From: Escherichia coli
GTDB lineage: Bacteria > Pseudomonadota > Gammaproteobacteria > Enterobacterales > Enterobacteriaceae
DNA length: 64,000 nucleotides
Assembly (NCBI RefSeq): GCF_044324875.1
Contig: NZ_CP172185.1
Direction: 5' to 3' (one strand)
Shown here: positions 1 through 64,000 of the stretch, in pieces
How the letters are laid out: each line of letters starts with the position of its first letter
Position numbering within the stretch: the first letter of the stretch is position 1
Notes under the pieces: generated by a model
Databases searched by the model: none
What the model was told of the DNA's origin: nothing
The model's input: the letters and a program-made list of their open reading frames with translations, nothing else
Translations under genes and position numbers: made by a program

Positions 1-137
1 CGGGAGATTACCGGGAAATGCCAACGCGCGATCAGCGTGACCGAAATGAGATGTATCTTTCGGTTATTCCGGCGGCAGATGTCATTGCTGCTGTCGATAA
101 ATTACTGCCCTCCTCCACGACAGGTACGTCGTTATGA
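1..137 (+). CDS. waaQ: 3' end of LPS core heptosyltransferase III gene (partial, start lies outside window)
   Basis: Open frame from window edge to TGA at 135-137, overlapping the waaG ATG by 4 bp; position upstream of waaG matches the waaQ operon order. Confidence 0.55.
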   Translation, partial: GDYREMPTRDQRDRNEMYLSVIPAADVIAAVDKLLPSSTTGTSL

Positions 138-1258
138 TCGTTGCTTTTTGTTTATATAAATATTTTCCCTTTGGCGGTTTGCAGCGCGATTTCATGCGTA
201 TTGCTCAGACAGTCGCCGCTCGAGGTCATCATGTTCGGGTTTATACCCAGTCGTGGGAAGGCGAATGCCCTGATGTATTTGAACTGATCAAAGTGCCGGT
301 TAAATCGCATACCAATCACGGGCGCAATGCGGAGTATTTTGCCTGGGTGCAAAAACATTTACGCGAACATCCCGTCGATAGAGTCGTTGGATTCAACAAA
401 ATGCCGGGGCTGGACGTTTATTATGCCGCTGATGTTTGTTATGCCGAGAAAGTAGCGCAGGAGAAAGGCTTTTTCTATCGCCTGACGTCACGTTATCGCC
501 ATTATGCCGCCTTTGAGCGAGCAACCTTTGAACAGGGTAAGCCGACACAGCTGCTGATGCTGACAGATAAGCAAATCGCCGATTTCCAGAAACATTATCA
601 GACTGAAGCGGAGCGTTTTCATATTCTGCCACCGGGGATTTACCCTGATCGTAAATATAGCCAGCAGCCAGCCAATAGCCGTGAAATCTTCCGTAAGAAG
701 AATGGAATAACCGAACAGCAATATTTATTGTTGCAGGTCGGTTCAGACTTCACGCGTAAAGGTGTCGATCGCTCCATTGAAGCACTTGCTTCGTTACCGG
801 ATTCGCTGCGCCACAACACATTGCTATATGTTGTTGGGCAGGATAAACCGCGAAAATTTGAGGCGCTGGCAGAAAAACGCGGCGTGCGCAGTAATGTTCA
901 CTTCTTCTCGGGGCGCAATGATGTCTCGGAATTAATGGCGGCGGCGGATTTATTACTGCATCCTGCCTACCAGGAAGCGGCGGGAATTGTGCTGCTGGAA
1001 GCGATTACTGCAGGATTACCGGTACTAACAACTGCCGTTTGTGGCTATGCGCATTATATTGTCGACGCCAATTGCGGCGAGGCTATTGCTGAGCCATTCC
1101 GCCAGGAAACATTGAATGAGATTTTACGCAAAGCGTTAACGCAATTTTCATTGCGCCAGGCCTGGGCGGAAAATGCGCGACATTATGCTGATACACAAGA
1201 TTTGTACAGTCTGCCAGAGAAAGCGGCGGATATCATAACGGGTGGTCTGGATGGTTGA
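134..1258 (+). CDS. waaG: LPS core glucosyltransferase I (GT4)
   Basis: 374-aa ORF; N-terminus and length match WaaG as I recall it. Confidence 0.9.
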
Positions 1259-2048
1259 ACTTAAAGAGCCGTTTGCCACGTTATGGCGCGGAAAAGATCC
1301 TTTTGAGGAAGTTAAAACTTTGCAGGGTGAGGTATTTCGTGAACTGGAAACTCGCCGTACTCTGCGCTTTGAAATGGCGGGCAAAAGCTATTTTCTCAAA
1401 TGGCATCGCGGCACGACCCTGAAAGAGATAATCAAAAATTTACTCTCATTGCGGATGCCAGTATTAGGCGCAGACCGCGAATGGAATGCGATTCATCGAC
1501 TGCGGGATGTCGGCGTTGATACTATGTATGGGGTGGCATTCGGCGAAAAAGGCATTAATCCGCTGACCAGAACCTCGTTTATTATAACCGAAGATCTGAC
1601 ACCAACCATCAGTCTGGAAGATTACTGTGCTGACTGGGCGACTAACCCTCCAGATGTTCGCGTAAAGCGTATGCTTATTAAGCGTGTCGCGATGATGGTG
1701 CGCGATATGCATGCTGCGGGCATTAACCACCGTGACTGTTATATCTGTCATTTCCTGCTGCACTTGCCTTTTTCCGGTAAGGAAGAGGAGTTAAAAATTT
1801 CGGTAATTGACCTGCACCGGGCGCAGCTTCGCACGCGCGTTCCACGTCGTTGGCGCGATAAAGATCTTATTGGGCTTTATTTTTCTTCGATGAATATTGG
1901 CCTGACTCAGCGGGATATCTGGCGGTTTATGAAAGTGTATTTTGCCGCCCCGCTTAAAGACATTCTCAAGCAGGAACAAGGACTGCTGTCGCAAGCAGAA
2001 GCAAAAGCCACAAAAATCAGGGAAAGAACGATTAGAAAATCGTTGTAA
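1251..2048 (+). CDS. waaP: LPS core heptose kinase
   Basis: ORF track starts at 1242; trimmed to MVELKEP giving 265 aa as in WaaP; overlaps waaG stop. Confidence 0.88.
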
Positions 2049-2090
2049 CCCGTAACTTATTTTTGCCAAAATTTTGGATACAGAATAAAT

Positions 2091-3098
2091 ATGTCTCAAC
2101 TCAATGATAGTGACATCATCCTTTTTGAGTATAACTTTCATTATCAAAATATAAGATCTAAAAATACTCTTGATATCGCATTTGGTATTGACAGAAATTT
2201 TCTTTTTGGATGTGGTGTAGCCATCGCATCTATTCTATTAAACAATAGCGAAATCTCTTGTGAATTTCATGTTTTCACAGATTATATCAGTGATAAAGAC
2301 AAGTTATATTTTTCCGATTTAGCAAAACAATATAATTCAAGAATTAATATTTATGTTATCAATTGTGATAAGCTGAAGTCATTACCAAGCACGAAAAACT
2401 GGACTTACGCTACATATTTTCGATTTATAATTGCAGATTATTTCTATAATAAACATGAAAAAATACTATACCTTGATGCAGATATTGCTTGCAAGGGTAG
2501 TATTAAAGAACTCTTAGATTATCAATTCTCTACTAATGAAATTGCCGCAGTTGTAGCTGAAAGAGATGTTGAATGGTGGCAGAATCGAGCCTCGGTATTA
2601 ACTACACCACAATTAGCTTCTGGATATTTCAATGCTGGTTTTTTGCTGATAAATATTGATGAGTGGAATCTAAATAACATTTCGTCAAAAGCTATTGAAA
2701 TGTTGCGTGACCCAGATTGGGTAAGTAAAATCACCCACCTTGATCAAGATGTACTGAATGTATTATTGAATGGTAAAGTGAAGTTTATTTCGGGGAAATA
2801 TAATACCCGATATAGTATTAACTATGAATTAAAAGACAAAGTTGATAATCCAGTCAATGATGACACCGTGTTTATACACTATGTGGGACCTACAAAACCC
2901 TGGCATGAGTGGGCTGATTATCCGGTGTCACGTAGTTTTTTGATCGCCAAAGCAGCTTCTCCGTGGTGTAAAGAAGATTTACTTAAACCTGTGAATAGCA
3001 ATCAGTATCGGTATTGTGCAAAACATAAATTTAAACAAAAGCATTATATGGCAGGCATTTTTAATTATTTAAAGTATTATAAAGAAAAATGCTTCTAA
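2091..3098 (+). CDS. waaI: LPS outer-core alpha-1,3 glycosyltransferase, GT8 family (WaaI/WaaO type)
   Basis: 335-aa GT8-like protein directly after waaP; AT-rich; name assigned from R3-type gene order. Confidence 0.7.
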   Translation: MSQLNDSDIILFEYNFHYQNIRSKNTLDIAFGIDRNFLFGCGVAIASILLNNSEISCEFHVFTDYISDKDKLYFSDLAKQYNSRINIYVINCDKLKSLPSTKNWTYATYFRFIIADYFYNKHEKILYLDADIACKGSIKELLDYQFSTNEIAAVVAERDVEWWQNRASVLTTPQLASGYFNAGFLLINIDEWNLNNISSKAIEMLRDPDWVSKITHLDQDVLNVLLNGKVKFISGKYNTRYSINYELKDKVDNPVNDDTVFIHYVGPTKPWHEWADYPVSRSFLIAKAASPWCKEDLLKPVNSNQYRYCAKHKFKQKHYMAGIFNYLKYYKEKCF

Positions 3099-3123
3099 AG
3101 ATTTAAGGTTAAAATAATTCATT

Positions 3124-3831
3124 ATGATATATAATAAAACGATAAATGGGTTGAAAGTTTTCATAAAAGATAATGATCCCTTTTATGAGCAAGTGCTGAA
3201 TGACTTTTTAACTTGCAGGGTTAAAACATTAAAAGTTTTTCGTTCTATTGATGATACTAAAGTCATTCTTATTGACACTGCTCGTGGACCTCTTGTACTT
3301 AAAGTTTATGCGCCAAAGCATAAAATGATCGAACGTTTCTTAAAATCTTGCGTAAAAAAAGATTATTATGAAAATTTAATTTATCAAACCGATCGGGTAC
3401 GTGGTGAAGGCATTCAATCAATTAATGACTATTTTTTGCTTGCTGAACGTAAAACATTAAATTTCGCGCATTATTATATTATGCTCATTGAGTATATTGA
3501 AGGTGTCGGGTTAAATGAGTATTTGGAAATTTCTGAAGATCTGAAGGAACAATTATCAGAATCGATAAAAGAGTTGCATCAGCATGGAATGGTGTCTGGC
3601 GATCCTCATAAAGGAAATTTTATAGTATCCGAAAAAGGTTTAAGACTAATTGACCTTTCAGGTAAAAAAACAACCGCAGTTTTAAAAGCAAAAGATCGCA
3701 TTGATCTTGAACGGCACTATAATATAAAAAATGAATTGAAAGACTTTGGCTATACATATCTCATATTCAAAAAGAAAATTAAAAAAGCAATCAGGGATGT
3801 AAAAGTAAAACTAGGATTGAAGAGCAAATAA
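3124..3831 (+). CDS. waaY: LPS core heptose II kinase
   Basis: 235-aa kinase-like protein, size and position as WaaY. Confidence 0.7.
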   Translation: MIYNKTINGLKVFIKDNDPFYEQVLNDFLTCRVKTLKVFRSIDDTKVILIDTARGPLVLKVYAPKHKMIERFLKSCVKKDYYENLIYQTDRVRGEGIQSINDYFLLAERKTLNFAHYYIMLIEYIEGVGLNEYLEISEDLKEQLSESIKELHQHGMVSGDPHKGNFIVSEKGLRLIDLSGKKTTAVLKAKDRIDLERHYNIKNELKDFGYTYLIFKKKIKKAIRDVKVKLGLKSK

Positions 3832-3855
3832 TGATTATGATGAAGGGTAATTAAA

Positions 3856-4869
3856 TTGGATTTTAAACATCTTACTCAATTTAAAGATATAATTGAACTG
3901 GACAAGCGCCCCGTTAAACTTGATGAACGGGAAACGTTTAATGTCTCATGGGGTATTGATGAGAACTACCAGGTTGGGGCTGCGATTTCAATTGCTTCAA
4001 TTCTTGAAAATAATAAACAAAACAAATTTACCTTTCACATAATCGCTGATTACTTAGACAAAGAGTATATTGAATTATTATCACAATTAGCAACGAAGTA
4101 TCAAACAGTAATTAAATTATATCATATTGATTCTGAGCCATTGAAGGCGCTACCTCAATCAAATATCTGGCCAGTATCTATTTATTATCGTTTGCTTTCA
4201 TTTGATTATTTTTCTGCGCGATTGGATTCATTATTATATCTTGATGCTGATATCGTCTGTAAGGGTTCATTGAACGAGTTAATAGCATTAGAGTTTAAAG
4301 ATGAATATGGGGCTGTGGTAATTGATGTAGATGCTATGCAAAGTAAAAGCGCTGAGCGTTTATGTAATGAGGATTTTAACGGTAGCTATTTTAACTCTGG
4401 TGTAATGTATATTAATTTACGGGAATGGTTACAACAAAGACTAACGGAGAAATTTTTTGATCTATTATCAGATGAGTCAATTATCAAAAAATTAAAGTAT
4501 CCGGATCAAGATATTTTAAACTTAATGTTTTTACATCATGCTAAAATATTACCGAGAAAATATAATTGTATTTATACTATAAAGTCAGAATTTGAAGAAA
4601 AAAATAGTGAATATTACACCCAGTTTATTAATGATGAAACTGTCTTCATACATTATACTGGTGTAACTAAGCCATGGCATGATTGGGCGGACTACGCATC
4701 TGCAGATTATTTTCGTAATATTTATAATATATCTCCATGGAGAAATATACCTTATAAAAAAGCTGTTAAAAAACATGAGTACAAAGAAAAATATAAACAC
4801 TTGCTTTACCAGAAAAAATTTCTCAATGGTGTTTTTACAGCAATTAAATATAATGTTATGAAAGGTTAA
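3856..4869 (+). CDS. waaJ: LPS outer-core alpha-1,2 glycosyltransferase, GT8 family (WaaJ type)
   Basis: 337-aa GT8-like protein; frame opens after TGA at 3841-3843 and first start codon is TTG at 3856. Confidence 0.65.
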   Translation: MDFKHLTQFKDIIELDKRPVKLDERETFNVSWGIDENYQVGAAISIASILENNKQNKFTFHIIADYLDKEYIELLSQLATKYQTVIKLYHIDSEPLKALPQSNIWPVSIYYRLLSFDYFSARLDSLLYLDADIVCKGSLNELIALEFKDEYGAVVIDVDAMQSKSAERLCNEDFNGSYFNSGVMYINLREWLQQRLTEKFFDLLSDESIIKKLKYPDQDILNLMFLHHAKILPRKYNCIYTIKSEFEEKNSEYYTQFINDETVFIHYTGVTKPWHDWADYASADYFRNIYNISPWRNIPYKKAVKKHEYKEKYKHLLYQKKFLNGVFTAIKYNVMKG

Positions 4870-4877
4870 TATTCGAG

Positions 4878-6020
4878 ATGGTTGATAAAATAATATTTAC
4901 AGTTACTCCTATTTTTTCAATTCCTCCCCGCGGAGCGGCCGCTGTTGAAACGTGGATGTATCAGGTTGCTCAGCGTACCAATTTCCCAAATCGCATTGTT
5001 TGTATCAAGAATCCAGGATACTCAAATTACACCTTTGTTAATGATAATTGTAGTATTCATAGGGTTGGATTCAGTCGCATATATAAGCGGTTATTTCAAA
5101 AATGGACAAGACTTGATCCTCTACCATATTCACAGAGAATATTGAATATTGCCCATGATTTTCCTATAACGAAAGAAAGTGTTATTGTAGTTCATAATAG
5201 CATGAAGCTATACACTCAAATTCGTAAGCGAGCTCCTCAGGCAAGAGTGGTTATTCATATGCATAATGCATTTGAACCAAAATTGCTTGAGCAAAATGTT
5301 AAAATGATAGTGCCTAGTTTATACTTGAAAAAGTATTACCAATCTTATTTAGCAAATGCAGATATTGAGATTGTACCAAATGGAATTGATTTAGAAACCT
5401 ATCAATCTACTTTTCAGCCGATCACTAGAAGCGAACTTAATATCTCCCCTGAAGAGAAAATTATTTTTTATGCTGGGCGTATCGTCCCTGACAAAGGCAT
5501 ATTACTGTTGATGCAATCATTCGAAAAATTGGCCGTTGCTCACAAAAATTTAAAATTAGTTGTGATTGGTGATTATACAGAAATGAGTAAAAGTGACAAA
5601 GGTGCATATCAACACAATGTCAGGGAAATTGCAAAACGTTTGAAGGATCGTTGCATTATGTTAGGAAGCATACCGCCTGAAAAGATGCATTGTTATTACC
5701 CACTGGCAGATTTAGTTGTCATTCCTTCCCAGTTCCAGGAACCATTTTGCATGGTGGCAATTGAAGCTATGGGGGCTGGTAAGCCTGTTTTAGTGAGTAC
5801 GCGTGGGGGGATGACGGAATTTGTCAAAGAAAATACTACGGGATTCCATTTAAAAGAACCTATGACTGCAGACTCCATAAGCAGCGATATTTTAAAAACG
5901 TTAGCGAATCCTGAATTAACAGCAGTTGCAAAGCAAGGTCAGGATTTTGTGTTTGATCACTACAGTTGGGATGGCGTAACTCAAAGATTCGAAGAGGTCA
6001 TTCATAATTGGTTTGAATAA
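4878..6020 (+). CDS. waaD: LPS outer-core glycosyltransferase, GT4-like (WaaD of R3-type clusters)
   Basis: 380-aa glycosyltransferase as last gene of the waaQ operon, convergent with waaL. Confidence 0.6.
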   Translation: MVDKIIFTVTPIFSIPPRGAAAVETWMYQVAQRTNFPNRIVCIKNPGYSNYTFVNDNCSIHRVGFSRIYKRLFQKWTRLDPLPYSQRILNIAHDFPITKESVIVVHNSMKLYTQIRKRAPQARVVIHMHNAFEPKLLEQNVKMIVPSLYLKKYYQSYLANADIEIVPNGIDLETYQSTFQPITRSELNISPEEKIIFYAGRIVPDKGILLLMQSFEKLAVAHKNLKLVVIGDYTEMSKSDKGAYQHNVREIAKRLKDRCIMLGSIPPEKMHCYYPLADLVVIPSQFQEPFCMVAIEAMGAGKPVLVSTRGGMTEFVKENTTGFHLKEPMTADSISSDILKTLANPELTAVAKQGQDFVFDHYSWDGVTQRFEEVIHNWFE

Positions 6021-6021
6021 A

Positions 6022-6056
6022 TAAAAAGGCCGCATTATGCAGCCTTTTTTATTTTT
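6022..6056. terminator. Bidirectional intrinsic terminator between convergent waaD and waaL
   Basis: Stem aaaaggc(6024-6030)/gcctttt(6042-6048) with T-runs on both strands. Confidence 0.6.
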
Positions 6057-7265
6057 TTACTTGTTTTTCATTGCTAATAATAAGCCGGCGTAAACGCCTA
6101 ATAAATTTGGTTCAATTTGTTCTACGTTTCCACGGATAACAAAATAACCTATAAAAGATAGTAAGATTATATAATATGCATTATATGGTGAGCGGTTTTT
6201 ATTCTGGACGCCATTTTTTATACACTCTTTCAATATTGCGCAGTATAGCATCATAAGACTTATCAGCCCTAATAAACCAGTGCCAAACCAGATGAATAGC
6301 GCAAAATTATGTGGCCCTATCGATTGTCTAAAGGTCCATTCTGGATAATCAACGACACGTTTATTATAGACATCTTTATATGCAACGTTACCGTAACCGT
6401 AACCAATAACAGGATTTTCTAATATTAGATCGAGTGCGCTGCCTTGAGTACCATTTGCATAGCGATAAGAACTATTAGTTTGTTGAAGTTTATACGTTAG
6501 ATTTGCGGTCATCTCCTTATGTGTGAAAATAACCGATAATGCAATGATGGAAACCATTACTCCTACTAATAGTAACTTCCATTGTTTAAACATCAGAATC
6601 CATATTAATCCAATGACTAACACGGAAAGCCAGGCTCCTCTGGATAAAGTTCCTAATATCAGAAAAATAAAAATAACGCTTAGAACCGCAAAAGAAATGC
6701 GGTATTTTGCTGATTTGATAAGCCAGAGATTTAACAATGCAGGAAATAAAAAGACCATCGAGTCAGAAATGCTACGGTGTCTATAATCTGCAAATGGCAT
6801 TACCCCTTGTTGATAGTCCTTATAATAGGCAATCAATTCAGAAAAACAACGTAAGCCCAACGCACTTATAAATGAGAAGAAAACGATTTTTTCGACATCT
6901 TCTCTTTTCTCGTCTCTCAATATGACCGGTATTGCTATTGTGCATAGTAAAGTATTTTCAATGATAGCTTTGAAAATTTCCTTCATGCTAGCACCTGCAT
7001 CTGGGGATTGAAGAAGTGATAGCAATGCAGCAATAGTTAATATGGCAACACTACCAAAAAGACATGTTTTAAATAGTGAAAGATAGTGTTTTGGCCGTTT
7101 GCAGAGATAGACGATTGTCGTTATTGTCATAAGAATAACAATAAGATGTTTATACCTTGTAATCCCACCCAAAAAATAGGTGGTAATGAATAAGAATACG
7201 AGAGCTCTGTTCCAGTACGCTATCCAGTTTTTTTTCTCGAGAGAGAAAAATAATGTTGAGGTCAT
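6057..7265 (-). CDS. waaL: O-antigen ligase
   Basis: 402-aa polytopic membrane protein at the waaL position after waaC; AT-rich like the central waa genes. Confidence 0.8.
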   Translation of the reverse strand: MTSTLFFSLEKKNWIAYWNRALVFLFITTYFLGGITRYKHLIVILMTITTIVYLCKRPKHYLSLFKTCLFGSVAILTIAALLSLLQSPDAGASMKEIFKAIIENTLLCTIAIPVILRDEKREDVEKIVFFSFISALGLRCFSELIAYYKDYQQGVMPFADYRHRSISDSMVFLFPALLNLWLIKSAKYRISFAVLSVIFIFLILGTLSRGAWLSVLVIGLIWILMFKQWKLLLVGVMVSIIALSVIFTHKEMTANLTYKLQQTNSSYRYANGTQGSALDLILENPVIGYGYGNVAYKDVYNKRVVDYPEWTFRQSIGPHNFALFIWFGTGLLGLISLMMLYCAILKECIKNGVQNKNRSPYNAYYIILLSFIGYFVIRGNVEQIEPNLLGVYAGLLLAMKNK

Positions 7266-8254
7266 CTTATCTCCGATGTCAACTTATTGGTTATTATTTC
7301 AAGATTTAAATTTTGAAAAACGGTTTGAGCTGGCAAATCTGCAAGAGACATACTTGTAGAACGACACTCTACTTGATTCTTCCCATACCCGCCAATTAAT
7401 CCCGGATCGGTAGGTCCATAAACCGTGATATTGGGTCTATCCAGTGCCGCCGTTAAATGGCTTAACCCCGTATCCACCGACACTACAAATTTAGCCCCGG
7501 CCAGCACGCGGGCAACGCCTTCCAGACTCATCTTCGGCAATACTTCAACATAAGCAAATCCTTCCGCCAGTCGTTTCGCCCGTTCTTCCTCATGCGGCGC
7601 GCCCCACGGAAGTTTAATCCGTATTCCTGAATCTGCCAGTAAACCAATCAAATCTCGCCAGTGTTCTTCCGGCCAGTGTTTATCATCACGGGTCGTCGCA
7701 TGAAGAAATACGGCATATTCGCCAGCATCTGTAGGCAGGTTCGTCAGGAAATGCTGTGCAATAGCATAATCGCCCTGGGTTTGCGGTTTGCTATAGCCCA
7801 GACTTTTGGCAAACAGTTCGCGGGTGCGTTCTACGGCGTGCTGCTGTTTCGCAATATGATGCTTACGATTGTAAAACAAGCTTGCCAGTGGTTCGCGAGC
7901 GGTTTGCCAGTCCATTCCATGCTTTACGCCATGTGCCAGACGCGTCACCAGCGCCGCGCTTTTTACCAGCCCCTGAGCGTCGATAACTGCGTCATAGTTC
8001 TCTGCTTGTAGCGCTTCACGAAACGCTTTCCGTTCAGCTTTTATGGGGGCCGAGAACCAGGCTTTACGCCAGCGACGTATTGCCACAGGAATAACTCGCT
8101 CAACAGCGGCGTGCCAGGAAGGAATTTGTGCGAACCCTTCTTCCACCACCCAGTCAAACTTAATCCCTGGGATTGCCTGCTGGGCATCAGTGAGTGCGGG
8201 CAACGTATGGAGAACATCGCCCATCGACGATGTTTTAACGATCAAAACCCGCAT
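7262..8254 (-). CDS. waaC: LPS heptosyltransferase I
   Basis: N-terminus MRVLIVKTSSMGDVLHTLPALTDA matches WaaC; C-terminal tail differs from K-12 and overlaps waaL start by 4 bp. Confidence 0.9.
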   Translation of the reverse strand: MRVLIVKTSSMGDVLHTLPALTDAQQAIPGIKFDWVVEEGFAQIPSWHAAVERVIPVAIRRWRKAWFSAPIKAERKAFREALQAENYDAVIDAQGLVKSAALVTRLAHGVKHGMDWQTAREPLASLFYNRKHHIAKQQHAVERTRELFAKSLGYSKPQTQGDYAIAQHFLTNLPTDAGEYAVFLHATTRDDKHWPEEHWRDLIGLLADSGIRIKLPWGAPHEEERAKRLAEGFAYVEVLPKMSLEGVARVLAGAKFVVSVDTGLSHLTAALDRPNITVYGPTDPGLIGGYGKNQVECRSTSMSLADLPAQTVFQNLNLEIITNKLTSEIR

Positions 8255-8257
8255 CCG

Positions 8258-9304
8258 TCAGGCTTCCTCTTGTAACAATAGCGCGTTGAGTTCTTCCAGT
8301 GCGCGCTGGGGAGTAATGTCGATCAAGCTCTGGTGATAACCCTCCGCAGCGTCACCTTTACGCACTTTGTGATAGCCGGTAATCAGGCGGATCACGCGTG
8401 CTTTATGGGATAGCGGCGGTGTGAAGTCCGGGCTACTCGGACCATACAGGGCAACCAGCGGACGATTGAGCGCCGCCGCAACGTGCATCAGGCCAGAATC
8501 GTTAGTGACAATGGCTTTACAGGCTGCAATCAGGATAACCGCTTGATCAAGCTGTGTTTCCCCCGCCAGGTTCCGGCACCATGCCTGCTGCTCGGTATTC
8601 AAAGCGGCAAGAATCTCATTGCCCGCTTCATGATCTTTCGCCGAGCCAAACAGAACCACCTGATAACCTTCATCAATCAGCTGCTTTGCCAGTTCCGCAT
8701 AGTGGTAGTGTGGCCAGCGTTTTGCCGGACCAAACTCCGCACCCGGGCAAAAGCCAATCATCGGACGTTCTGATGAAAGCGAAAATTGATTACAGGTATA
8801 TGATTTTTCACCTTCGCTCACCTGCAACTGCGGCCATAACAATGGCTGCGGCAGATCTTGTGCTGTACGCATAATGCCTTTGTCATAGGCCAGCGCGACA
8901 TAGCGTTCCACCATTAGCGGCCAGGCTTCTTTATCGAGCACGCGTACATCGTTAAGTAAACCGTAGCGCATCTCGCCGCGCCAGCCGGTGCGATGAGGAA
9001 TACCCGCGAAGAAAGGCACTAATGCGGACTTGAAGGAGTTGGGTAAGACGTAGGCGCGGTCGTAGCGCTTTTCACGCAGACTATGACCCAGTTTGCGGCG
9101 TTCGCCGATTTCCAGCGCTCCGTGACCGAGAGGCATAGGGATAGCTTCGTTAACTTCCGGCATCCGCGATAATAATGGACGGCACCATGCCGGTGCCATC
9201 ACGTCGATTATCGCCTGGGGATAGCGCGCCTGGAGCGTGCGATAGAGACTTTGCGACATCATCATGTCGCCAACCCAAGACGGGCCGATCACCAGTATTT
9301 TCAT
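8258..9304 (-). CDS. waaF: LPS heptosyltransferase II
   Basis: 348-aa ORF MKILVIGPSWVGDMMMSQSLYRTL, WaaF-like. Confidence 0.9.
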   Translation of the reverse strand: MKILVIGPSWVGDMMMSQSLYRTLQARYPQAIIDVMAPAWCRPLLSRMPEVNEAIPMPLGHGALEIGERRKLGHSLREKRYDRAYVLPNSFKSALVPFFAGIPHRTGWRGEMRYGLLNDVRVLDKEAWPLMVERYVALAYDKGIMRTAQDLPQPLLWPQLQVSEGEKSYTCNQFSLSSERPMIGFCPGAEFGPAKRWPHYHYAELAKQLIDEGYQVVLFGSAKDHEAGNEILAALNTEQQAWCRNLAGETQLDQAVILIAACKAIVTNDSGLMHVAAALNRPLVALYGPSSPDFTPPLSHKARVIRLITGYHKVRKGDAAEGYHQSLIDITPQRALEELNALLLQEEA

Positions 9305-9313
9305 GCAGAGCTC

Positions 9314-10246
9314 TTATGCGTCGCGATTCAGCCAGGCCATGTATTCCGTTACACCTTCAGCAACGGTTTTGAACGGTTTGTCGTAACCCGCCGCGCGCAG
9401 ATTTGTCAGATCAGCCTGAGTGAACGCCTGATAGCGGCCTTTCAGTTTATCCGGGAACGGAATGTATTCGATCTGCCCTTTCTTGTGATAAGCAAGCGTA
9501 GCATCTGCTACTGCCTGGAAGGATTCTGCACGACCGGTGCCGAGGTTGAAGATACCGGAAACGCCATTTTCCAGGAACCACAGGTTTACATCTGCTACGT
9601 CGCCCACATAGACGAAGTCACGTTTGAAGTTCTCGCTACCTTCAAACAGCTTCGGTGATTCACCGTTGTTAAGCTGAGTGTTGAGATGGAAAGCGACGCT
9701 CGCCATGCTACCTTTATGGCCTTCACGCGGTCCATAAACGTTGAAATAGCGGAAGCCAACAATCTGCGAGTTCGCTTCAGGCAGGATTTGGCGAACATAT
9801 TCATCAAACAGGAATTTTGAGTAACCGTAGACATTCAACGGTTTTTCATATTCGCGGGATTCAATAAAGTCGGAGGTGCGACCGCCGTAAGTGGCTGCAG
9901 AAGAAGCGTACAGGAACGGGATTTCGCGCTCAAGGCAGTAGTGCAGCAGCTCCTTGGAGTATTGATAGTTGTTATCCATCATATATTTGCCGTCCCACTC
10001 GGTGGTGGAAGAGCACGCGCCTTCGTGGAAAATCGCTTCGACATCGCCGAACTCTTCGCCAGCCATAATCTGGATCAGGAAGTCTTCCTTATCCATATAG
10101 TCCGCGATATCCAGATCCACCAGGTTCACAAACTTGGTGCCGTCTTTCAGGTTGTCCACCACCAGAATATCGGTGATGCCTTTGTCATTCAGGGCTTTAA
10201 CGATGTTGCTGCCGATAAAGCCCGCGCCGCCGGTAACGATGATCAT
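9314..10246 (-). CDS. hldD: ADP-L-glycero-D-manno-heptose 6-epimerase
   Basis: 310-aa NAD-binding epimerase [23 protein letters not shown]. Confidence 0.92.
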
Positions 10247-10549
10247 AACTGTAACCTTCGAATTATGGAGTCAGAGACAATCTCAGACACGAATGTCTGT
10301 AATCATACCATCACATCCGAATCCCTTCAGCCCTTTACATAGAGATGCAAGGATGCTAATTGCAACAAACTAGTTTGGGTTTTAGCCAGTCCTTCATGGC
10401 GGATGTTGGATTTGCACGTGAATAGTGCTTTAGTATCAATATTCCGATGTATGATAAATAACTGAAACATTTGAATGGATAATATACAGTATACATTCTG
10501 TTAATATTTATGATATAATTCTTTTTTTATATTAATGGTCTTATTAGTA

Positions 10550-11407
10550 ATGAAATCATCCACCACAATTATCACTGCATATTTTGACATTGGTAGAGGG
10601 GATTGGACTGCTAATAAAGGGTTCCGTGAAAAACTAGCTCGTTCAGTTGATGTTTATTTTAGTTACTTTGAGCGTCTGGCCGCACTTGAAAATGAGATGA
10701 TTATTTTCACTTCTCCCGATTTGAAATCAAGGGTTGAAGCGATTCGCAACGGAAAACCAACAACGGTTATCGTTATCGATATAAAAAAGAAATTTAGATA
10801 TATCAGAAGTCGTATCGAAAAAATTCAAAAAGATGAGTCGTTTACAAATAGACTTGAGCCTCGACAATTAAAAAACCCAGAGTACTGGTCACCAGAGTAT
10901 GTTTTGGTATGTAACCTTAAGGCCTATTTTGTAAATAAAGCTATCAACATGGGCTTAGTGAAAACGCCTCTTGTTGCGTGGATAGATTTTGGCTATTGCC
11001 GTAAGCCAAATGTAACTCGAGGATTGAAAATTTGGGATTTCCCATTTGATGAAAATAAGATGCATCTTTTCACTATAAAAAAAGGGCTTACTGTCACATC
11101 TCAACAACAGGCTTTTGATTTCATGATTGGCAATCATGTATATATTATTGGTGGCGCAATTGTTGGTTCACAGCATAAATGGAAAGAATTCTATAAATTA
11201 GTTCTGGAAAGTCAAAAAATAACCCTAAACAATAACATTGTGGACGATGACCAGGGCATCTTTGTCATGTGCTATTACAAACGTTCCGATCTCTTCAACC
11301 TAAACTATCTGGGGAGAGGAAAATGGTTCGATTTGTTTCGCTGCTTCAGGAGTAACACTTTAGGGGCAAAAATGCAGGCGCTGAGAATTTTCCTTTCAAG
11401 AAAATAG
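10550..11407 (+). CDS. htrL: HtrL/YibB family protein
   Basis: ORF trimmed to MKSSTTIITAYF (285 aa); divergent from hldD as in K-12. Confidence 0.8.
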   Translation: MKSSTTIITAYFDIGRGDWTANKGFREKLARSVDVYFSYFERLAALENEMIIFTSPDLKSRVEAIRNGKPTTVIVIDIKKKFRYIRSRIEKIQKDESFTNRLEPRQLKNPEYWSPEYVLVCNLKAYFVNKAINMGLVKTPLVAWIDFGYCRKPNVTRGLKIWDFPFDENKMHLFTIKKGLTVTSQQQAFDFMIGNHVYIIGGAIVGSQHKWKEFYKLVLESQKITLNNNIVDDDQGIFVMCYYKRSDLFNLNYLGRGKWFDLFRCFRSNTLGAKMQALRIFLSRK

Positions 11408-11452
11408 GTTTCCCTCCATTAGTGGGTAGCGTTTTGATGCCAACTGAGATAG

Positions 11453-11486
11453 GAAAAAATGATGCTTTGGCATCATTTTTTCTTTT
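11453..11486. terminator. Intrinsic terminator downstream of htrL
   Basis: Perfect stem atgatgc/gcatcat (11459-11476) flanked by A-run and T-run. Confidence 0.65.
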
Positions 11487-11682
11487 TATATCAATGCAGT
11501 AAAATCACTCATCATTATGCCCAGCCAAAACTGTACAGTTTTTCTACTATCTATAGGTGTTGAGAGACATCAAGATTCACGTTATTTATCCTGAATTTTG
11601 CAGAAGTGTTAACGCGTCATCTCGTCGCAACCTATAAGTTTGGGTAATATGTGCTGGAATTTGCCCTGTCTGGAGAATCGCA

Positions 11683-12879
11683 ATGCGTGGAGAATTTTAT
11701 CAGCAGTTAACCAACGATCTGGAAACCGCACGGGCGGAAGGGTTGTTTAAAGAAGAGCGCATTATTACGTCTGCGCAGCAAGCAGATATCACTGTGGCTG
11801 ATGGAAGCCACGTCATTAACTTTTGTGCCAATAACTATCTCGGACTGGCGAATCATCCGGATCTGATTGCGGCGGCAAAGGCGGGAATGGATTCTCACGG
11901 TTTCGGCATGGCTTCGGTGCGTTTTATTTGCGGCACTCAGGACAGCCATAAAGAGCTTGAACAAAAACTGGCGGCCTTCCTGGGGATGGAAGATGCGATT
12001 CTCTACTCTTCCTGCTTTGATGCTAACGGTGGCCTGTTTGAAACGCTGTTGGGCGCGGAAGACGCCATTATCTCCGACGCACTGAACCACGCGTCTATTA
12101 TTGATGGTGTGCGTCTGTGCAAAGCTAAACGCTATCGTTATGCCAACAACGATATGCAGGAGCTGGAAGCACGTCTGAAAGAAGCGCGTGAAGCCGGTGC
12201 GCGTCATGTGCTGATTGCCACCGATGGTGTGTTCTCGATGGACGGCGTGATTGCCAATCTGAAAGGCGTTTGCGATCTGGCAGATAAATATGATGCCCTG
12301 GTGATGGTAGATGACTCCCACGCGGTAGGTTTTGTCGGTGAAAACGGTCGTGGTTCCCATGAATACTGCGATGTGATGGGCCGGGTCGATATTATCACCG
12401 GCACGCTCGGTAAAGCGCTGGGCGGGGCTTCTGGTGGTTATACCGCGGCGCGCAAAGAAGTGGTTGAGTGGCTGCGCCAGCGTTCTCGTCCGTATCTGTT
12501 CTCCAACTCGCTGGCACCGGCCATTGTTGCCGCTTCCATCAAAGTGCTGGAGATGGTTGAAGCGGGTAGCGAGCTGCGTGACCGTCTCTGGGCGAACACG
12601 CGTCAGTTCCGTGAGCAAATGTCGGCGGCGGGCTTTACCCTAGCGGGAGCCGATCACGCCATTATTCCGGTCATGCTTGGTGATGCGGTAGTAGCGCAGA
12701 AATTTGCCCGTGAGCTGCAAAAAGAGGGCATTTACGTCACCGGTTTCTTCTATCCGGTCGTTCCGAAAGGTCAGGCGCGTATTCGTACCCAGATGTCTGC
12801 GGCGCATACCCCTGAGCAAATTACGCGTGCAGTAGAAGCATTCACGCGTATTGGTAAACAACTGGGCGTTATCGCCTGA
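11683..12879 (+). CDS. kbl: 2-amino-3-ketobutyrate CoA ligase (glycine C-acetyltransferase)
   Basis: 398-aa PLP-dependent enzyme, Kbl-like sequence. Confidence 0.93.
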
Positions 12880-12888
12880 GGATGTGAG

Positions 12889-13914
12889 ATGAAAGCGTTA
12901 TCCAAACTGAAAGCGGAAGAGGGCATCTGGATGACCGACGTTCCTGTACCGGAACTCGGGCATAACGATCTGCTGATTAAAATCCGTAAAACAGCCATCT
13001 GCGGGACTGACGTTCACATCTATAACTGGGATGAGTGGTCGCAAAAAACCATCCCGGTGCCGATGGTCGTGGGCCATGAATATGTCGGTGAAGTGGTAGG
13101 TATTGGTCAGGAAGTGAAAGGCTTCAAGATTGGCGATCGCGTTTCTGGCGAAGGCCATATCACCTGCGGTCACTGTCGCAACTGTCGTGGCGGTCGTACC
13201 CATCTGTGCCGCAACACGATCGGCGTCGGCGTTAACCGTCCGGGCTGCTTCGCCGAGTATCTGGTGATTCCGGCGTTCAACGCTTTCAAAATCCCTGACA
13301 ATATCTCCGATGATCTGGCTTCCATTTTTGATCCCTTCGGTAACGCCGTGCATACCGCGCTGTCGTTTGATCTGGTGGGCGAGGATGTGCTGGTCTCTGG
13401 TGCAGGCCCGATTGGTATTATGGCGGCGGCGGTGGCGAAACACGTTGGTGCACGTAACGTGGTGATTACTGATGTTAACGAATACCGCCTTGAGTTGGCG
13501 CGTAAAATGGGTGTCACCCGTGCGGTTAACGTCGCTAAAGAGAACCTCAATGATGTGATGGCAGAACTGGGCATGACCGAAGGCTTTGATGTCGGTCTGG
13601 AAATGTCCGGTGCGCCGCCAGCGTTTCGTACCATGCTCGACACCATGAACCACGGCGGTCGTATTGCGATGCTGGGTATTCCACCATCTGATATGTCTAT
13701 CGACTGGACCAAAGTGATCTTTAAAGGCTTGTTCATTAAAGGTATTTACGGTCGTGAGATGTTTGAAACCTGGTACAAGATGGCGGCGCTGATTCAGTCT
13801 GGCCTCGATCTCTCGCCGATCATTACCCATCGTTTCTCTATCGATGATTTCCAGAAGGGCTTTGACGCCATGCGTTCGGGCCAGTCCGGGAAAGTTATCC
13901 TGAGCTGGGATTAA
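12889..13914 (+). CDS. tdh: L-threonine 3-dehydrogenase
   Basis: 341-aa zinc-ADH family protein, Tdh-like sequence. Confidence 0.93.
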
Positions 13915-13923
13915 CACAAACAA

Positions 13924-13946
13924 GGGCTGGTATTCCAGCCCTTTTT
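13924..13946 (+). terminator. Intrinsic terminator of the kbl-tdh operon
   Basis: Stem gggctgg/ccagccc followed by TTTTT. Confidence 0.75.
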
Positions 13947-14152
13947 CCTGAGGATAATCCGTTAAATATGTAAAATCCTGTCAGTGTAATAAAGAGTTCG
14001 TAATTGCGCTGATCTCTTATATAGCTGTTCTCATTATCTCTCTACCCTGAAGTGACTCTCTCACCTGTAAAAATAATATCTCACAGGCTTAATAGTTTCT
14101 TAATACCAAGCCTGTAAAACGTCAGGATAACTTCAGAGGTTGTCGGTAATTT

Positions 14153-15187
14153 ATGATGAACAGCACCAATAAACTTAGTGTTATTATCCCGTTATATAAT
14201 GCGGGTGATGATTTCCGCACTTGTATGGAATCTTTAATTACGCAAACCTGGACTGCTCTGGAAATCATTATTATTAACGATGGTTCAACGGATAATTCTG
14301 TTGAAATAGCAAAGCATTACGCAGAAAACTATCCGCACGTTCGTTTGTTGCATCAGGCGAATGCTGGCGCATCGGTGGCGCGTAATCGTGGGATCGAGGT
14401 GGCGACGGGCAAATATGTCGCTTTTGTCGATGCTGATGATGAGGTGTATCCCACCATGTACGAAACGCTGATGACCATGGCGTTAGAGGACGACCTCGAC
14501 GTGGCGCAGTGCAACGCTGACTGGTGTTTTCGTGAAACGGGAGAAACCTGGCAATCCATCCCCACCGATCGCCTTCGCTCAACCGGCGTATTAACCGGCC
14601 CGGATTGGTTGCGGATGGGGCTTTCTTCCCGCCGTTGGACTCACGTTGTCTGGATGGGGGTTTATCGCCGCGATGTTATTGTTAAAAATAACATTAAATT
14701 TATTGCCGGATTACATCATCAGGATATTGTCTGGACAACAGAATTTATGTTTAATGCGCTGCGTGCGCGATATACCGAGCAATCGTTATATAAATATTAT
14801 CTGCATAATACGTCAGTGAGTCGGTTGAATAGACAAGGGAATAAAAACCTTAATTATCAACGTCACTATATTAAGATTACCCGCCTGCTAGAGAAATTAA
14901 ATCGAAATTATGCCGACAAAATTACGATTTATCCGGAATTTCATCAGCAAATAACTTACGAAGCATTGCGTGTTTGCCATGCGGTGCGCAAAGAGCCGGA
15001 TATTATTACCCGCCAACGGATGATTGCCGAGATATTTACTTCCGGTATGTATAAGCGCCTGATTACCAATGTGCGCAGCGTGAAGGTGGGTTATCAGGCG
15101 TTACTGTGGTCTTTCCGCTTATGGCAATGGCGCGACAAAACGCGGTCGCACCATCGCATTACGCGTAGCGCCTTTAATTTGCGCTAG
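14153..15187 (+). CDS. waaH: LPS core glucuronic acid transferase (GT2), Pho-regulon member in K-12
   Basis: 344-aa GT2 protein MMNSTNKLSVIIPLYNAGDD matching WaaH/YibD. Confidence 0.88.
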   Translation: MMNSTNKLSVIIPLYNAGDDFRTCMESLITQTWTALEIIIINDGSTDNSVEIAKHYAENYPHVRLLHQANAGASVARNRGIEVATGKYVAFVDADDEVYPTMYETLMTMALEDDLDVAQCNADWCFRETGETWQSIPTDRLRSTGVLTGPDWLRMGLSSRRWTHVVWMGVYRRDVIVKNNIKFIAGLHHQDIVWTTEFMFNALRARYTEQSLYKYYLHNTSVSRLNRQGNKNLNYQRHYIKITRLLEKLNRNYADKITIYPEFHQQITYEALRVCHAVRKEPDIITRQRMIAEIFTSGMYKRLITNVRSVKVGYQALLWSFRLWQWRDKTRSHHRITRSAFNLR

Positions 15188-16133
15188 CGTTAAGTTTTGC
15201 CGCTTCAGGCTGTTTGCCCCAGCCTTGCCACTGATGCTGGAAGTAAACGATCAGCGTGCTCTGGCTGATGCTTTCGCTTAATACTTCAAAGAAGCGATTA
15301 GCATAAACAGGTTCTATCGGTTTCTTCGGTTTGCACAGCTTCACGCCACGGAACGGATTACGCGGTGTGTCAGGCACAGTGTTTTTCGGCGGTGTAGACG
15401 TATCAACCTGCGGTTCATTCAGCAAGCTGCTGGCTTTCACCAGCGTAATGTCTGGCGGCAGGTTATAAACCATCTGTTGTAGCACGCGTACCGTTGAAGG
15501 GTGAGGATGCCCAATGGCAATGGTTGAACCGTTGCGACGCGCCAGATCAATTGCGCGATTGAACTGCACACGGATGTCCGCTTCATTTTGCGAATCGTCG
15601 AGGAACACTTTCCGTTTGATCACCTTCACGCCAGTGCCTTGCGCTGCGCGCATCGCCTGGGTATTACCGATGGTTACGCTGTCGAGGAAGTAAAGATTGT
15701 AACGCTCCAGCGCCTGCATCACTTTCTGCATACCAAACAGGTTAGAGGTCATCTTGCTGCCCATGTGGTTGTTGATCCCCACGGCATAGGGCACGTTATT
15801 GACCGCACTACGAATAATGCGCTCAATTTCGTCGCTGCTCATCTCCGGGCGTAGCGTATTTTTCTCCAGCGGCTGTTTACTCAGTGGTGCCATCGGTAGA
15901 TGAATCAACACTTCGTGACCGCTGTTATGCGCTTTGGTCGCCATCTCTCTGGCGTGCGGTGAATCGGGTAATACAGCGACGGAGATAGCGGAAGGCATCG
16001 CCAGCACCTGGTTTTCGTTGTGCGGGCGATACCCAAAATCATCAATGACGATGGCAAGTTTGCCAGCAATTACGGGGGAGGAGAGCGCCAACAGAGCGGC
16101 AAATGCAAGAACGTTACGACGAAATGGAAACAA
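15174..16133 (-). CDS. yibQ: Divergent polysaccharide deacetylase family protein
   Basis: 319-aa ORF with signal peptide, YibQ-like. Confidence 0.85.
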   Translation of the reverse strand: MFPFRRNVLAFAALLALSSPVIAGKLAIVIDDFGYRPHNENQVLAMPSAISVAVLPDSPHAREMATKAHNSGHEVLIHLPMAPLSKQPLEKNTLRPEMSSDEIERIIRSAVNNVPYAVGINNHMGSKMTSNLFGMQKVMQALERYNLYFLDSVTIGNTQAMRAAQGTGVKVIKRKVFLDDSQNEADIRVQFNRAIDLARRNGSTIAIGHPHPSTVRVLQQMVYNLPPDITLVKASSLLNEPQVDTSTPPKNTVPDTPRNPFRGVKLCKPKKPIEPVYANRFFEVLSESISQSTLIVYFQHQWQGWGKQPEAAKLNASAN

Positions 16134-16136
16134 AAC

Positions 16137-17396
16137 TTATCTTCCCAACCACGGCTGTGGATTGACCGCCTGACCCTGGCGGCGAATTTCGAAATAGAGT
16201 GAAGGCCGACCCTGACCGCCACTGCTGCCCACCAGTGCAATCGGCTGGCCCGCGCGAACCTGCGAACCAACGCTCACCAGTGCGCTCTGATTATAGCCGT
16301 AAAGACTCATGTCGCCTTTACCATGCTCAACCACCACCACCAGACCGTAGCCTTGCAGCCAGTCAGCCAGAATCACCCGACCGTCGGCAATGGCTTTAAC
16401 TTCAGTACCTTCAGAGGCACCGATAACCATTCCTTTCCAGCGTAATTCACCCTGTAGCTGCTCGCCATAGCGATGTAGCGTCGGCCCGCGAACCGGCCAG
16501 AATGCCTGACCACGCGGCGCGCCCAGGCCACCAGTTCGGGACATCAGCGATTTTTCGCTTTCGGTCGGTTTGTAGGTGGTGCCTTTGCGCGTCGCTTCTT
16601 TCTGGCGGTCGCGAACCGCCTGGGCCTCACGCGCTTCTCGTTCAGCACGCGCTTTCGCCGCGGCTTCCGCACGGGCAATGCTGTTACGCAGACGGGATTC
16701 GTTGGCACGCAGTTCACTTAGCTGCTGCTGACCTTGCTGGATGGAAGATTCCAGCCCCGCCAGCGTCTTTTTACGCTCGTTCAGCGCCTGGGTCAGCTTC
16801 GCCTGTTGGGCGCGCTGTTCATATAACAGCGTTTGTTGCTCGCTCTGTTTCTCTTCCAGTTCAGCACGCTGCATGGCGACTTCTTCACGCGTTTGCTTCA
16901 ACTGGGCAATGGTTTCTTGTCGCGCCTGGTTGAGATAGCCGAAATAAGCCTGTAAACGCTGTCCACGCTGGCTTTCTTCACCGCTGAGAATCAGCTGAAT
17001 ACCGGTATGCTCGCCCTGACGGAATGCGGCATCCAGTTGTGCGGCGAGGCTGCGCTCCTGGGCGGCTTTTTGCTGCTCCAGTTTGGCAATCGACGCGTTC
17101 ATCTCATCAATCTGTTTATTCAGTTGATTGAGAGTGTTTTGCGTTTCGCGCAGCTTACGGGTGGCTTCCGAGATCGCTTCTTCCTGCTTTTTCAACTGAG
17201 CAAGCAGGCTGGAGCGTTGTTGTTGCTTTTGGCGTACCGCGCGCTCTTTCGCGGCGATATCGGCCTGAATAGATTTGAGTTGGTCACGCTCATCCGCGTG
17301 GGCGGAAAAGGCGCACAACAATACGCCAGCGCTAAGAACGCTGGCGTAGATGATGGGCCTGATTGTAAACCTGCGCGGTTTCACGGCCCGTGTCAT
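16137..17396 (-). CDS. envC: Murein hydrolase activator EnvC (coiled-coil plus LytM domain)
   Basis: ORF track gives 427 aa; trimmed to MTRAVKP for 419 aa; Q/E-rich coiled coil and C-terminal LytM-like region. Confidence 0.88.
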   Translation of the reverse strand: MTRAVKPRRFTIRPIIYASVLSAGVLLCAFSAHADERDQLKSIQADIAAKERAVRQKQQQRSSLLAQLKKQEEAISEATRKLRETQNTLNQLNKQIDEMNASIAKLEQQKAAQERSLAAQLDAAFRQGEHTGIQLILSGEESQRGQRLQAYFGYLNQARQETIAQLKQTREEVAMQRAELEEKQSEQQTLLYEQRAQQAKLTQALNERKKTLAGLESSIQQGQQQLSELRANESRLRNSIARAEAAAKARAEREAREAQAVRDRQKEATRKGTTYKPTESEKSLMSRTGGLGAPRGQAFWPVRGPTLHRYGEQLQGELRWKGMVIGASEGTEVKAIADGRVILADWLQGYGLVVVVEHGKGDMSLYGYNQSALVSVGSQVRAGQPIALVGSSGGQGRPSLYFEIRRQGQAVNPQPWLGR

Positions 17397-17429
17397 GGTA
17401 TTAATCGCCTTTCCCCTCATGGGGAGGGA

Positions 17430-18974
17430 TTATTCCACGATGAACAGCGGCTTACCAGTCATCTCTTGCGGGATTTCCATACCCATCAGCGACAACATGG
17501 TCGGCGCGATGTCAGAAAGTTTGCCGCCTTCAACCGCTTTCACGTTCTTATCACCAACGTAAATCAGCGGAACTGGCAGGTTGGTGTGTGCCGTGTGTGC
17601 CTGACCCGTTGCCGGATCGCGCATCTGTTCAGCGTTACCGTGGTCAGCGGTGATCAGCAGTTGTCCACCCACGGACTCAACCGCTTTCGCGACTTCTTCC
17701 ACGCAGTGATCCAGCGCTTCAACCGCTTTAACCGCCGCTTCCATCACCCCGGTGTGACCTACCATGTCGCCGTTCGGATAGTTACAGATAATGGTGTCGT
17801 ATTTGCCGCTCTTGATTGCCGCAACCAGTTTTTCGGTCAGCTCTGCGGAGCTCATTTCCGGTTGCAGATCGTAGGTAGCCACTTTCGGTGAGTTGATCAG
17901 AATGCGATCTTCGCCTTTGAACGACTCTTCTACGCCACCGTTGAAGAAGAAAGTAACGTGGGCATATTTTTCGGTTTCGGAAATACGCAACTGAGTTTTG
18001 TCGTTTTTCGCCATCCACTCGCCGAAGGTGTTAACCAGGGACGCTGGTGGGTAAGCAACCGCAGTTTTGATGTCAGCGGCGTATTCGGTCAGCATCACGA
18101 AATCGACGTTAACCACTTTCTTGCGCGCGAAGCCATCGAAATCAGCGTTCACGAATGCACGAGTGATTTCACGCGCGCGGTCAGCACGGAAGTTCATGAA
18201 AATCAGCGCATCGCCGTCTTCCATTGCCGCGTCTGGCTGACCTTCTGCACGAATAACGGTCGCTTTCACGAATTCGTCGTTTTCGTCGCGAGCATAAGCA
18301 GCCTGCAAACCAGCAACGGCGGTATCGGCCTGGAACTCACCCTGCGCCAGAGTCAGCAGGTCATAAGCTTTTTCAACGCGATCCCAGCGGTTATCGCGGT
18401 CCATGGCGTAGTAACGACCAATGATGGACGCTACGCGGCCTTTACCCAGCGCGGCAAATTTCTCTTCGAATTTTTTCAGCGAGGATTCAGCACTGCGCGG
18501 CGGAGTGTCGCGACCGTCAAGGAATGCGTGCAGGTAGATTTTTTCTGCGCCGCGTTCAGCGGCCAGTTCTACCATCGCCATGATGTGATCTTCGTGGCTG
18601 TGTACGCCGCCTGCGGAGAGCAGACCCATAATGTGAACTGCTTTGCCTGCGTTTTTCGCTTTATCTACCGCGCCAGTCAGTACCGGGTTAGCGAAGAAAG
18701 CGCGATCTTTGATTTCAACGTCCAGACGAGTCAGGTCCTGATACACGATGCGGCCGGCACCCAGGTTAACGTGACCTACTTCGGAGTTACCCATCTGACG
18801 GTCAGGCAGACCGACTTCCAGACCGGAAGCGTCGATCAGGGTATGCGGACGATTGGCCCACAGTGCATCCATTACCGGGGTTTTAGCACTAAAAATGGCG
18901 TTATCCTGCTGTTCTTCACGATAGCCATAGCCATCCAGAATCACCAGTACCATAGGTTTTTTAGAAACCGACAT
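17430..18974 (-). CDS. gpmM: 2,3-bisphosphoglycerate-independent phosphoglycerate mutase
   Basis: ORF track 5'-overextended; true start [18 protein letters not shown] gives 514 aa. Confidence 0.93.
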
Positions 18975-19218
18975 TGCGACAACCTCATACTCAAGAGTCA
19001 AAATTTGCGTAATTTTACTACAGCTGAATCGATAAAATAGCCTCTGAAGATCAAAATATACGACCGCTCGCAGCAAGCCGATGCCAGATTTGCGCTTTTT
19101 TTTCGTCGCGCCCCGCAAAATTGCATTCCAGTTAACGCGCTGGCTGTATTTGCCGCACCGCGCAGGTATACTCCTTTCCTGGTTTTTTTAATCACTACGT
19201 CGGGAGTTGTTACCCCCC

Positions 19219-19650
19219 ATGCAAGAAATTATGCAATTTGTTGGCCGTCATCCCATACTGAGTATCGCCTGGATCGCGTTACTGGTGGCGGTTCTTGTGA
19301 CTACGTTTAAGAGCCTGACCTCGAAAGTGAAGGTGATTACTCGTGGTGAAGCTACGCGTCTGATCAACAAAGAAGATGCTGTGGTTGTGGATTTACGTCA
19401 GCGTGATGACTTCCGTAAAGGCCATATCGCAGGTTCTATCAACCTGTTGCCGAGCGAAATCAAAGCCAACAATGTTGGTGAGCTTGAGAAGCACAAAGAC
19501 AAACCGGTTATCGTGGTAGACGGTTCTGGCATGCAGTGCCAGGAGCCTGCAAACGCGCTGACGAAAGCTGGTTTTGCGCAAGTATTCGTGCTGAAAGAGG
19601 GCGTTGTTGGCTGGGCTGGCGAAAACTTACCTCTGGTGCGCGGCAAATAA
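19219..19650 (+). CDS. yibN: Rhodanese-domain inner-membrane protein
   Basis: 143 aa from MQEIMQ; single TM segment plus rhodanese fold. Confidence 0.85.
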
Positions 19651-19791
19651 TTTACCTGTCGTCTTTCATGATGCAGGCCGTTAGCTGCAATTAGGCCCCC
19701 AGCGACTTATTGTTATAAGCTTCTGGGGACACTCCATTTTGCAGCCGCCCTGCAACAAGAAATTTCAGGGTAAAAAAACAGGAGCTAAGTT

Positions 19792-20043
19792 ATGGCCAAT
19801 GTTGAAATCTATACCAAAGAAACCTGCCCGTATTGCCATCGTGCGAAAGCACTGCTGAGCAGCAAGGGCGTGAGTTTTCAGGAGTTGCCGATCGATGGCA
19901 ACGCCGCTAAGCGTGAAGAGATGATCAAACGCAGCGGTCGCACCACGGTTCCCCAGATTTTTATTGACGCACAGCACATTGGCGGCTGTGATGACTTGTA
20001 TGCATTGGATGCACGTGGTGGACTGGATCCCCTGCTGAAATAA
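19792..20043 (+). CDS. grxC: Glutaredoxin 3
   Basis: 83 aa with CPYC active-site motif. Confidence 0.93.
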
Positions 20044-20105
20044 CGTGTGAACGTTGGCATTACATTGCGCAGTATTTAAGGACAACACTTAAGGGTTTTC
20101 TACAC

Positions 20106-20573
20106 ATGTCAGAACAAAACAACACCGAAATGACTTTCCAGATCCAACGTATTTATACCAAGGATATTTCTTTCGAAGCGCCGAACGCGCCGCACGTTTT
20201 CCAGAAAGATTGGCAGCCAGAAGTTAAACTTGATCTGGATACGGCATCTTCTCAACTGGCAGATGACGTTTACGAAGTGGTACTGCGTGTTACCGTAACG
20301 GCCTCCCTGGGCGAAGAAACCGCGTTCCTGTGTGAAGTTCAGCAGGGCGGTATTTTCTCCATCGCGGGTATCGAAGGCACCCAGATGGCACATTGCCTGG
20401 GTGCATACTGCCCGAACATTCTGTTCCCGTATGCTCGTGAGTGCATCACCAGCATGGTATCCCGCGGTACATTCCCGCAACTGAACCTTGCGCCGGTTAA
20501 CTTCGATGCGCTGTTCATGAACTATTTGCAGCAGCAGGCTGGCGAAGGTACTGAAGAACATCAGGATGCCTGA
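20106..20573 (+). CDS. secB: Protein-export chaperone SecB
   Basis: 155-aa sequence matching SecB. Confidence 0.95.
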
Positions 20574-21592
20574 TGAACCAACGTAATGCTTCAATGACTG
20601 TGATCGGTGCCGGCTCGTACGGCACCGCTCTTGCCATCACCCTGGCAAGAAATGGCCACGAGGTTGTCCTCTGGGGCCATGACCCTGAACATATCGCAAC
20701 GCTTGAACGCGACCGCTGTAACGCCGCGTTTCTCCCCGATGTGCCTTTTCCCGATACGCTCCATCTTGAAAGCGATCTCGCCACTGCGCTGGCAGCCAGC
20801 CGTAATATTCTCGTCGTCGTACCCAGCCATGTCTTTGGTGAAGTGCTGCGTCAGATTAAACCGCTGATGCGTCCTGATGCGCGTCTGGTGTGGGCGACCA
20901 AAGGGCTGGAAGCGGAAACCGGGCGTCTGTTGCAGGACGTGGCGCGTGAGGCGTTAGGCGATCAAATTCCGCTGGCGGTTATCTCTGGCCCAACGTTTGC
21001 GAAAGAACTGGCAGCAGGTTTACCGACGGCTATTTCGCTGGCCTCTACCGACCAGACCTTTGCTGATGATCTCCAGCAGCTGCTGCACTGCGGCAAAAGT
21101 TTCCGCGTTTACAGCAATCCGGATTTCATCGGTGTGCAGCTTGGCGGCGCGGTGAAAAACGTCATTGCCATTGGCGCGGGAATGTCCGACGGTATCGGTT
21201 TTGGTGCGAATGCGCGTACGGCGCTGATCACTCGTGGGCTGGCTGAGATGTCGCGTCTTGGCGCGGCGCTGGGTGCCGATCCTGCCACCTTTATGGGCAT
21301 GGCGGGGCTGGGCGATCTGGTGCTTACCTGTACCGACAACCAGTCGCGTAACCGCCGTTTTGGCATGATGCTCGGTCAGGGCATGGATGTACAAAGCGCG
21401 CAGGAGAAGATTGGTCAGGTGGTGGAAGGCTACCGCAATACGAAAGAAGTCCGCGAACTGGCGCATCGCTTCGGCGTTGAAATGCCAATAACCGAGGAAA
21501 TTTATCAAGTATTATATTGCGGAAAAAACGCGCACGAGGCAGCATTGACGTTATTAGGGCGTGCACGCAAGGACGAGCGCAGTAGCCACTAA
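20573..21592 (+). CDS. gpsA: NAD(P)H-dependent glycerol-3-phosphate dehydrogenase
   Basis: 339 aa with [10 protein letters not shown] Rossmann motif. Confidence 0.95.
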
Positions 21593-21621
21593 ACCCAGGG
21601 AACCTTTGTTACCGCTATGAC

Positions 21622-21644
21622 CCGGCCCGCGCAGAACGGGCCGG
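21622..21644 (+). terminator. GC-rich hairpin between gpsA and cysE (possible partial terminator or attenuator)
   Basis: 8-bp perfect stem ccggcccg/cgggccgg with 7-nt loop; only a weak T tract follows. Confidence 0.4.
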
Positions 21645-21671
21645 TCATTATCTCATCGTGTGGAGTAAGCA

Positions 21672-22493
21672 ATGTCGTGTGAAGAACTGGAAATTGTCTG
21701 GAACAATATTAAAGCCGAAGCCAGAACGCTGGCGGATTGTGAGCCAATGCTGGCCAGTTTTTACCACGCGACGCTACTCAAGCACGAAAACCTGGGCAGT
21801 GCACTGAGCTACATGCTGGCGAACAAGCTGTCATCGCCAATTATGCCTGCCATTGCTATCCGCGAAGTGGTGGAAGAGGCCTACGCCGCCGACCCGGAAA
21901 TGATCGCTTCTGCGGCCTGTGATATTCAGGCAGTGCGTACCCGCGACCCGGCGGTGGATAAATACTCGACTCCATTGTTATATCTGAAAGGTTTTCATGC
22001 CTTGCAGGCCTATCGTATCGGTCACTGGCTGTGGAATCAGGGCCGCCGCGCACTGGCAATATTTCTGCAAAACCAGGTTTCTGTAACGTTCCAGGTTGAT
22101 ATTCACCCGGCAGCAAAAATTGGCCGCGGTATCATGCTTGACCACGCCACGGGCATCGTTGTGGGTGAAACGGCGGTGATTGAAAACGACGTATCGATTC
22201 TGCAATCTGTGACGCTTGGCGGTACGGGTAAATCTGGTGGCGACCGTCATCCGAAAATTCGTGAAGGTGTGATGATTGGCGCGGGCGCGAAAATCCTCGG
22301 CAATATTGAAGTTGGGCGCGGCGCGAAGATTGGCGCAGGTTCCGTGGTGCTGCAACCGGTGCCGCCGCATACCACCGCCGCTGGCGTTCCGGCACGCATT
22401 GTCGGCAAGCCGGATAGCGATAAACCGTCAATGGATATGGATCAGCATTTCAACGGTATTAACCATACGTTTGAATATGGGGATGGGATCTGA
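21672..22493 (+). CDS. cysE: Serine O-acetyltransferase
   Basis: 273-aa hexapeptide-repeat acyltransferase matching CysE. Confidence 0.95.
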   Translation: MSCEELEIVWNNIKAEARTLADCEPMLASFYHATLLKHENLGSALSYMLANKLSSPIMPAIAIREVVEEAYAADPEMIASAACDIQAVRTRDPAVDKYSTPLLYLKGFHALQAYRIGHWLWNQGRRALAIFLQNQVSVTFQVDIHPAAKIGRGIMLDHATGIVVGETAVIENDVSILQSVTLGGTGKSGGDRHPKIREGVMIGAGAKILGNIEVGRGAKIGAGSVVLQPVPPHTTAAGVPARIVGKPDSDKPSMDMDQHFNGINHTFEYGDGI

Positions 22494-23048
22494 CGTCCTG
22501 TGATTGTGCCGGATGCGATGTAATTGAACTGCACCCCAAATGTTGGACATAATCTGACATCTGAAGGTGCAGTTTATGAAACATTCATTTGAAGTAAAAC
22601 TTGCCGCTGTAAATCACTACCTGGCCGGTCATGCAGGCATCATTTCTACGGCAAAACTCTTTCAACTTTCTCACACCAGCCTCTCACACTGGATTAATCT
22701 TTTTCTTCTTCACGGTCCTCGGGCACTGGATTGCAGACACAAGCGTAGCTATTCTCCTGAAGATAAACTTTGCGTGGTTCTTTATGCTCTCGGGCATTCT
22801 GAGTCTCTACCCCGGGTAGCTGCCCGGTTTAACATTCCCAGCCACAACACGGTTAAAAACTGGATAAAAGGCTACCGCAAATCTGGTAATGAGGCCTTTA
22901 TCAGGCGCTGGAAGGAGAAAAGCATGACCCGTTCTGATGATACCCATGAAAACGAGGCAAACATGACGCCGGAAGAGATGAAGAATGAGCTGCGTTATCT
23001 TCGCGCAGAAAATGCATATCTGAAAGCCATGCAGGAGCATCTCCTGGA

Positions 23049-23956
<908 letters not shown>

Positions 23957-23980
23957 AATCATCTATCCGGCATACAGTAA

Positions 23981-24454
23981 CTAATCTCTCAACACCGCTC
24001 CCGGATATCCCAGCTGCCGCCAGGCTTCATACACCACGACCGACACCGCATTGGACAGGTTCATGCTGCGGCTGTCCGGCACCATTGGAATGCGAATTTT
24101 TTGTTCAGCGGGCAGGGCATCGAGAATGCTTGCTGGCAGGCCGCGCGTTTCCGGGCCGAACATCAGATAATCGCCATCCTGATAGCTTACGGCGCTGTGA
24201 GCAGGCGTACCTTTCGTGGTGAGGGCAAACAGGCGCTGGGGATTTTCTGCTTCGAGGAACGCGCGATAGTCATGATGACGCGTAACGGCGGTAAACTCGT
24301 GATAGTCCAGCCCCGCGCGGCGCAGGCGCTTATCGTCCCAGGCAAATCCCATCGGTTCGATGATATGCAGACGAAAGCCGGTATTAGCGCAAAGACGGAT
24401 GATGTTGCCAGTATTTGGCGGAATTTCTGGTTCGTAAAGTACGATGTTTAGCAT
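23981..24454 (-). CDS. trmL: tRNA (cytidine/uridine-2'-O)-methyltransferase, SpoU family
   Basis: 157-aa protein [27 protein letters not shown] matching TrmL/YibK. Confidence 0.92.
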
Positions 24455-24526
24455 ACTGCCCCCTTAGTGCGGGGGCAGGATAGCAGAAAATTGGTGATTG
24501 GTACGGCCTTTTCCCCTCACCCCCAA

Positions 24527-25717
24527 CTATGCCGCATTCCCTTTCGCCATCGGAGCCAGTGCCGCAGGCAACTCTTTACCCAGCCCTTGCACCAGCGAAT
24601 CTTGCGTAATTTCACTGATCGATTTCGCGCCAGTCAGCGTCATTGCCACTTTCATCTCTTTCTCGATTAGATTAAGCAGATTTGCCACGCCCGCCTGGCC
24701 CGCTGTTGCCAGCGCATACAGGAAAGCACGACCCAGCAGTACGGTGTCGGCACCGAGCGCAATCATACGCACGACATCAAGCCCGTTACGAATCCCGCTA
24801 TCCGCCAGAATGGCGATATCACCTTTCACGGCATCCGCAATAGCAGGCAGTGCACGGGCAGAAGAGAGCACACCGTCCAGCTGGCGGCCACCGTGGTTAG
24901 AAACCACAATTCCATCAGCACCAAAACGTACTGCATCGCGCGCATCTTCCGGATCGAGGATCCCTTTGATCACCATCGGGCCATCCCAGAAATCGCGGAT
25001 CCACTCAAGGTCTTTCCATGAGATGGACGGATCGAAATTATTCCCCAGCCAGCCGATGTAATCTTCCAGTCCGGTCGGTTTGCCGAGGTAAGCCGAGATA
25101 TTACCTAAATCATGTGGACGACCGTTCAGGCCCACATCCCACGCCCATTGCGGATGCGTCACCGCCTGTAAGTAACGGCGCATTGCCGCATTTGGGCCGC
25201 TCATACCCGAGTGTGCATCACGGTAACGCGCGCCCGGTGTCGGCATATCCACGGTGAAAACCAGCGTCGAGCAGCCTGCCGCTTTTGCTCGCTCCAGTGC
25301 GTTACGCATAAAGCCGCGATCGCGCAGCACATAAAGCTGGAACCACATCGGACGTTTGATAGCTGGAGCGACTTCTTCAATCGGGCAAACGGAAACCGTC
25401 GAGAGAGTAAACGGAATGCCATGCGCATCCGCCGCTTTGGCAGCCTGAACTTCGCCACGACGCGCATACATGCCACACAAACCCACCGGAGCCAGCGCCA
25501 CCGGCATCGACAATTTCTCATTAAACAGCGTCGTTTCCAGGCTTAAGTCAGACATGTTTTTCAGAATACGCTGGCGCAGCGCCACTTCTGACAAATCTTC
25601 CACGTTGCGGCGCAGCGTGTATTCAGAATATGCACCCCCATCCATATAGTGGAACAGGAACGGCGGCAGAATGCGTTGTGCTGCGGCGCGATAATCGCTG
25701 GCTGCGGAAATAATCAT
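24527..25717 (-). CDS. lldD: L-lactate dehydrogenase (FMN-dependent)
   Basis: 396-aa sequence matching LldD. Confidence 0.95.
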
Positions 25718-26490
25718 GCGTTTTTCTCCCTCGAATGCTCATTATGGTCACCAGGCAGGCGGGTAATGCGTGCATGGCGAGCTTGATCTTCATCGAATCG
25801 TTTCATGGTAGTGTGAACAAAGCTAAGGTGCGCCATCATTGCTTTACGCGCCCCGTCAGCATCACCGGCAAAAATGGCGTCAATGACTGCCTGATGTTGT
25901 TCGGTCAGCTGTGAAAAAACCGGGGGTACCAGATACATCCGCTGGCGGCTATGCTTCACAGAGGATTGCAGGACATCGAAGAAACCGCGCATGGTTTGCA
26001 GCAGCACGATGTTATGTGAGGCTTCGGCAATCGCCAGATGAAAACGAACGTCCGCTTGTGAGGCGAGATCCGGGTCTTCACTTAGCGTTGCTTCAAAGCA
26101 AAGCTGAATTTTCTCTTTTTCGCCTGGTGTGGCGCGCATTGCCGCATGCCACGCGGTGCTGGCTTCAATGGCGTAGCGGGCTTCCAGAATATCGAAACTG
26201 TAATCCGGATCATCGGCCATCAGCGTTTTCAGCGGCTGGACGATGTTTTGCTCCGACCATGTGTCATGACGCCAGCGAATAAACGTCCCGCCGCCGCGTC
26301 GACTAAGCAGCACGCCTTCGCTCACCAGTTTTGCCAGCGCCTCGCGCAGTGAATTACGCGATACGCCGAGTTGCATCGCCAGTTGACGTTCAGCGGGCAA
26401 CTTCATGCCCGCCTCCAGGTTTTTTTCATCAATCAGCGCCCGCACACGATCGGCAACCTCGTCTGACAGGCGTCTGGGTAAAACAATCAT
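25714..26490 (-). CDS. lldR: GntR-family regulator of the lld operon
   Basis: Trimmed to [11 protein letters not shown] (258 aa); overlaps lldD start. Confidence 0.9.
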
Positions 26491-28145
26491 TAAGGAATCA
26501 TCCACGTTAAGACATAAGCCTGAAGCGTGGTGATCACGCCCACCATACAGGTGAAGATCAGGCTGTGTTTGACGGTAAAGCGGAACAGATCTGACTCTTT
26601 GCCTACCAGGCCTACCGCCGCACAGGCGATAGCGATAGATTGCGGAGAGATCATCTTACCGGTGACACCACCGGTGGTGTTGGCGGCAACCAACAACAGG
26701 TCAGAAACGCCAATTTGTTGTGCTGCAGTGGCTTGCAGGGCGGCGAACAGGGCGTTAGATGAGGTATCCGATCCGGTCAGGAAGACACCAAGCCAGCCGA
26801 GGAACGGCGAGAAGAAGGTGAATGCATGGCCGGTGTGCGCCAGTGCCAGCGCCAGCGTTGATGATAGTCCGGAATAGTTCGAGATAAAGGCGAACGCCAG
26901 CACCATACCGATGGAGTAGATAGGCAGAGCCAGTTCTTTCAGCGTGCTGCCGAAGGTGCTGATAGCGTCAGATGGTTTCATCTTCAGCCAGACAATCGAG
27001 AGCAGGGCAGCAAAAAGAATGGCGGTACCGGTGGCAGAGAACCAGTCGAACTTAAACACGGCGGCATACGCTGTCGCTTCGCTGACCACTGGCGGCATAC
27101 GGGCAACCAGTTTATCGAGGTACGGCACCGGAATATTGATCACCCATTCATACAGCGCACCACCCGAAGCGAACAGGGCTTTAAACGGTGGAATACTCCA
27201 CAGCGTTACGGTGGCGGTCAGGAACAGGAACGGTGTCCAGGCGCGAAGCACCTGACCTGCGGTGTAACCGGTGTGAGCCAGCGTCATATCAACCTGTGAC
27301 GCCCCCAAGTCACCGAAGCGGAATACGCGCACTGGTTGCCAGCGTTTGAGGAACAGCGTCAGGCAGAGCAGTGATACCAGCGAAGAGATAATGTCTGGCA
27401 GTTCCGGCCCAATGAAGTTAGAGCTGAGGTATTGAGCAATGGCAAACGAACCACCTGCAACCACGACCGCAGGCCACGTCTCTTTGATACCGCGCCAACC
27501 GTCCATAATCGCCATGATCCAGAACAGCACGATAATGGTCATAAACGGCAGCTGACGCCCCACCATCTGACCAATCTCAAAGCTGTCGATGCCTGTTACC
27601 TGCCCGGCGACCAGAATCGGAATACCCATCGCGCCAAATGCCACTGGCGCGGTGTTAACAATCAGGCACAGTCCGGCGGCGTACAGTGGTTTAAAGCCCA
27701 GACCGACCAGTAATGCGGCGGTAATTGCTACCGGTGCGCCAAAGCCTGCGGCTCCTTCAAGGAAAGCGCCGAAACAGAAACCGACGATCAGCATTTGCAG
27801 GCGCTGGTCAGGGGTTATCGAAAGAATAGACGAGCGGATGATGTCAAACTGCCCGGTTTTCACCGAGATCTTATAGACGAACACTGCCGCAATAATGATC
27901 CACGCGATGGGCCACAAACCGTAGAAGAAGCCATAAATCACCGAGGCCAGCGCGTTAGCGACCGGCATTTTATAGAACAGCAAAGCCACGGCAAGGGCGA
28001 TTGCCACCGTCCATGAGGCGGCGACATAACCTTTGAGTTTGAGCTTAATCAGCGCAAAGAAGAAAAACAGGATGGGAAGCGATGCTATCAGGCTGGAAAG
28101 CCAGATATTCCCGGCGGGATCGTAGTTTTGTTGCCAGAGATTCAT
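26490..28145 (-). CDS. lldP: L-lactate permease
   Basis: Trimmed to [10 protein letters not shown] (551 aa); polytopic LctP-family transporter. Confidence 0.93.
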
Positions 28146-28220
28146 TGCAGGTCTCCTGGAGTCCACGCACATCGTGTAATGAGTCTGATGCTCATCTCCT
28201 TGTCACACGTTGTGTAAAAG

Positions 28221-28234
28221 TGGTACTGCCAATT
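28221..28234. promoter_or_regulatory. Candidate LldR operator half-site pair in the lldP upstream region
   Basis: tggtactgccaatt, a TGGT-N-CCA type motif about 80 bp upstream of lldP ATG. Confidence 0.3.
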
Positions 28235-28344
28235 GTGTTGTGTAGGGATAATGACAATGAATGGTTAACTAAATGTTATGCATTGGCAACATTGATGTGA
28301 GTTTTAATTGGAGATCTGTGAACCAGAGGTCAGATAAGCGAAGA

Positions 28345-28359
28345 ATTGGTAGGGCCAAT
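28345..28359. promoter_or_regulatory. Candidate LldR operator (perfect inverted repeat)
   Basis: attggtagggccaat: ATTGG-N5-CCAAT palindrome about 200 bp upstream of lldP ATG. Confidence 0.4.
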
Positions 28360-28382
28360 CTTGGTGGAGGGAGATGTCTGGT

Positions 28383-28418
28383 AAAGAAAAGGGCAATCCT
28401 CATCAGAGAATTGCCCTT
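28383..28418 (-). terminator. Intrinsic terminator of the adhesin gene
   Basis: On the minus strand, stem gggcaat/attgccc followed by a T-run, about 25 bp after the stop. Confidence 0.7.
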
Positions 28419-28441
28419 AGTCACACTAAGTTAATGGATCA

Positions 28442-31400
28442 TTACCACTGAATACCGGCACCGAGTGCGGCGGAGTATTCACCCTGGCTATTGGTACTAC
28501 CTTGTAATTTGTAGACCCAACGACCATTGGCGCTCACCATCGACACACCTAAAGCAACAGCCGATTCACCATTGTAAGTACCGCCACCAATAGAGGCCAT
28601 GCTGGCACCTGGAGTGTAAGCCTGCGGCAGACCGGTCATTGCCATTGCAGAAGCGATACCACCGCTCAACTTGCTTTCGGTTTTGGACAGTTTGTTATCC
28701 ATCTCAACCATCCGCTGATCGGTGTATTGCTTCGTTTCCTGCACGCTTTGCTTCAACTGCGCATAGTTCACTGCGTCGTTGTTGTTGACGCCAGCAGAGA
28801 CGTTGCTGATGCGAGTCGTACCGCCATTACCACCACCGAGAGTGATGTTGCTGTAGTCTATAGAACCATCAGCTTTGGTGTCGTAACGAACGCCGCCTGC
28901 CTCAGAAGACTTCAGCTGCGAAACGTTAACCGCATCGGTGGCATTAACACCTGCAGCAACGTTGGTGATACGACGCTGGTTGGTAGAAGAACCCACAGAG
29001 ATGGTGTTTTCTTCGTTGGCCACGGAACCGGTACCCAGCGCGACGCTGTTGTCAGCGGCAGCAATGGAACCAGAACCAATTGCAACACTGTCTTTACCCT
29101 GCGCGTTGGCATCTACGCCATCGGTGTTGGTCTTGAAGTATTTGGTGCTACCGGTGGTTACGATATCGCCAATGCCGTTTTCGATATTGGTAACGCGAGT
29201 ATCCAGATTCGTCACCTGATTGTTCAGGTTAGTAATGCTCTGGGTATTCTGGGAAACCTGCGCGTCCGTTACTTTCAACTGACCCACGTTAACCGCATCG
29301 GTATCAGCCGAACCAGCCGCGACGTTGGTGATCTGACGTTGACCGTCTTCACTGCCGACAGAGAACTCACCCACAGAGTTCTGCGGTGCGTCCATGTTGT
29401 AGGCGGCGTAGCCAGTTTGAGCACCACGAGTCGTCTGTGAGCCATTACCCATAGCAATGCTGTTTGCATGGTTTGCACGCGCGTTGCTACCGATAGCAAT
29501 GCCATTAAGTGCATTCGCGTCCACGTAGGCACCATAACCGATACCAATACCCGCATTACCATTAACGATAGTTTTCGCGCCCATTGCTAGCGAGTCTTCA
29601 CCTACTGCCAGTGAATCTTCTTCCGTTGAGTTGGCGTGGAAGTATTTGGTCGGCGTGGTAGCGACTGCACCAATGGCATTTTGCAACTGGCGAACCGTAA
29701 CGGCGTCATGGGCTTCGGAACCATCGGCTACGTTGATGATTTGACGATATTTACCGTCATCACCAATAGACAACGCACCAAGTAGTTCGCCATCCGTGGT
29801 GTCATAACCAATCACAACACCTTCTTCCGACACGCTGGTGTCACGAGAACCTTTAACTATTACACGGCTGGAAACGGAACTGCTACCCAGGGCGATACCC
29901 GTATCAACGGAGCTGCTGCTACCTTGACCAATGGCTACGCTGCTTTCGCCTGAGGCGACAGCGTTATAACCCACAGCCGTAGCGCCAATACCTGAAGCGC
30001 TGGCATCGTTGAACGCTAAGCCGTTGTCGTTGGTACGTACATAGTTAATGTCCGCACCGTTATCTTCGATGTAGGTTTCGCTGGTGTTACCGGCAAGCTG
30101 ATTGATGATTTCGCTGTTCTGCTGGATCAGCATATTGGTGTTAAACAGCTGAGAACCGTTGATGGCGTCAGTGCTGCCTTCGCCAATGTTACCATCAGCA
30201 ACATTTGTGATGATGCTGGCCTTGCCGTCATGGCTGGCGTTGTAGGCACCTGCGCCGTCATTGGCTGTTGCATCCCACAGCAGAGCGTTATCGTCGAGCG
30301 CATCCAGGGCGTCACCGACGTTGTTGTACTCGGCATTTGCAATGGTGTAACTCGGCGCAGTGATAGTGCCATCAGCGTTGACTTCTGCGTCACCACCCAG
30401 CGCATCAGCGATGTACTTGTTGGTGGTATACAGTTGTGAACCGTTAATGGCATCGCTGCTGGTGGAGGAAATTGCACCGTTAGCGACGTTAGTGATTACA
30501 CTGGCTGTTTTATCTTTTCCGTGAGCGGCGCTAAATGCACCATTACCATCATTGGCTGTGGCATCCCACAGCAGGGCGTCATCCAGCGTGGTATCGATCG
30601 CTTCCAGCGCGTCACCGACGTTGCTGTAACTGCCGCCAGCGATGGCATAAGTCGGTGCGGTGATTGTGCCGTCAGCATTGACTTCTGCGTCACCACCCAG
30701 AGTATCGGCAATGTACTTGCTGGTGTCATAGAGCTGTGAGCCGTTAATAGCGTCGCTGCTGGTAGAGGAAATTGCACCGTCTGCAACATTAGTAATGATG
30801 CTGGCCGTGTTATCTTTTCCGCGACCGGCGCTAAACGCACCGTCACCGCCCTTGGCGGTCGCATCCCAGAGTAGGGCGTCACCCAGTGATGTGCTAAATG
30901 ACGTGTTAATGGCAGCCAGAGCATCACCGACGTTATTGTAGTCAGTACCACCAATAGTGTAGGTTGGCCCGGTTAATACACCCGCATCACTGATATCAGC
31001 ACCACCGCCAAGGTATGACGTAAATGAATCAGCTAAGCCATAAAGTTGTGAGCCATTAATGGCGTCAGTGCTATCAGAGGATACCGTGCCTGCCAGTAAG
31101 TTGGTGATTTTGCTGTCAGTACCGTTGGTGCCGTGTTTGGCACTGAATGCACCCGCCGTAGCGTTCCACAGCAGGGAATCGTCACCGAGACTGTCAACAG
31201 CGTCAGTCAGGTTGGTGATGTTGGTGGTGTTCGTGGCGATATTGGTGGTGTTGGTTGCCACGGCATCGTTAGTGGTTTTCAGCTGAGAGCCGTTTACCGC
31301 GTCAGTGCTGCCAGCCGTCAGGTCACCGTCTTTGACGTTGGTGATTTTGCTGGTGGCTTCGGTACCGTGCGCGGCGCTGAATGCACCCGCCGTAGCGTTC

Positions 31401-33466
31401 CACAGCAGGGAATCGTCACCGAGACTGTCAACAGCGTCAGTCAGGTTGGTGATGTTGGTGGTATTCGTGGCGATATTGGTGGTGTTGGCTGCTACGGCAT
31501 CGTTAGTGGTTTTCAGCTGAGAGCCGTTTACCGCGTCAGTGCTGCCAGCCGTCAGGTCACCGTCTTTGACGTTAGTGATTTTGCTGGTGGCATCAGTACC
31601 GTGCGCGGCACTGAATGCCCCCGCAGTAGCGTTCCACAGCAGTGAATCGTCACCGAGACTGTCAACAGCGTCAGTCAGGTTGGTGATGTTAGTGGTGTTC
31701 GTGGCGATATTGGTGGTGTTGGCTGCCACGGCATCGTTAGTGGTTTTGAGCTGAGAGCCGTTAACCGCGTCGGTGCTGCCAGCCGTCAGGTCACCGTCTT
31801 TGACGTTGGTGATTTTGCTGGTGGCATCAGTACCGTGCGCGGCACTGAACGCGGTGCCATTCCACAGCAGGGCATCGTCTTTAAGGTCGTCAACGGAATC
31901 CGTCAGGGTATTGATACTGTTAGTGTTGGTGGTGATATTGGCAGTATTGGTCGCTACGTTATCGTTGGTGGTTTTCAGCTGAGAACCGTTAACCGCATCC
32001 TTACTGGTATCAGAAATAGCGCCGTCTTTAACGTTGGTGATGGTACTGGTAGTATCTGTACCATGTGCCGCACTATATGCCTTTTTAAGGGAGTCCCATT
32101 GTAACGTATTATTGTCCAGGCCCGTTAAGGCGTCGCCAACAGTGCCGAAAATACCACTTTTCAGCCTGTAATTTGGGGAAGTAACGACGCCTTGCGCATT
32201 GACGGTAGCCCCCCCACCAAGATTGTCCGCTACTGACTTACTGATAGCATAAAGCTGTGATCCATTGATGGCATCAGTACTGGTAGTGCTGATATCACCT
32301 GCTGCCATATTGACAATTTGTCGCTGAGCTGTTGTGTTACCCACAGAAACAGTATCCGCGTCAGTCGCTACAGAACCAGCACCCAGAGCAACTGAATTTT
32401 TCCCTTGAGCACTGGCTTGAGCACCAATTGCAGTGCCATTTTCTAAACCGGCATAACTGCCTTGTCCAAGAGCAATAGCATTTACACCACCTGTAATACT
32501 ACCATTACCCAGCGCGATAGCATTTGCGCCGTCAGCTTTATTCCCTTGACCGATGGCAATTGCGCCAGCCGCTACTGCCTGACTTTGATTGCCCAGAGCA
32601 ATCGTGTTGTCGACATCTGCAATACTGCCGGAGCCCAACGCGATACTATTAAGTCCATTTGCCTCCGCGTTAGTACCAACTGCCGTCGCATTTTCAGCAG
32701 CTTTGCTCTCTGCACCCATAGCAATCGCGTTTGCGGCGCTGGCGGCGGATTGTCTGCCGAATGCGAGGCTGTCTACGCCAGCTGCAGCACTGTTGCGGCC
32801 TACTGCAATCGCGTTAGCTGCAGATGCGGCGCTACTTGCACCCAGCGCCATTGCATATTCTTTCGACGCATTAGCCGTGGCTCCGAGGGCGATACTCATA
32901 ATTCCTAAGGCCTTGCTTTCACGTCCAAATGCGATGGCGTCATCAGCACCAGTCTCTGCGTAATCCCCTTGTGCAATAGAAAATTCACCTGTTGAGTTTG
33001 CATAACGACCAAGTGCGATTGAAAATCCACCCGTTGACGTTGCCGATGCACCTATAGCGAGGCTTCGCTCACCTGCTGAGGTAGTGTTAATCCCTAACGC
33101 CACTGATGCTTCGCCAAGCGAATGGGTCTTAGCGCCGAGGGCTGTTGACCACCTTCCGTCAGCAGTTGCGTGATAACCTACTGCGGTGCTGGAGCCACCC
33201 CCGGTGTCTGTAAAACTATTTGCTTTTACATCTTCACCGATAGCAACCCAGCCTGTTCCTGTTCCCTGGCCATAATTGACGCCCTGACCGTTGTCCCTTC
33301 CTGCCTGAGCCTGTACCCCAAACGACGACAACATTCCCCCAGCAACCAGAGCAGAAATTAACAGCTTACTGCGCCCGGATTTCTTGCCACGGCTCTTCGC
33401 CGTTTCGCTGGCAACGGTGTAACTGCCCGTCGCCGGATTCCAGATAACTTTAAATATTTTGTTCAT
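28442..33466 (-). CDS. Trimeric autotransporter adhesin, YadA-like (UpaG/EhaG/SadA family)
   Basis: 1674 aa; N-terminal extended signal peptide [21 protein letters not shown]; long repetitive stalk with INGSQL-type motifs; C-terminal anchor ending GIQW. Confidence 0.9.
30140..32300. repeat. Tandem intragenic repeat array in the adhesin stalk
   Basis: Roughly 300-bp degenerate units from about 30147, then three near-identical 234-bp copies (motif at 31153, 31387, 31621) and a diverged fourth. Confidence 0.85.
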
Positions 33467-33509
33467 TATTGATGCTCTCTATTCCTTGATATAAGCGCAG
33501 AAGCTGCAT

Positions 33510-34193
33510 TTATTTTTTGTTTTTTCGCTGCCGAGTTTCAGCAGGTTGAACAGTGTCGAACTGGAGATTGTCCATATTGATGGACAACTTCAGATACTTC
33601 AGGTTATTAGGCGAAACGCCTTTTAATGTCAGATTAATGTCTTGCCATTGGCCAGGCATTAATTGCAGAGTGGAATTCATGGTGGTGTTGAAAAGTAATT
33701 GTTGCCACTTTGCCAGAGCTTTGGCATCGGTGGGTCTTTCATTGCCCCATGTCGCATGAAAGCCAATATTTGATACGGGAACGCTTAAAAGGTTAACCAG
33801 CGAAATACGAATAACACTGCCATTTTCAACCGCATCAATAGCCAGCACCCGGCCTGCCAAACCGACCGATCCGTTATTTAAAATGAAATATTGTGTTTGT
33901 GCTGGGTTAAATTCTGTAAAGACAAATTCGTCCTGCTTGTCTTTAACCGCTTTCACCACGCCAGCGAGCGTCTTGGTACTATTTATGACAGTAGTTTGTT
34001 GTTTTTCAAAATGTTCTATCTTTCGCTTATCGAGTTCCTGCTGTTTCTCAAGCGCCTCAATTTTGCTTTTTTGCAACTCTTGCTGTGTAACGAGGTCGTC
34101 GACCTTACTCGCTTTTTCAATATAGTCACACCCTGCCAATAAGCAGAGAGGCACTATTATTAACACGCTTAACAGTGTTTTCTTTAGGTTCAT
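33510..34193 (-). CDS. Coiled-coil lipoprotein, SadB-like putative adhesin biogenesis helper
   Basis: 227 aa; signal peptide with LLAGC lipobox; Q/E/K-rich coiled-coil segment; stop 43 bp upstream of the adhesin start on the same strand. Confidence 0.65.
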   Translation of the reverse strand: MNLKKTLLSVLIIVPLCLLAGCDYIEKASKVDDLVTQQELQKSKIEALEKQQELDKRKIEHFEKQQTTVINSTKTLAGVVKAVKDKQDEFVFTEFNPAQTQYFILNNGSVGLAGRVLAIDAVENGSVIRISLVNLLSVPVSNIGFHATWGNERPTDAKALAKWQQLLFNTTMNSTLQLMPGQWQDINLTLKGVSPNNLKYLKLSINMDNLQFDTVQPAETRQRKNKK

Positions 34194-34750
34194 AGGATGA
34201 ATTCCTTTTCATAATCCCGATACAGTTGATAATTACGGCACAATCATTTTTTTATGAATGATTAGAGTGGAGCATATCCGACAAATAAATTTGTTAGAGA
34301 ATTTTTGTATTAATTGGTTGTGCGAATATGTTATTAAGTGTCAAACAATTTCGGTTTGTGGCCAATAATATTAATCGCGCGGATTTTAATGATCGGTGTC
34401 AATCAATGTCAAATGTTTCACCGGATAAAGATATAGCGGAGGGAAAGGTAAATATTCAGTTGAGTGATGTTTTATTGCGAAGTTTGCGATGCTGATAGAA
34501 AAATTTAAATAATTAATTATGTTTCAAGCATTGATATGCGGTAATTCATTGTTGATATTGATACATCATTATTTAATTTGTACCTGCTTTTCAGAATTTA
34601 GCCTGCTCCGAGCGCTCAGAAGTGTAGGTGGAGTTGAATATATAATGTTAAGAACGTTACAAATATTCGATCTCTGAAACAGGCTCCTGCATGTGCCAGC
34701 AGGAGCGAGTAAATCGTGAGTGGCTGTAATTACAGCGACGAGAAAGGAAC

Positions 34751-35113
34751 TTAAAACGCAGTCTTAGAGAACCCTGTCATCTCTTGCAGGCCCATTTCGC
34801 GGCCCAGCGCGGTCATTGGGTGCACAACGACCAGTCCGCGAACGCTCTTCTTCAGTTTGCCCATATCAGCTTGCTCTTTTTTAGTAATCGCGCGCTGGAA
34901 CGGCATCTTCATCAGCTTCTGTGCTTCCTTACTGAGTTTCTGGCTGTGAACTTCGCGCAGGCGAGCAATTTCTGCTTCCAGAGTGGCTTTCTCTTTTTCC
35001 AGTTCAGCATATTTGTCTGCGGCTTCAACCAGCGACAGATCGGCCTGCTGGTGGCGGATGGCGTCCAGACGATCGCTGAGACGTTTGATTTCGTTTTTTT
35101 CGACTTCTTTCAT
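34751..35113 (-). CDS. yibL: YibL family ribosome-associated protein
   Basis: 120-aa sequence matching YibL. Confidence 0.85.
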
Positions 35114-35396
35114 GTGATGGCTTCTGATAAAGATAAATTTATAGCCCCTAGTATGCGCGACCAGGTGCTTTATTCACAACTGATGACATTGCAATAGTTC
35201 TATAACGTAAACATTAACATGCTTAAAAACTACGCAATTTATTGATTAATTAAGAAATTTAAAGAAAAAAGATAGTTAACAAAAGCGGATGATTATTGAG
35301 GATTGAGCACGTTTTCCTTAATGTCATTTATACCGGGATCTAAACTAAAATTGGCGGCCGCGCATTCCCGGCGCGGGGTTATACGGAGATATCATC

Positions 35397-35606
35397 ATGG
35401 GCAAATTAGGTGAAAACGTTCCGCTTCTTATCGATAAAGCCGTAGATTTCATGGCATCGAGCCAGGCGTTCCGGGAGTATCTGAAAAAACTACCTCCCCG
35501 TAACGCGATTCCGTCCGGAATACCTGATGAAAGCGTGCCGTTATATCTACAACGTCTGGAGTATTATCGTCGGCTTTATCGGCCGAAGCAGGTAGAGGGG
35601 CAGTAA
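35397..35606 (+). CDS. yibT: Small protein YibT
   Basis: 69-aa ORF at the conserved position between yibL and mtlR. Confidence 0.7.
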
Positions 35607-35617
35607 GCAGGCGTTGC

Positions 35618-36205
35618 TTACTTTTGGAAGGCTTTTTTTAAGCTGATTTTGGAAATCAGCTCTGTCAGTGAAAGGACCATTGTTGATCGCACAGCCTGTT
35701 GGTAACGCTGAATTTGCATTGCATACAAACTGGAGTCTGCAGGTTCAAACTGTGGCGGCGGTGGTAACGCCGCCACGCAATGCAGTTCACCAAAGGGTCC
35801 AAGGATTTCGTCGTCGGTAAACGCGTACTCGTTGCCGTCGTGATTTAGCTCTTCACGCAATGCCATCAGTAGCTCCGCATCTTCGTATTCCTGGCGGTTA
35901 ATGACGCCCAACCCGTAAATGAGTTTTAAACGCACAGAAAGATCGCCCAGCGGACCGTCGCCGTCGAGTAACGGTTCTACAGCATACTTCACCGCGTAAT
36001 CGTCTTTGCGGAATACCTGAAGCACCAGAAGATTTACCGCCTCGGTCAAAAGCTCGACGGCGGTGATCAGAAAGCTTCGCACGGTTTTGCCAGCATTCAG
36101 ACGCTCAAGCACACGGTTTTCAAAGGCCTGGGTTTGTTCCATTGTTGCCTGCATATCTGACAATCTGTTATTCGGGCGCAGGGTATCCTGCGCCTGGTCC
36201 ACCAT
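35618..36205 (-). CDS. mtlR: Mannitol operon repressor
   Basis: 195-aa protein immediately downstream of mtlD. Confidence 0.88.
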   Translation of the reverse strand: MVDQAQDTLRPNNRLSDMQATMEQTQAFENRVLERLNAGKTVRSFLITAVELLTEAVNLLVLQVFRKDDYAVKYAVEPLLDGDGPLGDLSVRLKLIYGLGVINRQEYEDAELLMALREELNHDGNEYAFTDDEILGPFGELHCVAALPPPPQFEPADSSLYAMQIQRYQQAVRSTMVLSLTELISKISLKKAFQK

Positions 36206-37353
36206 TATTGCATTGCTTTATAAGCGGTTACCGCCTCGGATACAACCTCGCTGTTGGCATCAAGACCGGAAATCTGTGCCAGCGCCGCCTGCGGACCTTT
36301 GTCAGCGATCAGTGCTGCCAGTTCCTGAGCCTGCGGATCATCTTCACTGCGGAAGTGCATTGCAGCGGCAATACCTTCAATCAGGTTTTTATGTGGCAGA
36401 CCATATTCCAGCGTTCCGAGCAGTGGCTTGATCAGACGGTCGCCAGCACTCAGTTTACGCAGCGGCTGACGGCCTACGCGCTCTACATCATCTTTCAGAT
36501 ACGGGTTCTCGAAACGACCGAGGATTTTCCGGATGTACGCCGCATGTTTGTCTGCGTCAAAGCCGTAGCGCTTGATCAATACTGCACCACTTTCTTCCAT
36601 CGCACCTTTTACCACCGCGCGGATTTTCTCGTCGAGAATAGCGTCACGAATGGTCTGATGACCGGCCAGTTTTCCGAGGTACGCGGTTATAGCATGACCC
36701 GTGTTCAGGGTGAAGAGTTTACGTTCGACAAATGCCATCAGGTTGTCGGTTAACTCCATGCCTGGAATGTTCGGCAACGCGCCTTTGAACTGGGTTTTAT
36801 CAACAATCCATTCGCTGAATGTTTCTACCGTCACTTCCAGCGGATCGTTGGTTGCAGAAGCCGAAGGCGGCACGATGCGGTCAACGGCGGAATCGACAAA
36901 GCCAACGTGTTCTTCTACCCACGCTTTGGCATCTTCCGGCAGGGCGTTCATTACATGGCCTTTCAGCTGCGTGGTGCCGCGTACCATGTTTTCACAGGCG
37001 ATGATGTTCAGCGGGGATTCATTACCTTGTTCTTTACGTTTCACCAGCCCTTTGGCGATTGCCGGGGCAATACGTTCCAGCACAACCGGACCAACGGCGG
37101 TAGTGACTAAATCAACCTGAGCAATCAGATCAACGACATCATCACCAATGCTGCTGACGGCATTGACGCCGGAAACGGTATCTACCTGCTCGGTTTCACC
37201 GACCACATGAACCTGATAGCTATGACGGGCATTCAGGGCATCAAGTACCACCTGATTGACATCGGCAAACGTCAGTTGGATACCCGCGTCTGCCAGCAGT
37301 TTACCGATAAAGCCACGACCGATATTACCTGCGCCAAAATGTAATGCTTTCAT
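36205..37353 (-). CDS. mtlD: Mannitol-1-phosphate 5-dehydrogenase
   Basis: ORF track 5'-overextended; true start [15 protein letters not shown] gives 382 aa. Confidence 0.93.
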
Positions 37354-37392
37354 AGTATTAACCTTCATCAATGTTTTTACCCGAGAGGGCTG

Positions 37393-37575
<183 letters not shown>

Positions 37576-37581
37576 ATTGGA

Positions 37582-39495
37582 TTACTTACGACCTGCCAGC
37601 AGTTCCAGCACTTCATCCACGCTGGTGGTGTGTGCCAGACGCTCGATGACAGACTCATCATCCAGTGCATTGGTCAGGCTGGTGATAACCTGAATGTGCT
37701 CGTTGTTACGGGCAGCAATACCAATCACCAGACGGGCAATGTCATCTTCTTCTTCACCGAAGCGCACGCCTTCCGGGTACTGGCAGAACACCACGCCCGT
37801 TTTCAGTACGCGATCTTTCGCTTCAACCGTACCGTGCGGTACCGCGATGGACTCACCCAGATAAGTCGGGGTCAGTTTTTCACGATCCAGCATCGCCTGA
37901 ACGTATTCCGGCTCAACGTAACCGCCTTTCACCAGCTGCTCGCCAGCAAAACGAATCGCTTCTTCTTTGGTGGCCGCTTTGCGACCGAGGAAGATGTTCT
38001 CCGCGCCCAGTTTGAACAGGTTAGCACTGGAATCGTCAAAGCTGTCTTTCAGACTGTCTTTCACTTTCACTTCGTTTTCAGTATGGCGCTGGGCAGCAAC
38101 CAGACGTTCGGTCAGGCTGGTGTACAGGCCGCTGTCGAGGAAGTTGGTCAGCGAAATATGCTGTGCCTGCGGAACCTGGCGCATAGCGCGTTCGGTCAGG
38201 TCACGGTGAGTGATGACCAGGTCCACATCTGGCGGCAGGTTGTTGATCGCGCTGTTAGTAACAGAAATCTGCGACAGACCTGCATCCTGAATTTTCTTAC
38301 GCAGCACACCTGCGCCCATCGCACTGGAACCCATACCGGCATCACAGGCAACGATGATTTTACGTACGTGGCTCAGGTCGTTAGTCACATCGCCCGCAGA
38401 CAGCGGGGACGCACCTTTAGACTCAGCTTTCATGTCCTGCATACGACGAGTTGCTGCTTCAATATCATCTTCTTCTTTCACTTTGCTGGTTTTCAGCAGA
38501 ATGGCAGAGACAACGAAGGAGACAGCCATCGCCGCACACACACCCGCGATGTTAGCGAAATAAGCACCTTTTGGTGTCATCGCCAGTACAGCAAGGATAG
38601 AACCCGGAGATGCCGGAGAAACCAGACCACCGCCCAGGATAGTCAGCGTGAACACGCCAGTCATACCACCGAGGATAACGGCCAGAATCAGACGCGGATT
38701 CATCAGCACATACGGGAAGTAGATTTCGTGGATACCGCCCAGGAAGTGGATGATTGCCGCACCGCCCGCAGACTGTTTAGCGCTACCACGACCAAAGAAC
38801 ATGTACGCCAGCAGCACGCCCATACCCGGACCTGGGTTAGCTTCAATCAGGAAGAAGATGGATTTACCCAGTTCATGGGACTGCTGAATGCCCAGCGGCG
38901 AGAAGATACCGTGGTTAATGGCGTTGTTGAGGAACAGGATTTTCGCCGGTTCAACAAAGATAGACGCCAGCGGCAGCATGTCATGGACAACCATGAAGTT
39001 AACGCCCGCAGCCAGCATTTTGGACAGGGCTTCAACAATCGGGCCAATGCCGAGGAATGCCAGAATAGCGAGGATCATCCCGATGATGCCTGCGGAGAAG
39101 TTATTCACCAGCATCTCAAAACCGGATTTGATCTTACCGTCTACCCAGCGGTCGAAGTGCTTAATGCACCAGCCACCCAGCGGACCTGCAATCATAGAAC
39201 CGAGGAACATCGGCATGTCTGCGCCGACGATAACGCCCATGGTGGTAATGGCACCGACTACGCCGCCACGTTCGCCGCCTACCAGCTTACCACCGGTATA
39301 ACCGATCAGCAGCGGCAGGAGATAAGTGATCATCGGCCCGACCAGCTTCGCCAGCGTTTCGTTCGGTAACCACCCTGTTGGAATAAATAACGCGGTGATG
39401 ATACCCCACGCGATAAACGCGCCGATATTTGGCATCACCATGTTGCTGAGGAAACGACCAAAGCTTTGCACTTTGATCTTAATATCGGATGACAT
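37582..39495 (-). CDS. mtlA: PTS mannitol-specific EIICBA component
   Basis: 637 aa MSSDIKIKVQSFGRFLSNMVMPNIG matching MtlA. Confidence 0.95.
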   Translation of the reverse strand: MSSDIKIKVQSFGRFLSNMVMPNIGAFIAWGIITALFIPTGWLPNETLAKLVGPMITYLLPLLIGYTGGKLVGGERGGVVGAITTMGVIVGADMPMFLGSMIAGPLGGWCIKHFDRWVDGKIKSGFEMLVNNFSAGIIGMILAILAFLGIGPIVEALSKMLAAGVNFMVVHDMLPLASIFVEPAKILFLNNAINHGIFSPLGIQQSHELGKSIFFLIEANPGPGMGVLLAYMFFGRGSAKQSAGGAAIIHFLGGIHEIYFPYVLMNPRLILAVILGGMTGVFTLTILGGGLVSPASPGSILAVLAMTPKGAYFANIAGVCAAMAVSFVVSAILLKTSKVKEEDDIEAATRRMQDMKAESKGASPLSAGDVTNDLSHVRKIIVACDAGMGSSAMGAGVLRKKIQDAGLSQISVTNSAINNLPPDVDLVITHRDLTERAMRQVPQAQHISLTNFLDSGLYTSLTERLVAAQRHTENEVKVKDSLKDSFDDSSANLFKLGAENIFLGRKAATKEEAIRFAGEQLVKGGYVEPEYVQAMLDREKLTPTYLGESIAVPHGTVEAKDRVLKTGVVFCQYPEGVRFGEEEDDIARLVIGIAARNNEHIQVITSLTNALDDESVIERLAHTTSVDEVLELLAGRK

Positions 39496-39638
39496 AAAAA
39501 CACCCCTTCTTATGTTTGCTGTCGCGCAGGCTGGAAGCCCGAGGTTTTTTGTTAATGTGGCGGCAGAGGTAGCCGGACCTTGTAGATACTGCGAAATCTG
39601 GCACTGAATCGGTTAACTGTCCAGTCGACGGCCTTTTG

Positions 39639-39654
39639 TGTGATATCGGTCACA
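39639..39654. promoter_or_regulatory. CRP binding site (perfect consensus half-sites) in mtlA promoter
   Basis: TGTGA-tatcgg-TCACA. Confidence 0.75.
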
Positions 39655-39755
39655 TAAATATAGGGGGTAGAGAGGTAATTGACGTGATGCTCATCACAAA
39701 ACTATTGTGTAAAAAAGCAACAAGGCGGCGATTTTCGCTAAAAATGGCATTTAAA

Positions 39756-39771
39756 TGTGAGTAATGTCACA
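39756..39771. promoter_or_regulatory. CRP binding site (perfect consensus half-sites) in mtlA promoter
   Basis: TGTGA-gtaatg-TCACA. Confidence 0.75.
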
Positions 39772-39799
39772 TTTTTGTTTTGTTGGTTTGTTGAATCTT

Positions 39800-39815
39800 T
39801 GTGATCTGAATCACA
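39800..39815. promoter_or_regulatory. CRP binding site (perfect consensus half-sites) in mtlA promoter
   Basis: TGTGA-tctgaa-TCACA. Confidence 0.75.
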
Positions 39816-40031
39816 AGATATTTTCTTACGGCGTTCACCTGATGTGATCTACAGCATGTTATGCCCTCGTCATAAAATCGTTATGTAACTAAGCAACTCA
39901 TCACCTCTAAAAATTATTCTTTGGTGTTATGGCGAGAATCGCGAACCCGAATTATTGTCAAAATATCAGCCTGACTCCCTTCTGGCTGCCAGCCAAAAAA
40001 CAACACTGATAAACGTGAATCCGAGGCAGAT

Positions 40032-40394
40032 ATGTTTCTAAACTATTTCGCGTTGGGAGTGCTGATCTTCGTCTTTCTGGTGATTTTTTATGGAATCATC
40101 GCGATACATGACATCCCTTATCTGATTGCCAAAAAGCGCAACCACCCCCATGCCGACGCTATTCATACAGCGGGCTGGGTGAGCCTGTTTACTCTGCATG
40201 TTATCTGGCCGTTTCTGTGGATCTGGGCGACGCTCTATCAACCGGAGCGCGGCTGGGGCATGCAGTCACATGTTGCGTCGCAAGAGAAAGCGACTGACCC
40301 GGAAATCGCCGCACTTTCTGACCGAATTTCCCGGCTGGAGCACCAACTCGCCGCCGAGAAAAAGACTGACTATTCCACGTTCCCGGAGATCTAA
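40032..40394 (+). CDS. yibI: DUF3302-family small inner-membrane protein
   Basis: 120 aa with two predicted TM segments; N-terminal ~78 aa near-identical to the yiaW product in this window. Confidence 0.8.
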
Positions 40395-40396
40395 AT

Positions 40397-41533
40397 ATGG
40401 ATCTATTGATTGTTTTAACTTACGTGGCGCTGGCGTGGGCGGTCTTTAAAATCTTCCGCATTCCGGTGAATCAGTGGACGCTGGCGACGGCGGCGCTGGG
40501 AGGCGTGTTTCTGGTGAGTGGTTTGATTTTGTTGATGAACTACAACCACCCTTACACTTTTACCGCGCAAAAGGCAGTGATAGCGATCCCCATCACGCCA
40601 CAGGTGACGGGAATTGTTACTGAAGTCACCGACAAAAATAATCAGCTTATTCAGAAGGGCGAGGTGCTTTTTAAGCTCGACCCGGTTCGTTACCAGGCGC
40701 GAGTTGACAGACTTCAGGCTGACCTGATGACGGCGACGCATAATATAAAGACGCTGCGCGCGCAGCTCACTGAAGCGCAGGCCAACACCACCCAGGTTTC
40801 AGCGGAGCGCGACCGTCTGTTTAAAAATTATCAACGTTACCTGAAAGGCAGCCAGGCGGCGGTGAATCCGTTCTCGGAACGTGACATCGACGATGCGCGG
40901 CAAAACTTCCTCGCGCAGGACGCGCTGGTGAAAGGCTCGGTGGCGGAGCAGGCGCAGATCCAGAGCCAGCTCGACAGTATGGTTAACGGCGAGCAATCGC
41001 AGATTGTGAGCTTAAGAGCGCAACTTACTGAAGCAAAATATAACCTTGAGCAGACTGTCATTCGCGCACCAAGCAATGGCTACGTTACTCAGGTACTGAT
41101 CCGCCCAGGTACATACGCAGCTGCCTTGCCGCTACGTCCGGTGATGGTTTTCATCCCCGAGCAAAAACGGCAAATTGTCGCCCAATTTCGGCAGAACTCG
41201 CTGTTACGTCTGAAACCCGGCGATGATGCGGAAGTGGTGTTTAACGCGCTACCTGGGCAGGTGTTCCACGGCAAACTGACCAGTATTTTACCTGTCGTGC
41301 CAGGCGGTTCGTATCAGGCGCAAGGGGTATTGCAATCATTAACGGTCGTGCCCGGCACGGACGGTGTGCTGGGAACCATTGAACTGGACCCCAACGATGA
41401 TATCGATGCCTTACCCGACGGCATCTACGCCCAGGTGGCGGTTTACTCCGACCATTTCAGCCATGTTTCGGTGATGCGAAAAGTGCTGCTAAGAATGACC
41501 AGCTGGATGCATTATCTTTATTTGGATCATTGA
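40397..41533 (+). CDS. yibH: HlyD-family membrane-fusion-like protein
   Basis: 378 aa; N-terminal TM anchor, coiled coil, beta-barrel-like C-terminus; paralogue of the yiaV product. Confidence 0.8.
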
Positions 41534-41603
41534 GACTTATATCACCTGTGTTTTGCGTGAGCCTGAGCCATACTGATATTTTTCCTCGCACAAAGGACTC
41601 GGC

Positions 41604-42212
41604 ATGAAACTCGTCGGTAGCTACACCAGCCCGTTTGTACGCAAACTTTCTATTCTGTTGTTAGAAAAGGGCATAACTTTCGAATTTATTAATGAACTGC
41701 CCTATAACGCGGACAACGGCGTGGCGCAATTTAACCCGTTAGGGAAAGTGCCGGTGCTGGTGACCGAAGAGGGCGAATGCTGGTTTGATTCGCCGATCAT
41801 CGCTGAATATATTGAATTAATGAATGTCGCTCCGGCGATGTTGCCGCGCGATCCGCTGGAGTCGTTGCGGGTGCGCAAAATTGAGGCACTGGCGGATGGC
41901 ATTATGGATGCCGGGCTGGTATCGGTGCGTGAACAGGCGCGTCCAGCGGCGCAGCAGTCTGAAGATGAATTGTTACGCCAGCGGGAGAAAATCAACCGCA
42001 GTCTGGATGTGCTGGAAGGATATCTGGTCGATGGCACACTCAAAACCGATACGGTCAATCTGGCGACTATCGCCATTGCCTGTGCCGTCGGATATCTCAA
42101 TTTCCGCCGCGTTGCGCCAGGTTGGTGTGTCGACCGCCCACACTTAGTCAAACTGGTCGAAAACCTGTTTAGCCGCGAAAGTTTTGCTCGCACCGAACCG
42201 CCAAAGGCTTGA
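41604..42212 (+). CDS. yibF: Glutathione S-transferase family protein
   Basis: 202 aa with GST N- and C-domain character. Confidence 0.85.
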
Positions 42213-42309
42213 TGCGCGATATGTCCTCCTGACCCATCTCACGTTACAATCCGTGGTTATGTTAAACGCCCTTCTCCGTGTGAGAGGGCCTTGATCAGCC
42301 AGGTTTCCT

Positions 42310-43701
42310 ATGACAACCGAAACGCGTTTCCTCTATAGTCAACTTCCGGCTATTGATCGCTTATTGCGCGATAGCTCCTTCCTTTCTTTGCGTGATACTT
42401 ATGGTCACACCCGCGTGGTGGAATTGCTGCGTCAGATGCTTGACGAAGCGCGAGAAGTGATTCGTGACAGCCAGACGCTGCCCGCATGGTGTGAAAACTG
42501 GGCGCAAGAAGTCGATGCCCGACTGACGAAGGAGGCGCAGAGCGCGCTGCGTCCGGTGATCAACCTGACGGGAACCGTGCTGCATACCAACCTTGGTCGA
42601 GCTTTACAGGCGGAAGCCGCGGTGGAAGCCGTTGCGCAGGCTATGCGTTCGCCAGTGACCCTCGAGTACGATCTGGACGACGCCGGACGCGGACATCGCG
42701 ATCGGGCGCTGGCGCAGCTGCTGTGCCGTATTACGGGGGCGGAAGATGCCTGTATCGTTAATAACAATGCGGCGGCGGTGTTATTGATGTTGGCGGCCAC
42801 TGCTAGCGGGAAAGAGGTGGTGGTATCTCGCGGCGAACTGGTGGAGATTGGCGGCGCGTTTCGTATTCCTGATGTCATGCGTCAGGCAGGCTGCACCCTA
42901 CACGAAGTAGGGACCACCAACCGCACGCACGCGAATGATTATCGTCAGGCGGTGAATGAAAATACCGCACTGTTGATGAAAGTACATACCAGTAACTACA
43001 GCATTCAGGGGTTCACCAAAGCGATAGACGAAGCTGAACTGGTGGCGCTTGGCAAAGAACTGGATATTCCCGTGGTGACTGATTTAGGCAGTGGCTCGCT
43101 GGTCGATCTTAGCCAGTACGGTTTGCCGAAAGAGCCAATGCCGCAGGAGTTGATTGCGGCGGGCGTCAGTCTGGTGAGTTTCTCCGGCGACAAGTTGTTA
43201 GGCGGGCCGCAGGCAGGGATTATCGTTGGTAAAAAAGAGATGATCGCCCGCCTGCAAAGCCACCCGCTGAAGCGTGCATTACGCGCGGATAAAATGACCC
43301 TCGCGGCGCTGGAAGCCACGTTGCGTCTTTATTTACACCCTGAAGCTCTGAGTGAAAAATTACCGACCCTGCGCCTGCTTACCCGCAGCGCAGAGGTCAT
43401 TCAAATCCAGGCACAACGTTTACAGGCTCCCCTTGCCGCACATTACGGCGCGGAGTTTGCGGTACAGGTTATGCCATGTCTTTCGCAGATTGGCAGTGGT
43501 TCGCTGCCGGTTGATCGCCTGCCGAGCGCGGCATTAACGTTTACACCCCATGATGGACGCGGTAGCCACCTTGAGTCATTAGCCGCCCGCTGGCGTGAAT
43601 TGCCAGTGCCGGTGATTGGTCGTATTTATGACGGACGATTGTGGCTGGATTTACGCTGCCTTGAAGATGAGCAACGGTTTTTGGAGATGTTGTTGAAATG
43701 A
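42310..43701 (+). CDS. selA: L-seryl-tRNA(Sec) selenium transferase
   Basis: 463-aa sequence matching SelA. Confidence 0.95.
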
Positions 43702-45542
43702 TTATTGCGACTGCCGGACACGTTGACCACGGCAAAACAACCTTATTGCAGGCGATTACTGGCGTAAATGCCGATCGTCTGCCGGAAGAAAAAAAGCGCG
43801 GCATGACCATCGATCTCGGCTATGCCTACTGGCCGCAGCCGGATGGTCGCGTGCCTGGTTTTATCGACGTACCCGGTCATGAAAAGTTTCTTTCCAACAT
43901 GCTGGCGGGCGTTGGTGGTATCGATCACGCGCTGTTGGTGGTGGCGTGCGATGACGGCGTGATGGCTCAGACTCGTGAGCATCTGGCGATTTTGCAGCTG
44001 ACCGGTAACCCGATGCTGACAGTGGCGCTGACCAAAGCCGATCGCGTGGACGAAGCGCGTGTTGATGAGGTTGAACGCCAGGTAAAGGAGGTGCTGCGGG
44101 AATACGGTTTTGCTGAGGCAAAACTGTTTATCACCGCAGCAACCGAAGGTCGGGGAATTGATGCCCTGCGCGAGCATTTGCTTCAGTTACCAGAACGTGA
44201 ACACGCCAGCCAACATAGTTTCCGCCTCGCGATCGACCGTGCATTTACCGTAAAAGGTGCCGGGCTGGTCGTCACCGGTACGGCGTTAAGCGGGGAAGTG
44301 AAGGTAGGCGATTCACTCTGGCTGACTGGTGTAAATAAACCGATGCGTGTACGTGCGCTGCATGCACAAAACCAGCCAACAGAAACCGCCCATGCCGGGC
44401 AGCGTATCGCGCTTAACATCGCGGGTGATGCGGAAAAAGAGCAGATTAACCGTGGCGACTGGCTGCTTACCGATGCGCCGCCGGAGCCGTTCACACGGGT
44501 GATTGTCGAGCTTCAAACCCATACACCGCTGAACCAGTGGCAGCCGCTGCATATTCACCACGCCGCCAGCCACGTCACGGGACGCGTTTCGCTGCTTGAA
44601 GATAACCTTGCCGAGCTGGTGTTCGACACGCCGCTATGGCTGGCGGATAACGATCGCCTGGTGCTGCGCGATATCTCGGCCCGCAACACGCTGGCGGGGG
44701 CGCGTGTGGTGATGCTTAACCCGCCGCGTCGCGGTAAGCGTAAGCCGGAATATCTGCAATGGCTGGCGTCTCTTGCACGGGTGCAGAGTGATGCCGATGC
44801 GTTATCTGTTCATCTGGAACGCGGAGCGGTTAACCTTGCAGATTTCGCCTGGGCACGGCAGCTCAACGGCGAAGGGATGCGCGAACTGCTGCAACAGCCT
44901 GGTTATATTCAGGCTGGTTATAGCTTGTTGAATGCGCCGGTTGCCGCCCGCTGGCAGCGGAAAATTCTCGACACATTAGCGACTTATCATGAGCAACATC
45001 GCGATGAACCTGGTCCTGGGCGAGAACGTCTGCGACGTATGGCGTTGCCAATGGAAGATGAAGCGCTGGTACTGTTGCTGATTGAAAAGATGCGCGAAAG
45101 CGGCGACATCCTCAGTCATCACGGTTGGCTGCATCTGCCGGATCATAAAGCGGGCTTCAGCGAAGAGCAGCAGGCCATCTGGCAAAAAGCAGAGCCGCTG
45201 TTTGGTGACGAGCCGTGGTGGGTGCGTGATCTGGCAAAAGAGACGGGAACCGACGAGCAGGCAATGCGCCTGACGCTACGCCAGGCGGCGCAGCAAGGAA
45301 TTATTACCGCGATCGTTAAAGATCGTTATTACCGTAACGATCGGATTGTCGAGTTTGCCAATATGATCCGCGATCTCGATCAGGAGTGTGGTTCAACCTG
45401 CGCGGCGGATTTCCGCGATCGCTTAGGTGTTGGTCGAAAACTGGCAATTCAAATTCTGGAATATTTTGACCGCATTGGCTTTACGCGTCGTCGTGGAAAT
45501 GATCATTTATTGCGCGACGCATTATTATTTCCGGAAAAATAA
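43698..45542 (+). CDS. selB: Selenocysteine-specific translation elongation factor
   Basis: 614 aa with GTPase motifs [11 protein letters not shown] and DVPGHE; overlaps selA stop. Confidence 0.95.
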
Positions 45543-45595
45543 GGAAATGATTAATTAAGTTTTAAAATAAATTAATACAAAATTCTTATGAATTT

Positions 45596-45634
45596 AAAAA
45601 AAGCACATTGTTTAATGAATACAATGTGCTTTTT
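45596..45634 (+). terminator. Intrinsic terminator after selAB
   Basis: A-run, stem agcacattg/caatgtgct, T-run. Confidence 0.8.
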
Positions 45635-45731
45635 ATTAGATTAATTTTGATAATCAATAATACTGATCATATTTTTGAATGAAAATCCTCAGTAAGCTGC
45701 CCGCCCTTTTTTACACTTTCAGGAGTGTGTT

Positions 45732-46883
45732 ATGGCAGCTTCAACCTTTTTTATTCCTGCCGTGAATGTTATTGGTGCTGATTCATTGAATGATGCAATG
45801 AATATGATGGCAGATTATGGATTTACCCGTACCTTAATTGTCACTGACAATATGTTAACGAAATTGGGTATGGCGGGTGATGTGCAAAAAGCACTGGAAG
45901 AACGCAATATTTTTAGCGTTATTTATGATGGCACCCAACCTAACCCCACCACGGAAAACGTCGCTGCAGGTTTGAAATTACTTAAAGAAAATAATTGCGA
46001 TAGCGTGATTTCCTTAGGCGGTGGTTCTCCACACGACTGCGCAAAAGGTATTGCGCTGGTGGCAGCCAATGGTGGCGATATTCGCGATTACGAAGGCGTT
46101 GACCGCTCTGCAAAACCGCAGCTGCCGATGATCGCCATCAATACCACGGCGGGTACGGCCTCTGAAATGACCCGTTTCTGCATCATCACTGACGAAGCGC
46201 GTCATATCAAAATGGCGATTGTTGATAAACATGTAACTCCGTTGCTTTCTGTCAATGACTCCTCGCTGATGATCGGTATGCCGAAGTCACTGACCGCCGC
46301 AACGGGTATGGATGCCTTAACACACGCTATCGAAGCGTATGTCTCTATCGCTGCAACGCCGATCACTGACGCTTGCGCACTGAAAGCGGTGACCATGATT
46401 GCCGAAAACCTGCCGTTAGCCGTTGAAGATGGCAGCAATGCTAAAGCGCGTGAAGCAATGGCTTATGCCCAGTTCCTCGCTGGTATGGCGTTCAACAACG
46501 CATCTCTTGGTTATGTTCATGCGATGGCGCACCAACTGGGCGGTTTCTACAACCTGCCACACGGTGTATGTAATGCTGTTCTGCTGCCACACGTTCAGGT
46601 GTTCAACAGCAAAGTCGCTGCTGCGCGTCTGCGTGACTGTGCTGCTGCCATGGGCGTTAACGTGACAGGCAAAAATGACGCGGAAGGCGCAGAAGCGTGC
46701 ATCAATGCCATCCGTGAACTGGCGAAGAAAGTGAATATCCCGGCAGGCCTGCGTGACCTGAACGTGAAAGAAGAGGATTTCGCGGTACTGGCCACCAATG
46801 CCCTGAAAGATGCGTGTGGGTTTACTAACCCGATTCAGGCAACTCACGAAGAGATTGTGGCAATTTATCGCGCTGCGATGTAA
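45732..46883 (+). CDS. yiaY: Iron-containing alcohol dehydrogenase
   Basis: 383-aa Fe-ADH family sequence matching YiaY. Confidence 0.9.
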
Positions 46884-46896
46884 TCATCATTCCCCC

Positions 46897-46925
46897 AATG
46901 GCTGGCTAATTGTCAGCCATTTTTT
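46897..46925 (+). terminator. Intrinsic terminator after yiaY
   Basis: Stem aatggctg/cagccatt followed by TTTTT. Confidence 0.75.
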
Positions 46926-47083
46926 AAACTATCTCAAAATTTGCGATTTTTGAGAGAGTTTTAGTTATCTCTGTAACCCTTGCCCGTAAATTCGTGATAG
47001 CCGTCGTAAAGCTGTTACCGACTGGCGAAGATTTCGCCAGCCACGTCTACCCTTGTTATACCTCACACCGCAAGGAGACGATC

Positions 47084-48622
47084 ATGACCAATAATCCCCC
47101 TTCAGCACAGATTAAGCCCGGCGAGTATGGTTTCCCCCTCAAGTTAAAAACCCGCTATGACAACTTTATTGGCGGCGAATGGGTAGCCCCTGCCGATGGT
47201 GAGTATTACCAGAACCTGACGCCGGTGACCGGGCAGCTGCTGTGCGAAGTGGCGTCTTCGGGCAAACGAGACATCGATCTGGCGCTGGATGCTGCGCACA
47301 AAGTGAAAGATAAATGGGCGCACACCTCGGTGCAGGATCGTGCGGCGATTCTGTTTAAGATTGCCGATCGAATGGAACAAAACCTCGAGCTGTTAGCGAC
47401 AGCTGAAACCTGGGATAACGGCAAACCCATTCGCGAAACCAGTGCTGCTGATGTACCGCTGGCGATTGACCATTTCCGCTATTTCGCCTCGTGTATTCGG
47501 GCGCAGGAAGGTGGGATCAGTGAAGTTGATAGCGAAACCGTGGCCTATCATTTCCATGAACCGTTAGGCGTGGTGGGGCAGATTATCCCGTGGAACTTCC
47601 CGCTGCTGATGGCGAGCTGGAAAATGGCCCCTGCGCTGGCGGCGGGCAACTGCGTGGTGCTGAAACCCGCACGGCTTACCCCGCTTTCTGTACTGCTGCT
47701 AATGGAAATCGTCGGTGATTTACTGCCGCCGGGCGTGGTGAACGTGGTCAACGGTGCAGGTGGGGAAATTGGCGAATATCTGGCGACCTCGAAACGCATC
47801 GCCAAAGTGGCGTTTACCGGCTCAACGGAAGTGGGTCAACAAATTATGCAATACGCCACGCAAAACATTATTCCGGTGACGCTGGAGCTGGGCGGCAAAT
47901 CGCCAAATATCTTCTTTGCTGACGTGATGGATGAAGAAGATGCCTTTTTTGATAAAGCGCTGGAAGGCTTTGCACTGTTTGCCTTTAACCAGGGCGAAGT
48001 TTGCACCTGTCCAAGCCGTGCTTTAGTGCAGGAGTCTATCTACGAACGCTTCATGGAACGCGCCATCCGCCGTGTTGAAAGTATTCGTAGCGGTAACCCG
48101 CTCGACAGCGTGACGCAAATGGGCGCGCAGGTTTCTCACGGGCAACTGGAAACCATCCTCAACTACATTGATATTGGTAAAAAAGAGGGCGCAGACGTGC
48201 TCACCGGCGGGCGGCGCAAGCTGCTGGAAGGAGAACTGAAAGACGGCTACTACCTCGAACCGACGATTCTGTTTGGTCAGAATAATATGCGCGTGTTCCA
48301 GGAAGAAATTTTTGGTCCGGTGCTGGCGGTGACCACCTTCAAAACGATGGAAGAAGCGCTGGAGCTGGCGAACGACACACAATATGGCCTGGGCGCGGGT
48401 GTCTGGAGCCGCAACGGTAATCTGGCCTATAAGATGGGGCGCGGCATTCAGGCTGGGCGCGTGTGGACCAACTGTTATCACGCTTACCCGGCACATGCGG
48501 CGTTTGGCGGCTACAAACAGTCGGGCATCGGACGCGAAACCCATAAGATGATGCTTGAGCATTACCAGCAAACCAAGTGCCTGCTGGTGAGCTATTCGGA
48601 TAAACCGTTGGGGCTGTTCTGA
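47084..48622 (+). CDS. aldB: Aldehyde dehydrogenase B
   Basis: ORF track 5'-overextended; start [17 protein letters not shown] gives 512 aa. Confidence 0.93.
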
Positions 48623-48653
48623 TATAAGAAGCTGGTCGCATTGGGTATTCATT

Positions 48654-48737
48654 GCCTGATGCGACGCTTACGCGTTTTATCATGCCTACGGGGACCTGAC
48701 CGTAGGCCGGATAAGGCGTACACGCCGCATCCGGCAT
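48654..48737. repeat. REP/BIME element downstream of aldB
   Basis: gcctgatgcgacgcttacgcg... and gtaggccggataaggcgtacacgccgcatccggcat REP-like units. Confidence 0.8.
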
Positions 48738-48848
48738 AAACAAAGCGCACGTTGTTACAATTTACGTTTTAAACCTACGTGCGCAATAACCCAATAACCC
48801 AGACTACGCCAACAGAAGTGCGTTTCTGGGGCGTGTTTTGCCAGGAGT

Positions 48849-49061
48849 TTAATCTCGCGTTTCGATGGTGAGCGGGCGAACCAGACCATAAATCACCATT
48901 GGCGTTCCGAGGCCAATCAGCAATAAACGGTAGATAATTGAAGGTTTAATACGCTTAATCTGTACTGTGGATGTTTTACTGGAGTTATTCATTAGTTTGG
49001 CCAATAGTTCCATTATTTCAATATGATAAGCCTCGCACTGTTGAAAAGCCAGGCTGCACAT
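48849..49061 (-). CDS. Hypothetical small membrane protein (54-70 aa)
   Basis: ORF with C-terminal hydrophobic segment IIYRLLLIGLGTPMVIYGLV between aldB and yiaW; no family recognised. Confidence 0.25.
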   Translation of the reverse strand: MCSLAFQQCEAYHIEIMELLAKLMNNSSKTSTVQIKRIKPSIIYRLLLIGLGTPMVIYGLVRPLTIETRD

Positions 49062-49174
49062 TTCAGAAAGTATATAAAAAACAATATGTCGTTATATAAA
49101 TAAGGAAATTGCACCGCATTATGGTATTTCATAATATGCGTTAATTGTTCTTTTCTATATTCTCTGAGGGAAAT

Positions 49175-49498
49175 ATGTTCCTGGATTATTTTGCATTGGG
49201 AGTGCTTATTTTTGTATTTCTGGTGATATTCTATGGGATTATTATTTTACATGATGTTCCCTACCTGATTGCTAAAAAACGTAATCATCCACATGCCGAC
49301 GCCATTCATGTTGCTGGTTGGGTAAGTCTTTTTACGTTACATGTTATCTGGCCATTTTTGTGGATTTGGGCCACGCTTTACCGCCCGGAGCGGGGATGGG
49401 GAATGCAAAACCATGACTCCTCCGTTGTGCAACTACAACAGCGTATTGCCGGGCTGGAGAAACAGCTCGCCGACATCAAATCCTCTTCTGCCGAGTAA
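49175..49498 (+). CDS. yiaW: DUF3302-family small inner-membrane protein
   Basis: 107 aa from [11 protein letters not shown]; paralogue of the yibI product. Confidence 0.85.
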
Positions 49499-49503
49499 TA
49501 CTT

Positions 49504-50640
49504 ATGGATTTACTGATTATTTTAACCTATGTGGCTTTCGCATGGGCAATGTTTAAGATCTTCAAAATTCCTGTAAATAAATGGACCATTCCCACAGCGG
49601 CCCTGGGTGGCATATTTATTGTCAGCGGTTTAATTCTGTTAATGAACTATAACCATCCGTATACCTTTAAAGCGCAAAAAGCGGTTATTTCTATTCCTGT
49701 TGTCCCACAGGTGACAGGCGTGGTGATCGAAGTGACGGACAAGAAAAATACGCTGATTAAAAAAGGTGAGGTGCTATTTCGACTGGACCCGACGCGTTAT
49801 CAGGCGCGGGTGGATCGGCTGATGGCGGATATCGTTACCGCAGAACATAAACAGCGGGCGTTGGGCGCAGAGTTAGATGAGATGGCGGCGAATACTCAGC
49901 AGGCAAAGGCCACGCGGGATAAATTCGCTAAAGAGTATCAGCGTTACGCACGCGGCAGTCAGGCGAAAGTAAACCCGTTTTCAGAACGTGATATCGATGT
50001 GGCGCGGCAAAATTATCTGGCACAGGAAGCCTCCGTAAAATCAGCGGCGGCGGAACAAAAACAGATCCTGAGCCAGCTGGATAGCCTGGTGTTGGGTGAA
50101 CATTCTCAAATCGCCAGCCTGAAAGCACAGCTCGCGGAAGCAAAATATAACCTTGAGCAGACGATAGTGCGTGCGCCGAGCGATGGTTATGTGACCCAGG
50201 TACTGATTCGTCCGGGTACCTATGCCGCGTCGCTGCCGCTACGTCCGGTGATGGTGTTTATACCCGATCAGAAACGACAAATCGTGGCGCAGTTCCGTCA
50301 GAACTCCTTGCTGCGACTGGCTCCTGGCGACGATGCGGAAGTGGTGTTTAATGCTCTGCCAGGTAAGGTATTCAGCGGTAAGCTGGCAGCCATTAGTCCA
50401 GCCGTTCCCGGCGGAGCTTATCAGTCGACCGGCACCTTACAGACGTTAAACACAGCGCCGGGTTCAGATGGCGTTATCGCGACCATTGAACTGGATGAGC
50501 ATACTGATTTGAGCGCATTACCAGACGGTATTTACGCCCAGGTGGCGGTCTACTCTGATCATTTCAGCCATGTCTCGGTGATGCGCAAAGTACTGTTACG
50601 CATGACCAGCTGGGTGCATTACCTTTATCTCGATCATTAA
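49504..50640 (+). CDS. yiaV: HlyD-family membrane-fusion-like protein
   Basis: 378 aa; paralogue of the yibH product, with an almost identical C-terminal tail. Confidence 0.85.
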
Positions 50641-51611
50641 TCTTCGCTTTCCGCCGTTTGTTCAGGCCGCAGTTGCTGCGACTGAGCAAGCTGGTGGCGA
50701 ATTTCACGCAGCATTTCATCCAGCACATACTGGACCCGCCAGGGCTGGTATTCCCGTTTACGGAAGATAGCCACCAGATCCAGCCACCATTCATACGGGT
50801 GCTGAAAGCAGGGCACCAGCGTGCCGTCTTGCAGGTCGCTCTGCACACTTTTGTCTGGCGCAAACACAATCCCCAGGTGATTTCGTGCCAGCTCCAGCGC
50901 AGATTGCGTGTTGTCGCAAACGTAATTTCCCTTCACGCGATAATCCCGCACCTCTTTACTCCCGGCGACGTTGAAGCGCCAGATATTCGCGTCGTCGATC
51001 ATCATCGAGTCGATCAAAATACAGGAGTGATGTTCGAGTTCGTCAGGACGGCTAATGGGATGTTTCTCAAGATAGCGCTGGCTGGCATAAGCGGTTACGG
51101 CATATTGGGTAATAAAACTGGCAACCAGCGATTCATCTTTTGGTTGGGCGTAGCTGATTAAAACATCACAATCATCGGGAAATTCGACGCCTTCATAAAA
51201 GGCATTACGCTCAAGATTGCAGGTTTTTAGCGATAAGGTGATATCACCGATATCTTTAATTTTATCGATTACATGTTTGGATAAATAGGTAATTATGCCG
51301 GTTGGTGCATAGATAGTGACCCGACCACGTTTCTCATGCTTATAATCTGCAATAAAATTATTAAGCTGCTCGTTTCTGTCCAGCATGTCGTTGATGTACG
51401 GTAACAGCACGGTGCCAAAAGGTGTGAGCATCAGCTGTCGGGTGGTTCGGTCAAAGACTTTTAAACCCACTTTTGATTCAAAATCAGCAAGATATTTGCT
51501 GACGTTGGCCTGTGCGATGCCAAGTACAGTCGCGGCATGGCTGATATTTTCACTGGCAGCGATTACCGAGATAATTTTTAACTCCCGGTACTTAAGTTGT
51601 AATTTTGTCAT
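50637..51611 (-). CDS. yiaU: LysR-family transcriptional regulator
   Basis: 324 aa with N-terminal HTH and LysR substrate-binding domain; convergent with yiaV, stops overlap. Confidence 0.88.
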
Positions 51612-51734
51612 CGCAACAGCCCAATTATATATAATTTTATATATTACTATATAAATATGAATCTTGCACCGGATAAATTGTAAGCATTACTATGCCGACT
51701 CTTTTTTATCTTATTTTAAAATGGAATACCGGAC

Positions 51735-52475
51735 ATGTTAATTAACCGCAATATTGTGGCGTTATTTGCGTTGCCTTTTATGGCAAGCGCAACTGCTTCT
51801 GAATTATCCATTGGTGCTGGTGCGGCTTATAATGAATCGCCTTATCGCGGTTATAATGAAAATACAAAGGCAATTCCGCTGATTAGTTATGAAGGTGATA
51901 CTTTTTATGTTCGTCAGACCACGTTAGGTTTTATTCTGTCGCAAAGTGAAAAAAATGAACTTAGCCTGACCGCATCCTGGATGCCGCTGGAATTTGACCC
52001 TGCCGATAATGACGATTATGCCATGCAACAGCTTGATAAGCGTGATAGTACGGCTATGGCGGGGGTTGCCTGGTATCACCACGAGCGTTGGGGAACCGTG
52101 AAAGCCTCTGCGGCTGCGGACGTTCTGGATAACAGCAACGGCTGGGTGGGGGAGCTATCGGTATTCCACAAAATGCAGATAGGTCGCCTGTCGCTGACAC
52201 CTGCGCTGGGCGTTCTCTATTATGACGAGAATTTCAGTGACTATTACTATGGCATTTCAGAGAGTGAGTCCCGTCGTAGCGGTCTGGCAAGTTATTCCGC
52301 GCAGGATGCCTGGGTGCCCTATGTCAGCCTGACGGCAAAATACCCGATAGGAGAGCACGTCGTATTGATGGCGAGCGCAGGATACAGCGAGCTGCCGGAA
52401 GAGATTACCGACAGCCCGATGGTTGATCGTAATGAGAGTTTTACCTTTGTCACTGGCGTGAGCTGGCGTTTTTAA
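51735..52475 (+). CDS. yiaT: MipA/OmpV-family outer-membrane protein
   Basis: 246 aa with signal peptide and C-terminal aromatic residue (ends SWRF). Confidence 0.85.
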   Translation: MLINRNIVALFALPFMASATASELSIGAGAAYNESPYRGYNENTKAIPLISYEGDTFYVRQTTLGFILSQSEKNELSLTASWMPLEFDPADNDDYAMQQLDKRDSTAMAGVAWYHHERWGTVKASAAADVLDNSNGWVGELSVFHKMQIGRLSLTPALGVLYYDENFSDYYYGISESESRRSGLASYSAQDAWVPYVSLTAKYPIGEHVVLMASAGYSELPEEITDSPMVDRNESFTFVTGVSWRF

Positions 52476-52484
52476 TTCACCGGT

Positions 52485-52604
52485 GGATGTCGGTGCGGCT
52501 GGCCTACGCTCTCGCACCGACTTGTAGGCCTGATAAGACGTGTTAAGCGTCGCATCAGGCAATGTGCACCCTACGGTGGATGCGGCGCGAGTGCCTTATC
52601 CAAC
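52485..52604. repeat. REP/BIME-like palindrome cluster at the yiaT-proximal boundary of the accessory insert
   Basis: Hairpin gtcggtgcg/cgcaccgac; REP-like gcctgataagacgtgttaagcgtcgcatcaggc; further REP-like half. Confidence 0.75.
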
Positions 52605-54575
52605 CTACGGATGGCAATGCTTTTCCTCATTCACCCAGATCCGCATTTCGCCTTCACCCCGGTTGGCCCAGCTAAACCACGGGATAAACGTCAGAATTTG
52701 CGGCTGGCGTTTGGCTGGCGCGCTGTCGTAATGCCACAGCGGTTGCTGCTCTGGATTGCTCTGTTCATACCGGTAACCCGGTGCCTGGATTAAGATCTTA
52801 TGGCTGAACAATCCCTTACCTTCAAATGTCGTAAATGGCGCATCGGCGGGCAGCCACAGGTTATGCAGTGACTCGCCGTTGTCGGCCTGTTCCAGGCAAT
52901 ACACCAGCGGGCCGCGCTGAATCGCCACTTTTCCGGCGACGTGACGCACCAGAGGGTTACCGTAAACGCGGCGTACCGGCATCGGCAAAGTCAGATTCAG
53001 CGTATCGCCCTCCTGCCATTCGCGGGTAATGTGCAAATACCCTTTACGAATATCCTGCTCGACCTCTTCCCCATTCAATATGATCTGCGGCTGTGTGCAC
53101 CAGTCCGGCAGACGTAAAGCCAGCGTATGACGCACCGGCTGGGGCGATTCAACCGCAATTGTCACCTGTTCCTGCCACGGATAGTTCCCGCTAACCCGCA
53201 GGCGCAACGTGCCATTTTCTACCGGCACTTCCATGCTGTTTCCTGCGTAGATGTTGATATACAACGCATCTTCACGCGGCGTGTAGAGATAATGACCAAT
53301 CGAGGTCAGTACGCGGGCGATATTTGGCGGACAACAAGCGCAGCCAAACCAACGCTGGCGGAGCGGTTTAACGTGATCGTAGATATGGTTGAATTTCAGC
53401 GATTTTGGATGTACTTCCAGCGGATTCACATAGAAGAAATGTTTGCCATCCAGTGCCATGCCGCCGAGCACAGTGTTGTACAGCGCGCGCTCCATCACAT
53501 CGGCATATTGACTGTCGCCTTCCATTTCCAGCATTCGCCGGGCAAACATCATCAGGCCGATGGAGGCGCAACTTTCAGCGTATACCGTGTCATTCGGCAG
53601 ATCGTAATCGCTGCTGAACGCTTCACCGCTGCTTTGTGAGCCAATGCCGCCGGTAATATATAACTGACGCTGGGCCATATTGTTCCACAGCCGCAGGCAA
53701 TCCTGACGCTTGCTTTCATCGTGACTTAAACGCGCCAGATGTGCGACGCCAGTCATCAGGTAGACAAAGCGTACTGCATGTCCGATGGCGGTTTGTTGCT
53801 GTGCGATGGGCAAATGCGCCTGGCTGTAGGCTTTATCTTTCACCATCCACGCCGGGCCGTAGGTGTGCCAGTGCGAGGTCTGCCCGCGCTTTTCATATTC
53901 CTGGTCGTAATAGTGCGGTTGCGCACCACGCTGTTCGACAAAATAGTTCGTCAGCGCCAGGTAGCGCGGCTCTTCGGTCACTTCATACAGGCGCATTAGT
54001 GCCAGTTCAATTTCCGGGTGACCAGGATAACCGTGTAACTTACTTTCACCTGGACCAAATACGCTGTCGATATGATCGGCCAGACGGCAAACCACTTCCA
54101 GCAAGCGCCGCTTGCCCGTGGCCTGGAAGAAGGCGACTCCGGCTTCAATCAGATGACCGGCGCAGTAAAGTTCATGACACTCCGCCAGATTGCTCCAGCG
54201 TTCTTCGGGCGCTTTTACCGTAAAGTAAGTATTGAGATAGCCATCTTCGCACTGGGCGGAGGCGATCAGTTCAATCACCTCGTCAGCAGTTTTTTCCAGT
54301 TCGGCATCCGGCTTCTGGCACAGCGACCAGGCTACCGCTTCCAGCCATTTGGCGACGTCGCTGTCCTGAAACACCATCCCGTAAAATTCACCGTCTTGCA
54401 GTCCTGCGGCAATGCGAAAGTTTTCAATCGCATGGCTGGGTTCCGCTTCTGGGATACGATCGTTCAAGGCGTCCCACTGATAAGGAATCACCACATCGCG
54501 GACCAGTTGTTGGTACTGACCGAGGAACGGATCGCTGACCGTCAGTTTATGCAGATCGACTTCCGAAATGTTCAT
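52605..54575 (-). CDS. Glycoside hydrolase family 127 protein (DUF1680; beta-L-arabinofuranosidase-like)
   Basis: About 656 aa from MNISEVDLHKL; family assigned from overall resemblance to HypBA1-type proteins, including a Cys-rich C-terminal region. Confidence 0.65.
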   Translation of the reverse strand: MNISEVDLHKLTVSDPFLGQYQQLVRDVVIPYQWDALNDRIPEAEPSHAIENFRIAAGLQDGEFYGMVFQDSDVAKWLEAVAWSLCQKPDAELEKTADEVIELIASAQCEDGYLNTYFTVKAPEERWSNLAECHELYCAGHLIEAGVAFFQATGKRRLLEVVCRLADHIDSVFGPGESKLHGYPGHPEIELALMRLYEVTEEPRYLALTNYFVEQRGAQPHYYDQEYEKRGQTSHWHTYGPAWMVKDKAYSQAHLPIAQQQTAIGHAVRFVYLMTGVAHLARLSHDESKRQDCLRLWNNMAQRQLYITGGIGSQSSGEAFSSDYDLPNDTVYAESCASIGLMMFARRMLEMEGDSQYADVMERALYNTVLGGMALDGKHFFYVNPLEVHPKSLKFNHIYDHVKPLRQRWFGCACCPPNIARVLTSIGHYLYTPREDALYINIYAGNSMEVPVENGTLRLRVSGNYPWQEQVTIAVESPQPVRHTLALRLPDWCTQPQIILNGEEVEQDIRKGYLHITREWQEGDTLNLTLPMPVRRVYGNPLVRHVAGKVAIQRGPLVYCLEQADNGESLHNLWLPADAPFTTFEGKGLFSHKILIQAPGYRYEQSNPEQQPLWHYDSAPAKRQPQILTFIPWFSWANRGEGEMRIWVNEEKHCHP

Positions 54576-54585
54576 CTTGTGCTCC

Positions 54586-55986
54586 TTAAGGCTGTACATG
54601 ACGCTGACGCAGGTCGCTAGCAATGCGTGACATCATAGGGTTATTGAGTTTGCAAAAGCGGATCGCCATCGCCAGCAGCAGGTGGAATAGCGCAGGCAGC
54701 AATGTTTCCATTGCTGTGATCCCGCCAAGCGAACTGGCGGTCTGGTTTTCCACGCCTGGCTGGTAGGCGACAAAAATAAACAGCAGGCTGATGATCCCGG
54801 CGCTGGAGGCCCAGGCCAGCTTGATGAAAAACAGATTGAAGGCGAAGTTCATGCCGGAAGAACGTACGCGGGTTTTCCACTCGCCGTAGTCATCGGCAAA
54901 GGCCATCAATGAGAAGTGCAGTGGCAATGTGAAGCCAAGAATCACGCCATTACCGAGGATCACCGCCAGCCACAGCGTTTGATAAGCCGGGCCAGAGGGC
55001 AGGAACCACATCAACACCGCCAGCGCAGCGAGGAGCAGGTTGGTGTAGTAGTAAATTTTGACGGTATCGAAACGCCGCGTTAATGGGCTGACAATCACCG
55101 AGCCGATAATGGAGGCGAAGGTGACCATGGTGAAGAACAGCGACGTGTAGCCCGTACTGCCTTGTAAGACGTAGGTAATGAAGTACATATACCCACCGCC
55201 GCGAATATTAAAGACGTTAATCAGCAGGAAAGACATGACCAGCATCAGCAGCAGTTGGTCGTTGTTTCGCAGCCCGGCAAGATGTTCGCGCAGGGTAAAT
55301 TTCCCCATTGTGGAGAGTGGTACCCGTTCACGAACCCAGAAGAAACAGCACAGGAACATCACCACAGCGATGGCGCACAGCACGCCGACGCCCAGTTGAT
55401 AGCCGCGCGCGGCATTACCCTGACCGAAGAGATCCACCATCCACGGTAAGCCTACCGAAACCAGAAATCCCGCTACACCGCAGAGAACGAATCGCCAGGA
55501 CTGGCAGGAGATCACTTCATTGTGGCGGGTGGTCATGGTGTTGATCAGCGCGCAGTACGGCACGTTGATGGCGGTATAACCGACTGAAAGGAGCAGGTAA
55601 GTGCCGAACGCCCAGGCGATTTTTACTCCCATGCTGGCATCTGGCACGGTGAACGTCAGGATGCCGATAATGCCGATGGGAATGGCAATCCATAACTGCC
55701 ACGGACGAAAGCGCCCCCAGTGACTTTGCGTCCGGTCGGCAATGACGCCCATCACCGGGTCGGAGATGGCATCAAACACGCGCAGTGCAATAAACAGCGT
55801 GCCGACCAGCGCCGGAGTTAAGCCAAAAACGTCGGTGTAGAAAAAGGTGAGAAAGTTCATGATCAGGCAAGTTATTACGGTGCCGCCTGCGTCACCCAGG
55901 CCGTAGCCTATTTTTTCCCGTACAGATAACGCATCGTCAATTTTACCTTTAGCGATATCAGCGGTAGTAATCGGTGTAGAGGTCAT
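54586..55986 (-). CDS. Glycoside-pentoside-hexuronide (GPH) family cation symporter
   Basis: 466-aa 12-TM MFS-type protein, MelB/YicJ-like; 10 bp upstream of the GH127 gene. Confidence 0.75.
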
Positions 55987-56146
55987 AGATATTCCTCGTA
56001 AATAGGGAGCAATTTTTAGTTTTATTGCAATGACCTGATTAATTCTGCCGTGAACGGGAATATCAACAAGGCGAGAAAAGAGTAAAAAAAGGTGACGATT
56101 CCGACCTGAATTTAAAAGTGTGAATTGGATCAGGTGAAATTAATGT

Positions 56147-56165
56147 TTTTGATTAATAATCAAAA
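56147..56165. promoter_or_regulatory. Candidate operator palindrome in the divergent transporter/regulator promoter region
   Basis: ttttgatta-a-taatcaaaa, 9-bp perfect arms, about 50 bp upstream of the AraC-type gene. Confidence 0.35.
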
Positions 56166-56211
56166 GGTAATGTGTTTGATCATTAATGAATAAGCGGGAA
56201 ATTACATATCA

Positions 56212-57027
56212 ATGCTCGAATTATCCATGACGTTACCGATTAAAGTGCAAAATGGTGGATTATTTATTTCCCGTGGCGTAGGGAGGCATCCGGCAAGGCG
56301 GCTGGAGTCATGGGAAATTATCTTTGTCGAAAAAGGTCGATTAGCGATTCAGGAAGAAGAGCGGATATTTCTGGTCGATGCGGGAGAGAGTTTATTACTC
56401 TGGCCGAACCGACAGCATGTTGGGGTAGAGGATTTTCCCGCCGATCTCAAATTTTACTGGCTGCATTTTGAGGTTAAAGCGCCGGACAACGACCCGCGCT
56501 GGCTCACTCATCTTAGCGTGCCGCAACAAACAAAGGTTGCCGATCGGCAGGCGCTGGTGGCCCTGTTTCGCCAGTTCTTAAGCGAACAGGAAAAGCATCA
56601 ACGCACTCCGGCGCTGGAGTTTATTGTGCTGCTGATTTTGCAGCAACTCACCCGTGACGCGCGTCTTGATGAACAGGCCGATGCCGCAGGTACCACGCTT
56701 GCCTGGAAAGCGCAGAAACTGATCCGCACGCAATATCATCGCCCGCTTTCCACGGCGCTTTTAGCCCGCGAGCTGTACTGCAATGCCGATTATCTTGGGC
56801 GCGTCTACCGGCGGGTGTTTCATCTGACGTTAACAGAAGCAATTCATCGCCAGCGAGTGCGCGAAGCCGAAAAGCTGTTAATTAGCGAAGCGCGATCGCT
56901 CACTGAAGTGGCTGCGTTGTGCGGGTTTAATGACGTTGGCTATTTCCGACAGATTTTTCGCAAACACACCGGTTTAACGCCAGCTGCGTGGAAGCGACGT
57001 TACAGCAAGGAACATATCAATTCGTAG
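56212..57027 (+). CDS. AraC/XylS-family transcriptional regulator
   Basis: 271 aa; cupin-like N-terminus and C-terminal double-HTH region. Confidence 0.8.
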   Translation: MLELSMTLPIKVQNGGLFISRGVGRHPARRLESWEIIFVEKGRLAIQEEERIFLVDAGESLLLWPNRQHVGVEDFPADLKFYWLHFEVKAPDNDPRWLTHLSVPQQTKVADRQALVALFRQFLSEQEKHQRTPALEFIVLLILQQLTRDARLDEQADAAGTTLAWKAQKLIRTQYHRPLSTALLARELYCNADYLGRVYRRVFHLTLTEAIHRQRVREAEKLLISEARSLTEVAALCGFNDVGYFRQIFRKHTGLTPAAWKRRYSKEHINS

Positions 57028-57028
57028 T

Positions 57029-57050
57029 GCCGGGGCAATGAAGCCCCGGC
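57029..57050. terminator. GC-rich hairpin between convergent AraC-type gene and sgbE
   Basis: Perfect stem gccggggc/gccccggc with 6-nt loop; no clear U-tract on either strand. Confidence 0.45.
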
Positions 57051-57058
57051 GTGAGGGA

Positions 57059-57754
57059 TTACTGCCCGTAATAGGCATTGGCCCCATGCTTACGCAGGTA
57101 GTGCTTATCTAACAGTTCGTTTTGCATCGCAGGGAGCTGCGGCGCAAGCTGACGCGAGAACAGGCCCATATAGGCACACTCTTCCAGCACCACGGCGTTA
57201 TGCACTGCATCGGCGGCATTTTTTCCCCAGGCGAACGGGCCGTGAGAATGTACCAGAACCGCCGGGATTTGCGCTGGACTCCTGCCGCGTTCTTCGAGGG
57301 TTTCAATGATCACTTCGCCAGTCTGGTATTCATACTCGCCGTTGATCTCTTCTGCGGTCATCAGGCGCGTGCAGGGGATGGCTCCATAGAAGTAATCGGC
57401 GTGCGTGGTGCCCCAGGCGGGGAGATCCAGCCCGGCCTGTGACCAGATGGTCGCGTGGCGCGAGTGGGTATGCACAATGCCACCGATTTCGGCATAGCGA
57501 CGGTAGAGCGCCAGATGCGTTGGCGTGTCGGACGAGGGCTTTTTGCTGCCTTCCACCCCCTTACCGCTGGCTATCTCAACCACCACCATATCGTCGGCGG
57601 TCATCACGTCGTACTCGACGCCGGAAGGTTTGATTACCATCCATTGCCGCGTTTCGTCTACCGCGCTGACATTGCCCCAGGTGAACGTCACCAGATGGTG
57701 AGCGGGAAGCGCCAGATTCGCCGCCAGCACGTCGGCTTTCAGTTGCTCTAACAT
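57059..57754 (-). CDS. sgbE: L-ribulose-5-phosphate 4-epimerase
   Basis: 231-aa class II aldolase/epimerase matching SgbE. Confidence 0.9.
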
Positions 57755-58608
57755 ATAAATCCAGCCTCCTGCATACGCGCTTCAATCCAGCGCCGCGCCT
57801 GAATAATCTCCAGCACCGGCTCTTTGGCTTTTTCGGTCCACATCTCAATCAGGAAAGAACCGCGATAGTTCAGTTCATGCAGCGTTTTGAAGATGCCAAC
57901 GAAATCGACGCAGCCTTCGCCAAACGGCACATCACGGAACTGTCCGGGACTTTGCTCGGTGACTGGCCGGGTGTCTTTCAGGTGGATTGCGGCAATACGG
58001 TCAATGCCCAGTTTCAGTTCGGCGGAAACATCATTGCCCCAGGCGCTGAGGTTGCCGACGTCCGGGTAGACGGTGAACCACGGCGAGGCGAGCATCTCGT
58101 CCCACTTTTTCCATTTGCTGATGGAGTTCATAAACGCGGTATCCATAATCTCCACCGCCAGCATTACTTGTGATGCCGCCGCCTGTTCGACCGCCCACGC
58201 CAGCCCTTCAGCAAAACGTTGCTGGGTGCCTTCGTCGTGGTCTTCGTAATAGACGTCATAACCCGCCAGTTGAATGGTGCGAATGCCGAGATCGCGCGCC
58301 AGGCGAATCGCTTTACTCATGATTTCCCGCGCCCGTTCGCGCACCGCCTTGTCCCGGCTGCCAAAGGGGAAACGACGATGGGCAGACAGGCACATTGACG
58401 GAATGGCAACACCCGTTTCGATCATCGCAGTGACCAGCGAAGCACGTTGTGCGGCGCTCCAGTCAAGGCGTGACAAACGTTCGTCAGTTTCATCCACCGA
58501 CATTTCGACAAAATCAAAACCGCAGCTTTTCGCCAGCACCAGCCGCTCGGGCCAGGAGAGATCTTTCGCCAGCGCTTTTTCATAAACTCCTAACGGATGA
58601 TTACGCAC
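57748..58608 (-). CDS. sgbU: L-xylulose-5-phosphate 3-epimerase
   Basis: ORF track 5'-overextended; trimmed to [15 protein letters not shown] (286 aa). Confidence 0.88.
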
Positions 58609-59263
58609 GCGCGCCTCCCCAGATGGCATCAATTTGCGCATGAAAATCAGCGGCCACTTGCGCCGGATTTGCTGCGCCTGCCAGCGCCCGCCCGGCAATA
58701 AACGCTTTCACGCGGATATCTTTAAACAGCGGCAGGTCAGCAGGGGTAATCCCGCCGGTAATGGAAAGCTCAAGGCCGATATCGGAAAGTGCCTTCATGC
58801 GTGCCAGATCGGCTTCGCCCCACTGTTGCCCGCTGGCTTGCGCGTCACGACCGCGATGATAAATGGCCTGCCGCACGCCAATACGATGCCAGTCGCGGGC
58901 GTCGTCCAGCGTCCAGTTACCGAACAGCTCTATCTGAATTTCACCACCGCAGCGTTGCGCCATCGCGTGGCCTTTTTCCACCGTCGCGAGCGGCGCGGCG
59001 CAGATGATGGTCATCCAGTTGGCACCCGCGCCAAACGCCTGTTGCGCGAGCGTTTCACCCGCGTCGGCGACCTTCCAGTCAGCAACGATGATTTTATCCG
59101 GGCATTGTTCGCGTAAGGCTTTCACCGCGCCAAGCCCTTCGTTTAAACAGAGAATGGTGCCTGCTTCGACGATATCGACGCTGTCTTTTAACAGCGTCAC
59201 GTCGCGCTGTGCGTCTTCAAGTGATGAGTGGTCGAGGGCCAGTTGCAGAAGTGGTCGGCTCAT
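58601..59263 (-). CDS. sgbH: 3-keto-L-gulonate-6-phosphate decarboxylase
   Basis: 220-aa sequence matching SgbH. Confidence 0.9.
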
Positions 59264-60756
59264 AATGTGTGCTCCTTGATGCGGGCGTGAAAGCCCTGAA
59301 GTGCGGCAATGAGATGCTGATAGCGTTGGTATTTTTGTTGGTAAAGCTGATGTGCGGTCATATCCGGCAGCAGGGTGCGTACCGGGTGCTGTAAATCACG
59401 TTGGGCTTCGCTGAAATCGCGATAAACTCCGGTGCCGACGCGGGCGGCAAGTGCCGCACCAAAGCAGCCGGTTTCTTCCACCTGCGGCAGTTCGATACGC
59501 AGCCCGCTGACGTCCGCCAGCATTTGCATCCAGACATCGGAATGCGCCGGGCCGCCAGTGACGCGCAGGGTGTGCACATCAGTAAAACGTTCGCGCATCC
59601 GGTTGAGATGGGTCATATGGCTGAACACCACGCCTTCATAAATGGCCTGCAACAGGTGTGCGCGGGTGTGAATGGCCTGCATCCCGTAGAAACCGCTGGT
59701 CATCTCGAGTCCGGCGTTGCTGCCGTACAGGAACGGCAGGAAAAAGAGATCGCCCCCGGCCTTTGGCAAGCTGGCAACGGCCTGGTTAATCTCATCAAAC
59801 GAGATTTCTCCCCACTGTGCGGTAAACCATTCGAGGTTGCCGGAAGAGGTGGGGCTGGCTTCGTGAACGATAAATTGACCATCGTTAACGTAGCGACCAT
59901 AGACATACGGATGCGCTTCACCGTCACGTAAACCACGGGTTATGCCGCTGGTCACCGCCCAGGTTCCCATCACCGCATTGAGGGTGAATTCGTCTTCGAT
60001 CCCGGCGCAGAGTGCGGTGGAAACCACATCAAACAGGCCGCCGACAACGGGCGTACCCGCTTTCAGACCGGTCAGTGCGGCTGTCTGAGCGGTGATCTCC
60101 CCGCAGATTTCGGCAGATCCGACAACAGGCGGCAGGGCGTGGTTGATTTCAGCGATCCCCAGCCAGTCGGTGAGGCACGGGTCATATTCCCCAAGACTCA
60201 TGTTGTAGAGATTGGACTCAGAAATATTGCTCTCTTCGCAACCTTTGACGCCGGTTAAACACCAGCGCAGGTAGTCGTGCGTCATCATCACGCAGCCAAT
60301 TTGCGCGTAGCGTTCCGGTTCGTGCTCTTTCAGCCAGCGTAATAGCGACACCGGATGCCCGGTCCACAAGGTTTGTCGCGTCAGCGGGTAGAGTTTTTCC
60401 GGGATGCCATCTTCCTGCCAGCGACGAACGATTTCCATCGCCCGGCGATCCGAGGACAAAATGGCGTTACCGAGCGGCTTGTCGTTTTTATCCAGCAAAA
60501 ACAAGCCCTTTCCCTGTGCGGAGATGCCGATACCGACTATTTGTTCCCCGCTAACACCAGAATGAGTAAGCAGGGGGCGAATGACAGCCATGCAGCATTG
60601 CCACAGTTCTGCCATATCGCGCTCTGCCCAGCCTGGCTGCGGGCTTAATGCGCACAGCGGCAGGCGTTGTACGCCTGCCTCCCGGCCTTCGCGGTCATAC
60701 AGCCCGGCTTTCAGCCAGCTACCGCCACAATCTAACCCCAGCCAGTATTGCGTCAT
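59260..60756 (-). CDS. lyxK: L-xylulose/3-keto-L-gulonate kinase (FGGY family)
   Basis: 498-aa sequence matching LyxK. Confidence 0.9.
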   Translation of the reverse strand: MTQYWLGLDCGGSWLKAGLYDREGREAGVQRLPLCALSPQPGWAERDMAELWQCCMAVIRPLLTHSGVSGEQIVGIGISAQGKGLFLLDKNDKPLGNAILSSDRRAMEIVRRWQEDGIPEKLYPLTRQTLWTGHPVSLLRWLKEHEPERYAQIGCVMMTHDYLRWCLTGVKGCEESNISESNLYNMSLGEYDPCLTDWLGIAEINHALPPVVGSAEICGEITAQTAALTGLKAGTPVVGGLFDVVSTALCAGIEDEFTLNAVMGTWAVTSGITRGLRDGEAHPYVYGRYVNDGQFIVHEASPTSSGNLEWFTAQWGEISFDEINQAVASLPKAGGDLFFLPFLYGSNAGLEMTSGFYGMQAIHTRAHLLQAIYEGVVFSHMTHLNRMRERFTDVHTLRVTGGPAHSDVWMQMLADVSGLRIELPQVEETGCFGAALAARVGTGVYRDFSEAQRDLQHPVRTLLPDMTAHQLYQQKYQRYQHLIAALQGFHARIKEHTL

Positions 60757-60759
60757 GGT

Positions 60760-61746
60760 TTATTGCACCTCATCCACGGCTTTCAGCAGATCAGCTCCCT
60801 GCGGCACATCTTTAACAAACATGTCGCGAACCTGATTCCCCAGTGCGTCGCTAAAGGCTTTGCGGTCGAGATCGGTGATGACTTCCACGCCCGCTTCTTT
60901 CATGCCGTCGATGATTTTTTGCTGATCTTCGGCAACCAGTTTGCGCTGGTAGTTACCCGCTTCCTGCGCAGATGAGATCAGCGCCTGCTGGAACTCCGGG
61001 GTTAAGCCGTCAAACTTCGCTTTGTTGATCACCACCAGAAGTGGCGAATAGGCGTGGTGCGTCAGAGAAAGGTACTTCTGTACTTCGAAAAATTTTGCTG
61101 ACCAGACGACGTTGATCGGGTGTTCCTGAGCGTCGATAGTGCGCGTTTCCAGCCCGGTATAGACTTCGGCAAACGGCATCGGGATCGGGTTAGCGCCAAA
61201 GACTTTGAATGCGGCGATATTCATCGGGCTATTGTTGGTGCGAATTTTCAGCCCTTTCAGGTCGGCGGGGGTTTTAACCGGTGCGCGCGAGTTGGTGACA
61301 TCGCGCCAGCCGTTTTCCCAGTAGGCAAGTACTTTCAGTCCTTTACCTTCAAGGGAGACTTTCAGGTCATCACCGACTTTGCCGTCGAGCGTTTTATGCG
61401 CGTGAGCGGTATCGCGGAACAGGAAAGGGACATCAAGCAGGTTGATGACGGGCGAGAGTCCCGTAAAGTTATTGGAGCCGGACATCTCCATATCAATAGT
61501 GCCGCCACGCACGCCGCTGATCATCGCCTGCGCATTACCGAGGGTGCTATCCGGAAACAATTTTAATTTCAGTTCGCCTTTGGTTTTTTCCTGTAATAAT
61601 TCATTGAATTTTTTCGCTGCAATATGTTGCGAGTCGGTTTGCGATGTTTCATAACCGAAACGTAATGATTGTGCCGCCAGAGAAGATGTGCTGAACGCCG
61701 CCACTCCGGCAATTAATAAAGCGTAGGTTACAGAACGTAATTTCAT
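60760..61746 (-). CDS. yiaO: TRAP transporter periplasmic solute-binding protein (2,3-diketo-L-gulonate)
   Basis: 328 aa with signal peptide, DctP family. Confidence 0.9.
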   Translation of the reverse strand: MKLRSVTYALLIAGVAAFSTSSLAAQSLRFGYETSQTDSQHIAAKKFNELLQEKTKGELKLKLFPDSTLGNAQAMISGVRGGTIDMEMSGSNNFTGLSPVINLLDVPFLFRDTAHAHKTLDGKVGDDLKVSLEGKGLKVLAYWENGWRDVTNSRAPVKTPADLKGLKIRTNNSPMNIAAFKVFGANPIPMPFAEVYTGLETRTIDAQEHPINVVWSAKFFEVQKYLSLTHHAYSPLLVVINKAKFDGLTPEFQQALISSAQEAGNYQRKLVAEDQQKIIDGMKEAGVEVITDLDRKAFSDALGNQVRDMFVKDVPQGADLLKAVDEVQ

Positions 61747-61758
61747 TATGATTTCCTT

Positions 61759-63036
61759 TTAACTCATCCATTTAAGAGGAGCGGTAATGAGCTCCGGTAT
61801 AAAAATAAATAATGCTAACAACATGAATAAAACCATGACGTAAGGCGCAACGCCTTTTACCGCATCGTCAAATTTAAGTTTCGCTACGCCGCATACCACG
61901 TTAAGAACATTACCGACCGGAGGCGTAATCAGTGATATTGAACAGTTGATAATAAACATGATGCCGAAATAGACCGGATCTATTCCCGCTTCTTTCACTA
62001 ATGGCATTAATACTGGTGTAAGAATTAATACGGTAGGCGTTAAGTCCATGACCGTACTGATCACCATAATAGCGAGCATAATAACGATGAATAATAAGCG
62101 AGGCGAATCAACCAACGGTTGTAATAGCTCCGATACCATCATGGGTAATTCGGCGATCGTAATAAGCCATGCAGATACCTCAGCAGAGGCCACCAGGAAC
62201 ATCACCACGGAAGTGGTTTTCGCCGCGTTAATCAGGACATGATAAAGCGTGGAGAAGGTCATTTCGCGATAGACCACCACCGAGACGAACAGAGCGTAGA
62301 AGGCGGCAACCGCGCCTGCTTCGGTCGGTGTAAATAACCCCGAACGGAAACCGCCAATAATAATTATCGGTAAAAAGAGCGCCCAAATACCGGAAACTAA
62401 GGATTGCCAGACTTCTCGCAGTGAGGCTTTCGGCTGACAAGGTAAATTCAGTCGTTTTGCCTGCCACCACCAGGTAACCATCAGCGTGACACCCATCATG
62501 ATGCCCGGTGCGATGCCCGCCATAAACAGTTTGCTGATGGAGAGTCCGCTGGAGACGCCGAAGATAATGAGCGGAATAGAGGGCGGGATAATGGCCGCAA
62601 TAATACCCCCGGAACCGATAAGCCCGGCGGCGCGGTTTACCGGATAGTTGGCCTGGCGCATCATCGGCACCAGCAGTGCCGCAACAGCTGCGGTATCAGC
62701 AACAGCAGAACCGGACAGGCTTGCCATGATCATCGCTGCCAGCACGCCCACGTAACCCAGACCGCCTGGTCTGTGGCCCACCAGTTTCATTGGCAAGTCG
62801 ACAATACGTTGCGACAGGCCGCCTGCGTTCATGATCTCACCCGCCAGCACAAAGAAGGGAATGGCTAACAGGGAGAAGCTGTCTGCGCCATTTACCAACG
62901 TTTGCGCCAGAATCTGGACATCGAAGATGTCCATCCAGAACATCAATGAGATGCCGCACAGTAATAATGCCCAGGCGATGGGAACGCCAAGAGCGATAGC
63001 CCCTAACAAACTGACAATAAATATAAGGATTGTCAT
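61759..63036 (-). CDS. yiaN: TRAP transporter large permease
   Basis: ORF track 5'-overextended; trimmed to MTILIFIVSLLG (425 aa), DctM family. Confidence 0.88.
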   Translation of the reverse strand: MTILIFIVSLLGAIALGVPIAWALLLCGISLMFWMDIFDVQILAQTLVNGADSFSLLAIPFFVLAGEIMNAGGLSQRIVDLPMKLVGHRPGGLGYVGVLAAMIMASLSGSAVADTAAVAALLVPMMRQANYPVNRAAGLIGSGGIIAAIIPPSIPLIIFGVSSGLSISKLFMAGIAPGIMMGVTLMVTWWWQAKRLNLPCQPKASLREVWQSLVSGIWALFLPIIIIGGFRSGLFTPTEAGAVAAFYALFVSVVVYREMTFSTLYHVLINAAKTTSVVMFLVASAEVSAWLITIAELPMMVSELLQPLVDSPRLLFIVIMLAIMVISTVMDLTPTVLILTPVLMPLVKEAGIDPVYFGIMFIINCSISLITPPVGNVLNVVCGVAKLKFDDAVKGVAPYVMVLFMLLALFIFIPELITAPLKWMS

Positions 63037-63038
63037 CG

Positions 63039-63506
63039 TCAGGCTCCTTGTTGTTTTCGGCTGGGGGTATTTGTGAACTGCCGGTATAAGTGACGCAATT
63101 CCAGCAATGCGATAATCAGACTGGTGGGGATAGCGGCGGCGTACATTAAGCCAACGGGGACGCCAAGAATGGGCGATAAGTTGCTCCAGTCTTGCGCTGT
63201 TTTTTCTATAGCGCCCCAGGCCAGCCCCAGACACAGCAATAAAATGAGCGTATGGGTTAGCAGCGAAACACGTTGTTGATTAGCAGGTGAGAGTTTTTCG
63301 ACTAAAAAAGTAACCTGCACATGGCTGTTGTCCATATAAGCAACGATTGCGCCAATAAAGGTTAACCAGACAAATAAAAGTCGGGATAATTCATCAATCG
63401 ATAATATACTTGTGTGGAATCCATATCGAAGAATGATATTAATAAAAATAATACAAGACAGTATTGCGATGATGATCGCAAGAATGCCTTCGAGTATCCG
63501 TTTCAT
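63039..63506 (-). CDS. yiaM: TRAP transporter small permease
   Basis: 155-aa 4-TM protein, DctQ family. Confidence 0.88.
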
Positions 63507-63620
63507 AACGAGTCCTTCTTGTTATGCTATATGTTTTCATTAATTGATATTATTGGTATTCGTAATATTTATTGGAAAGCGACTAATCAGAGATTCAATG
63601 TGCTATTTAAGTGAAACGGA

Positions 63621-64000
63621 TTAACGAGATTCATTCAGAGAGTGAATGCCGTTACGTAATATTTCGATGCGATGGTGCACATCAGCCGTCGCATTTATTT
63701 CCAGTAGCTTGATCCCAGCAAAATGCAATGTTGACGATTCTGCTACATTAAATAACTCGCGAACATGATCTGTGGTCATCAGGCTTTCTGCGCAGAATGG
63801 TGCAAACGGCGCGTGTAAATCCTGCCATTCTCCGTATGCTCCGTTTAGCGTCGTACCAGAGAACATCAACGCGCCGAGTTTTCCGGCTTGTTTCGCCATT
63901 TGGGTATGGGTCAGCGGCAACGCTGTATTGCGCCCTTCAATAGCGGAGCGCGCCCAGTTTATACAGATGCTGATGTCATAATCGGCAATAACTTCCAGCA
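63621..64000 (-). CDS. yiaL: DUF386-family protein (partial; 5' end beyond window)
   Basis: C-terminal portion matching YiaL at the conserved position upstream of yiaM. Confidence 0.7.

Follow-up and report, generated by a model that had tools for sequence, protein, structure and literature searches.

Comparative evidence that the CRP array between mtlA and yibI-yibH in Escherichia coli is the known mtlADR operator-promoter and probably serves mtlA alone

Several near-consensus CRP sites lie between the mannitol transporter gene mtlA and the divergent, little-studied pair yibI-yibH (yibIH) in a 64,000-nucleotide stretch of Escherichia coli DNA (the window, in whose coordinates all positions are given). 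The question raised by this arrangement is whether the sites serve mtlA only or both transcription units. An earlier sequence-only reading had assigned the sites to the mtl promoter and suggested that yibIH, which has no other upstream sequence, may be under catabolite control through them. We conclude, with a probability of about 0.93, that the region is the mtlADR operator-promoter and that, as comparative data suggest, the array is a cis-element of mtlA only and yibI-yibH have a promoter of their own. The genes concerned are as follows.

37582-39495, minus strand: mtlA, PTS mannitol transporter IICBA, 637 aa (open reading frame list and RefSeq annotation of matching E. coli genomes)
40032-40394, plus strand: yibI, DUF3302 protein, 120 aa (open reading frame list and annotation)
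40397-41533, plus strand: yibH, HlyD/CusB-type membrane-fusion protein, 378 aa (open reading frame list and annotation)

This layout agrees with the earlier description. The ATG codons of mtlA (39495, minus strand) and yibI (40032, plus strand) face away from each other across 536 bp, and neither the window nor the K-12 and MG1655 annotation has a gene or other feature within that spacer, which is indeed the only upstream sequence of yibIH. The segment was matched in 5,404 of 5,426 complete E. coli genomes, with 99.9% identity to strain 7/2 and 98.3% to K-12, and mtlA and yibI are annotated under the match. No RNA family was detected in an Rfam search of positions 39400 to 40150 at E-values up to 1. 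In E. coli K-12 ER3413 (L001, 785-2696), mtlA is annotated as a frameshifted pseudogene, which reflects either a real lesion or an assembly error.

An exact search of the whole window for TGTGANNNNNNTCACA (TGTGA-N6-TCACA) returned three matches, all of them within the mtlA/yibI spacer, versus 0.03 expected; at least three matches were reached in none of 100 dinucleotide-preserving shuffles. These three sites (CRP5, CRP3, and CRP2 below) had been reported with correct coordinates and letters, and the partial site that had been placed near 39843 is also present (CRP1). The label "perfect consensus" is accurate for the 10 core positions but does not extend to the 22-bp consensus AAATGTGATCTAGATCACATTT, of which the sites match 12 to 17 positions (17 in CRP3). 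When mismatches were allowed, a strong site missed by the sequence-only reading was recovered (CRP4). The complete array, with centres given relative to the mtlA start, is as follows.

39639-39654: CRP5, TGTGATATCGGTCACA, centre 39646.5 (-58.5), core 10/10
39683-39698: CRP4, CGTGATGCTCATCACA, centre 39690.5 (-102.5), core 9/10
39756-39771: CRP3, TGTGAGTAATGTCACA, centre 39763.5 (-175.5), core 10/10
39800-39815: CRP2, TGTGATCTGAATCACA, centre 39807.5 (-219.5), core 10/10
39843-39858: CRP1, weak, TGTGATCTACAGCATG, centre 39850.5 (-262.5), core 7/10

From CRP5 to CRP1, the centre-to-centre spacings are 44, 73, 44, and 43 bp, so that three adjacent pairs (44, 44, and 43 bp) have the 43- to 46-bp geometry on which the repressor MtlR docks.

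CRP centres in the mtl operator have been reported at -262.5, -219.5, -175.5, -102.5, and -58.5, with spacings of 43, 44, 73, and 44 bp (Lee et al. NAR 2026, PMC13421365). The RegulonDB table reproduced in Shimada 2011 (Table S4) lists five CRP activator sites for mtlADR, and the four compared lie at essentially the same positions, with CRP1 at -261.5. With the mtlA transcription start set at 39588 on the minus strand, as we infer it from CRP5 at -58.5, all five published positions were reproduced exactly. The spacer is 536 bp long in both the window and K-12 and ~98% identical between them; the 11 substitutions in 536 columns fall mostly within the 6-bp spacers of the sites, which read ATCGGT in the window versus ATCAAT in K-12 (CRP5), TGCTCA versus CGTTCA (CRP4), and GTAATG versus GTAGTG (CRP3). 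All five sites of K-12 mtlADR have positions and spacings identical to those in the window, and the -35 and -10 boxes are the same. Given these positions, these spacings, and the near-identity with K-12, the region is the known mtlADR control region, and the sites match the published five-site array of the mtl promoter, as the sequence-only reading had claimed. Nothing that we found contradicts this identification. The sites are therefore already known rather than a new finding, and as a discovery their importance is low: curators have listed the five mtlADR sites for decades, and a mechanistic explanation of the odd spacing followed in 2026. Four further elements lie between the array and the mtlA start codon.

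39618-39623, minus strand: mtlA -35 hexamer TGGACA, placed from the published start and CRP positions
39595-39600, minus strand: mtlA -10 hexamer CAGATT, weak, after a 17-bp spacer, with the start inferred at ~39588
39604-39617, no strand assigned: Cra-like operator CTGAATCGGTTAAC between the mtlA -35 and -10 hexamers, by resemblance only
39496-39588, minus strand: mtlA 5' untranslated leader, ~93 nt, nearly 100% conserved across 47 species

A weak -10 hexamer such as CAGATT is expected here because the promoter is activator dependent. The block at 39604-39617 is almost invariant across genera, and its sequence presumably resembles the Cra consensus. Both Cra and Fis sites exist in the mtl promoter (PMC13421365). 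Between CRP4 and CRP3, the non-CRP sequence TTGTGTAAAAAAGCAAC (39705-39722) is strongly conserved across genera and might be the Fis site of the literature.

The published experiments on the mtl promoter assign different weights to the five sites. CRP is needed for mtl transcription, and chromosomal replacement of CRP2, CRP4, or CRP5 leaves neither mtl expression nor growth on mannitol; CRP2 is thus essential although it lies far from the promoter, while loss of CRP3 has a small effect; CRP1 is not needed for mtl expression and shows poor occupancy in vitro (PMC13421365). MtlR has no DNA-binding domain and supershifts CRP-DNA complexes only if two sites 43 to 46 bp apart are both occupied. The supershift is lost when the spacing is altered, and the malK CRP sites, which at 34 bp apart are not bound by MtlR, gain it when the spacing is lengthened to 44 bp (PMC13421365). 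When mannitol is present, MtlR is captured at the membrane by dephosphorylated EII-Mtl, and HPr is a competitor for the surface involved. By the published mechanism, mtlADR transcription from the weak sigma-70 promoter requires cAMP-CRP bound at CRP2, CRP4, and CRP5, aided by CRP3. Without mannitol, an MtlR dimer docks on two CRP dimers (at CRP4/5, CRP2/3, or CRP1/2) and turns the activator scaffold into a repressing complex, and during mannitol transport dephosphorylated EII-Mtl holds MtlR at the membrane, so that repression is lifted. Comparative data suggest that the array acts in cis on mtlA alone and that yibI-yibH would be transcribed from a weak, probably activator-dependent promoter within the ~125 bp that precede the yibI start codon, ~115 bp away from CRP1, the nearest CRP site and a weak one.

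In CytR-CRP complexes, the repressor is held between two CRP dimers, by which an activator scaffold is made repressing. The MtlR-CRP system resembles CytR-CRP at deoP2 and cdd in that the repressor is recruited through contacts with a pair of CRP dimers bound to DNA a set distance apart; however, CytR carries a DNA-binding domain and has an operator of its own, whereas MtlR has no such domain and reads only the 43- to 46-bp geometry. CRP5, at -58.5, is near the class I position (-61.5 in lac; -41.5 in the class II promoter galP1), but unlike class I and class II promoters, mtlA also needs sites out to -219.5. The spacer as a whole is comparable to that of malE-malK, where several CRP sites likewise lie in a long spacer between divergent units, and this precedent stands behind the idea that yibIH shares the sites. 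In mal, both promoters need the shared nucleoprotein structure and MalT, whereas the mtl array is phased to mtlA only, and yibIH persists without it in other genera.

Binding of CRP to the spacer is well documented. Shimada 2011 describes binding in vitro by genomic SELEX, in which the spacer was represented by 38 clones and was the second most abundant target. CRP ChIP data, to which the sequence-only reading had looked as a check, are also available, with two CRP peaks in the spacer in vivo in enterotoxigenic E. coli (ETEC) H10407 (Haycocks 2015). One of these ChIP-seq peaks was assigned to yibI (Haycocks 2015), an assignment made only because the gene is nearby, and the gene opposite mtlA is counted among predicted CRP targets in Shimada 2011. 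Catabolite control of yibIH is thus an older published prediction and not a new proposal.

A scan for YibI with one genome per species returned 80 loci, and mtlA is divergent from yibIH in 47 distinct species of more than 10 genera, including Escherichia, Citrobacter, Yokenella, Lelliottia, Raoultella, Enterobacter, Leclercia, Huaxiibacter, and the Klebsiella oxytoca group. The phasing of the array toward mtlA was essentially fixed across these species. CRP4 and CRP3 are 73 bp apart and CRP3 and CRP2 44 bp apart in all 47, the full 44/73/44 pattern occurs in 46, and the remaining species has 45 bp between CRP5 and CRP4. The -35 hexamer TGGACA is invariant (47/47), with its centre exactly 26 bp from that of CRP5 in every case, and CAGATT is found exactly at a fixed distance in 43 of the 47. 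Half-sites are conserved and the 6-bp spacers variable, and there is next to no variation in the mtlA leader and core promoter. CRP1, which mtl activation in E. coli does not require, is nevertheless conserved across genera as a weak half-site: 40 of 47 species have a perfect TGTGA as its left half, 42 to 44 bp from CRP2, and its right half is degenerate.

Toward yibI, distances were less constant. The outermost CRP-like site lies 177 to 355 bp from the yibI ATG in the 47 species, and the mtlA/yibI spacer falls into two length classes (~530 to 540 bp and 633 to 665 bp). The longer class, with ~125 bp more, was seen in Enterobacter, Lelliottia, Raoultella, Leclercia, and Huaxiibacter (L023, L025, L027-L030, L032, L034, L042, L044-L047, L054-L057, and L059), where extra AT-rich DNA lies between an ATGGCG block and the yibI start codon; if that block is a promoter, the insertion is inside the presumptive yibI 5' leader. 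An enterobacterial-type YibI (73% identical) also occurs on a 433-bp contig with a coverage of 0.70 in a Myxococcus assembly (NZ_VIFM01000806.1, L039), which is almost certainly a contamination of that assembly.

Natural deletions separate the array from one or the other gene set. At six loci (five from Kluyvera and one from another member of the Enterobacteriaceae), the divergent neighbour of yibI is not mtlA but yibL, the orthologue of window positions 35113-34754 (84% amino acid identity). Homology to the window ends there at 35494 and restarts at 39908, so that these loci have no equivalent of 35495-39907, i.e., of mtlADR and all five CRP sites. Both yibI and yibH are full length (YibH 87 to 91% identical), and the ~125 bp of conserved upstream sequence is kept; within 600 bp upstream of yibI, no CRP site with two or fewer core mismatches was found. 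More broadly, the array is absent from 29 yibIH or yiaWV loci without mtlA (Kluyvera, Buttiauxella, and yiaW-yiaV), where the few CRP-like matches are weak and, except for one at about -17.5 (L060), farther upstream of the start codon than 300 bp. The yiaW-yiaV pair is a paralogue of yibIH located 9 kb away in the window (49175-50640), with products 73% and 77% identical to YibI and YibH, respectively. Its upstream sequence in the window is unrelated and AT rich, with no CRP array, and a REP-like element is located there at about 48700-48745.

The reverse situation, mtlA without yibI, was observed among metagenome contigs. A search with the MtlA protein for mtlA loci lacking yibI gave only Klebsiella and Raoultella clusters, and a DNA-pattern scan of metagenome contigs for the mtlA core promoter gave 80 loci, of which 78 have the same layout of the array. 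Three loci of Klebsiella pneumoniae or Klebsiella variicola (L111, L148, and L160), assigned by exact match to YibF, have lost yibI, and of yibH only pieces covering residues 78-148 and 319-379 remain; these loci nevertheless keep CRP5 to CRP2, along with the CRP1 half-site at +43. All five sites are also kept at an Enterobacter locus without yibIH, in which mtlA is divergent from yibF and CRP1 has two mismatches, and in one further metagenome lineage in which yibI is absent. In the K. pneumoniae complex, traces of the block upstream of yibI can still be made out, and yibI and yibH are both intact in the K. oxytoca group. On contig OKVO01000006.1 (L128), the distance between CRP4 and CRP3 is 75 bp through a longer A-run, the only departure from 73 bp among ~125 loci. 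Since the array is lost with mtlADR and kept without yibIH, it travels with mtlA and not with yibIH. The conservation of a CRP site together with yibIH, which would mark the pair as a regulated target, was not observed.

Upstream of yibI, a single element is conserved, and it is retained in Kluyvera.

39908-39962, plus strand: conserved yibI-proximal block, comprising the A-tract TAAAAAT (39908-39914), ATGGCGAGAAT (39929-39939), a 17-bp gap, and TATTGT (39953-39958)

Between Escherichia and Kluyvera, the two halves and the length of the gap are fixed but not the gap sequence, and judged by this conservation, the block is probably a promoter for yibI or else a site for an activator. As a sigma-70 promoter, the candidate TGGCGA-17-TATTGT within it (39930-39958, start at ~39965) scores 5.1 bits and would place CRP1 at -114.5 and CRP2 at -157.5. 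The highest-scoring candidate in a sigma-70 weight-matrix scan of 39820-40031, at 5.9 bits, is TCTACA-19-TAAAAT (39848-39878, start at ~39885), which overlaps CRP1 and would place CRP1 at -34.5 and CRP2 at -77.5; relative to either candidate start, no CRP site falls at a canonical class I or class II position (-41.5, -61.5, -72, -82.5, or -93). With a median best score of 7.3 bits in shuffled sequence, the scan gave no strong promoter, and an activator is therefore probably needed for yibI. The K-12 form of the second candidate, TCTACA-19-TACAAT, is listed for this spacer in SELEX with RNA polymerase holoenzyme (Shimada 2014), and its -10 hexamer is not conserved outside Escherichia. A third candidate directed toward yibI, TTGACG-18-TATTGT (39679-39708), was dismissed because its -10 box is lost in K-12, and other matches of the promoter scan in the spacer were at chance level. 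Sigma-54, sigma-32, and sigma-E were rejected for the yibI block, as the spacing failed by eye against the consensus sequences, and readings of the block as an ARG box or an NsrR-like site, suggested by arg/met coinduction and by a list of NO candidate genes, were discarded for poor matches.

Two other features were noted in this segment. An inverted repeat, CAGCC-N12-GGCTG (39967-39988), is located downstream of the candidate yibI start, ahead of the ribosome-binding site, and is conserved in 13 of 15 species, with a compensatory change (CAGTC/GACTG) in Raoultella terrigena; it could be a 5' mRNA hairpin or a protein-binding palindrome. An upstream mini-open reading frame of 26 codons, MARIANPNYCQNISLTPFWLPAKKQH (39929-40009), begins at the conserved ATGGCG. 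We rejected it as peptide coding: it has only 4 to 11 codons in Kluyvera, Enterobacter, and Leclercia, and its truncation in three genera indicates that conservation is at the DNA level and that a coding function is unlikely.

Published expression data for yibI fit no simple cAMP-CRP pattern. In a promoter trap in strain UTI89, sorting over five rounds for expression in urine and not in LB yielded two yibI inserts. The first begins 329 bp ahead of the yibI ATG and carries CRP1 to CRP3. The second (colony 68) begins 144 bp ahead of it, contains the conserved block at 39908-39962, and appears to lack all five CRP sites, although its 235-bp "insert sequence" may be a partial read of a longer insert. 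Expression of yibI is induced 5.6-fold in urine, responds early to a heat upshift, rises 268-fold in spinach root exudate, and falls 92-fold in lettuce cell-wall extract, where lacZY is induced. The gene was also among candidates tested for NO-inducible activity, and it was still uncharacterised in a 2024 survey of the y-ome. In the papers covered by our literature search, no expression data on yibI in crp or cya backgrounds were found.

It is possible that the distal sites CRP1 and CRP2 also activate a divergent yibI promoter, so that yibIH is catabolite controlled, and perhaps mannitol controlled through MtlR, together with mtlADR; we consider this unlikely. The two units do share one common 536-bp spacer, and both promoters of divergent pairs are often CRP regulated, according to Shimada 2011. 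A separate ChIP-seq peak covers CRP2/CRP1 in vivo, less than 300 bp from the yibI start, but CRP1 is poorly occupied in vitro (PMC13421365). Conservation of a CRP1 half-site that mtl can dispense with would also fit a role at yibI; however, all five sites, CRP1 included, persist after loss of yibI(H). The distance from CRP2 to the conserved block is fairly stable (118.5 to 126.5 bp in 40 of the 42 loci in which the block was found), but over its full range (100.5 to 126.5 bp) it is not phase-locked, and the distance from the array to the start codon varies as given above. The probable need of yibI for an activator would be met by CRP, yet the candidate promoter in the block puts CRP1 and CRP2 (~-114.5 and ~-157.5) beyond the canonical activating positions, and the 29 loci without mtlA have no CRP-like site within 300 bp, apart from the weak match in L060. 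The apparently CRP-less colony 68 insert survived the urine-not-LB selection, and the 92-fold decrease in yibI occurred where lacZY was induced. The narrower claim that CRP1 and CRP2 couple yibIH to cAMP-CRP and, via MtlR docking, possibly to mannitol availability appears more doubtful still. If it were true, one CRP-MtlR scaffold would control two divergent units, the second from the unusually distant positions of about -115 and -158.

Alternatively, CRP or CRP-MtlR at CRP1/CRP2 could occlude an Escherichia-specific yibI promoter, TCTACA-19-TAAAAT, an explanation that we regard as very improbable. This promoter has the highest sigma-70 score toward yibI, Shimada 2014 gives its K-12 form as the motif for the spacer, the centre of CRP1 would lie at -34.5, and yibI is strongly down under release from catabolite repression. 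However, its score is below the median best of shuffled sequence, its spacer is 19 bp, its -10 hexamer is not conserved beyond Escherichia, and the segment is altogether missing from Kluyvera. Poor occupancy of CRP1 (PMC13421365) weighs against occlusion as well, and the apparently CRP-less trap insert was still selected without this promoter. A functionless chance pile-up of TGTGA and TCACA words in an AT-rich spacer is excluded by the window-wide count and shuffles, by half-sites and spacings conserved in 47 species alongside variable 6-bp spacers, and by published binding and mutagenesis of the mtl sites (PMC13421365).

The array is best read as an element of mtlA alone, and the suggestion that yibIH is catabolite controlled via the shared sites is unsupported by the comparison: the array is phased to mtlA, absent without mtlA, and kept without yibI(H). 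Direct control of yibIH by CRP is unlikely, and we would be surprised by a direct CRP effect of any kind. ChIP-seq and SELEX lists label yibIH a CRP target by proximity, whereas an array that is phase-locked to mtlA, lost with mtlADR, and kept without yibIH makes the pair a poor candidate for the CRP regulon. Expression of yibI is nevertheless strongly regulated, and its own conserved upstream block of ~125 bp is the place to seek the real regulator.

Follow-up and report, generated by a model that had tools for sequence, protein, structure and literature searches.

Genes for membrane-fusion protein (MFP) adaptors normally adjoin the gene of an inner-membrane transporter; the gene of the outer-membrane factor, by contrast, often lies at a different locus. 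To our knowledge, YibH and YiaV are the Escherichia coli membrane-fusion proteins left without a pump, and each is encoded directly behind a small membrane protein of the DUF3302 family. The question raised by this locus is what an adaptor does with such a protein as its partner. Both gene pairs lie within one stretch of E. coli DNA of 64,000 nucleotides, here called the window.

Two gene pairs of one architecture

The features of the window considered here are the following.

yibI, 40032 to 40394, plus strand: 120-aa DUF3302 protein (ORF listing, Pfam match)
yibH, 40397 to 41533, plus strand: 378-aa EmrA-like membrane fusion protein of the HlyD family (ORF listing, HMMs, AF2 model)
yiaW, 49175 to 49498, plus strand: 107-aa DUF3302 paralogue of yibI (ORF listing, alignment)
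yiaV, 49504 to 50640, plus strand: 378-aa paralogue of yibH (ORF listing, alignment)
mtlA-yibI divergent intergenic region, 39496 to 40031, no strand: 536 bp with CRP-core palindromes
yiaU, 50637 to 51611, minus strand: LysR regulator convergent with yiaV, given as context with no module membership implied
yibF, 41604 to 42212, plus strand: glutathione S-transferase 70 nt downstream of yibH, given as context only

The start of yiaW is the ATG with a GAGGGA Shine-Dalgarno sequence; the mechanical ORF list begins at an upstream TTG (49145). RefSeq calls for yibI (DUF3302 domain-containing protein), yibH (HlyD family secretion protein) and yibF agree with these features in complete E. coli genomes that are 100% identical across 39500-42000. 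The preliminary description had presented the two pairs as copies of a single architecture, and the ORFs, HMM matches and protein identities (73% for YibI/YiaW and 77% for YibH/YiaV) bear this out: a gene for a DUF3302 protein with two transmembrane (TM) helices is followed by a 378-aa HlyD-family gene, with a stop-to-start gap of 2 nt in yibI-yibH and 5 nt in yiaW-yiaV. Annotation gives yibIH the neighbours mtlA, mtlD, mtlR, yibF and selAB, and yiaWV the neighbours aldB, yiaU (LysR) and yiaT (MipA/OmpV). Among these annotated neighbours no TolC-type factor and no ABC, RND, MFS or FUSC pump adjoins either pair, as had been noted at the outset. Equally, the earlier statement that no function has been assigned agrees with the literature searched for the four gene names, DUF3302 and PF11742, which gives none; in the 2024 y-ome survey both yibH and yibI are still among the uncharacterised genes (PMC11551758).

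Some features of the surroundings are peculiar to strains. The order given for K-12 (PMC11551758) has an rhsA-yibJ-yibG-yibV cluster between yibF and yibH, and this Rhs element is absent from the window (41533-41604). A strain 100% identical over the yibIH region carries an IS200C transposase gene between yiaY and aldB (21571-22029 of its locus, L001), whereas in the window these two genes lie too close together (about 46883-47084) to accommodate it, which makes the window that of a different strain. The 3' ends of the convergent yiaV and yiaU share 4 nt (50637-50640).

Three perfect TGTGA-N6-TCACA cores (39639-39654, 39756-39771 and 39800-39815) were found by sequence scan in the spacer between the divergent mtlA and yibI, in line with the preliminary description, and a fourth CRP-core-like site with one mismatch lies at 39683-39698. 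Over the whole 64-kb window, matches with at most one mismatch number 5 against 1.9 expected. The same spacer was the top-ranked CRP-site region of E. coli in the PhyloScan study (PMC1794230). The cores are candidate sites, the target of which may be mtlA only or yibI too. Promoter-like sites around both modules occur at chance level in a promoter scan, and terminator-like sites around yibIH number 7 against 2.8 expected, about two standard deviations over chance. For the neighbouring regulator YiaU the names LpsR and CsuR have since been introduced, and links to yiaT, to the waa genes and to properties of the cell surface are described (PMC9068703; PMC9308461).

The DUF3302 protein and its adaptor

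Residues 3-78 of YibI match positions 1-76 of the 77 in the PF11742 (DUF3302) model (E=3.3e-41) and the protein has two hydrophobic helices, so that both the family and the two TM helices first ascribed to it hold. The family is small, with 819 clusters at 50% identity among 1.84 billion representatives. Among 30 diverse members the core residues L3, P29, A33, H38, P39, A43, W49, S51, W59, P60 and W65 are invariant, and a set of His and Asp residues (H26, D27, H38, H40, D42, H45 and H56) is near-invariant, H56 lying in the middle of TM2. In an AF2 model in which YibI was fused to YibH by a linker, YibI forms a helical hairpin (about 2-35 and 41-68) and a C-terminal helix (about 90-113); the turn of the hairpin coincides with an R-N-H-P-H segment, including H38-P39, that is invariant in the family alignment. 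This fused model, built on 22 paired rows, is of low confidence (pTM 0.50, YibI pLDDT 56-77) and speaks neither for nor against a complex of the two proteins. An N-H-P motif is conserved both at the hairpin turn of YibI (residues 36-40, about 40137-40151 in the window) and at the periplasmic end of TM2 in YibH (residues 50-52, about 40544-40552). Despite this common motif, homology between YibI and the TM hairpin of YibH was rejected (hhalign probability 3.9%). Homology between DUF3302 and AaeX (DUF1656) was likewise rejected at an hhalign probability of 0.1%, a weak test since a single AaeX sequence was used. A search of PDB sequences with the DUF3302 profile returned only a marginal match to rhodopsin helices (E=0.002), read as hydrophobic bias, and among PADLOC anti-phage defence models YibI has no match and YibH only coiled-coil-level ones (E=0.005).

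YibH and YiaV are periplasmic adaptors of the EmrA/MdtN/AaeA branch of the membrane-fusion-protein family. YibH matches the HlyD-family models CusB_dom_1 (PF00529, E=4e-15) and HlyD_D23 (PF16576, E=5e-9), and against TIGR01730 (RND_mfp, cutoff 94.9) YibH scores above the cutoff at 99.9 bits and YiaV below it at 87.5. The nearest NCBIfam families are EmrA, MdtN and AaeA, with scores far under their equivalog cutoffs: for EmrA/EmrK, 113.5 against 390.8 bits (TIGR00998) and 57.1 against 563 (NF011715), and for AaeA, 75 against 400. A profile of the YibH family matches EmrA at E=1e-25. An AF2 model of YibH built on a 68-sequence family alignment (pLDDT 85.3) contains two TM helices (TM1, 2-19; TM2, 26-50), a lipoyl domain, an alpha-hairpin at 97-218 made of helices 97-152 and 161-218 (56 residues), a beta-barrel and a C-terminal helix at 355-374. 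With Foldseek, the top PDB matches of this model are the EmrA chains of EmrAB-TolC (8zal and 8zar; E=1e-19, TM 0.63-0.69), and MacA and AcrA rank after EmrA, the matches ranging overall from E=1e-19 to 1e-10. The HMM matches and the EmrA-like fold thus agree with the initial view of a 378-aa HlyD-type membrane-fusion-like protein. The two N-terminal TM helices of YibH were absent from that description.

Conservation within the adaptor is uneven. Among 39 distant members the TM region, the short inter-TM loop and the C-terminal helix are best conserved, and the hairpin is variable, the proteins falling into two length classes of roughly 318 and 378 aa. Conservation of the hairpin tip, taken as a proxy for TolC docking, was not seen family-wide, the tip not being alignable as hairpin length varies.

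Conservation and neighbours of the pair

Conservation of the pair was followed in a scan of one genome per species (76 loci) and in a metagenome scan seeded with distant members (80 more loci). The species-scan loci are mostly from Enterobacterales, with others from Alcanivorax, Rhizobium, Ferrimonas, Shewanella and Aeromonas. A YibH-like gene lies directly 3' of the DUF3302 gene in 70 of 77 cases in species genomes, the seven unpaired cases including contig ends and ORF-start artefacts (both of two full-length ones checked carry the pair), and in 55 of the 57 metagenome cases with enough room. The spacer between the two genes is mostly -4 to +5 nt, and distant members of 45-50% identity are paired as well. 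Altogether about 170 loci bear the pair, some of them metagenomic and the others belonging to Gamma- and Alphaproteobacteria and to Campylobacterota; the profile search for conservation as a unit, proposed in the preliminary description for Proteobacteria, therefore finds the DUF3302/HlyD pair kept beyond that group. One distant paired locus has neighbours (PSCyt2/PSD1 and DUF1501) which we take to look planctomycete-like. Apparent DUF3302-HlyD fusions at loci L110 and L114 were discarded as ORF-extension artefacts, the two parts being in different reading frames.

Both genes of the pair are under strong purifying selection, with dN/dS values of 0.02-0.06 (0.057 for yibI and 0.024 for yibH between E. 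coli and Citrobacter). Synonymous sites are saturated between the E. coli paralogues, indicating that the duplication is old and that both copies were kept; yibIH and yiaWV are best taken as ancient paralogues, each an envelope module of two genes that is complete in itself. Of 5426 complete E. coli genomes, 5425 match a query spanning 39500-42000, which also covers the mtlA-yibI spacer and part of yibF, and 5268 hold at least 80% of it. The yiaWV pair is present in 3804 of the 5426, so that about 30% of strains can dispense with the second copy. In a plasmid collection, Pantoea (30 records), Rhizobium (9) and Vibrio (5) carry homologous pairs on large non-mobilizable replicons, probably chromids or megaplasmids; conjugative plasmids seldom have one (3 records).

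The neighbours of the pair differ from lineage to lineage. Around 44 non-redundant pairs, the soluble or other flanking genes encode GST, acetolactate synthase, NapC, SecA, glyoxalase-family, EAL and LysR proteins, and the polytopic membrane flanks are equally heterogeneous (CstA-like, Amt, SulP, AI-2E, ACS-type MFS and MscS-like). AI-2E-family neighbours occur only twice (L108 and L159), too few for interpretation. Across the 44 non-redundant contexts there is no recurrent RND, MacB-type ABC, DHA2 MFS or FUSC pump, and AaeB and AaeX queries gave no match against all of the about 170 loci. YiaU, YiaT and YibF were considered as conserved partners and set aside, their association being essentially synteny within Enterobacterales and so not independent evidence; the LysR-family exception outside that order is a gene about 2.5 kb off in a Rhizobium locus (L071). 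Glutathione- or electrophile-linked neighbours are found in unrelated lineages, namely the GST gene yibF behind yibH in Enterobacterales and, at a distant metagenome locus, a gene of the glyoxalase family 3' of the adaptor gene; this may be coincidence.

Of the recurrent neighbours, only an outer-membrane factor of the TolC family (PF02321) is informative. A NodT-type factor gene lies directly 3' of the pair in at least three Campylobacterota lineages. Sulfurovum sp. NBC37-1 (AP009179.1), a Nitratifractor assembly and another MAG have the order DUF3302-adaptor-factor, as do several metagenome contigs. In clusters of this type the adaptor has about 318 aa and the factor 452-464 aa, with a spacer of 10-17 nt ahead of the factor gene, and the factor of L124 passes the curated NodT cutoff (213.1 against 210.05). 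A separate low-GC lineage has the order factor-DUF3302-adaptor with an 11-nt spacer. The outer flanks of the clusters with the order DUF3302-adaptor-factor vary, comprising nap genes, pyrF, UDG or DUF2092. In four loci (L124, L167, L168 and L169), all of a Sulfurovum-like subset, a gene for a Na_H_Exchanger-family protein of 401-411 aa begins at, or within about 13 nt of, the end of the factor gene, and L092 has a gene for a related exchanger about 850 nt ahead of DUF3302. These K+/H+ antiporter-like genes are located as follows.

L124, 6605 to 7810
L167, 9343 to 10557
L168, 6793 to 8028
L169, 8766 to 9995
L092, 5887 to 7107

A possible envelope duct and its alternatives

Of the known tripartite systems, EmrAB-TolC is nearest to the adaptor. 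EmrA is the best match of YibH in both sequence and structure, and YibH has the domain order of EmrA, with an anchor, a lipoyl domain, a long alpha-hairpin and a beta-barrel; nothing in it matches the membrane-proximal domain present in adaptors of the AcrA type. YibH differs from EmrA in a conserved C-terminal helix past the end of the EmrA alignment and in having two TM helices, against what we take to be one in EmrA. No EmrB-like DHA2 pump is next to the pair in any lineage, and the constant partner of YibH is instead DUF3302. AcrAB-TolC with AcrZ, and MacAB-TolC, resemble the module in combining a small membrane protein with a hairpin adaptor that could meet a TolC-family channel, and in some lineages the DUF3302 pair is itself co-encoded with an outer-membrane-factor gene. 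Those systems can do without the small protein and have a large co-encoded pump, whereas DUF3302 is the sole constant partner and is more conserved than its adaptor.

These comparisons suggest a tripartite-type envelope duct composed of outer-membrane factor, adaptor and DUF3302, with DUF3302 in the place of the pump. This is the reading placed first here, and it is quite possible, if somewhat short of probable. It is the most economical one because DUF3302 is the only constant close membrane partner of the adaptor and because the third gene, where one is conserved, is the factor. YibI or YiaW would assemble with YibH or YiaV in the inner membrane, perhaps, by analogy with EmrA, as a roughly hexameric ring of about 24 TM helices. 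The tube formed by the adaptor alpha-hairpins would dock on a TolC-family channel, which would be TolC in E. coli and the dedicated NodT-type factor where one is co-encoded, and DUF3302 would fill the slot usually held by an RND, ABC, MFS or FUSC pump. Its His/Asp set would be the best candidate for proton or metal-ion coupling or for gating. The preliminary description had concluded that the pairs are not a canonical efflux system; this stands as regards the co-encoded pump, which is missing, and is to be qualified in that the module is probably still efflux-like, YibH being EmrA-like and a TolC-family factor being co-encoded in other phyla. The genes of yibIH and yiaWV are already known and annotated, and what we infer as new is a pump-less system, a variant of the tripartite efflux theme. 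Against the duct, the factor adjoins the pair in just 2 of about 44 non-redundant lineages, E. coli not among them, and we know of no precedent for a two-TM protein as the energised part of a tripartite pump. The lack of family-wide conservation at the hairpin tip and the low confidence of the fused YibI-YibH model weigh on the same side.

A bolder form of this proposal, in which the two-TM DUF3302 oligomer itself represents a class of minimal inner-membrane translocators or gates, is rather unlikely. With an EmrA-like adaptor and a TolC-family channel it would constitute an unrecognised type of tripartite exporter, possibly proton- or metal-coupled through its His/Asp hairpin, with two examples in E. 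coli (YibIH and YiaWV). Should factor, adaptor and DUF3302 hold up as a complete unit, a new inner-membrane component would be added to the trans-envelope export machines and four y-genes would be assigned, with a possible bearing on envelope permeability, urinary-tract fitness and phage susceptibility. A factor-adaptor-DUF3302 cluster lacking a pump is in any case notable to specialists and makes the role of the orphan adaptors testable.

Published phenotypes of the genes are of an envelope type and are not defining. In uropathogenic E. coli yibI is induced by urine, in which a deletion mutant is less fit (competitive index 0.33); adhesion of the mutant is lower as well (PMC5404293). Loss of yiaW, as cited in PMC12844161, improves Ca2+ transformation, and IS1 insertions in yiaW were found in macrophage-evolved clones, the phenotype of which they do not explain (PMC5495878). 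Deletion of yibH in Klebsiella resulted in fewer plaques from evolved phages (PMC11796411), and yiaV was picked up in a GWAS of V. vulnificus (PMC10485832). That yibH has served as a neutral site for integration, no defect being reported (PMC5852967), counts against the duct.

The diffuse, envelope-related character of the effects on transformation, fitness in urine, adhesion and plaques fits a scaffold without transport function, spanning the periplasm or confined to the inner membrane and affecting envelope integrity, the surface or stress signalling, in which the adaptor would act as spacer or sensor and the His-rich DUF3302 hairpin as a sensor of pH or metals. The tail-to-tail arrangement of yiaV with yiaU, the regulator gene connected with LPS and the cell surface, and the stronger conservation of the membrane-proximal parts of the adaptor than of its hairpin tip point the same way. 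Such a scaffold is nevertheless unlikely, as the complete EmrA-like architecture of hairpin, lipoyl domain and barrel has been kept and a role other than that of a duct would hardly account for the presence, in two independent gene orders, of a co-encoded channel of the TolC family. In Sulfurovum-type loci the exchanger-family gene that follows the factor gene could be the real inner-membrane partner, which would speak against the duct there; on this view, which might extend more widely, the module would export or vent cations across the outer membrane with a cation/proton antiporter as its partner. The exchanger gene abuts the factor gene in four loci the upstream flanks of which differ, and L092 has its related exchanger upstream. 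The four tight cases, however, are closely related to one another, and the exchanger is missing from the factor-bearing clusters of Nitratifractor, L171/L172 and L099 and from every enterobacterial locus, leaving an antiporter partner highly improbable.

The main alternative, a somewhat unlikely one, is that a distantly encoded pump, whether an orphan FUSC-like, an MFS or an ABC protein, uses YibH and YiaV as spare adaptors, with DUF3302 as an accessory small subunit like AaeX in AaeXAB or AcrZ with AcrB. YccS, YhfK and YeeA are presumably the orphan FUSC-like candidates. A two-TM protein is unlikely as a motor, the nearest named families (EmrA, MdtN and AaeA) all serve co-encoded pumps, and aaeX-aaeA-aaeB also opens with a gene for a small two-TM protein followed by an adaptor gene, YibH and AaeA being 24% identical over 282 residues (E=2e-16). 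On the other side, no pump recurs in the about 44 independent contexts, three-gene factor clusters included, no AaeB-like gene was found in about 170 loci, DUF3302 has no detectable relation to AaeX (as judged with the one AaeX sequence), and DUF3302 is far more conserved than expected of a dispensable accessory. A distal pump, if found, would settle what the orphan adaptors serve.

Both kinds of gene pair occur together on one contig. In L168 a DUF1656 (AaeX-like) gene and an AaeA-like adaptor gene lie at 695-1792, about 2.3 kb upstream of the DUF3302 cluster, and their separation from the DUF3302 module indicates two distinct systems.

Follow-up and report, generated by a model that had tools for sequence, protein, structure and literature searches.

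Periplasmic adaptors of the EmrA type, as they occur in EmrAB-TolC and MacAB-TolC, combine an N-terminal membrane anchor with lipoyl/barrel-sandwich, coiled-coil hairpin and beta-barrel Pfam domains, and the same features are found in YibH and YiaV, the products of the second genes of two modules (yibI-yibH and yiaW-yiaV) in the window, by which we mean the whole 64,000-nucleotide stretch of Escherichia coli DNA analysed here. Unlike EmrAB-TolC and MacAB-TolC, these modules have no adjacent pump gene, their constant partner being a DUF3302 protein of 107–120 residues. We take operons of the aaeXAB type (small membrane protein, adaptor and pump) to resemble yibIH and yiaWV in that a small inner-membrane-protein gene directly precedes that of the HlyD-family adaptor; presumably, however, AaeX belongs to a small-protein family other than DUF3302 and the aae operon also encodes the pump AaeB, whereas yibIH and yiaWV consist of two genes only. 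As to repeats, the truly recombinogenic ones in E. coli, namely rhs core sequences, IS elements and rrn operons, extend over hundreds to thousands of base pairs at about 99–100% identity. Like the two modules, they recur in direct orientation at distances of kilobases within one replichore; the modules, in contrast, are 70% identical. The four module genes are already known as uncharacterised 'y-ome' genes. Indeed, yibIH/yiaWV has been given as an uncharacterised cluster (PMC11551758), and in the literature on yibH, yiaV, yibI, yiaW and DUF3302 we have found expression and fitness mentions only and no mechanistic study; yibI is induced in urine, and its deletion lowers the urine fitness of UPEC (competitive index 0.33) and its adhesion (PMC5404293).

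The ORF positions (Table 1) bear out the initial annotation in placing paralogous modules in the same orientation about 9.1 kb apart around yibF, selA, selB, yiaY and aldB: all are on the + strand, and the start-to-start distances are 9,143 nt for yibI/yiaW and 9,107 nt for yibH/yiaV. The conserved protein stretches that it pointed out are equally real, 72 of the first 78 residues being identical between YibI and YiaW and the 28-residue C-terminal tail being the same in YibH and YiaV. The neighbours of the modules are unrelated, mtlA and yibF flanking yibIH and aldB and yiaU flanking yiaWV. The yibI stop codon is separated from the yibH start by 2 nt, and the yiaV stop codon lies in a 4-nt overlap with the 3' end of the convergent yiaU. 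Comparison of the ORF listing with RefSeq places the true ATG of aldB within a longer GTG-started ORF, while the ATG of yiaW agrees with a RefSeq gene of 324 nt, the ORF caller extending it to a TTG at 49145. A Pfam search of the 70-residue ORF in the aldB-yiaW intergenic region gave no match, and scanning the surroundings of both modules for promoter and terminator consensus sequences yielded counts at shuffle level. In E. coli K-12 both gene pairs have identical gene order and orientation and 97–98% nucleotide identity to the window; there, rhsA-yibA-yibG lies between yibH and yibF and the modules are 17.3 kb apart, whereas the window lacks the rhsA element at this position.

Table 1. Features of the yibIH-yiaWV region, in window coordinates.
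Feature	Position	Strand	Basis and remarks
mtlA (PTS mannitol transporter)	37582..39495	-	ORF and RefSeq annotation; conserved left neighbour of yibIH
yibI (small inner-membrane DUF3302 protein of 120 aa; first gene of module 1)	40032..40394	+	Pfam PF11742, residues 3-78; named yibI in E. coli records
yibH (HlyD-family membrane-fusion/periplasmic adaptor-like, 378 aa; module 1, gene 2)	40397..41533	+	Pfam
Longest exact inter-module nucleotide match, 26 bp	41030..41055	+	Equals 50137-50162; encodes EAKYNLEQT
yibF (glutathione S-transferase; first gene of bracketed block)	41604..42212	+	ORF, synteny, annotation
selA-selB (selenocysteine synthase, Sec-specific elongation factor)	42310..45542	+	ORFs
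yiaY (iron-type alcohol / L-threonine dehydrogenase)	45732..46883	+	ORF and annotation
aldB (aldehyde dehydrogenase B)	47084..48622	+	ORF and RefSeq gene of 1,539 nt
aldB-yiaW intergenic region	48623..49174	.	REP-like palindromic repeats in the sequence
70-aa ORF in aldB-yiaW intergenic region	48849-49061	-	ORF
yiaW (107-aa DUF3302 protein; first gene of module 2)	49175..49498	+	Pfam PF11742; annotated yiaW
yiaV (HlyD-family adaptor-like, 378 aa; module 2, gene 2)	49504..50640	+	Pfam
yiaU (LysR regulator)	50637-51611	-	Pfam, synteny
yiaT (MipA family)	51735-52475	+	Pfam, synteny

YibI and YiaW match DUF3302 (PF11742) with E values of 2.7e-41 and 2.7e-43 (140 and 146 bits, the gathering cutoff being 32), and YibH and YiaV match the adaptor domains CusB_dom_1 (56–57 bits), HlyD_D23 (42 bits) and HlyD_3 (27–33 bits), all above their cutoffs; by sequence, the closest solved structure to YibH is EmrA (8zar, E 1.7e-11), followed by MacA and AcrA. 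The first gene of each unit encodes a small two-helix DUF3302 inner-membrane protein, and the second, translationally close-coupled to it, a membrane-anchored EmrA/HlyD-like periplasmic adaptor. Neither in the window nor at 80 genome loci nor in distant relatives is a transporter gene of the MFS, ABC, RND or AaeB type adjacent to the modules, and in relatives at 43–44% identity DUF3302 and HlyD genes are still paired, again with no pump gene. The products may constitute an adaptor-like envelope complex with no pump gene adjacent.

The overall amino acid identity between paralogues is 77.6% for YibI/YiaW and 76.7% for YibH/YiaV. The extended nucleotide identity that the initial annotation had deduced from the conserved protein stretches does not exist: when aligned by codons, the DNA of each gene pair is 69.8% identical, with pS of 0.79 and 0.76, beyond the Jukes-Cantor limit and therefore saturated, a dN of about 0.18 and third-position identity of 0.3–0.5 along the genes. 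The best ungapped segments are identical at no more than 71% of 300 nt, 77% of 245 nt and 86% of 124 nt. Homology is limited to the 1.5-kb two-gene unit; nothing can be aligned beyond about 12 nt before the module start codons, the region upstream of yiaW not being homologous to that upstream of yibI. Since the synonymous sites are saturated, the likeness of YibIH and YiaWV is kept by selection on the protein, and purifying selection would maintain it while the DNA drifted to about 70% identity. The longest exact shared runs are 26, 22, 20, 17 and 14 bp, so that, of the identical runs of 25–50 bp on which the earlier proposal of recombination depended, one is present at the very bottom of the range and none is longer. 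In K-12 the longest runs are 26, 23 and 20 bp, and in Citrobacter and other genera they measure 14–31 bp at positions differing between species; when codon columns are permuted, the longest run to be expected is 17.7 ± 3.5 bp, and one of at least 26 bp has P = 0.037.

These figures bear directly on the proposal that RecA-dependent unequal crossing-over is active between the modules, deleting or tandemly duplicating yibF-selAB-yiaY-aldB. The shared orientation, the 9.1-kb distance and the identical runs of 26 bp (one) and 20–22 bp (two) would favour it, as would the observation that, at 22% divergence, RecABCD events were recovered on phage lambda at about 3e-6 from joints formed in blocks of 16–17 nt (PMC2327257). 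However, the modules are 30% diverged, and already at 22% divergence RecABCD recombination is down about 100-fold, while at 52% the Red pathway gave zero recombinants, below 1e-8 (PMC2327257). The bacterial MEPS is at most ~30 identical bp, and recombination of a short identical block is poor when diverged homology lies on either side, mismatch repair aborting exchange that begins there (PMC8918686); for the modules we have used a yardstick of about 25–30 bp in E. coli. The 26-bp run reaches the lower bound of this MEPS, and homeologous crossing-over is in this sense not strictly impossible. From the published relations between divergence and rate, recombination between the modules would be expected to be low. 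Also, the repeat is absent from the 30% of E. coli that have a single module, and in K-12 and many other strains an 8.3-kb rhsA element sets the modules further apart.

We have screened 5,426 complete E. coli genomes, counting selAB as intact when at least 80% was covered, and found it intact in 5,425. A deletion junction (mtlA and yiaU flanks within 2 kb) occurs in none of the 5,426, and neither does a duplication junction (aldB-3' joined to yibF-5'), the latter query being one that would miss strains with rhsA downstream of yibH. The strains lacking selAB through a hybrid yibI/yiaW-yibH/yiaV junction, for which a search of genome collections had been suggested, are therefore not found in this set, and the claim that the pair deletes or duplicates the selAB-aldB block is not supported. 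In one genome two selAB matches were recorded. In metagenome contigs the hybrid junction at the 26-bp run, the best crossover site, was not detected against 107 parental matches, a control so small that this screen adds little power beyond the complete genomes, and no chimeric window was seen in 76 correctly registered full-length metagenome copies of yibH. One apparent yibH chimera (L176) was rejected as an indel misregistration, being 20–30% identical to both parents. The absence of recombinants could reflect selection against selAB loss as well as a low event rate. Of the attributes of a recombinogenic direct repeat, the modules have the direct orientation and lack identity well above the MEPS, and natural recombinant junctions were absent from the genomes screened. 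With about 70% DNA identity and saturation at synonymous sites, the modules are ineffective as a RecA substrate, and we consider active crossing-over between them extremely improbable; in practice they would not delete or duplicate the selAB-aldB block. As paralogues, yibIH and yiaWV have diverged in the ordinary way, and they pose no live hazard of recombination.

A related proposal is that recurrent gene conversion between the modules keeps the DUF3302 domain and the YibH/YiaV C-terminal tail alike. The last 30 codons do have a raised third-position identity (0.73) and a lower pS (0.48) than the remainder (about 0.4 and 0.77), and in Escherichia the within-genome tail identity is 0.74 and 0.63 against a cross-genome mean of 0.55. 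However, the tail third positions are equally slow in comparisons of orthologues and in those against Yersinia or Klebsiella (0.5–0.7), and their entropy is low across all 91 sequences (1.0 versus a mean of 1.28), as expected from the many M, W, H, Y, D, F and K codons. Moreover, Citrobacter genomes have no within-genome excess (0.37–0.54), pS in the DUF3302 region is 0.82–0.93, and the tail comparison comprises only 35 sites. Conversion of the tail was rejected, the raised identity being equal in orthologues and outgroups and following codon composition, and we regard the proposal as a whole as very unlikely.

A distinct picture of the two modules emerges from their distribution. The synteny mtlA|yibI-yibH is conserved across Enterobacteriaceae, and yibH is present in 5,406 of the 5,426 complete E. 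coli genomes, whereas yiaV is present in 3,804 (70%); in our synteny survey yiaWV was confined to Escherichia, Citrobacter and a single Pseudocitrobacter, and Enterobacter, Lelliottia and Leclercia have aldB|yiaU|yiaT without it. In the 30% of E. coli that lack yiaWV the loss results from an unrelated deletion from aldB to sgbE, which in B2-type strains (locus of a Nissle derivative) also removed yiaU and yiaT; this single-module state is pure yibIH (YibH 100% identical at the amino acid level) with selAB kept and aldB 46 bp from sgbE. The core copy is yibIH, vertically inherited beside mtlA throughout Enterobacteriaceae, and yiaWV is the accessory copy between aldB and yiaU and looks like an accessory insertion.

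With respect to phylogeny, neighbour-joining trees built on one 378-residue protein and rooted recover the YiaV clade as monophyletic in 200 of 200 bootstraps and place it as sister to all YibH-type proteins, those of Yersinia, Serratia, Buttiauxella and Pantoea included, in 159 of 200. Rooting by outgroup-consensus characters left just 2 informative sites, because the outgroups are diverse and only 36–44% identical, and was replaced by rooted neighbour-joining and quartets. The YiaV stem is long, with 28 unique consensus changes as compared to 5 in the Yersinia-type group, and long-branch attraction could pull YiaV to a basal position. This stem is in keeping with an in-situ duplication, in which the resident yibIH was copied in the ancestor of Escherichia and Citrobacter and yiaWV then went through a phase of rapid evolution that mimics age, as are the position of both copies 9 kb apart on one strand, the confinement of yiaWV to Escherichia, Citrobacter and Pseudocitrobacter, and the finding that among 5.8 billion proteins no closer YiaV donor lineage appears, YiaV-type sequences being 83–99% identical before a gap to 79%. 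Such a nested origin predicts that YiaV is nearer to Escherichia/Citrobacter YibH by about 9 points; instead, it is about equidistant from every YibH-type protein (73–79% amino acid identity, Yersinia and Serratia included), and YiaV is sister to Escherichia/Citrobacter YibH alone in 0 of 200 bootstraps. The outgroup-free count of quartet-informative sites also opposes it, at 7:0:0 in the HlyD gene and 3:0:0 in the DUF3302 gene; both genes give one topology, the modules have the same gene order and spacing, and the two gene pairs are equal in nucleotide identity. Further, YiaW keeps the Yersinia-type I24, L25, V46 and R70 that are changed in YibI of Escherichia, Citrobacter and Enterobacter, present-day YiaV does not clearly outpace YibH when the same species are compared, and GC3 is 0.45/0.54 in yiaW/yiaV against 0.64/0.62 in yibI/yibH. 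We regard such a local origin as unlikely.

The basal position of YiaV/YiaW, together with the aldB-yiaU adjacency in genera of the Enterobacter group, indicates that the duplication is very old and probably not an in-situ segmental one. Of what would characterise the latter, the paired order, spacing and history are present, whereas the copies are not closest relatives and flanking homology is lacking. The old segmental duplication put forward in the initial annotation thus holds as regards its age and the direct repeats at gene and protein level, and becomes doubtful as an event in situ, given that only a 1.5-kb unit is shared. The yiaWV lineage split from that of yibIH before the sampled Enterobacterales modules diversified.

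How yiaWV came to lie between aldB and yiaU is a separate matter, and that it is a xenologue from a deep-branching unsampled lineage, inserted there by horizontal transfer, has in our estimate somewhat less than an even chance. The patchy distribution and accessory status of yiaWV, the aldB|yiaU adjacency in other genera and the basal tree position all agree with it, as do the lower GC3 across yiaW-yiaV-yiaU-yiaT, the discordance in Pseudocitrobacter vendiensis, whose YiaV is 90% identical to that of E. coli and whose YibH only 81%, and a Pantoea plasmid (L063) carrying a module of the DUF3302-HlyD family. However, the protein search yielded no donor lineage, at the borders of yiaWV we saw neither mobile-element genes nor integration scars, REP elements being the sole repeats there, and ancient vertical paralogy with many losses fits the same tree.

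Taken as a whole, the reading in which yibIH (core) and yiaWV (accessory) are ancient paralogous two-gene units, alike through selection on the protein and not an effective RecA substrate, is one that we hold with considerable confidence. More generally, strong protein conservation between paralogues is uninformative on nucleotide identity once synonymous sites are saturated. The suspected instability of the selenocysteine-synthesis locus is removed, selAB belonging to the loci that are most stably present in the E. coli genomes surveyed. More tentatively, and with a probability that we place rather low, yiaWV may be no local duplicate but a deep-branching xenologous copy inserted in an Escherichia/Citrobacter ancestor, the DUF3302 and HlyD-like proteins, which are universally paired, forming a self-contained and pump-independent two-protein envelope device whose versions have distinct roles; if so, core yibIH would be the copy linked to urine fitness in UPEC. 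The core nature of yibIH, the accessory one of yiaWV, the early lineage split and the pump-less pairing down to about 43% identity frame experiments on these y-ome genes.

The yibI-yibH and yiaW-yiaV modules, each made of a DUF3302 gene and, after a gap of 2–5 nt, an adaptor gene, are found on the same strand at start-to-start distances of 9,143 nt (yibI/yiaW) and 9,107 nt (yibH/yiaV), in agreement with the initial annotation, which had described paralogues about 9.1 kb apart.

Features of the locus, in coordinates of the window
Feature	Coordinates or length	Orientation	Remark
mtlA	37582-39495	- strand	
yibI	40032-40394	+ strand	DUF3302 protein
yibH	40397-41533	+ strand	HlyD/CusB-type adaptor domains
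yibF	41604-42212	+ strand	
selA	42310-43701	+ strand	
selB	43698-45542	+ strand	
yiaY	45732-46883	+ strand	
aldB	47084-48622	+ strand	
aldB-yiaW spacer	552 bp		contains REP
yiaW	49175-49498	+ strand	DUF3302 protein
yiaV	49504-50640	+ strand	HlyD/CusB-type adaptor domains
yiaU	50637-51611	convergent to yiaV	
yiaT	51735-52475		next to yiaU

Most complete E. coli genomes match the window at ~97% identity, the best one at 99.2%. Between yibH and yibF the window has a 70-bp spacer (41534-41603), a site occupied in K-12 and numerous other strains by an 8.3-kb rhsA-yibA-yibG RHS element (4262-12548 of L082, the comparison locus for the K-12 layout); RHS cores, unlike the two modules, are true long repeats in E. 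coli. A Fic-family protein gene is located between yiaY and aldB in B2-type and O157:H7 genomes (13515-14810 in L001, from a Nissle derivative), being absent from this gap in the window (46884-47083) and in K-12. The aldB-yiaW spacer holds a 70-aa ORF (48849-49061, - strand) with one hydrophobic stretch, which adjoins REP-like palindromes (~48650-48760) and gave no match in a Pfam search; at the equivalent place the K-12 RefSeq annotation has a shorter hypothetical protein (144 nt). Beyond yiaT, the interval towards sgb (52605-57027) encodes, on the - strand, a GH127 beta-L-arabinofuranosidase-like protein of ~655-672 aa and an MFS_2 sugar transporter of 466 aa and, on the + strand, a 271-aa AraC-type regulator. 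Of this cluster K-12 has only pseudogene fragments, entered in its annotation as a hypothetical protein and an AraC regulator, both incomplete.

The near-identical protein stretches reported for the modules are indeed present: YibI and YiaW agree at 72 positions out of the first 78, the 28-residue tails of YibH and YiaV show no differences, and whole-protein identities amount to 77.6% (YibI/YiaW) and 76.7% (YibH/YiaV). The extended nucleotide identity which had been deduced from them is not observed. The codon-aligned DNA identity is 69.8% for each gene pair, the best ungapped segments reaching 71% over 300 nt, 77% over 245 nt and 86% over 124 nt; the proportions of synonymous differences (0.79 and 0.76) are past the Jukes-Cantor saturation limit, with dN at ~0.18, and the homology stops ~12 nt before the start codons, with no alignable similarity in the promoter regions. 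Lack of identical runs over about 25-50 bp had been set beforehand as the finding that would speak against recombination, and here the modules are an edge case, with one run of 26 bp (41030-41055, identical to 50137-50162) and none longer, the next ones measuring 22, 20, 17 and 14 bp. When codon columns are shuffled, the longest run is expected at 17.7 ± 3.5 bp, and one of 26 bp or more has P = 0.037. The corresponding runs in K-12 are of 26, 23 and 20 bp, and the maximum is 14-31 bp in E. whittamii, nine Citrobacter genomes and Pseudocitrobacter, at gene positions that differ; this variation among species indicates chance runs within protein-conserved stretches, rather than conserved tracts.

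The last 30 codons of yibH and yiaV have an unusually high third-position identity (0.73), for which gene conversion was considered. It was rejected as the cause, since third positions in the tail are equally slow in comparisons of orthologues and with Klebsiella or Yersinia, their entropy is low across all 91 sequences, the codons are mainly those of M, W, H, Y, D, F and K, with few or no synonymous alternatives, and a within-genome excess of tail identity was sought in Citrobacter genomes and none was found. A small old conversion patch may be present in the Escherichia tail, a comparison which rests on 35 sites.

The modules had also been proposed as a recombination substrate that would delete or duplicate the selAB-aldB block, leaving strains devoid of selAB with a hybrid junction. 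This was not borne out by a screen of 5,426 complete E. coli genomes, 5,425 of which show coverage of selA-selB of at least 80%; the one exception also lacks the entire neighbourhood, both outer flanks included, and is thus not the predicted hybrid. When the mtlA-side and yiaU-side flanks were used as one query, to which a recombinant would give one joined match, no deletion junction was detected in any of the 5,426 genomes (top query coverage 50%). Likewise, a query joining the aldB 3' end to the yibF/selA 5' end identified no duplication junction in this set, although junctions in strains with rhsA 3' of yibH would escape it. Two separate selA-selB matches are noted in one complete genome. 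Metagenome contigs gave 107 matches to parental yibH and 0 to the hybrid that a crossover at the 26-bp run would produce, and chimeric windows are absent from 76 full-length metagenomic yibH copies in correct register. Published measurements fit this absence of recombinants: the bacterial MEPS, the minimal identical length in homologous recombination, is at most ~30 identical bp, and an identical block between diverged homology recombines worse than one between heterology (PMC8918686), while 22% divergence lowers RecABCD recombination ~100-fold, 52% divergence gives no recombinants by the Red pathway (<1e-8), and a divergence of 4% is reported to cut chromosomal recombination ~1000-fold (PMC2327257). 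At 30% divergence, recombination between the modules is not strictly impossible but should be exceedingly rare; cells losing selAB would, in addition, face counter-selection.

Module loss within E. coli does occur by other routes. Whereas yibIH is present in 5,406 of the 5,426 genomes (no match in 20), yiaWV is present in 3,804 and absent from ~30%. Where yiaWV is absent, as in the Nissle derivative, yibIH is pure (YibH protein 100% identical) and the whole selAB-aldB block is kept, with 46 bp from aldB to sgbE, annotated as araD (L001 16457-16502; compare 48623-52475 in the window and L082 19532-23722). This state is a deletion of yiaW-yiaV-yiaU-yiaT whose end points are outside both modules, and is unrelated to recombination between them. 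In O157:H7 strain Z892 (NZ_CP062758.1) only the last ~100 nt of yibH are left, adjoining a DUF2810 gene, most of yibIH having been lost through a mtl-side deletion.

The origin of yiaWV was approached through a synteny survey of one genome per species, followed by tblastn mapping. The order mtlA, yibI-yibH, yibF-selA-selB-(yiaY)-aldB is kept in Escherichia, Citrobacter, Enterobacter, Lelliottia, Leclercia, Klebsiella, Raoultella, Yokenella and Trabulsiella, and in Kluyvera without adjoining mtlA, and lone modules are found in other contexts in Buttiauxella, Serratia, Yersinia, Edaphovirga and a Pantoea plasmid. In this survey yiaWV is limited to Escherichia, Citrobacter and Pseudocitrobacter vendiensis, and yiaU and yiaT come straight after aldB in Enterobacter, Lelliottia and Leclercia. 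The adaptors form a single 50%-identity cluster, with next relatives at 36-44%, within which E. coli YibH is 81-83% identical to Yersinia/Serratia proteins but only 77% to E. coli YiaV, and YiaV is about equidistant (73-79%) from all YibH-type proteins. In a neighbour-joining tree of this one protein, rooted with seven relatives from the 36-44% group and showing a long YiaV stem, YiaV is monophyletic in 200/200 bootstraps; 159/200 place it as sister to all YibH-type proteins, and none as sister of Escherichia/Citrobacter YibH alone. Outgroup-free quartet-informative sites (7:0:0 for the adaptor, 3:0:0 for the DUF3302 domain) pair YiaV/YiaW with the Yersinia-type module, against Escherichia/Citrobacter and other Enterobacteriaceae. 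Together, distances, trees and quartet sites indicate that both genes share one history, having diverged as a unit, and that the split is older than the diversification of the sampled modules. As judged from the sequences, yiaWV would not have arisen by copying of the resident yibIH within the lineage that carries both; of the old segmental duplication suggested initially, the age stands, being even greater than implied, and a segmental event in situ is unlikely, as YiaV never groups as sister to Escherichia/Citrobacter YibH.

We lean mildly towards yiaWV being a horizontally acquired xenologue that was inserted. Its third-position GC is lower (0.45 and 0.54 for yiaW and yiaV, versus 0.64 and 0.62 for yibI and yibH), the range of 0.45-0.54 holding for yiaW, yiaV, yiaU and yiaT (49175-52475), against 0.57-0.64 for yibI, yibH, aldB, selA, selB and mtlA, with yiaY also low (0.50). 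Its distribution is patchy, and it is accessory in E. coli. In P. vendiensis (locus L076, 10001-11134 and 18599-19732) YiaV is 90% and YibH 81% identical to their E. coli counterparts, a discordance which hints at horizontal movement of one module. However, no donor lineage was found for yiaWV, and it may instead be an ancient vertical paralogue with many losses.

By sequence, the closest solved relative of YibH/YiaV is EmrA, to which the adaptor is alike in its hairpin, lipoyl and barrel domains, these being accompanied by an N-terminal membrane anchor; the DUF3302 protein combines two hydrophobic helices with a short tail resembling a coiled coil. The pairing is retained in relatives at 43-44% identity, in none of which is a transporter gene found alongside. 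In two distant-relative loci (L083 3985-6149 and L084 187-2351, 44% identical to YibH) a DUF3313 gene directly precedes the pair, which suggests a three-gene version of the unit. With low confidence, the modules most likely encode a small adaptor-type complex spanning inner membrane and periplasm, whose pump partner, if any, would be encoded elsewhere, unless the DUF3302 protein itself serves as the membrane partner. In uropathogenic E. coli yibI is induced in urine, and its deletion weakens adhesion and gives a competitive index of 0.33 in that medium (PMC5404293), the sole phenotypes of a module gene found in the literature; PMC11551758 places the genes in the E. coli y-ome, among its uncharacterised clusters. 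Overall, the recombination interpretation is not supported, and the pairing of the modules is real at gene and protein level; yibIH and yiaWV are known, annotated paralogues.

Follow-up and report, generated by a model that had tools for sequence, protein, structure and literature searches.

An unoccupied form of the RhsA locus, probably the ancestral yibH-yibF spacer, in a 64-kb stretch of Escherichia coli DNA

The RhsA element is a polymorphic-toxin/T6SS-effector island, present in K-12 and in about 69% of complete E. coli genomes. An Rhs-less state of the RhsA locus was reportedly found in ECOR strains by C. W. Hill's group in the 1990s, and the original descriptions from that group (Feulner and co-workers in 1990, Hill and co-workers in 1995, Wang and co-workers in 1998) are said to have compared RhsA-plus and RhsA-less strains at the sequence level. 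All numbers given here come from our own alignments and not from these older papers. The Rhs position between yibF and yibH is locus 10 of Jackson et al. 2009 (PMC2935791), where it is described as lacking in some E. coli strains and in E. albertii. According to the same study, one group of pathogenic strains is without the clade I expansion, loci 3, 10 and 11 were inferred to postdate the split from that group, and E. albertii has complete Rhs genes at loci 1 and 5 only, plus a relic at locus 6. The presence/absence polymorphism of RhsA and its direction are already published, and the finding described here is an ordinary and already known one. The window, that is, the whole 64-kb stretch of E. 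coli DNA that was analysed, resembles the Rhs-less pathogenic group and E. albertii of Jackson et al. 2009 (PMC2935791) in having yibH and yibF adjacent with no Rhs gene.

Junction states were counted in 5,426 complete E. coli genomes. A continuous (empty) yibH-yibF junction occurs in 1,523 of the 5,426 (28%), and a fimbrial/S6-peptidase island sits at the same nucleotide in 143 (2.6%). The K-12-type junctions are found in 3,732 genomes on the rhs-yibF side (about 69%) and in 3,723 on the yibH-island side; both ends of the RhsA-type island are uniform across these genomes, which is consistent with a single origin. In at least one genome, RMDEC465, the RhsA frame encloses a VgrG effector island. 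K-12, O157:H7, O55:H7, O104:H4 and O111:H8 are among the strains with the Rhs frame. The empty junction is carried by S88 and NRG 857C, among others, and the K-12-type rhs-yibF junction is absent from UPEC 536; we take all three to be phylogroup B2 strains. The junction region of the window differs by about 2% from that of the classic B2 empty-site strains, and the genomes closest to the window include O102:H6 strains. The 64-kb window contains none of the Clermont phylogroup markers.

Anatomy of the yibH-yibF junction

The gene order in the window is that of K-12, read in reverse, and the neighbours of the gap are ordinary core genes. The names yibH and yibF are those that RefSeq gives to the two genes in E. 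coli 50579417, where this stretch is 100% identical. The features are as follows.

Minus strand, preceding yibI: mtlD and mtlA, from the ORF list
40032-40394, plus strand: yibI (DUF3302 protein), first of the yibI-yibH pair; ORF, 100% identical to the annotated yibI of E. coli 50579417
40397-41533, plus strand: yibH (HlyD-family membrane protein), 378 aa, with the stop codon TGA at 41531-41533; ORF and annotation of the identical stretch
41534-41603, no strand: yibH-yibF intergenic gap, 70 bp, read here as the unoccupied form of the RhsA locus
41534-41535, no strand: point of island insertion in other strains, directly after TGAG, from the junction sequences
41535-41566, plus strand: 32 bp (ACTTATATCACCTGTGTTTTGCGTGAGCCTGA) without a collinear match in the occupied allele of K-12 type, from the K-12 alignment
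41567-41603, plus strand: 37 bp 5' of yibF, common to K-12 and all RhsA-bearing genomes, from identity with K-12
41569-41574, plus strand: CATACT box within the 37 bp, from a multiple alignment of spacers (alignment A1)
41593-41597, plus strand: ribosome-binding site AAGGA within the 37 bp
41604-42212, plus strand: yibF (glutathione S-transferase-like protein), 202 aa, with its ATG at 41604; ORF and annotation of the identical stretch
Plus strand, after yibF: selA, selB and yiaY, from the ORF list

The two genes that flank the gap are adjacent, in the same orientation and on one continuous stretch, and have 98.15% (yibH) and 99.84% (yibF) nucleotide identity to their K-12 counterparts. The original prediction placed about 70 bp between them, and the ORF list and the sequence give exactly this figure. 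It also placed the RhsA element between these genes in K-12. The MG1655 record agrees, listing rhsA, yibA, yibJ, yibG, yibS, yibW, yibV and yibU between yibF and yibH.

Positions 41300-41800 of the window were aligned with the K-12 region. Window 41300-41534 aligns to the yibH side of K-12 and 41567-41800 to the yibF side, and K-12 is identical to the window over the final 37 bp ahead of yibF. Between the aligned flanks there are 8,249 bp in K-12 and 32 bp (41535-41566) in the window. The window thus has the chromosomal locus of the K-12 RhsA element (locus 10), its flanks yibH and yibF, the 37 bp 5' of yibF and the yibH stop, whereas the element itself is absent entirely and its place is taken by the 32 bp of ancestral spacer. 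This contrast at the junction is a structural difference, to which no chance test is applicable.

Searches for Rhs-related sequence were negative. RhsA, YibA, YibJ, YibG, YibS, YibW, YibV and YibU had no match by tblastn in the 64-kb window, the lone exception being a 17-aa chance match (E = 0.77), and blastn of the 8,249-bp K-12 element against the whole 64-kb window returned nothing at E <= 0.01. Neither the yibH-side island end (GGGGGAGGGGGGAGATTATGG...) nor the yibF-side end (...CCCATCACCAG) is present in 41534-41603, and a search of the window found no integrase, attachment site or island-end sequence. The locus has no Rhs core ORF with YD repeats, no core extension and no downstream immunity or orphan-tip genes. 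An alignment of 41400-41700 to both K-12 junctions, the check proposed with the original prediction, contained nothing Rhs-related in that interval. With rhsA at the predicted K-12 position and no Rhs remnants in the 70-bp gap, the prediction of a direct junction holds.

Orthology and structure of the spacer

The yibH-yibF spacer was surveyed in one genome per species. A degenerate pattern for the YibF N-terminus gave 120 loci, which were mapped by tblastn with YibI, YibH, YibF, SelA, MtlA and RhsA. The direct order yibI-yibH-yibF-selA is found in about 30 species, from Citrobacter, Kluyvera, Enterobacter, Leclercia, Lelliottia, Raoultella, Klebsiella, Atlantibacter, Silvania and others, with a yibH-yibF gap of 61-114 bp and, in one species, of 381 bp. 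A gap of exactly 70 bp was measured in C. werkmanii, in Citrobacter sp. FP75 and in two divergent lineages labelled E. coli. Across these genes, one of the E. coli lineages (L028) is roughly 89-96% identical to the window and the other (L048) 91-98%, and their gaps differ from that of the window at 3 and 4 positions, respectively (hand count). The 381-bp spacer belongs to Raoultella ornithinolytica (L072 3525-3905), in which about 290 bp with long inverted ends, resembling a MITE-like repeat, are inserted just after the CATACT box.

In alignment A1, which holds 13 sequences, the window gap is collinear with the gaps of its relatives over the full length, and the whole of it aligns with the yibH-yibF gap of Citrobacter, Leclercia, Enterobacter asburiae and Raoultella. 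The 32 bp are 20/32 identical to Citrobacter werkmanii with no gaps (hand count from A1), and are the orthologue of the loop, 3' arm and T-run of the relatives' yibH terminator hairpin together with the bases before CATACT. Because other genera have orthologous sequence between these genes, the 32 bp are old spacer and not an Rhs remnant, and the spacer as a whole is orthologous to the insert-free spacers of the outgroups. The other Enterobacteriaceae compared (Citrobacter, Kluyvera, Enterobacter, Leclercia, Raoultella and further genera) resemble the window in gene order, in the full-length alignment of the spacer, in the CATACT box and in the ribosome-binding site. They differ in two respects. 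Most genera have a complete yibH terminator hairpin, whereas Escherichia and some Citrobacter forms are without 21 nt that cover its 5' arm, and the yibH stop codon is TGA in Escherichia and some Citrobacter forms but TAA or TAG in other genera.

The longer spacer forms have a GC-rich hairpin followed by a T-run directly 3' of yibH. Their folded gaps reach -30.2 kcal/mol (z -5.1) in Citrobacter sp. Awk 4 (L063), -19.7 kcal/mol (z -2.8) in a Leclercia sp. (L080) and -21.5 kcal/mol (z -4.1) in Raoultella planticola (L069). The window gap folds at -9.3 kcal/mol and has no structure beyond that of shuffled sequences (z -0.14), which rules it out as a working terminator. The absence of these 21 nt can be seen in A1 by comparing window 41531-41566 with L063, L080, L085 and L069. 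The yibH hairpin is dead in E. coli, so yibH transcripts may run through into yibF.

A scan of 41300-41750 for consensus promoters and terminators called neither. The CATACT box is invariant in 13/13 aligned spacers from six genera (A1 columns C39-T44), and this invariance is what makes it a candidate for the -10 element of a yibF promoter. Every island boundary examined ends just upstream of CATACT.

One candidate for an Rhs-associated match in the gap was set aside. The 10-mer TTATATCACC of the gap is also present in the region upstream of rhsA in K-12, 79 bp before the junction. Without the next 48 bp, K-12 reads TTATATCACC-TGCCCTTTTT, similar to the 3' arm and T-run of the ancestral hairpin, and the 10-mer in K-12 is probably retained ancestral spacer and not a sign of Rhs DNA in the window. 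On the reverse strand of the K-12 region (L001), about 117 to 30 bp before the yibF ATG, the order is TTATATCACC, 48 bp and TGCCCTTTTTCC, and dropping the 48 bp between the two restores the ancestral hairpin 3' arm and T-run. The yibF-side edge of the RhsA island may accordingly lie deeper than the alignment breakpoint by about 79 bp, the 48 bp being a separate insertion.

Other islands at the yibF/yibH site

The K-12-type RhsA element, the fimbrial/S6-peptidase island and the VgrG island all have the same yibH-side start, after TGAG. Within the fimbrial/S6-peptidase island (about 10.4 kb; E. coli SCU-204, L003 4635-15000) lie a fimbrial chaperone-usher operon, an HTH gene and the gene for an S6-family (SPATE-type) peptidase of 1,226 aa. 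The first 12 or so bases of the island are like those of the RhsA frame (GGGGGA[G/A]GGGG, by eye); apart from this G-rich start, comparison of the island with the K-12 RhsA element gave chance-level matches only. The yibF-side flank of the fimbrial island is a diverged copy of the window spacer (about 79% identity), and its yibF coding sequence is 99% identical, suggesting that the island was imported with its flanks from a diverged donor.

The RMDEC465 island measures 16.7 kb between yibF and yibH (L127 667-17398; L125). Besides two VgrG genes, a Vgr pseudogene and ISAs1 fragments, it has genes for an N-acetylmuramidase, a GH19 protein, an M35 metallopeptidase and an S-type pyocin-domain protein, the last accompanied by an immunity gene. 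Its ends are those of the RhsA element, with the same left end and the same yibF-side end of about 175 bp, and they appear to indicate cassette exchange within one island frame. In strain Ch1, a close relative of the window haplotype, the element at the RhsA site is shorter (about 6.1 kb), has another tip and includes an Imm57 immunity gene. Ends that stay fixed around a variable interior fit a single origin of the frame and later cassette exchange.

Rhs genes also lie at the yibF/yibH site in two Citrobacter genomes, C. youngae ATCC 29220 (L026 6326-10432) and Citrobacter sp. Res13 (L044 2515-8118), and are 67-68% identical to RhsA in amino acids. The locus is therefore an Rhs site outside E. 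coli too. Another C. youngae strain (L029) has an empty junction.

E. albertii is not truly empty at this site, unlike the window, since it has a MOSC-domain-like gene 5' of yibF. In E. albertii NBRC 107761 (L007 134-780) this is an ORF of about 215 aa directly 5' of yibF, assigned by eye to the MOSC-domain (YiiM-like) type; the view is of the yibF side, with the contig end 838 bp upstream. The E. albertii spacer (...GCTGCTTTTTTTCACCGCCAG, then GCCATACT) is closer to the RhsA-side flank of K-12 than to that of the window. The K-12-type yibF-side flank (TGCCCTTTTTCCCATCACCAG) looks like a diverged ancestral spacer, nearer to the E. albertii flank than to the window's.

The recurrence of cargo at this spot (Rhs islands in E. 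coli and Citrobacter, the VgrG-effector island, the fimbrial and S6-peptidase island, and the MOSC-like gene of E. albertii) raises the idea that the position after the yibH stop, where the 5' arm of the old terminator lay, is a preferred landing or exchange site for unrelated cargo across genera. We regard this idea as speculative and rather unlikely. Selection for the sole permissive position in a short spacer accounts for the recurrence equally well.

History of the window's allele

By its pattern of identities, the stretch around the locus is a recombination mosaic (window 36205-46883). From the mtlA-yibI spacer through yibF, the window is 99.8-100% identical to strain 50579417, with yibI, yibH and yibF at 100%, and in selA, selB and yiaY it is 97-98.5% identical to that strain, the best among the compared genomes being 97.5-98.7%. 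On the other side, mtlD is 99.91% identical to that of the RhsA-bearing strain Ch1. The mtlA-mtlD spacer of the window is long (228 bp) and K-12-like, compared with 94 bp in the empty-site relatives WCHEC000837 and 50579417; this long spacer, like mtlD, resembles Ch1. Over 24 kb, empty and RhsA-bearing strains are both found among the closest genomes, and the 24-kb stretch 30000-54000 had no overall match above 98.8% among complete genomes.

The best reading of the 70-bp gap is that it is the ancestral, never-interrupted yibH-yibF spacer, an unoccupied allele of the RhsA locus, and we put the probability of this at about 0.9. The original prediction had left the choice between an unoccupied site and a cleanly excised one, and it is the former that the orthology of the 32 bp with the spacer of other genera favours. 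Under the latter, an ancestor with the RhsA element would have lost it precisely by excision or deletion, leaving the 70-bp gap. The gap is indeed short and tidy, and Rhs elements are long repeats that serve as substrates for recA-dependent rearrangement (PMC2935791). However, the K-12-type allele has no collinear copy of the 32 bp, so that a deletion cannot regenerate them, and their match to the intergenic sequence of other genera marks the site as unoccupied and ancestral rather than as the product of an excision. The sole repeat at the two K-12 junctions, read from the junction sequences by eye, is the trinucleotide AGG, and a deletion between its copies would leave a gap of about 38 bp, not 70. 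There is no other direct repeat at the K-12 junctions and no island sequence in the gap that could be taken for an excision scar, and the lack of an integrase, attachment site or island end in the window also counts against a precise loss, which we judge highly improbable. Short-read assemblies break or collapse at Rhs cores, which are multi-copy repeats, and a repeated Rhs element might in principle have been collapsed out of this assembly. But the same continuous junction occurs in 1,523 complete genomes, and instead of the two K-12 flanks joined together it holds unique ancestral sequence, so the chance of such an artefact is negligible.

As a counterpoint to a site that was never occupied, a mosaic lineage such as this one might once have had RhsA and regained the ancestral empty allele from an empty-site donor, through homologous recombination within yibH and yibF. 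The abrupt changes in identity along the region agree with such a replacement, yibI, yibH and yibF being 100% identical to 50579417 and their neighbours 1.5-3% diverged, as do the resemblance of mtlD and the long mtlA-mtlD spacer to Ch1 and the mixture of empty and RhsA-bearing strains among the closest 24-kb relatives. Mosaicism is normal in E. coli, however, and shows merely that recombination occurs here; no evidence requires a former occupied state, and the allele would still be of the ancestral empty type. A replacement of this kind seems improbable, if less so than an excision. A further counterpoint comes from the Citrobacter Rhs genes at the same site, from which occupation of the locus may predate E. 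coli.

For the ancestral, unoccupied spacer, we infer that the direction of change was insertion and not loss, and that the island frame had a single origin. In one Escherichia lineage, an island with fixed ends would have inserted immediately behind the yibH stop codon, and later exchange of the island interior would have given different Rhs tips or VgrG effectors. Lineages like that of the window would have retained the original spacer, or would carry it again via ordinary homologous recombination. No mechanism acts at the site itself, the gap being free of a scar, an attachment site or residual island DNA.

E. coli strains have long been known to differ in whether they carry RhsA, and the present case matters little. 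The direct sequence evidence settles the question of unoccupied versus excised, and the frequencies are updated to 28% empty, 69% with an Rhs-type frame and 2.6% with the fimbrial/S6-peptidase island. If the site were a hotspot after all, this could point to targeted or hairpin-directed integration, or to serial cassette replacement inside one ancient insertion, as opposed to independent random insertions filtered by selection, and the window would represent the naive target. The sole meaning for the biology of the strain is that it is without the RhsA toxin/immunity set, and the several different islands at one nucleotide may be of interest for work on T6SS effector islands and integration hotspots.

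Follow-up and report, generated by a model that had tools for sequence, protein, structure and literature searches.

Is a short, hydrophobic reading frame lying between two bacterial genes a small membrane protein, a chance opening in non-coding DNA, or something else? The question is raised by the spacer between aldB and yiaW in a 64,000-nucleotide stretch of Escherichia coli DNA (hereafter the window, to which all positions refer unless a locus is named). Here a first-pass annotation, made from the letters alone, had described an unannotated minus-strand ORF of 54-70 aa with a hydrophobic C-terminal stretch, and had offered two explanations: either a genuine small membrane protein or an ORF present by chance. 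As put, neither of them holds. The frame is genuine as the in-frame head and tail of a conserved 104-aa gene, and we consider it likely that it represents a decaying relic of that gene, which encoded a real membrane protein.

A small reading frame with three possible starts

The frame occupies 48849..49061 on the minus strand and comprises 70 codons from its first ATG (MCSLAF...TIETRD; MCSLAFQQCEAYHIEIMELLAKLMNNSSKTSTVQIKRIKPSIIYRLLLIGLGTPMVIYGLVRPLTIETRD). Internal ATG codons at 49013 (MELLAKLM) and 48992 (MNNSS), on the same strand, yield 54 and 47 aa, respectively; the strand and the lengths of 54 and 70 aa given previously are confirmed. The 601 nt around it are 100% identical to E. coli strain CFSAN061763. 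As had been stated, no longer gene overlaps the frame. The gene for aldehyde dehydrogenase B, aldB (47084..48622, plus strand), converges on it, and yiaW, encoding a DUF3302 protein (49175..49498, plus strand), is its divergent neighbour. The REP/BIME elements 3' of aldB (48623..48770) appear as three overlapping sub-threshold matches to the REP-derived naRNA4 (48612-48785), and an Rfam scan of 46000-52000 gave only such sub-threshold REP-like matches; the REP part of the query matches several times per E. coli genome. The position between the aldB REP elements and yiaW was correctly described, although the promoter of yiaW, as placed by homology below, does not lie clear of the frame.

The length of the ORF is not beyond chance. 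In a simulation of 5000 composition-matched spacers of 552 nt (first-order Markov), an ATG-initiated ORF of at least 70 codons was present in 18% and one of at least 47 codons in 60%; it is homology, not length, that sets the small ORF above chance. The reported hydrophobic stretch exists, although it is marginal: the Kyte-Doolittle mean over 19 residues peaks at 1.71 (residues 19-37 in the 47-aa form), which barely exceeds the usual cut-off of 1.6, and the segment contains one Arg and one Pro. Judged by anti-SD duplex energy, there is no Shine-Dalgarno sequence at any of the three starts (+0.4, -2.0 and -3.3 kcal/mol, compared with -6.1 kcal/mol for yiaW and -8.5 kcal/mol for aldB), including the MELLAKLM start, before which the first-pass annotation had suggested that one be sought. 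Scanning for promoters and terminators, we found no promoter on the minus strand that could serve the small ORF.

An in-frame deletion within a 104-residue gene

With each species represented by one genome, we collected yiaW loci and aligned their spacers towards aldB (alignment A1). Within the small ORF, 171 extra nt are present in Escherichia whittamii and Escherichia sp. E1V33 (columns 322-492 of the alignment). The intact frame in these two genomes is 127 codons long, or 104 aa from the MNN methionine (2504..2887 in the E. whittamii locus L007 and 777..1160 in the E1V33 locus L006). The E. coli frame is this intact frame minus exactly 171 nt, a multiple of three, and is thus an in-frame derivative of it. 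A copy of one 8-mer (GCCTGGTT read on the coding strand, AACCAGGC on the plus strand) flanks the 171-nt segment at either end, and the segment comprises codons 39-95 (57 codons, CGILGMF...LWLYSLV; CGILGMFGYDQVRWNDTVIHGLLALPAGLLAGLSVSVFLTVLIGTIACFGLWLYSLV). The surviving copy of this direct repeat is found at 48879..48886 (minus strand), where it reads GTCTGGTT in the window and GCCTGGTT in K-12, and the deletion junction falls between positions 48878 and 48879. The 47-codon frame (48849..48992, minus strand; MNNSSKTSTVQIKRIKPSIIYRLLLIGLGTPMVIYGLV joined to RPLTIETRD) joins the opening 38 codons of the 104-aa gene to its closing 9: an N-terminal tail and most of transmembrane helix 1 are encoded by codons 1-38, and the original C-terminus by codons 39-47.

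The reading we favour is that the Escherichia ancestor carried a gene for a membrane protein of ~104 aa between aldB and yiaW, convergent with the former and divergent from the latter. Within E. coli, the two GCCTGGTT copies, which lie 171 nt from each other, then bounded an in-frame deletion of codons 39-95, apparently through replication slippage or microhomology-mediated recombination. This fused the opening 38 codons, with the start codon, to the last 9 and kept the old promoter region.

Codon 39 (48876-48878) is CGC in the window, in K-12 and in loci L099 and L100, and TGC in O157, L097 and L098; in the intact gene, TGC follows the first copy of the repeat and CGC the second. Either a single deletion plus a C/T change, or a deletion that took place twice with different cross-over points, could produce this split. 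A separate deletion in a third species-level lineage, Escherichia sp. MOD1-EC7003, takes the 5' half of the 104-aa gene together with its upstream region.

The parent gene belongs to a conserved family

An exhaustive phmmer search of 1.84 billion representatives yielded 162 proteins at E<=1e-3, 29 of them at E<=1e-10, and typical members of the family have 100-125 aa. The alignments start at residues 1-5 of the homologues and at residues 24-35 of the 127-aa query. Since the homologues begin at the MNN methionine, only 48849..48992, the 47-aa frame, is ancestral coding sequence. The closest relatives are found in Citrobacter amalonaticus/farmeri (104 aa, 56% identity) and in Franconibacter (103 aa, 54%), and all of these proteins are named in the databases as hypothetical or inner membrane proteins. 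Copies of the parent gene lie at 2504..2818 (L007), 2948..3262 (L086), 4001..4315 (L103) and 4001..4312 (L105).

The order in C. amalonaticus is yiaT-yiaU-yiaV-yiaW, then the 104-aa gene divergent from yiaW and convergent with aldB-yiaY, while in Franconibacter the 103-aa gene is again convergent with aldB; the parent gene thereby keeps its tail-to-tail arrangement with aldB in three genera, Escherichia, Citrobacter (C. amalonaticus) and Franconibacter. The 47-aa frame occupies the orthologous position, convergent with aldB, and shares locus, strand and neighbours with the hypothetical 104-aa inner-membrane protein (WP_001064341.1 and WP_001064340.1 in E. coli, the P0193 cluster in C. amalonaticus/farmeri, WP_024553640.1 in Franconibacter). 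Over its first 38 and last 9 residues, it shares 87-100% identity with the intact Escherichia alleles and ~60% with the Citrobacter orthologue. In the Citrobacter freundii group and in other genera, there is no such gene beside yiaW, and conservation is limited to the ~45-110 nt closest to it. Conservation of the frame in relatives, the lack of which was to have counted against the ORF, is hence found only as part of a longer gene, and next to yiaW it stops short of the C. freundii group and other genera.

The AlphaFold model of the parent protein (mean pLDDT 85, built on 64 homologues) places a strand at residues 8-10, a helix at 17-44, a short hairpin at 51-56, a helix at 59-95 and a strand at 100-102; the protein would accordingly have a strand at each terminus and, between them, a transmembrane helix, a conserved hairpin loop and a long second helix. 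Six positions are invariant or nearly so in the family, G27, G46, G59, G88, L89 and W90, and of these G27 alone stays after the deletion. The N-terminal basic motif with the first hydrophobic helix (K/R-x-h-K-x-x-S/T-h-h-K/R-L-h-h-h-G) is present at residues 12-29 of the 47-aa frame, and tblastn searches with P0052 and P0054 matched window-type alleles over residues 1-38/43. The FG-x-D-x-V-x-WN loop, the invariant G59 and G88 and the nearly invariant G46, L89 and W90 are absent from the 47-aa frame, all lying in the deleted codons. Of the C-terminal family motif YS-x-x-RPL-x-h-x-h, RPLTIETRD is left and the preceding GLWLYS is deleted. Compared with the 104-aa protein, therefore, the 47-aa frame lacks residues 39-95, with the loop, G59, G88 and the GLW motif, has ~45% of the length, and retains one helix of a predicted multi-helix body. 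If translated, it would give a single-pass peptide from which the conserved family core is missing.

Scans of the 70-aa, 47-aa and 104/127-aa forms and of the homologues against Pfam, NCBIfam, PHROGs and PADLOC gave nothing above threshold. A profile search of PDB sequences returned 0 matches, and Foldseek with the AlphaFold model returned nothing at E<=0.001. One Franconibacter homologue carries the UniRef label DUF3566 (Pfam PF12089); we rejected this assignment, as the best match to PF12089, in one homologue, scores 11.8 bits (E=0.33), below the gathering score of 22.2 bits, and DUF3566 is not among the recurrent families in 64 members. The neighbourhoods of six more distant family members are all different, with no conserved partner. 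These contexts being unrelated, no function can be inferred from them. Most of the distant members come from short metagenomic contigs.

The upstream codons and the yiaW promoter region

The 70- and 54-aa versions owe their extra length to 23 upstream codons (48993..49061, minus strand), which probably represent the old 5' UTR and promoter rather than coding sequence. The homologues do not cover them. In-frame stops occur there in the O157, L095, L096 and L100 alleles and the first ATG is lost in several others, with O157, L095, L096, L099 and L100 being interrupted or ATG-less. The pN/pS of these codons is 0.6-0.8, even among genomes with the intact gene, and the nucleotide diversity of 48993-49061 (0.116) is the maximum of the spacer and exceeds each neighbouring segment by a factor of 2.5-5. 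Reading through this old 5' region is what produces the 70- and 54-aa forms, which are thus artefacts, presumably accidental extensions into its untranslated leader and promoter. Several of the differences at 48993-49061 are clustered and span multiple bases, which suggests recombination tracts or mutation clusters.

A TATCAT/TATTAT block ~30 nt before the MNN ATG is common to Escherichia and C. amalonaticus, and it is a plausible -10 element of the old gene. On the opposite strand, the yiaWV core promoter can be placed at 49050..49078 (plus strand; -35 CAGGCT at 49050-49055, -10 TATAAA at 49073-49078) by homology to the K-12 promoter CAGACA-17-TATAAA in a genomic SELEX table (PMC3946193), which also marks the aldB-yiaW spacer as H-NS bound. 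Conservation of this promoter block extends to Citrobacter. The 70-aa ORF has its first ATG (49059-49061) inside the spacer of this core promoter. A sigma-70-like site, TGGCCA-18-TATGAT, is found at 48998-49027 (plus strand) within the upstream extension of the ORF, one such site where 1.7 are expected; it may be an additional promoter of yiaW or have arisen by chance.

The AT-rich DNA that separates the ORF from yiaW appears to be a hot spot for IS1. The element is present there in three unrelated natural isolates (L092 820-1517, L093 1979-2676 and L094 1787-2484, corresponding to window positions ~49000-49170), two of which also have adjacent deletions, of yiaW and beyond in one and of aldB-yiaY in the other. 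A laboratory-evolved strain with IS1 inside yiaW has been reported (PMC5495878). Macrophage-adaptation papers that name yiaW were set aside, their IS1 insertion being inside yiaW and not in the small ORF. A second DUF3302 gene, 73-75% identical to yiaW, is found at another locus in Escherichia (L061, L064, L063, L068 and L060), and E. albertii has only this yiaW paralogue among the retrieved loci.

Intact and deleted haplotypes within E. coli

We counted haplotypes in 5426 complete E. coli genomes. The arrangement aldB-hicA-hicB-intact 104-aa gene-yiaW is found in 16 genomes (for example EC42405, CDS WP_001064341.1), and 12 have the intact 104-aa gene with hicAB gone (for example EC26, WP_001064340.1), giving 28 genomes out of 5426 with an intact allele. 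Both hicAB and the 171 nt are lost in about 3780 genomes, including the window and K-12, and about 500 genomes (for example UID2309220031) have aldB-hicAB followed by unrelated genes, with neither the ORF nor yiaW. The deleted allele therefore accounts for about 99% of the E. coli that possess the locus. These haplotypes show that the loss of hicAB and the internal deletion were separate events. The independent losses of the gene, by the deletion in MOD1-EC7003 and in the ~500 E. coli without ORF and yiaW, argue for its dispensability.

What is left of hicAB in the window is a 3'-terminal remnant of hicB (..YVRNNPDYANRS..) at 48773..48852 (plus strand), which comprises its last ~25 codons and whose old stop overlaps the stop of the small ORF. 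The remnant is frame-shifted in the window strain by an 8-bp tandem duplication, CAATAACC CAATAACC, at 48784-48799, seen relative to K-12, O157 and other Escherichia. Intact hicB, alongside intact hicA, is present in E1V33 (370..780 of L006; Pfam HicB_lk_antitox, PF15919, E=9e-37) and in E. coli EC42405, and the intact neighbour carries the HicB antitoxin domain in both. We considered, and rejected, a tie between the small ORF and hicAB: Citrobacter, Franconibacter and EC26-type E. coli have the gene without hicAB.

Annotation and literature status

That the frame is unannotated is true of the K-12 MG1655 record, which has no feature between yiaW and aldB and no pseudogene entry. It is not true of RefSeq, where the NCBI pipeline records the 47-aa form as hypothetical protein WP_001066082.1 in the strain identical to the window, and where most E. 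coli genomes also carry it as a hypothetical protein. Because the frame was left uninterrupted from start to stop by an in-frame deletion, automatic pipelines call a CDS. A text search of the literature covered gave no match to the peptide string. In the parts covered, the supplement of the Stringer et al. preprint lists nothing at 3.7545-3.7547 Mb, an acid-stress Ribo-seq supplement has no entry for the small ORF, and an O157 Sakai small-gene supplement contains no match to it.

Selection on the remnant

We compared eight distinct deleted haplotypes with the intact alleles. The Nei-Gojobori pN/pS is 0.12 for the intact 104-codon gene versus 0.59 for the 47-codon remnant. Where random changes would be 75% nonsynonymous under neutrality, the intact alleles show 8 nonsynonymous and 21 synonymous events (binomial p=1.4e-7) and are under purifying selection. 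The deleted alleles show 11 nonsynonymous and 7 synonymous events (p=0.18); they are not distinguishable from neutral, although with 18 events moderate constraint is compatible with the data. The two classes differ (Fisher p=0.034). The synonymous-substitution analysis proposed in the first-pass annotation thus gives a near-neutral result for the deleted alleles, unlike the intact gene, and the remnant appears to be no longer under detectable purifying selection. Nucleotide diversity is 0.045 in the small ORF, compared with 0.024 in the flanking hicB remnant and 0.038 in the yiaW-proximal spacer.

The 47-codon frame is open in 8/8 haplotypes. The probability that 18 random substitutions cause no stop or loss of the start is 0.33, however, so the open frame in all eight is weak evidence, and disrupted variants exist in public data (frameshifted or truncated P0026, P0041, P0043 and P0045). 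The transmembrane-helix part (IKRIKPSIIYRLLLIGLG) is nearly unchanged among the deleted alleles; the nonsynonymous changes are mostly in the N-terminal tail, which is variable among family members too.

Alternative readings of the locus

The 47-aa product might instead be an expressed, functional single-pass membrane microprotein, born by truncation and kept by selection, for example as a modulator of another membrane protein, a role that many small membrane proteins of E. coli play. The frame that is intact in every sampled haplotype, the retained start codon and upstream region, the nearly invariant hydrophobic helix segment and a pN/pS below 1 are all consistent with this, as is the CDS call by the NCBI pipeline, and the prevalence of the in-frame deletion among E. 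coli with the locus could reflect selection. Several observations point the other way. The ratio of nonsynonymous to synonymous changes cannot be told apart from neutral and shows significantly looser constraint than in the intact gene, the ORF is at least as diverse as its flanks, no Shine-Dalgarno sequence precedes the frame, the region is H-NS bound, the marginal hydrophobic segment holds an Arg and a Pro, and neither the peptide nor its coordinates match the literature or the supplementary tables in the parts covered. On balance we regard a functional microprotein as unlikely, and the peptide is probably without function.

The validated small inner-membrane proteins of E. coli, a class known from tagging and ribosome profiling, in the portions covered of two preprints (bioRxiv 10.1101/511675 and 10.1101/2021.07.02.450978), resemble the 47-aa frame in size, single hydrophobic helix and intergenic place, from which it differs in having no Shine-Dalgarno sequence, no sign of purifying selection and an origin by decay of a larger gene. 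The gene remnants and pseudogenes of K-12 (e.g. ysaD, b4649, about 3.5 kb away) are likewise fragments of longer genes under relaxed constraint; unlike them, the 47-aa frame arose by an in-frame internal deletion, is uninterrupted and is not recorded as a pseudogene in K-12. As a short hydrophobic peptide near a toxin-antitoxin remnant (hicB), the frame is also reminiscent of type I toxins of the Hok, Ldr, Ibs and TisB class. We rejected this reading: the parent is a stand-alone 104-aa gene in unrelated contexts, there is no antisense RNA family and no toxin-family similarity, with Rfam giving REP-like matches only and Pfam, NCBIfam and PADLOC no match. The neighbouring hicAB belongs to type II, not type I, and has no relation to the small ORF.

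It is doubtful that the deletion created a new 47-aa single-pass membrane microprotein, expressed from the old promoter, whose near-fixation (about 3780 genomes with the deletion versus 28 intact) was driven by selection, whether for the microprotein or for loss of the full-length protein. If true, this would be a natural, datable case in which a larger gene, as it decayed, gave birth to a small protein, and the intact ancestor, which still segregates in E. coli, could be compared with it directly.

The sequence could also matter as DNA, through upstream regulation of yiaWV, by H-NS nucleation, a site for YiaU or another regulator, or a second promoter. The H-NS-bound spacer that carries the yiaWV promoter (PMC3946193), the sigma-70-like plus-strand site at 48998-49027 and the repeated IS1 insertions in the spacer would fit this idea. 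We nevertheless consider it very improbable as an account of the ORF: only roughly 110 nt nearest yiaW are conserved into Citrobacter, MOD1-EC7003 has lost the body of the ORF and kept yiaW, and diversity in the ORF is as high as, or above, that of the neutral flanks. Finally, the frame could be an accidental opening in AT-rich, non-coding DNA that never had a coding role, with which the simulated lengths (at least 70 codons, P=0.18; at least 47, P=0.60) and the absence of Pfam and NCBIfam matches agree. The alignment with intact orthologues refutes this idea, to which we give practically no credence: the frame is in register and collinear with a gene of 104 aa for which there are 162 relatives, synteny in three genera and strong purifying selection.

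Implications

The decaying relic of a 104-aa membrane-protein gene, which is the reading we favour, has consequences for how the locus is annotated. Thousands of RefSeq E. coli genomes show a 47-aa hypothetical protein and the K-12 reference shows nothing; a consistent label would be the remnant of an internally deleted gene. We stress that a small ORF that is open, hydrophobic and species-wide can be a decay product, and small-protein screens should therefore check for longer orthologues. The parent belongs to a conserved, widespread family of membrane proteins of ~100 aa, with a confident predicted structure and without Pfam, NCBIfam or PDB representation. In E. coli, the locus of this gene keeps its step-by-step decay within one species, from hicAB with the intact gene, through the loss of hicAB and the internal deletion, to the loss of the whole region.

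Follow-up and report, generated by a model that had tools for sequence, protein, structure and literature searches.

Known systems

Ara127N (AraN) of Geobacillus stearothermophilus T6 (PDB 4QJY and 4QK0) is an intracellular GH127 beta-L-arabinofuranosidase (EC 3.2.1.185), and it reportedly belongs to a large regulon for L-arabinan utilisation that includes ABC importers. Membership in GH127 does not fix the substrate, since the family holds other specificities, 3,6-anhydro-D-galactosidase also being placed in it. In Bifidobacterium longum, HypBA1 (Bll1HypBA1) works with HypBA2 and an ABC importer, so that a small beta-L-arabinofuranoside is imported and hydrolysed in the cytoplasm, with Cys417 of HypBA1 as the nucleophile and Glu322 as the acid/base (PMC8106489). 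E. coli itself has GPH symporter genes that lie beside genes of cytoplasmic glycosidases (MelB-MelA, YicJ-YicI and YagG-YagH), and in the mel system a divergent AraC-family activator (MelR) works with CRP (PMC13304739). The E. coli locus analysed here also has a GPH symporter gene beside a cytoplasmic glycosidase gene.

Organization of the locus

The whole stretch of E. coli DNA that we analysed (64,000 nucleotides, hereafter the window) contains at positions 52476-57058 (4583 bp) a unit of three intact genes flanked by yiaT and sgbE. The minus strand carries the gene of a MelB-like GPH symporter (466 amino acids; 54586-55986), followed by the GH127 gene (656 amino acids counted from the ATG; 52605-54575), and the plus strand carries a divergent gene for an AraC-family regulator (271 amino acids; 56212-57027), with an AT-rich control region between them (55987-56211; G+C 0.41). 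The 10 bp between the symporter stop codon and the GH127 start, together with a strong Shine-Dalgarno motif (AAGGAG) 6 nt before the GH127 ATG, link these two genes in one operon, of which the symporter gene is the first. To the left and outside the unit lies yiaT (51735-52475, plus strand), which encodes a MipA/OmpV-family outer membrane protein with a weak OmpV match and is so named in the annotation of near-identical genomes; to the right lies sgbE (57059-57754, minus strand), the L-ribulose-5-phosphate 4-epimerase gene (NF009002, 506 bits, above the cut-off) that ends the yiaK-sgbE operon. Our gene calls agree with the RefSeq calls in near-identical genomes, and both the gene content with its coordinates and the divergent arrangement of regulator and operon are as the preliminary description had them. 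Family annotation of the three genes is already in public databases, and the trio is ordinary and mostly known.

Directly 3' of the yiaT stop codon a repeat scan found a 9-bp perfect stem-loop, GTCGGTGCG/CGCACCGAC (52489-52521), next to which a REP/BIME cluster (52522-52604) fills the space where yiaT and the GH127 gene converge. Its two REP-like palindromes (52528-52560 and 52547-52588) match the usual form of REP/BIME elements (imperfect intergenic palindromes of about 35 bp, alternating in orientation and repeated around the genome), other copies lying at 48650-48689 and 37463-37544 of the window and at an unrelated genome position. The Rfam model naRNA4, described from a REP (REP325) cluster, matched positions 52527-52605 with 57.3 bits, slightly below its gathering score of 59.5. 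Between the convergent regulator gene and sgbE there is an 8-bp GC stem-loop, GCCGGGGC/GCCCCGGC (57029-57050), with no T tract after it on either strand and no intrinsic terminator call. The two bounding elements reported earlier, REP/BIME on the yiaT side and a GC hairpin on the sgbE side, are hence both present.

The GH127 enzyme and its substrate

A profile search matched the glycosidase to all three GH127 domains of Pfam, namely the catalytic (alpha/alpha)6 domain (PF07944, 1.4e-111 over residues 12-427) and the middle and C-terminal beta-sandwich domains (PF20736, 1.3e-23; PF20737, 4.2e-25), in support of the family first proposed. Among solved structures the best match was Ara127N (4QJY; 787 bits, 346 of 630 residues identical or about 55%, aligned end to end) and the second best was HypBA1 (511 bits), with the Bacteroides GH127 structures 6EX6 (391 bits) and 5MQO (322 bits) ranking below both. 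Residue mapping placed E322, E338, C340, C417 and C418 of HypBA1 at E318, E334, C336, C414 and C415, all identical, and the four listed substrate-site residues of HypBA1 (H142, Y145, H194 and R273; PMC10850190) at H134, Y137, H186 and R269, again all identical. The family's catalytic residues, on whose presence the earlier assignment had been made to depend, are therefore in place, Cys414 being the predicted nucleophile and Glu318 the predicted acid/base, and Glu334, Cys336, Cys414 and Cys415 are predicted to form a Cys3-Glu zinc site. No hydrophobic stretch was found at the N-terminus, which supports the cytoplasmic location suggested earlier. Loop A, formed by residues 35-49 of HypBA1, covers the active site in that enzyme (PMC10850190); in our alignment it is 12 residues shorter both here and in Ara127N. 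Preference for the aglycone or at the +1 position may not be the same.

These comparisons bear on an explanation that keeps the architecture and ancestry described in this work and makes the substrate another small glycoside, such as another furanoside or a plant secondary-metabolite glycoside, cleaved with a new GH127 specificity. GH127 includes more than one activity and its sole NCBIfam model is that of aceric acid hydrolase, but our enzyme scored 455.7 bits where this equivalog (NF049879) requires 950, with the best stretch covering only part of the model. Identity to characterised enzymes is about 55% at best and the loop over the active site is shortened, whereas the four substrate-site residues and the full catalytic and zinc set are the same as in HypBA1, and the two nearest structures, well above the Bacteroides entries, were deposited as beta-L-arabinofuranosidases. 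The partner is a GPH symporter where Bifidobacterium has an ABC importer (PMC8106489), and a Salmonella GH127 gene, of unchecked orthology to the window gene, was reported to be induced on lactulose, which is a carbon source other than glucose (PMC13304739); this response may be mere release from catabolite repression. Weighing these points, we regard a different substrate as rather unlikely, and uptake and hydrolysis of a beta-L-arabinofuranoside as the most likely role of the trio, well supported by homology.

Transporter and regulator

The transporter scored 330.8 bits against the TIGR00792 cut-off of 231.35 (residues 25-462), matched MelB structures over its full length (residues 20-460) and has hydrophobic segments along the whole protein, confirming that it is a MelB-like GPH symporter. 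The nearest named models were those of the putative symporter YagG and the unnamed GPH model PRK11462; those of MelB and the glucuronide transporter scored lower. Because its scores lie below the cut-off of every named GPH model (355 against 610 for YagG, 323 against 836 for PRK11462, 207 against 456 for MelB and 192 against 528 for the glucuronide transporter), the protein belongs to a distinct, unnamed GPH subfamily.

The regulator has a cupin-type ligand domain at the N-terminus and a double HTH at the C-terminus (HTH_18, 4e-19; HTH_AraC, 5e-8; AraC_binding, 1.6e-8), which agrees with its description as AraC-type. It missed all NCBIfam equivalog cut-offs by far, and the database name 'Arabinose operon regulatory protein' is unjustified given that its score for AraC itself (NF007860) was 61.8 bits against a cut-off of 208. 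A comparison of 70 loci showed conserved blocks of the control region around 56070-56134, and a CRP-like site, TGTGAATTGGATCAGG (56119-56134), with two mismatches and not significant alone, lies inside a conserved block. This site and the lactulose response of the Salmonella gene are hints about expression. A simple scan of the control region returned no sigma-70 promoter.

Ancestry and repeated loss of the three genes

The preliminary description gave yiaT and sgbE as adjacent in K-12 and took the genes between them for an insert. The first statement is essentially right, although the K-12 gap measures 346 bp and carries two annotated pseudogene remnants, ysaD (b4649, 192 bp) and ysaC (b4648, 102 bp). 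These map to positions 52713-52902 (90.5% identity) and 56924-57027 of the window and are deletion remnants, at the same locus, of the GH127 and AraC-family genes whose intact ancestral forms the window holds. The presence of such decayed fragments means that the K-12 state is the derived, deleted one. The scar arose through two deletions, one of about 210 bp between GGCTGG microhomologies and the other of 4021 bp; it keeps the left arm of the 9-bp stem-loop and the GC stem-loop and lacks the REP cluster. In other lineages different parts of this locus were deleted.

The order lyxK-sgbHUE, AraC, GPH-GH127, yiaT-yiaU-yiaV is identical in Citrobacter, Enterobacter, Lelliottia, Pseudocitrobacter and Huaxiibacter, the order sgbE-AraC-GPH-GH127 is found in Salmonella diarizonae, Klebsiella, Raoultella, Phytobacter and Kosakonia, and the trio moves as a unit in about 70 species. 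It could be supposed that the block is a horizontally acquired accessory island inserted between ancestrally adjacent yiaT and sgbE, as its absence from over half of the complete E. coli genomes, K-12 included, its patchy presence within the genus Escherichia and the REP cluster and hairpin at its edges would suggest. The K-12 site, however, is not a clean empty site, outgroup genera share the synteny, the G+C of the block (0.53-0.57) is ordinary and like that of the flanks, amino-acid identity declines with taxonomic distance about as it does for the neighbouring sgbE, and no integrase, transposase, tRNA or direct-repeat boundary was found at the locus. We consider such an island very improbable, and the view of the block as an insert has to be given up. 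The block is old and vertically inherited among enterobacteria, and deletion has removed it from K-12, where remnants persist, and from about half of all E. coli.

Of 5426 complete E. coli genomes, 2313 (about 43%) contain 80% or more of the block, and about 2450 (about 45%) share the 325-bp scar of K-12. Carriers include O157:H7, in which the whole yiaK-sgbE operon is lost, ST131 and the lineage of the laboratory B strain. Six locus alleles were seen, with at least five independent deletion alleles, the K-12 scar included, and this repeated loss shows that many lineages can do without the module. Such losses, and the ST131 copy annotated as frameshifted, could be taken to mean that what E. 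coli carries is a decaying relic, now functionless and heading for disappearance. Yet all three window genes are intact, the block is retained in about 2300 genomes, and the ST131 frameshift changes only some six codons at the very end of the gene, outside the part aligned with crystal structures. Moreover, the three genes are under purifying selection (dN/dS 0.03-0.14 for all three, and 0.03-0.08 within Escherichia), so that we judge decay to be improbable.

Proposed function

It had also been suggested that the released pentose may feed the sgb/lyx pathway. This metabolic link found no support, what joins the two being neighbourhood only: the genes converge across the hairpin, O157:H7 keeps the trio without yiaK-sgbE, and no sgb neighbour was detected within the fetched flanks of the trio in about 40 of about 70 other species. 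L-arabinose, once released, needs AraA and AraB before the SgbE/AraD step. Inspection by eye of six loci away from the yia/sgb genes, five of which carry the trio, revealed no sugar-catabolic neighbour among the unannotated ORFs, as would be expected if core metabolism deals with the product.

For the trio as a whole we infer a model in which the AraC-family regulator would sense a sugar ligand through its cupin domain and, probably together with CRP, switch on the two genes of the divergent operon. Import of a small beta-L-arabinofuranoside would be the task of the GPH cation symporter, likely candidates being beta-1,2-L-arabinobiose or fragments of the Araf-Hyp type from plant extensins, arabinans or arabinogalactan proteins, freed as plant material turns over or through the action of other gut bacteria. 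In the cytoplasm the GH127 enzyme, acting as a retaining cysteine glycosidase, would release L-arabinose, which would enter the ordinary AraA/AraB/AraD route. We found in the literature no published enzyme assay, growth test or expression data for enterobacterial GH127 members. We assign a probability of roughly 60% to the reading that the trio, passed on vertically among enterobacteria and not acquired by insertion, is a self-contained catabolic module that works on beta-L-arabinofuranosides in this way.

A tentative extension, which we find doubtful, is that about 43% of E. coli strains and many other Enterobacteriaceae are capable of a strain-variable scavenging of beta-L-arabinofuranosyl disaccharides or Hyp-arabinosides. 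If this were true, the substrates would be freed from plant extensins or arabinans by plant enzymes or by GH121 enzymes of the Bifidobacterium type, the module would shape gut and plant colonisation, and its independent, repeated deletions would record niche-specific selection. A more radical variant would have the enterobacterial clade evolve a new GH127 specificity.

Comparison with known systems

The GH127 enzyme shares with Ara127N the three-domain layout, the short loop A and the lack of a signal peptide, but its setting is a minimal unit of three genes, the other two coding for a GPH symporter and an AraC-type regulator. With the HypBA1 system the trio shares the proposed logic of import followed by cytoplasmic hydrolysis, and with HypBA1 itself the residues that serve as Cys nucleophile and Glu acid/base, those of the Cys3-Glu zinc site and the four at the substrate site, while the match reaches only 511 bits and loop A has 12 residues fewer in our enzyme. 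The systems differ also in that uptake here would use a cation symporter instead of an ABC transporter, that the regulator is of AraC type, and that the extracellular GH121 arabinobiosidase partner is absent, for which reason the cell would depend on substrate freed by others. Compared with the GPH symporter and glycosidase pairs of E. coli, the transporter gene here comes first and the enzyme gene follows, the enzyme is of family GH127, and the transporter is nearest to the YagG and PRK11462 models at scores below all named cut-offs.

Gene content and edges of the yiaT-sgbE interval

The local gene order on this E. coli chromosome is yiaW, yiaV, yiaU, yiaT, a stretch of 4583 bp, sgbE, sgbU, sgbH and lyxK. 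The stretch between yiaT and sgbE (52476-57058) carries three intact genes, laid out as the preliminary description had it. The gene of a 656-aa protein of glycoside hydrolase family 127 (GH127) lies on the minus strand at 52605-54575, directly preceded on that strand by the gene of a GPH symporter, a membrane protein of 466 aa (54586-55986), and a 271-aa AraC-family regulator is encoded divergently from both on the plus strand (56212-57027). The two minus-strand genes, separated by 10 bp and with an AAGGAG Shine-Dalgarno sequence ahead of the GH127 ATG, are a single operon. The divergent spacer measures 225 bp and has a G+C content of 41%, compared with 53-57% in the genes. The exact protein sequences of this trio are already present in public databases as glycoside hydrolase family 127 protein, GPH symporter or MFS transporter, and AraC family regulator.

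The edges of the block, a REP/BIME cluster on one side and a GC hairpin on the other, had also been correctly recognized. Between the stop codons of yiaT and the GH127 gene we found a perfect 9-bp stem-loop and two REP-like palindromes, and an 8-bp GC stem-loop devoid of a T tract separates the AraC-family gene from sgbE. A scan for the terminator consensus called none at the REP cluster or at the hairpin. The Rfam model of naRNA4, an RNA originally described from a REP cluster, matches 52527-52605 with 57.3 bits, slightly below its gathering score of 59.5. Further REP copies are present in the window at 48650-48689 and 37463-37544, with arms common to the REP at 52522-52561.

The K-12 state results from deletion

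Because the block was thought to separate genes that are adjacent in K-12, it had been described as an accessory insert. Comparison with K-12 MG1655 does not sustain this view. The 346 bp between sgbE and yiaT in that strain are annotated as pseudogenes, the remnants being already named ysaC (AraC-family fragment) and ysaD (GH127 fragment). The K-12 alignment matches the window up to 52502, resumes at 52713-52902 within the 3' part of the GH127 gene with only 90.5% identity, and resumes again at 56924, in the last 104 bp of the AraC-family gene, from where it runs on into sgbE. K-12 has therefore suffered two deletions, one of about 210 bp between GGCTGG repeats, which took the REP cluster along with the terminal part of the GH127 gene, and another of 4021 bp.

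The gene order of other genera agrees with these remnants in refuting an insertion. A scan of one genome per species yielded 263 relatives of the enzyme, and their neighbours were placed by tblastn in 80 fetched loci. The full order lyxK-sgbH-sgbU-sgbE, AraC-family, GPH, GH127, yiaT, yiaU (in some cases followed by yiaV) is found in several Citrobacter species, Enterobacter, Lelliottia, Pseudocitrobacter and Huaxiibacter, and the sgbE-side half of it in Salmonella diarizonae, Klebsiella, Raoultella, Phytobacter and Kosakonia. In Pantoea, Buttiauxella, Kluyvera, Rouxiella and others the three genes remain side by side, with neighbours other than yia and sgb genes; inspection by eye of the unannotated reading frames at six loci outside the yia/sgb context, five of them with the trio, revealed no evident sugar-catabolic neighbour. 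Amino acid identity of the trio drops with taxonomic distance much as that of sgbE does, the dN/dS values of all three genes range between 0.03 and 0.14, within Escherichia included, and neither mobility genes nor a compositional anomaly were detected at the block. Judged from these sequence comparisons, the direction of the event is the opposite of that first proposed: the trio belonged to the enterobacterial chromosome ancestrally, and it is K-12 that shows the derived condition.

Two further observations concern the distribution of these genes. A GH127 protein of Bradyrhizobium species (comparison loci L075-L079 and L082) shares 72-73% identity with its E. coli counterpart, as much as that of the most distant Enterobacterales, with no GPH or AraC-family gene adjoining, which suggests transfer between distant lineages. 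In Escherichia whittamii (L006, 4657-6364) a gap of 43 bp, in which no sgbE was detected, separates the end of sgbU from the AraC-family gene.

Repeated gene loss among E. coli strains

Among 5426 complete E. coli genomes, 2313 retain at least 80% of the block, about 2450 carry an identical 325-bp scar and 638 gave no match. Using a wider 8-kb query and sampling evenly down the ranking, with lineage checked for named strains only, we distinguished six alleles of the locus. The full ancestral allele (829 genomes) includes the B-strain expression host NEBExpress (L089, 2460-6891), where all three genes are intact, whereas K-12 derivatives hold only the scar. This scar allele accounts for about 45% of the genomes, DH5alpha and an O111 strain included. 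The block is indeed absent from K-12 as intact genes, as had been claimed, and the junction there is a deletion scar. The O157:H7 allele (L003, 7554-7694; L088, 27318-28850) has kept the trio and lost yiaK to sgbE, and its AraC-family gene abuts ysaA and the remnant of a truncated yiaJ (IclR). In ST131 (B2; L086, 4362-8050) yiaW-yiaV-yiaU-yiaT are deleted and aldB abuts the GH127 gene at 180 bp. The last two alleles (L085, 7415-9695; L087, 10099-10917) are that of ATCC 25922, in which yiaW through the AraC-family gene are all missing and aldB abuts sgbE, and a rare one in strain 12690, in which a deletion from inside yiaT to inside sgbH has fused the truncated yiaT to the truncated sgbH. In compact form, the locus illustrates how genes can be lost repeatedly and independently.

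A frameshift annotated in the ST131 GH127 gene was considered as a sign of decay and rejected: it is a 1-bp difference confined to the final ~20 bases, and inactivation of the enzyme is therefore unlikely. ST131 also has a Fic-family gene between yiaY and aldB and a DUF4862 gene between yiaL and yiaM, neither of which occurs in K-12. Between positions 51735-57027 of the window and O157:H7 (L003), synonymous divergence is 0.019 in yiaT and 0.11-0.14 in the three trio genes, a contrast suggestive of a mosaic produced by recombination.

In isolates from inflammatory bowel disease (IBD) GH127 has been reported to co-segregate with invasiveness, its function having been assigned by citing the Bifidobacterium longum enzyme HypBA1 and not tested (PMC11879602). 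Given the distribution of the alleles among strains, this association may largely track lineage.

The GH127 enzyme, the symporter and the regulator

The 656-aa protein matches all three GH127 Pfam domains (catalytic domain, E = 1.4e-111), in agreement with its initial assignment. Its best match among solved structures is the beta-L-arabinofuranosidase Ara127N of Geobacillus stearothermophilus (4QJY; 787 bits, 346 of 630 aligned residues identical), followed by HypBA1, of the same activity (511 bits), and two Bacteroides GH127 entries (391 and 322 bits), with GH146 enzymes ranking far behind. HypBA1 employs Cys417 as nucleophile and Glu322 as acid/base, and holds a zinc by three Cys and one Glu (PMC8106489; PMC10850190). 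The residues aligned to this set are Cys414, Glu318, Glu334, Cys336 and Cys415, and the substrate-site residues H142, Y145, H194 and R273 of HypBA1 correspond to H134, Y137, H186 and R269. The loop covering the active site is 12 residues shorter than in HypBA1; Ara127N has the same short loop. Since its N-terminus is not hydrophobic, the enzyme is predicted to be cytoplasmic. The top NCBIfam match, aceric acid hydrolase, is the only GH127 model in that collection, and we rejected it as the activity: the protein reaches 455.7 bits where the cut-off is 950, and the two beta-L-arabinofuranosidases head the structural ranking. The enzyme is probably of the beta-L-arabinofuranosidase type, within a minimal symporter operon.

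The other two assignments proved equally sound. The membrane protein passes the GPH model TIGR00792 (330.8 against 231) and aligns end to end with MelB structures, while scoring below the cut-off of every named transporter. The regulator contains HTH_18 and AraC_binding domains and scores 61.8 bits on the AraC equivalog (cut-off 208). A sequence search for a solved relative of its ligand domain detected none.

The divergent control region

A conservation profile over 70 loci showed strong blocks at ~56070-56134, inside which lies a CRP-like site on the plus strand (56119-56134) with a perfect TGTGA half-site. Because the CRP pattern gave 22 matches against 25.6 expected, this site counts only as part of a block conserved across species. 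The sigma-70 consensus scan returned one promoter-like site against 4.1 expected, and was uninformative both for the control region and for the ends of the block, and no convincing pair of direct-repeat half-sites for an AraC-type regulator was seen by eye in the conserved block. We infer that the remainder of this block could be an activator site overlapping a weak promoter. On the regulator-proximal side, a near-perfect inverted repeat, ATTAATGATCAAA / TTTGATTATTAAT, occupies 56142-56183, with moderate cross-species conservation of the second arm only.

Elsewhere in the window, 39639-39815 holds four CRP-consensus sites in 180 bp, three perfect and one with a single mismatch, far denser than the scattered two-mismatch matches. 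This is probably a heavily CRP-controlled promoter, possibly that of mtlA.

Proposed role and its relation to known systems

The uptake and intracellular hydrolysis of beta-L-arabinofuranosides, as originally suggested, stands as the probable role, given the conservation of the catalytic and substrate-site residues of HypBA1. The symporter would import a small glycoside, the GH127 enzyme would cleave its non-reducing beta-L-arabinofuranosyl residue by a cysteine-nucleophile mechanism, and the released L-arabinose would enter the AraA/AraB/AraD pathway. The proposed connection with the sgb/lyx pathway, on the other hand, is unsupported: the genes converge across the hairpin, and O157:H7 and many species keep the trio without the sgb operon. 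The sole metabolite common to both routes is L-ribulose 5-phosphate, reached from L-arabinose via AraA and AraB. The position of the trio next to the sgb genes is an old neighbourhood, and the link is one of synteny, unproven.

Many of the genera with the trio are plant-associated (Pantoea, Kosakonia, Phytobacter, Mangrovibacter), as is Bradyrhizobium with its 72% identical GH127 protein. In nature, beta-L-arabinofuranosides occur in extensins, arabinogalactan proteins, arabinan and rhamnogalacturonan-II (PMC10850190). Bifidobacterium frees beta-1,2-arabinobiose outside the cell with a GH121 enzyme (PMC8106489), and this disaccharide would be a plausible shared substrate in the gut. E. coli has been stated to be unable to reach L-arabinofuranose directly (PMC8489885), and a Salmonella GH127 gene is listed as induced on lactulose (PMC13304739); our literature search yielded no biochemical or genetic work on the GH127 module of enterobacteria. 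The chief interest of the locus lies in a possible strain-variable nutrient niche, the difference between K-12 and B strains, and the repeated deletions. Should the predicted activity prove real, access to a plant-derived pentose source would vary from one E. coli strain to another, and, if the gene is also expressed, lysates of B-derived hosts could contain endogenous GH127 activity in GH127 assays. The design of the trio is shared by other pairs of GPH symporter and glycosidase with divergent activators of the AraC type, the mel system (PMC13304739) being an example.
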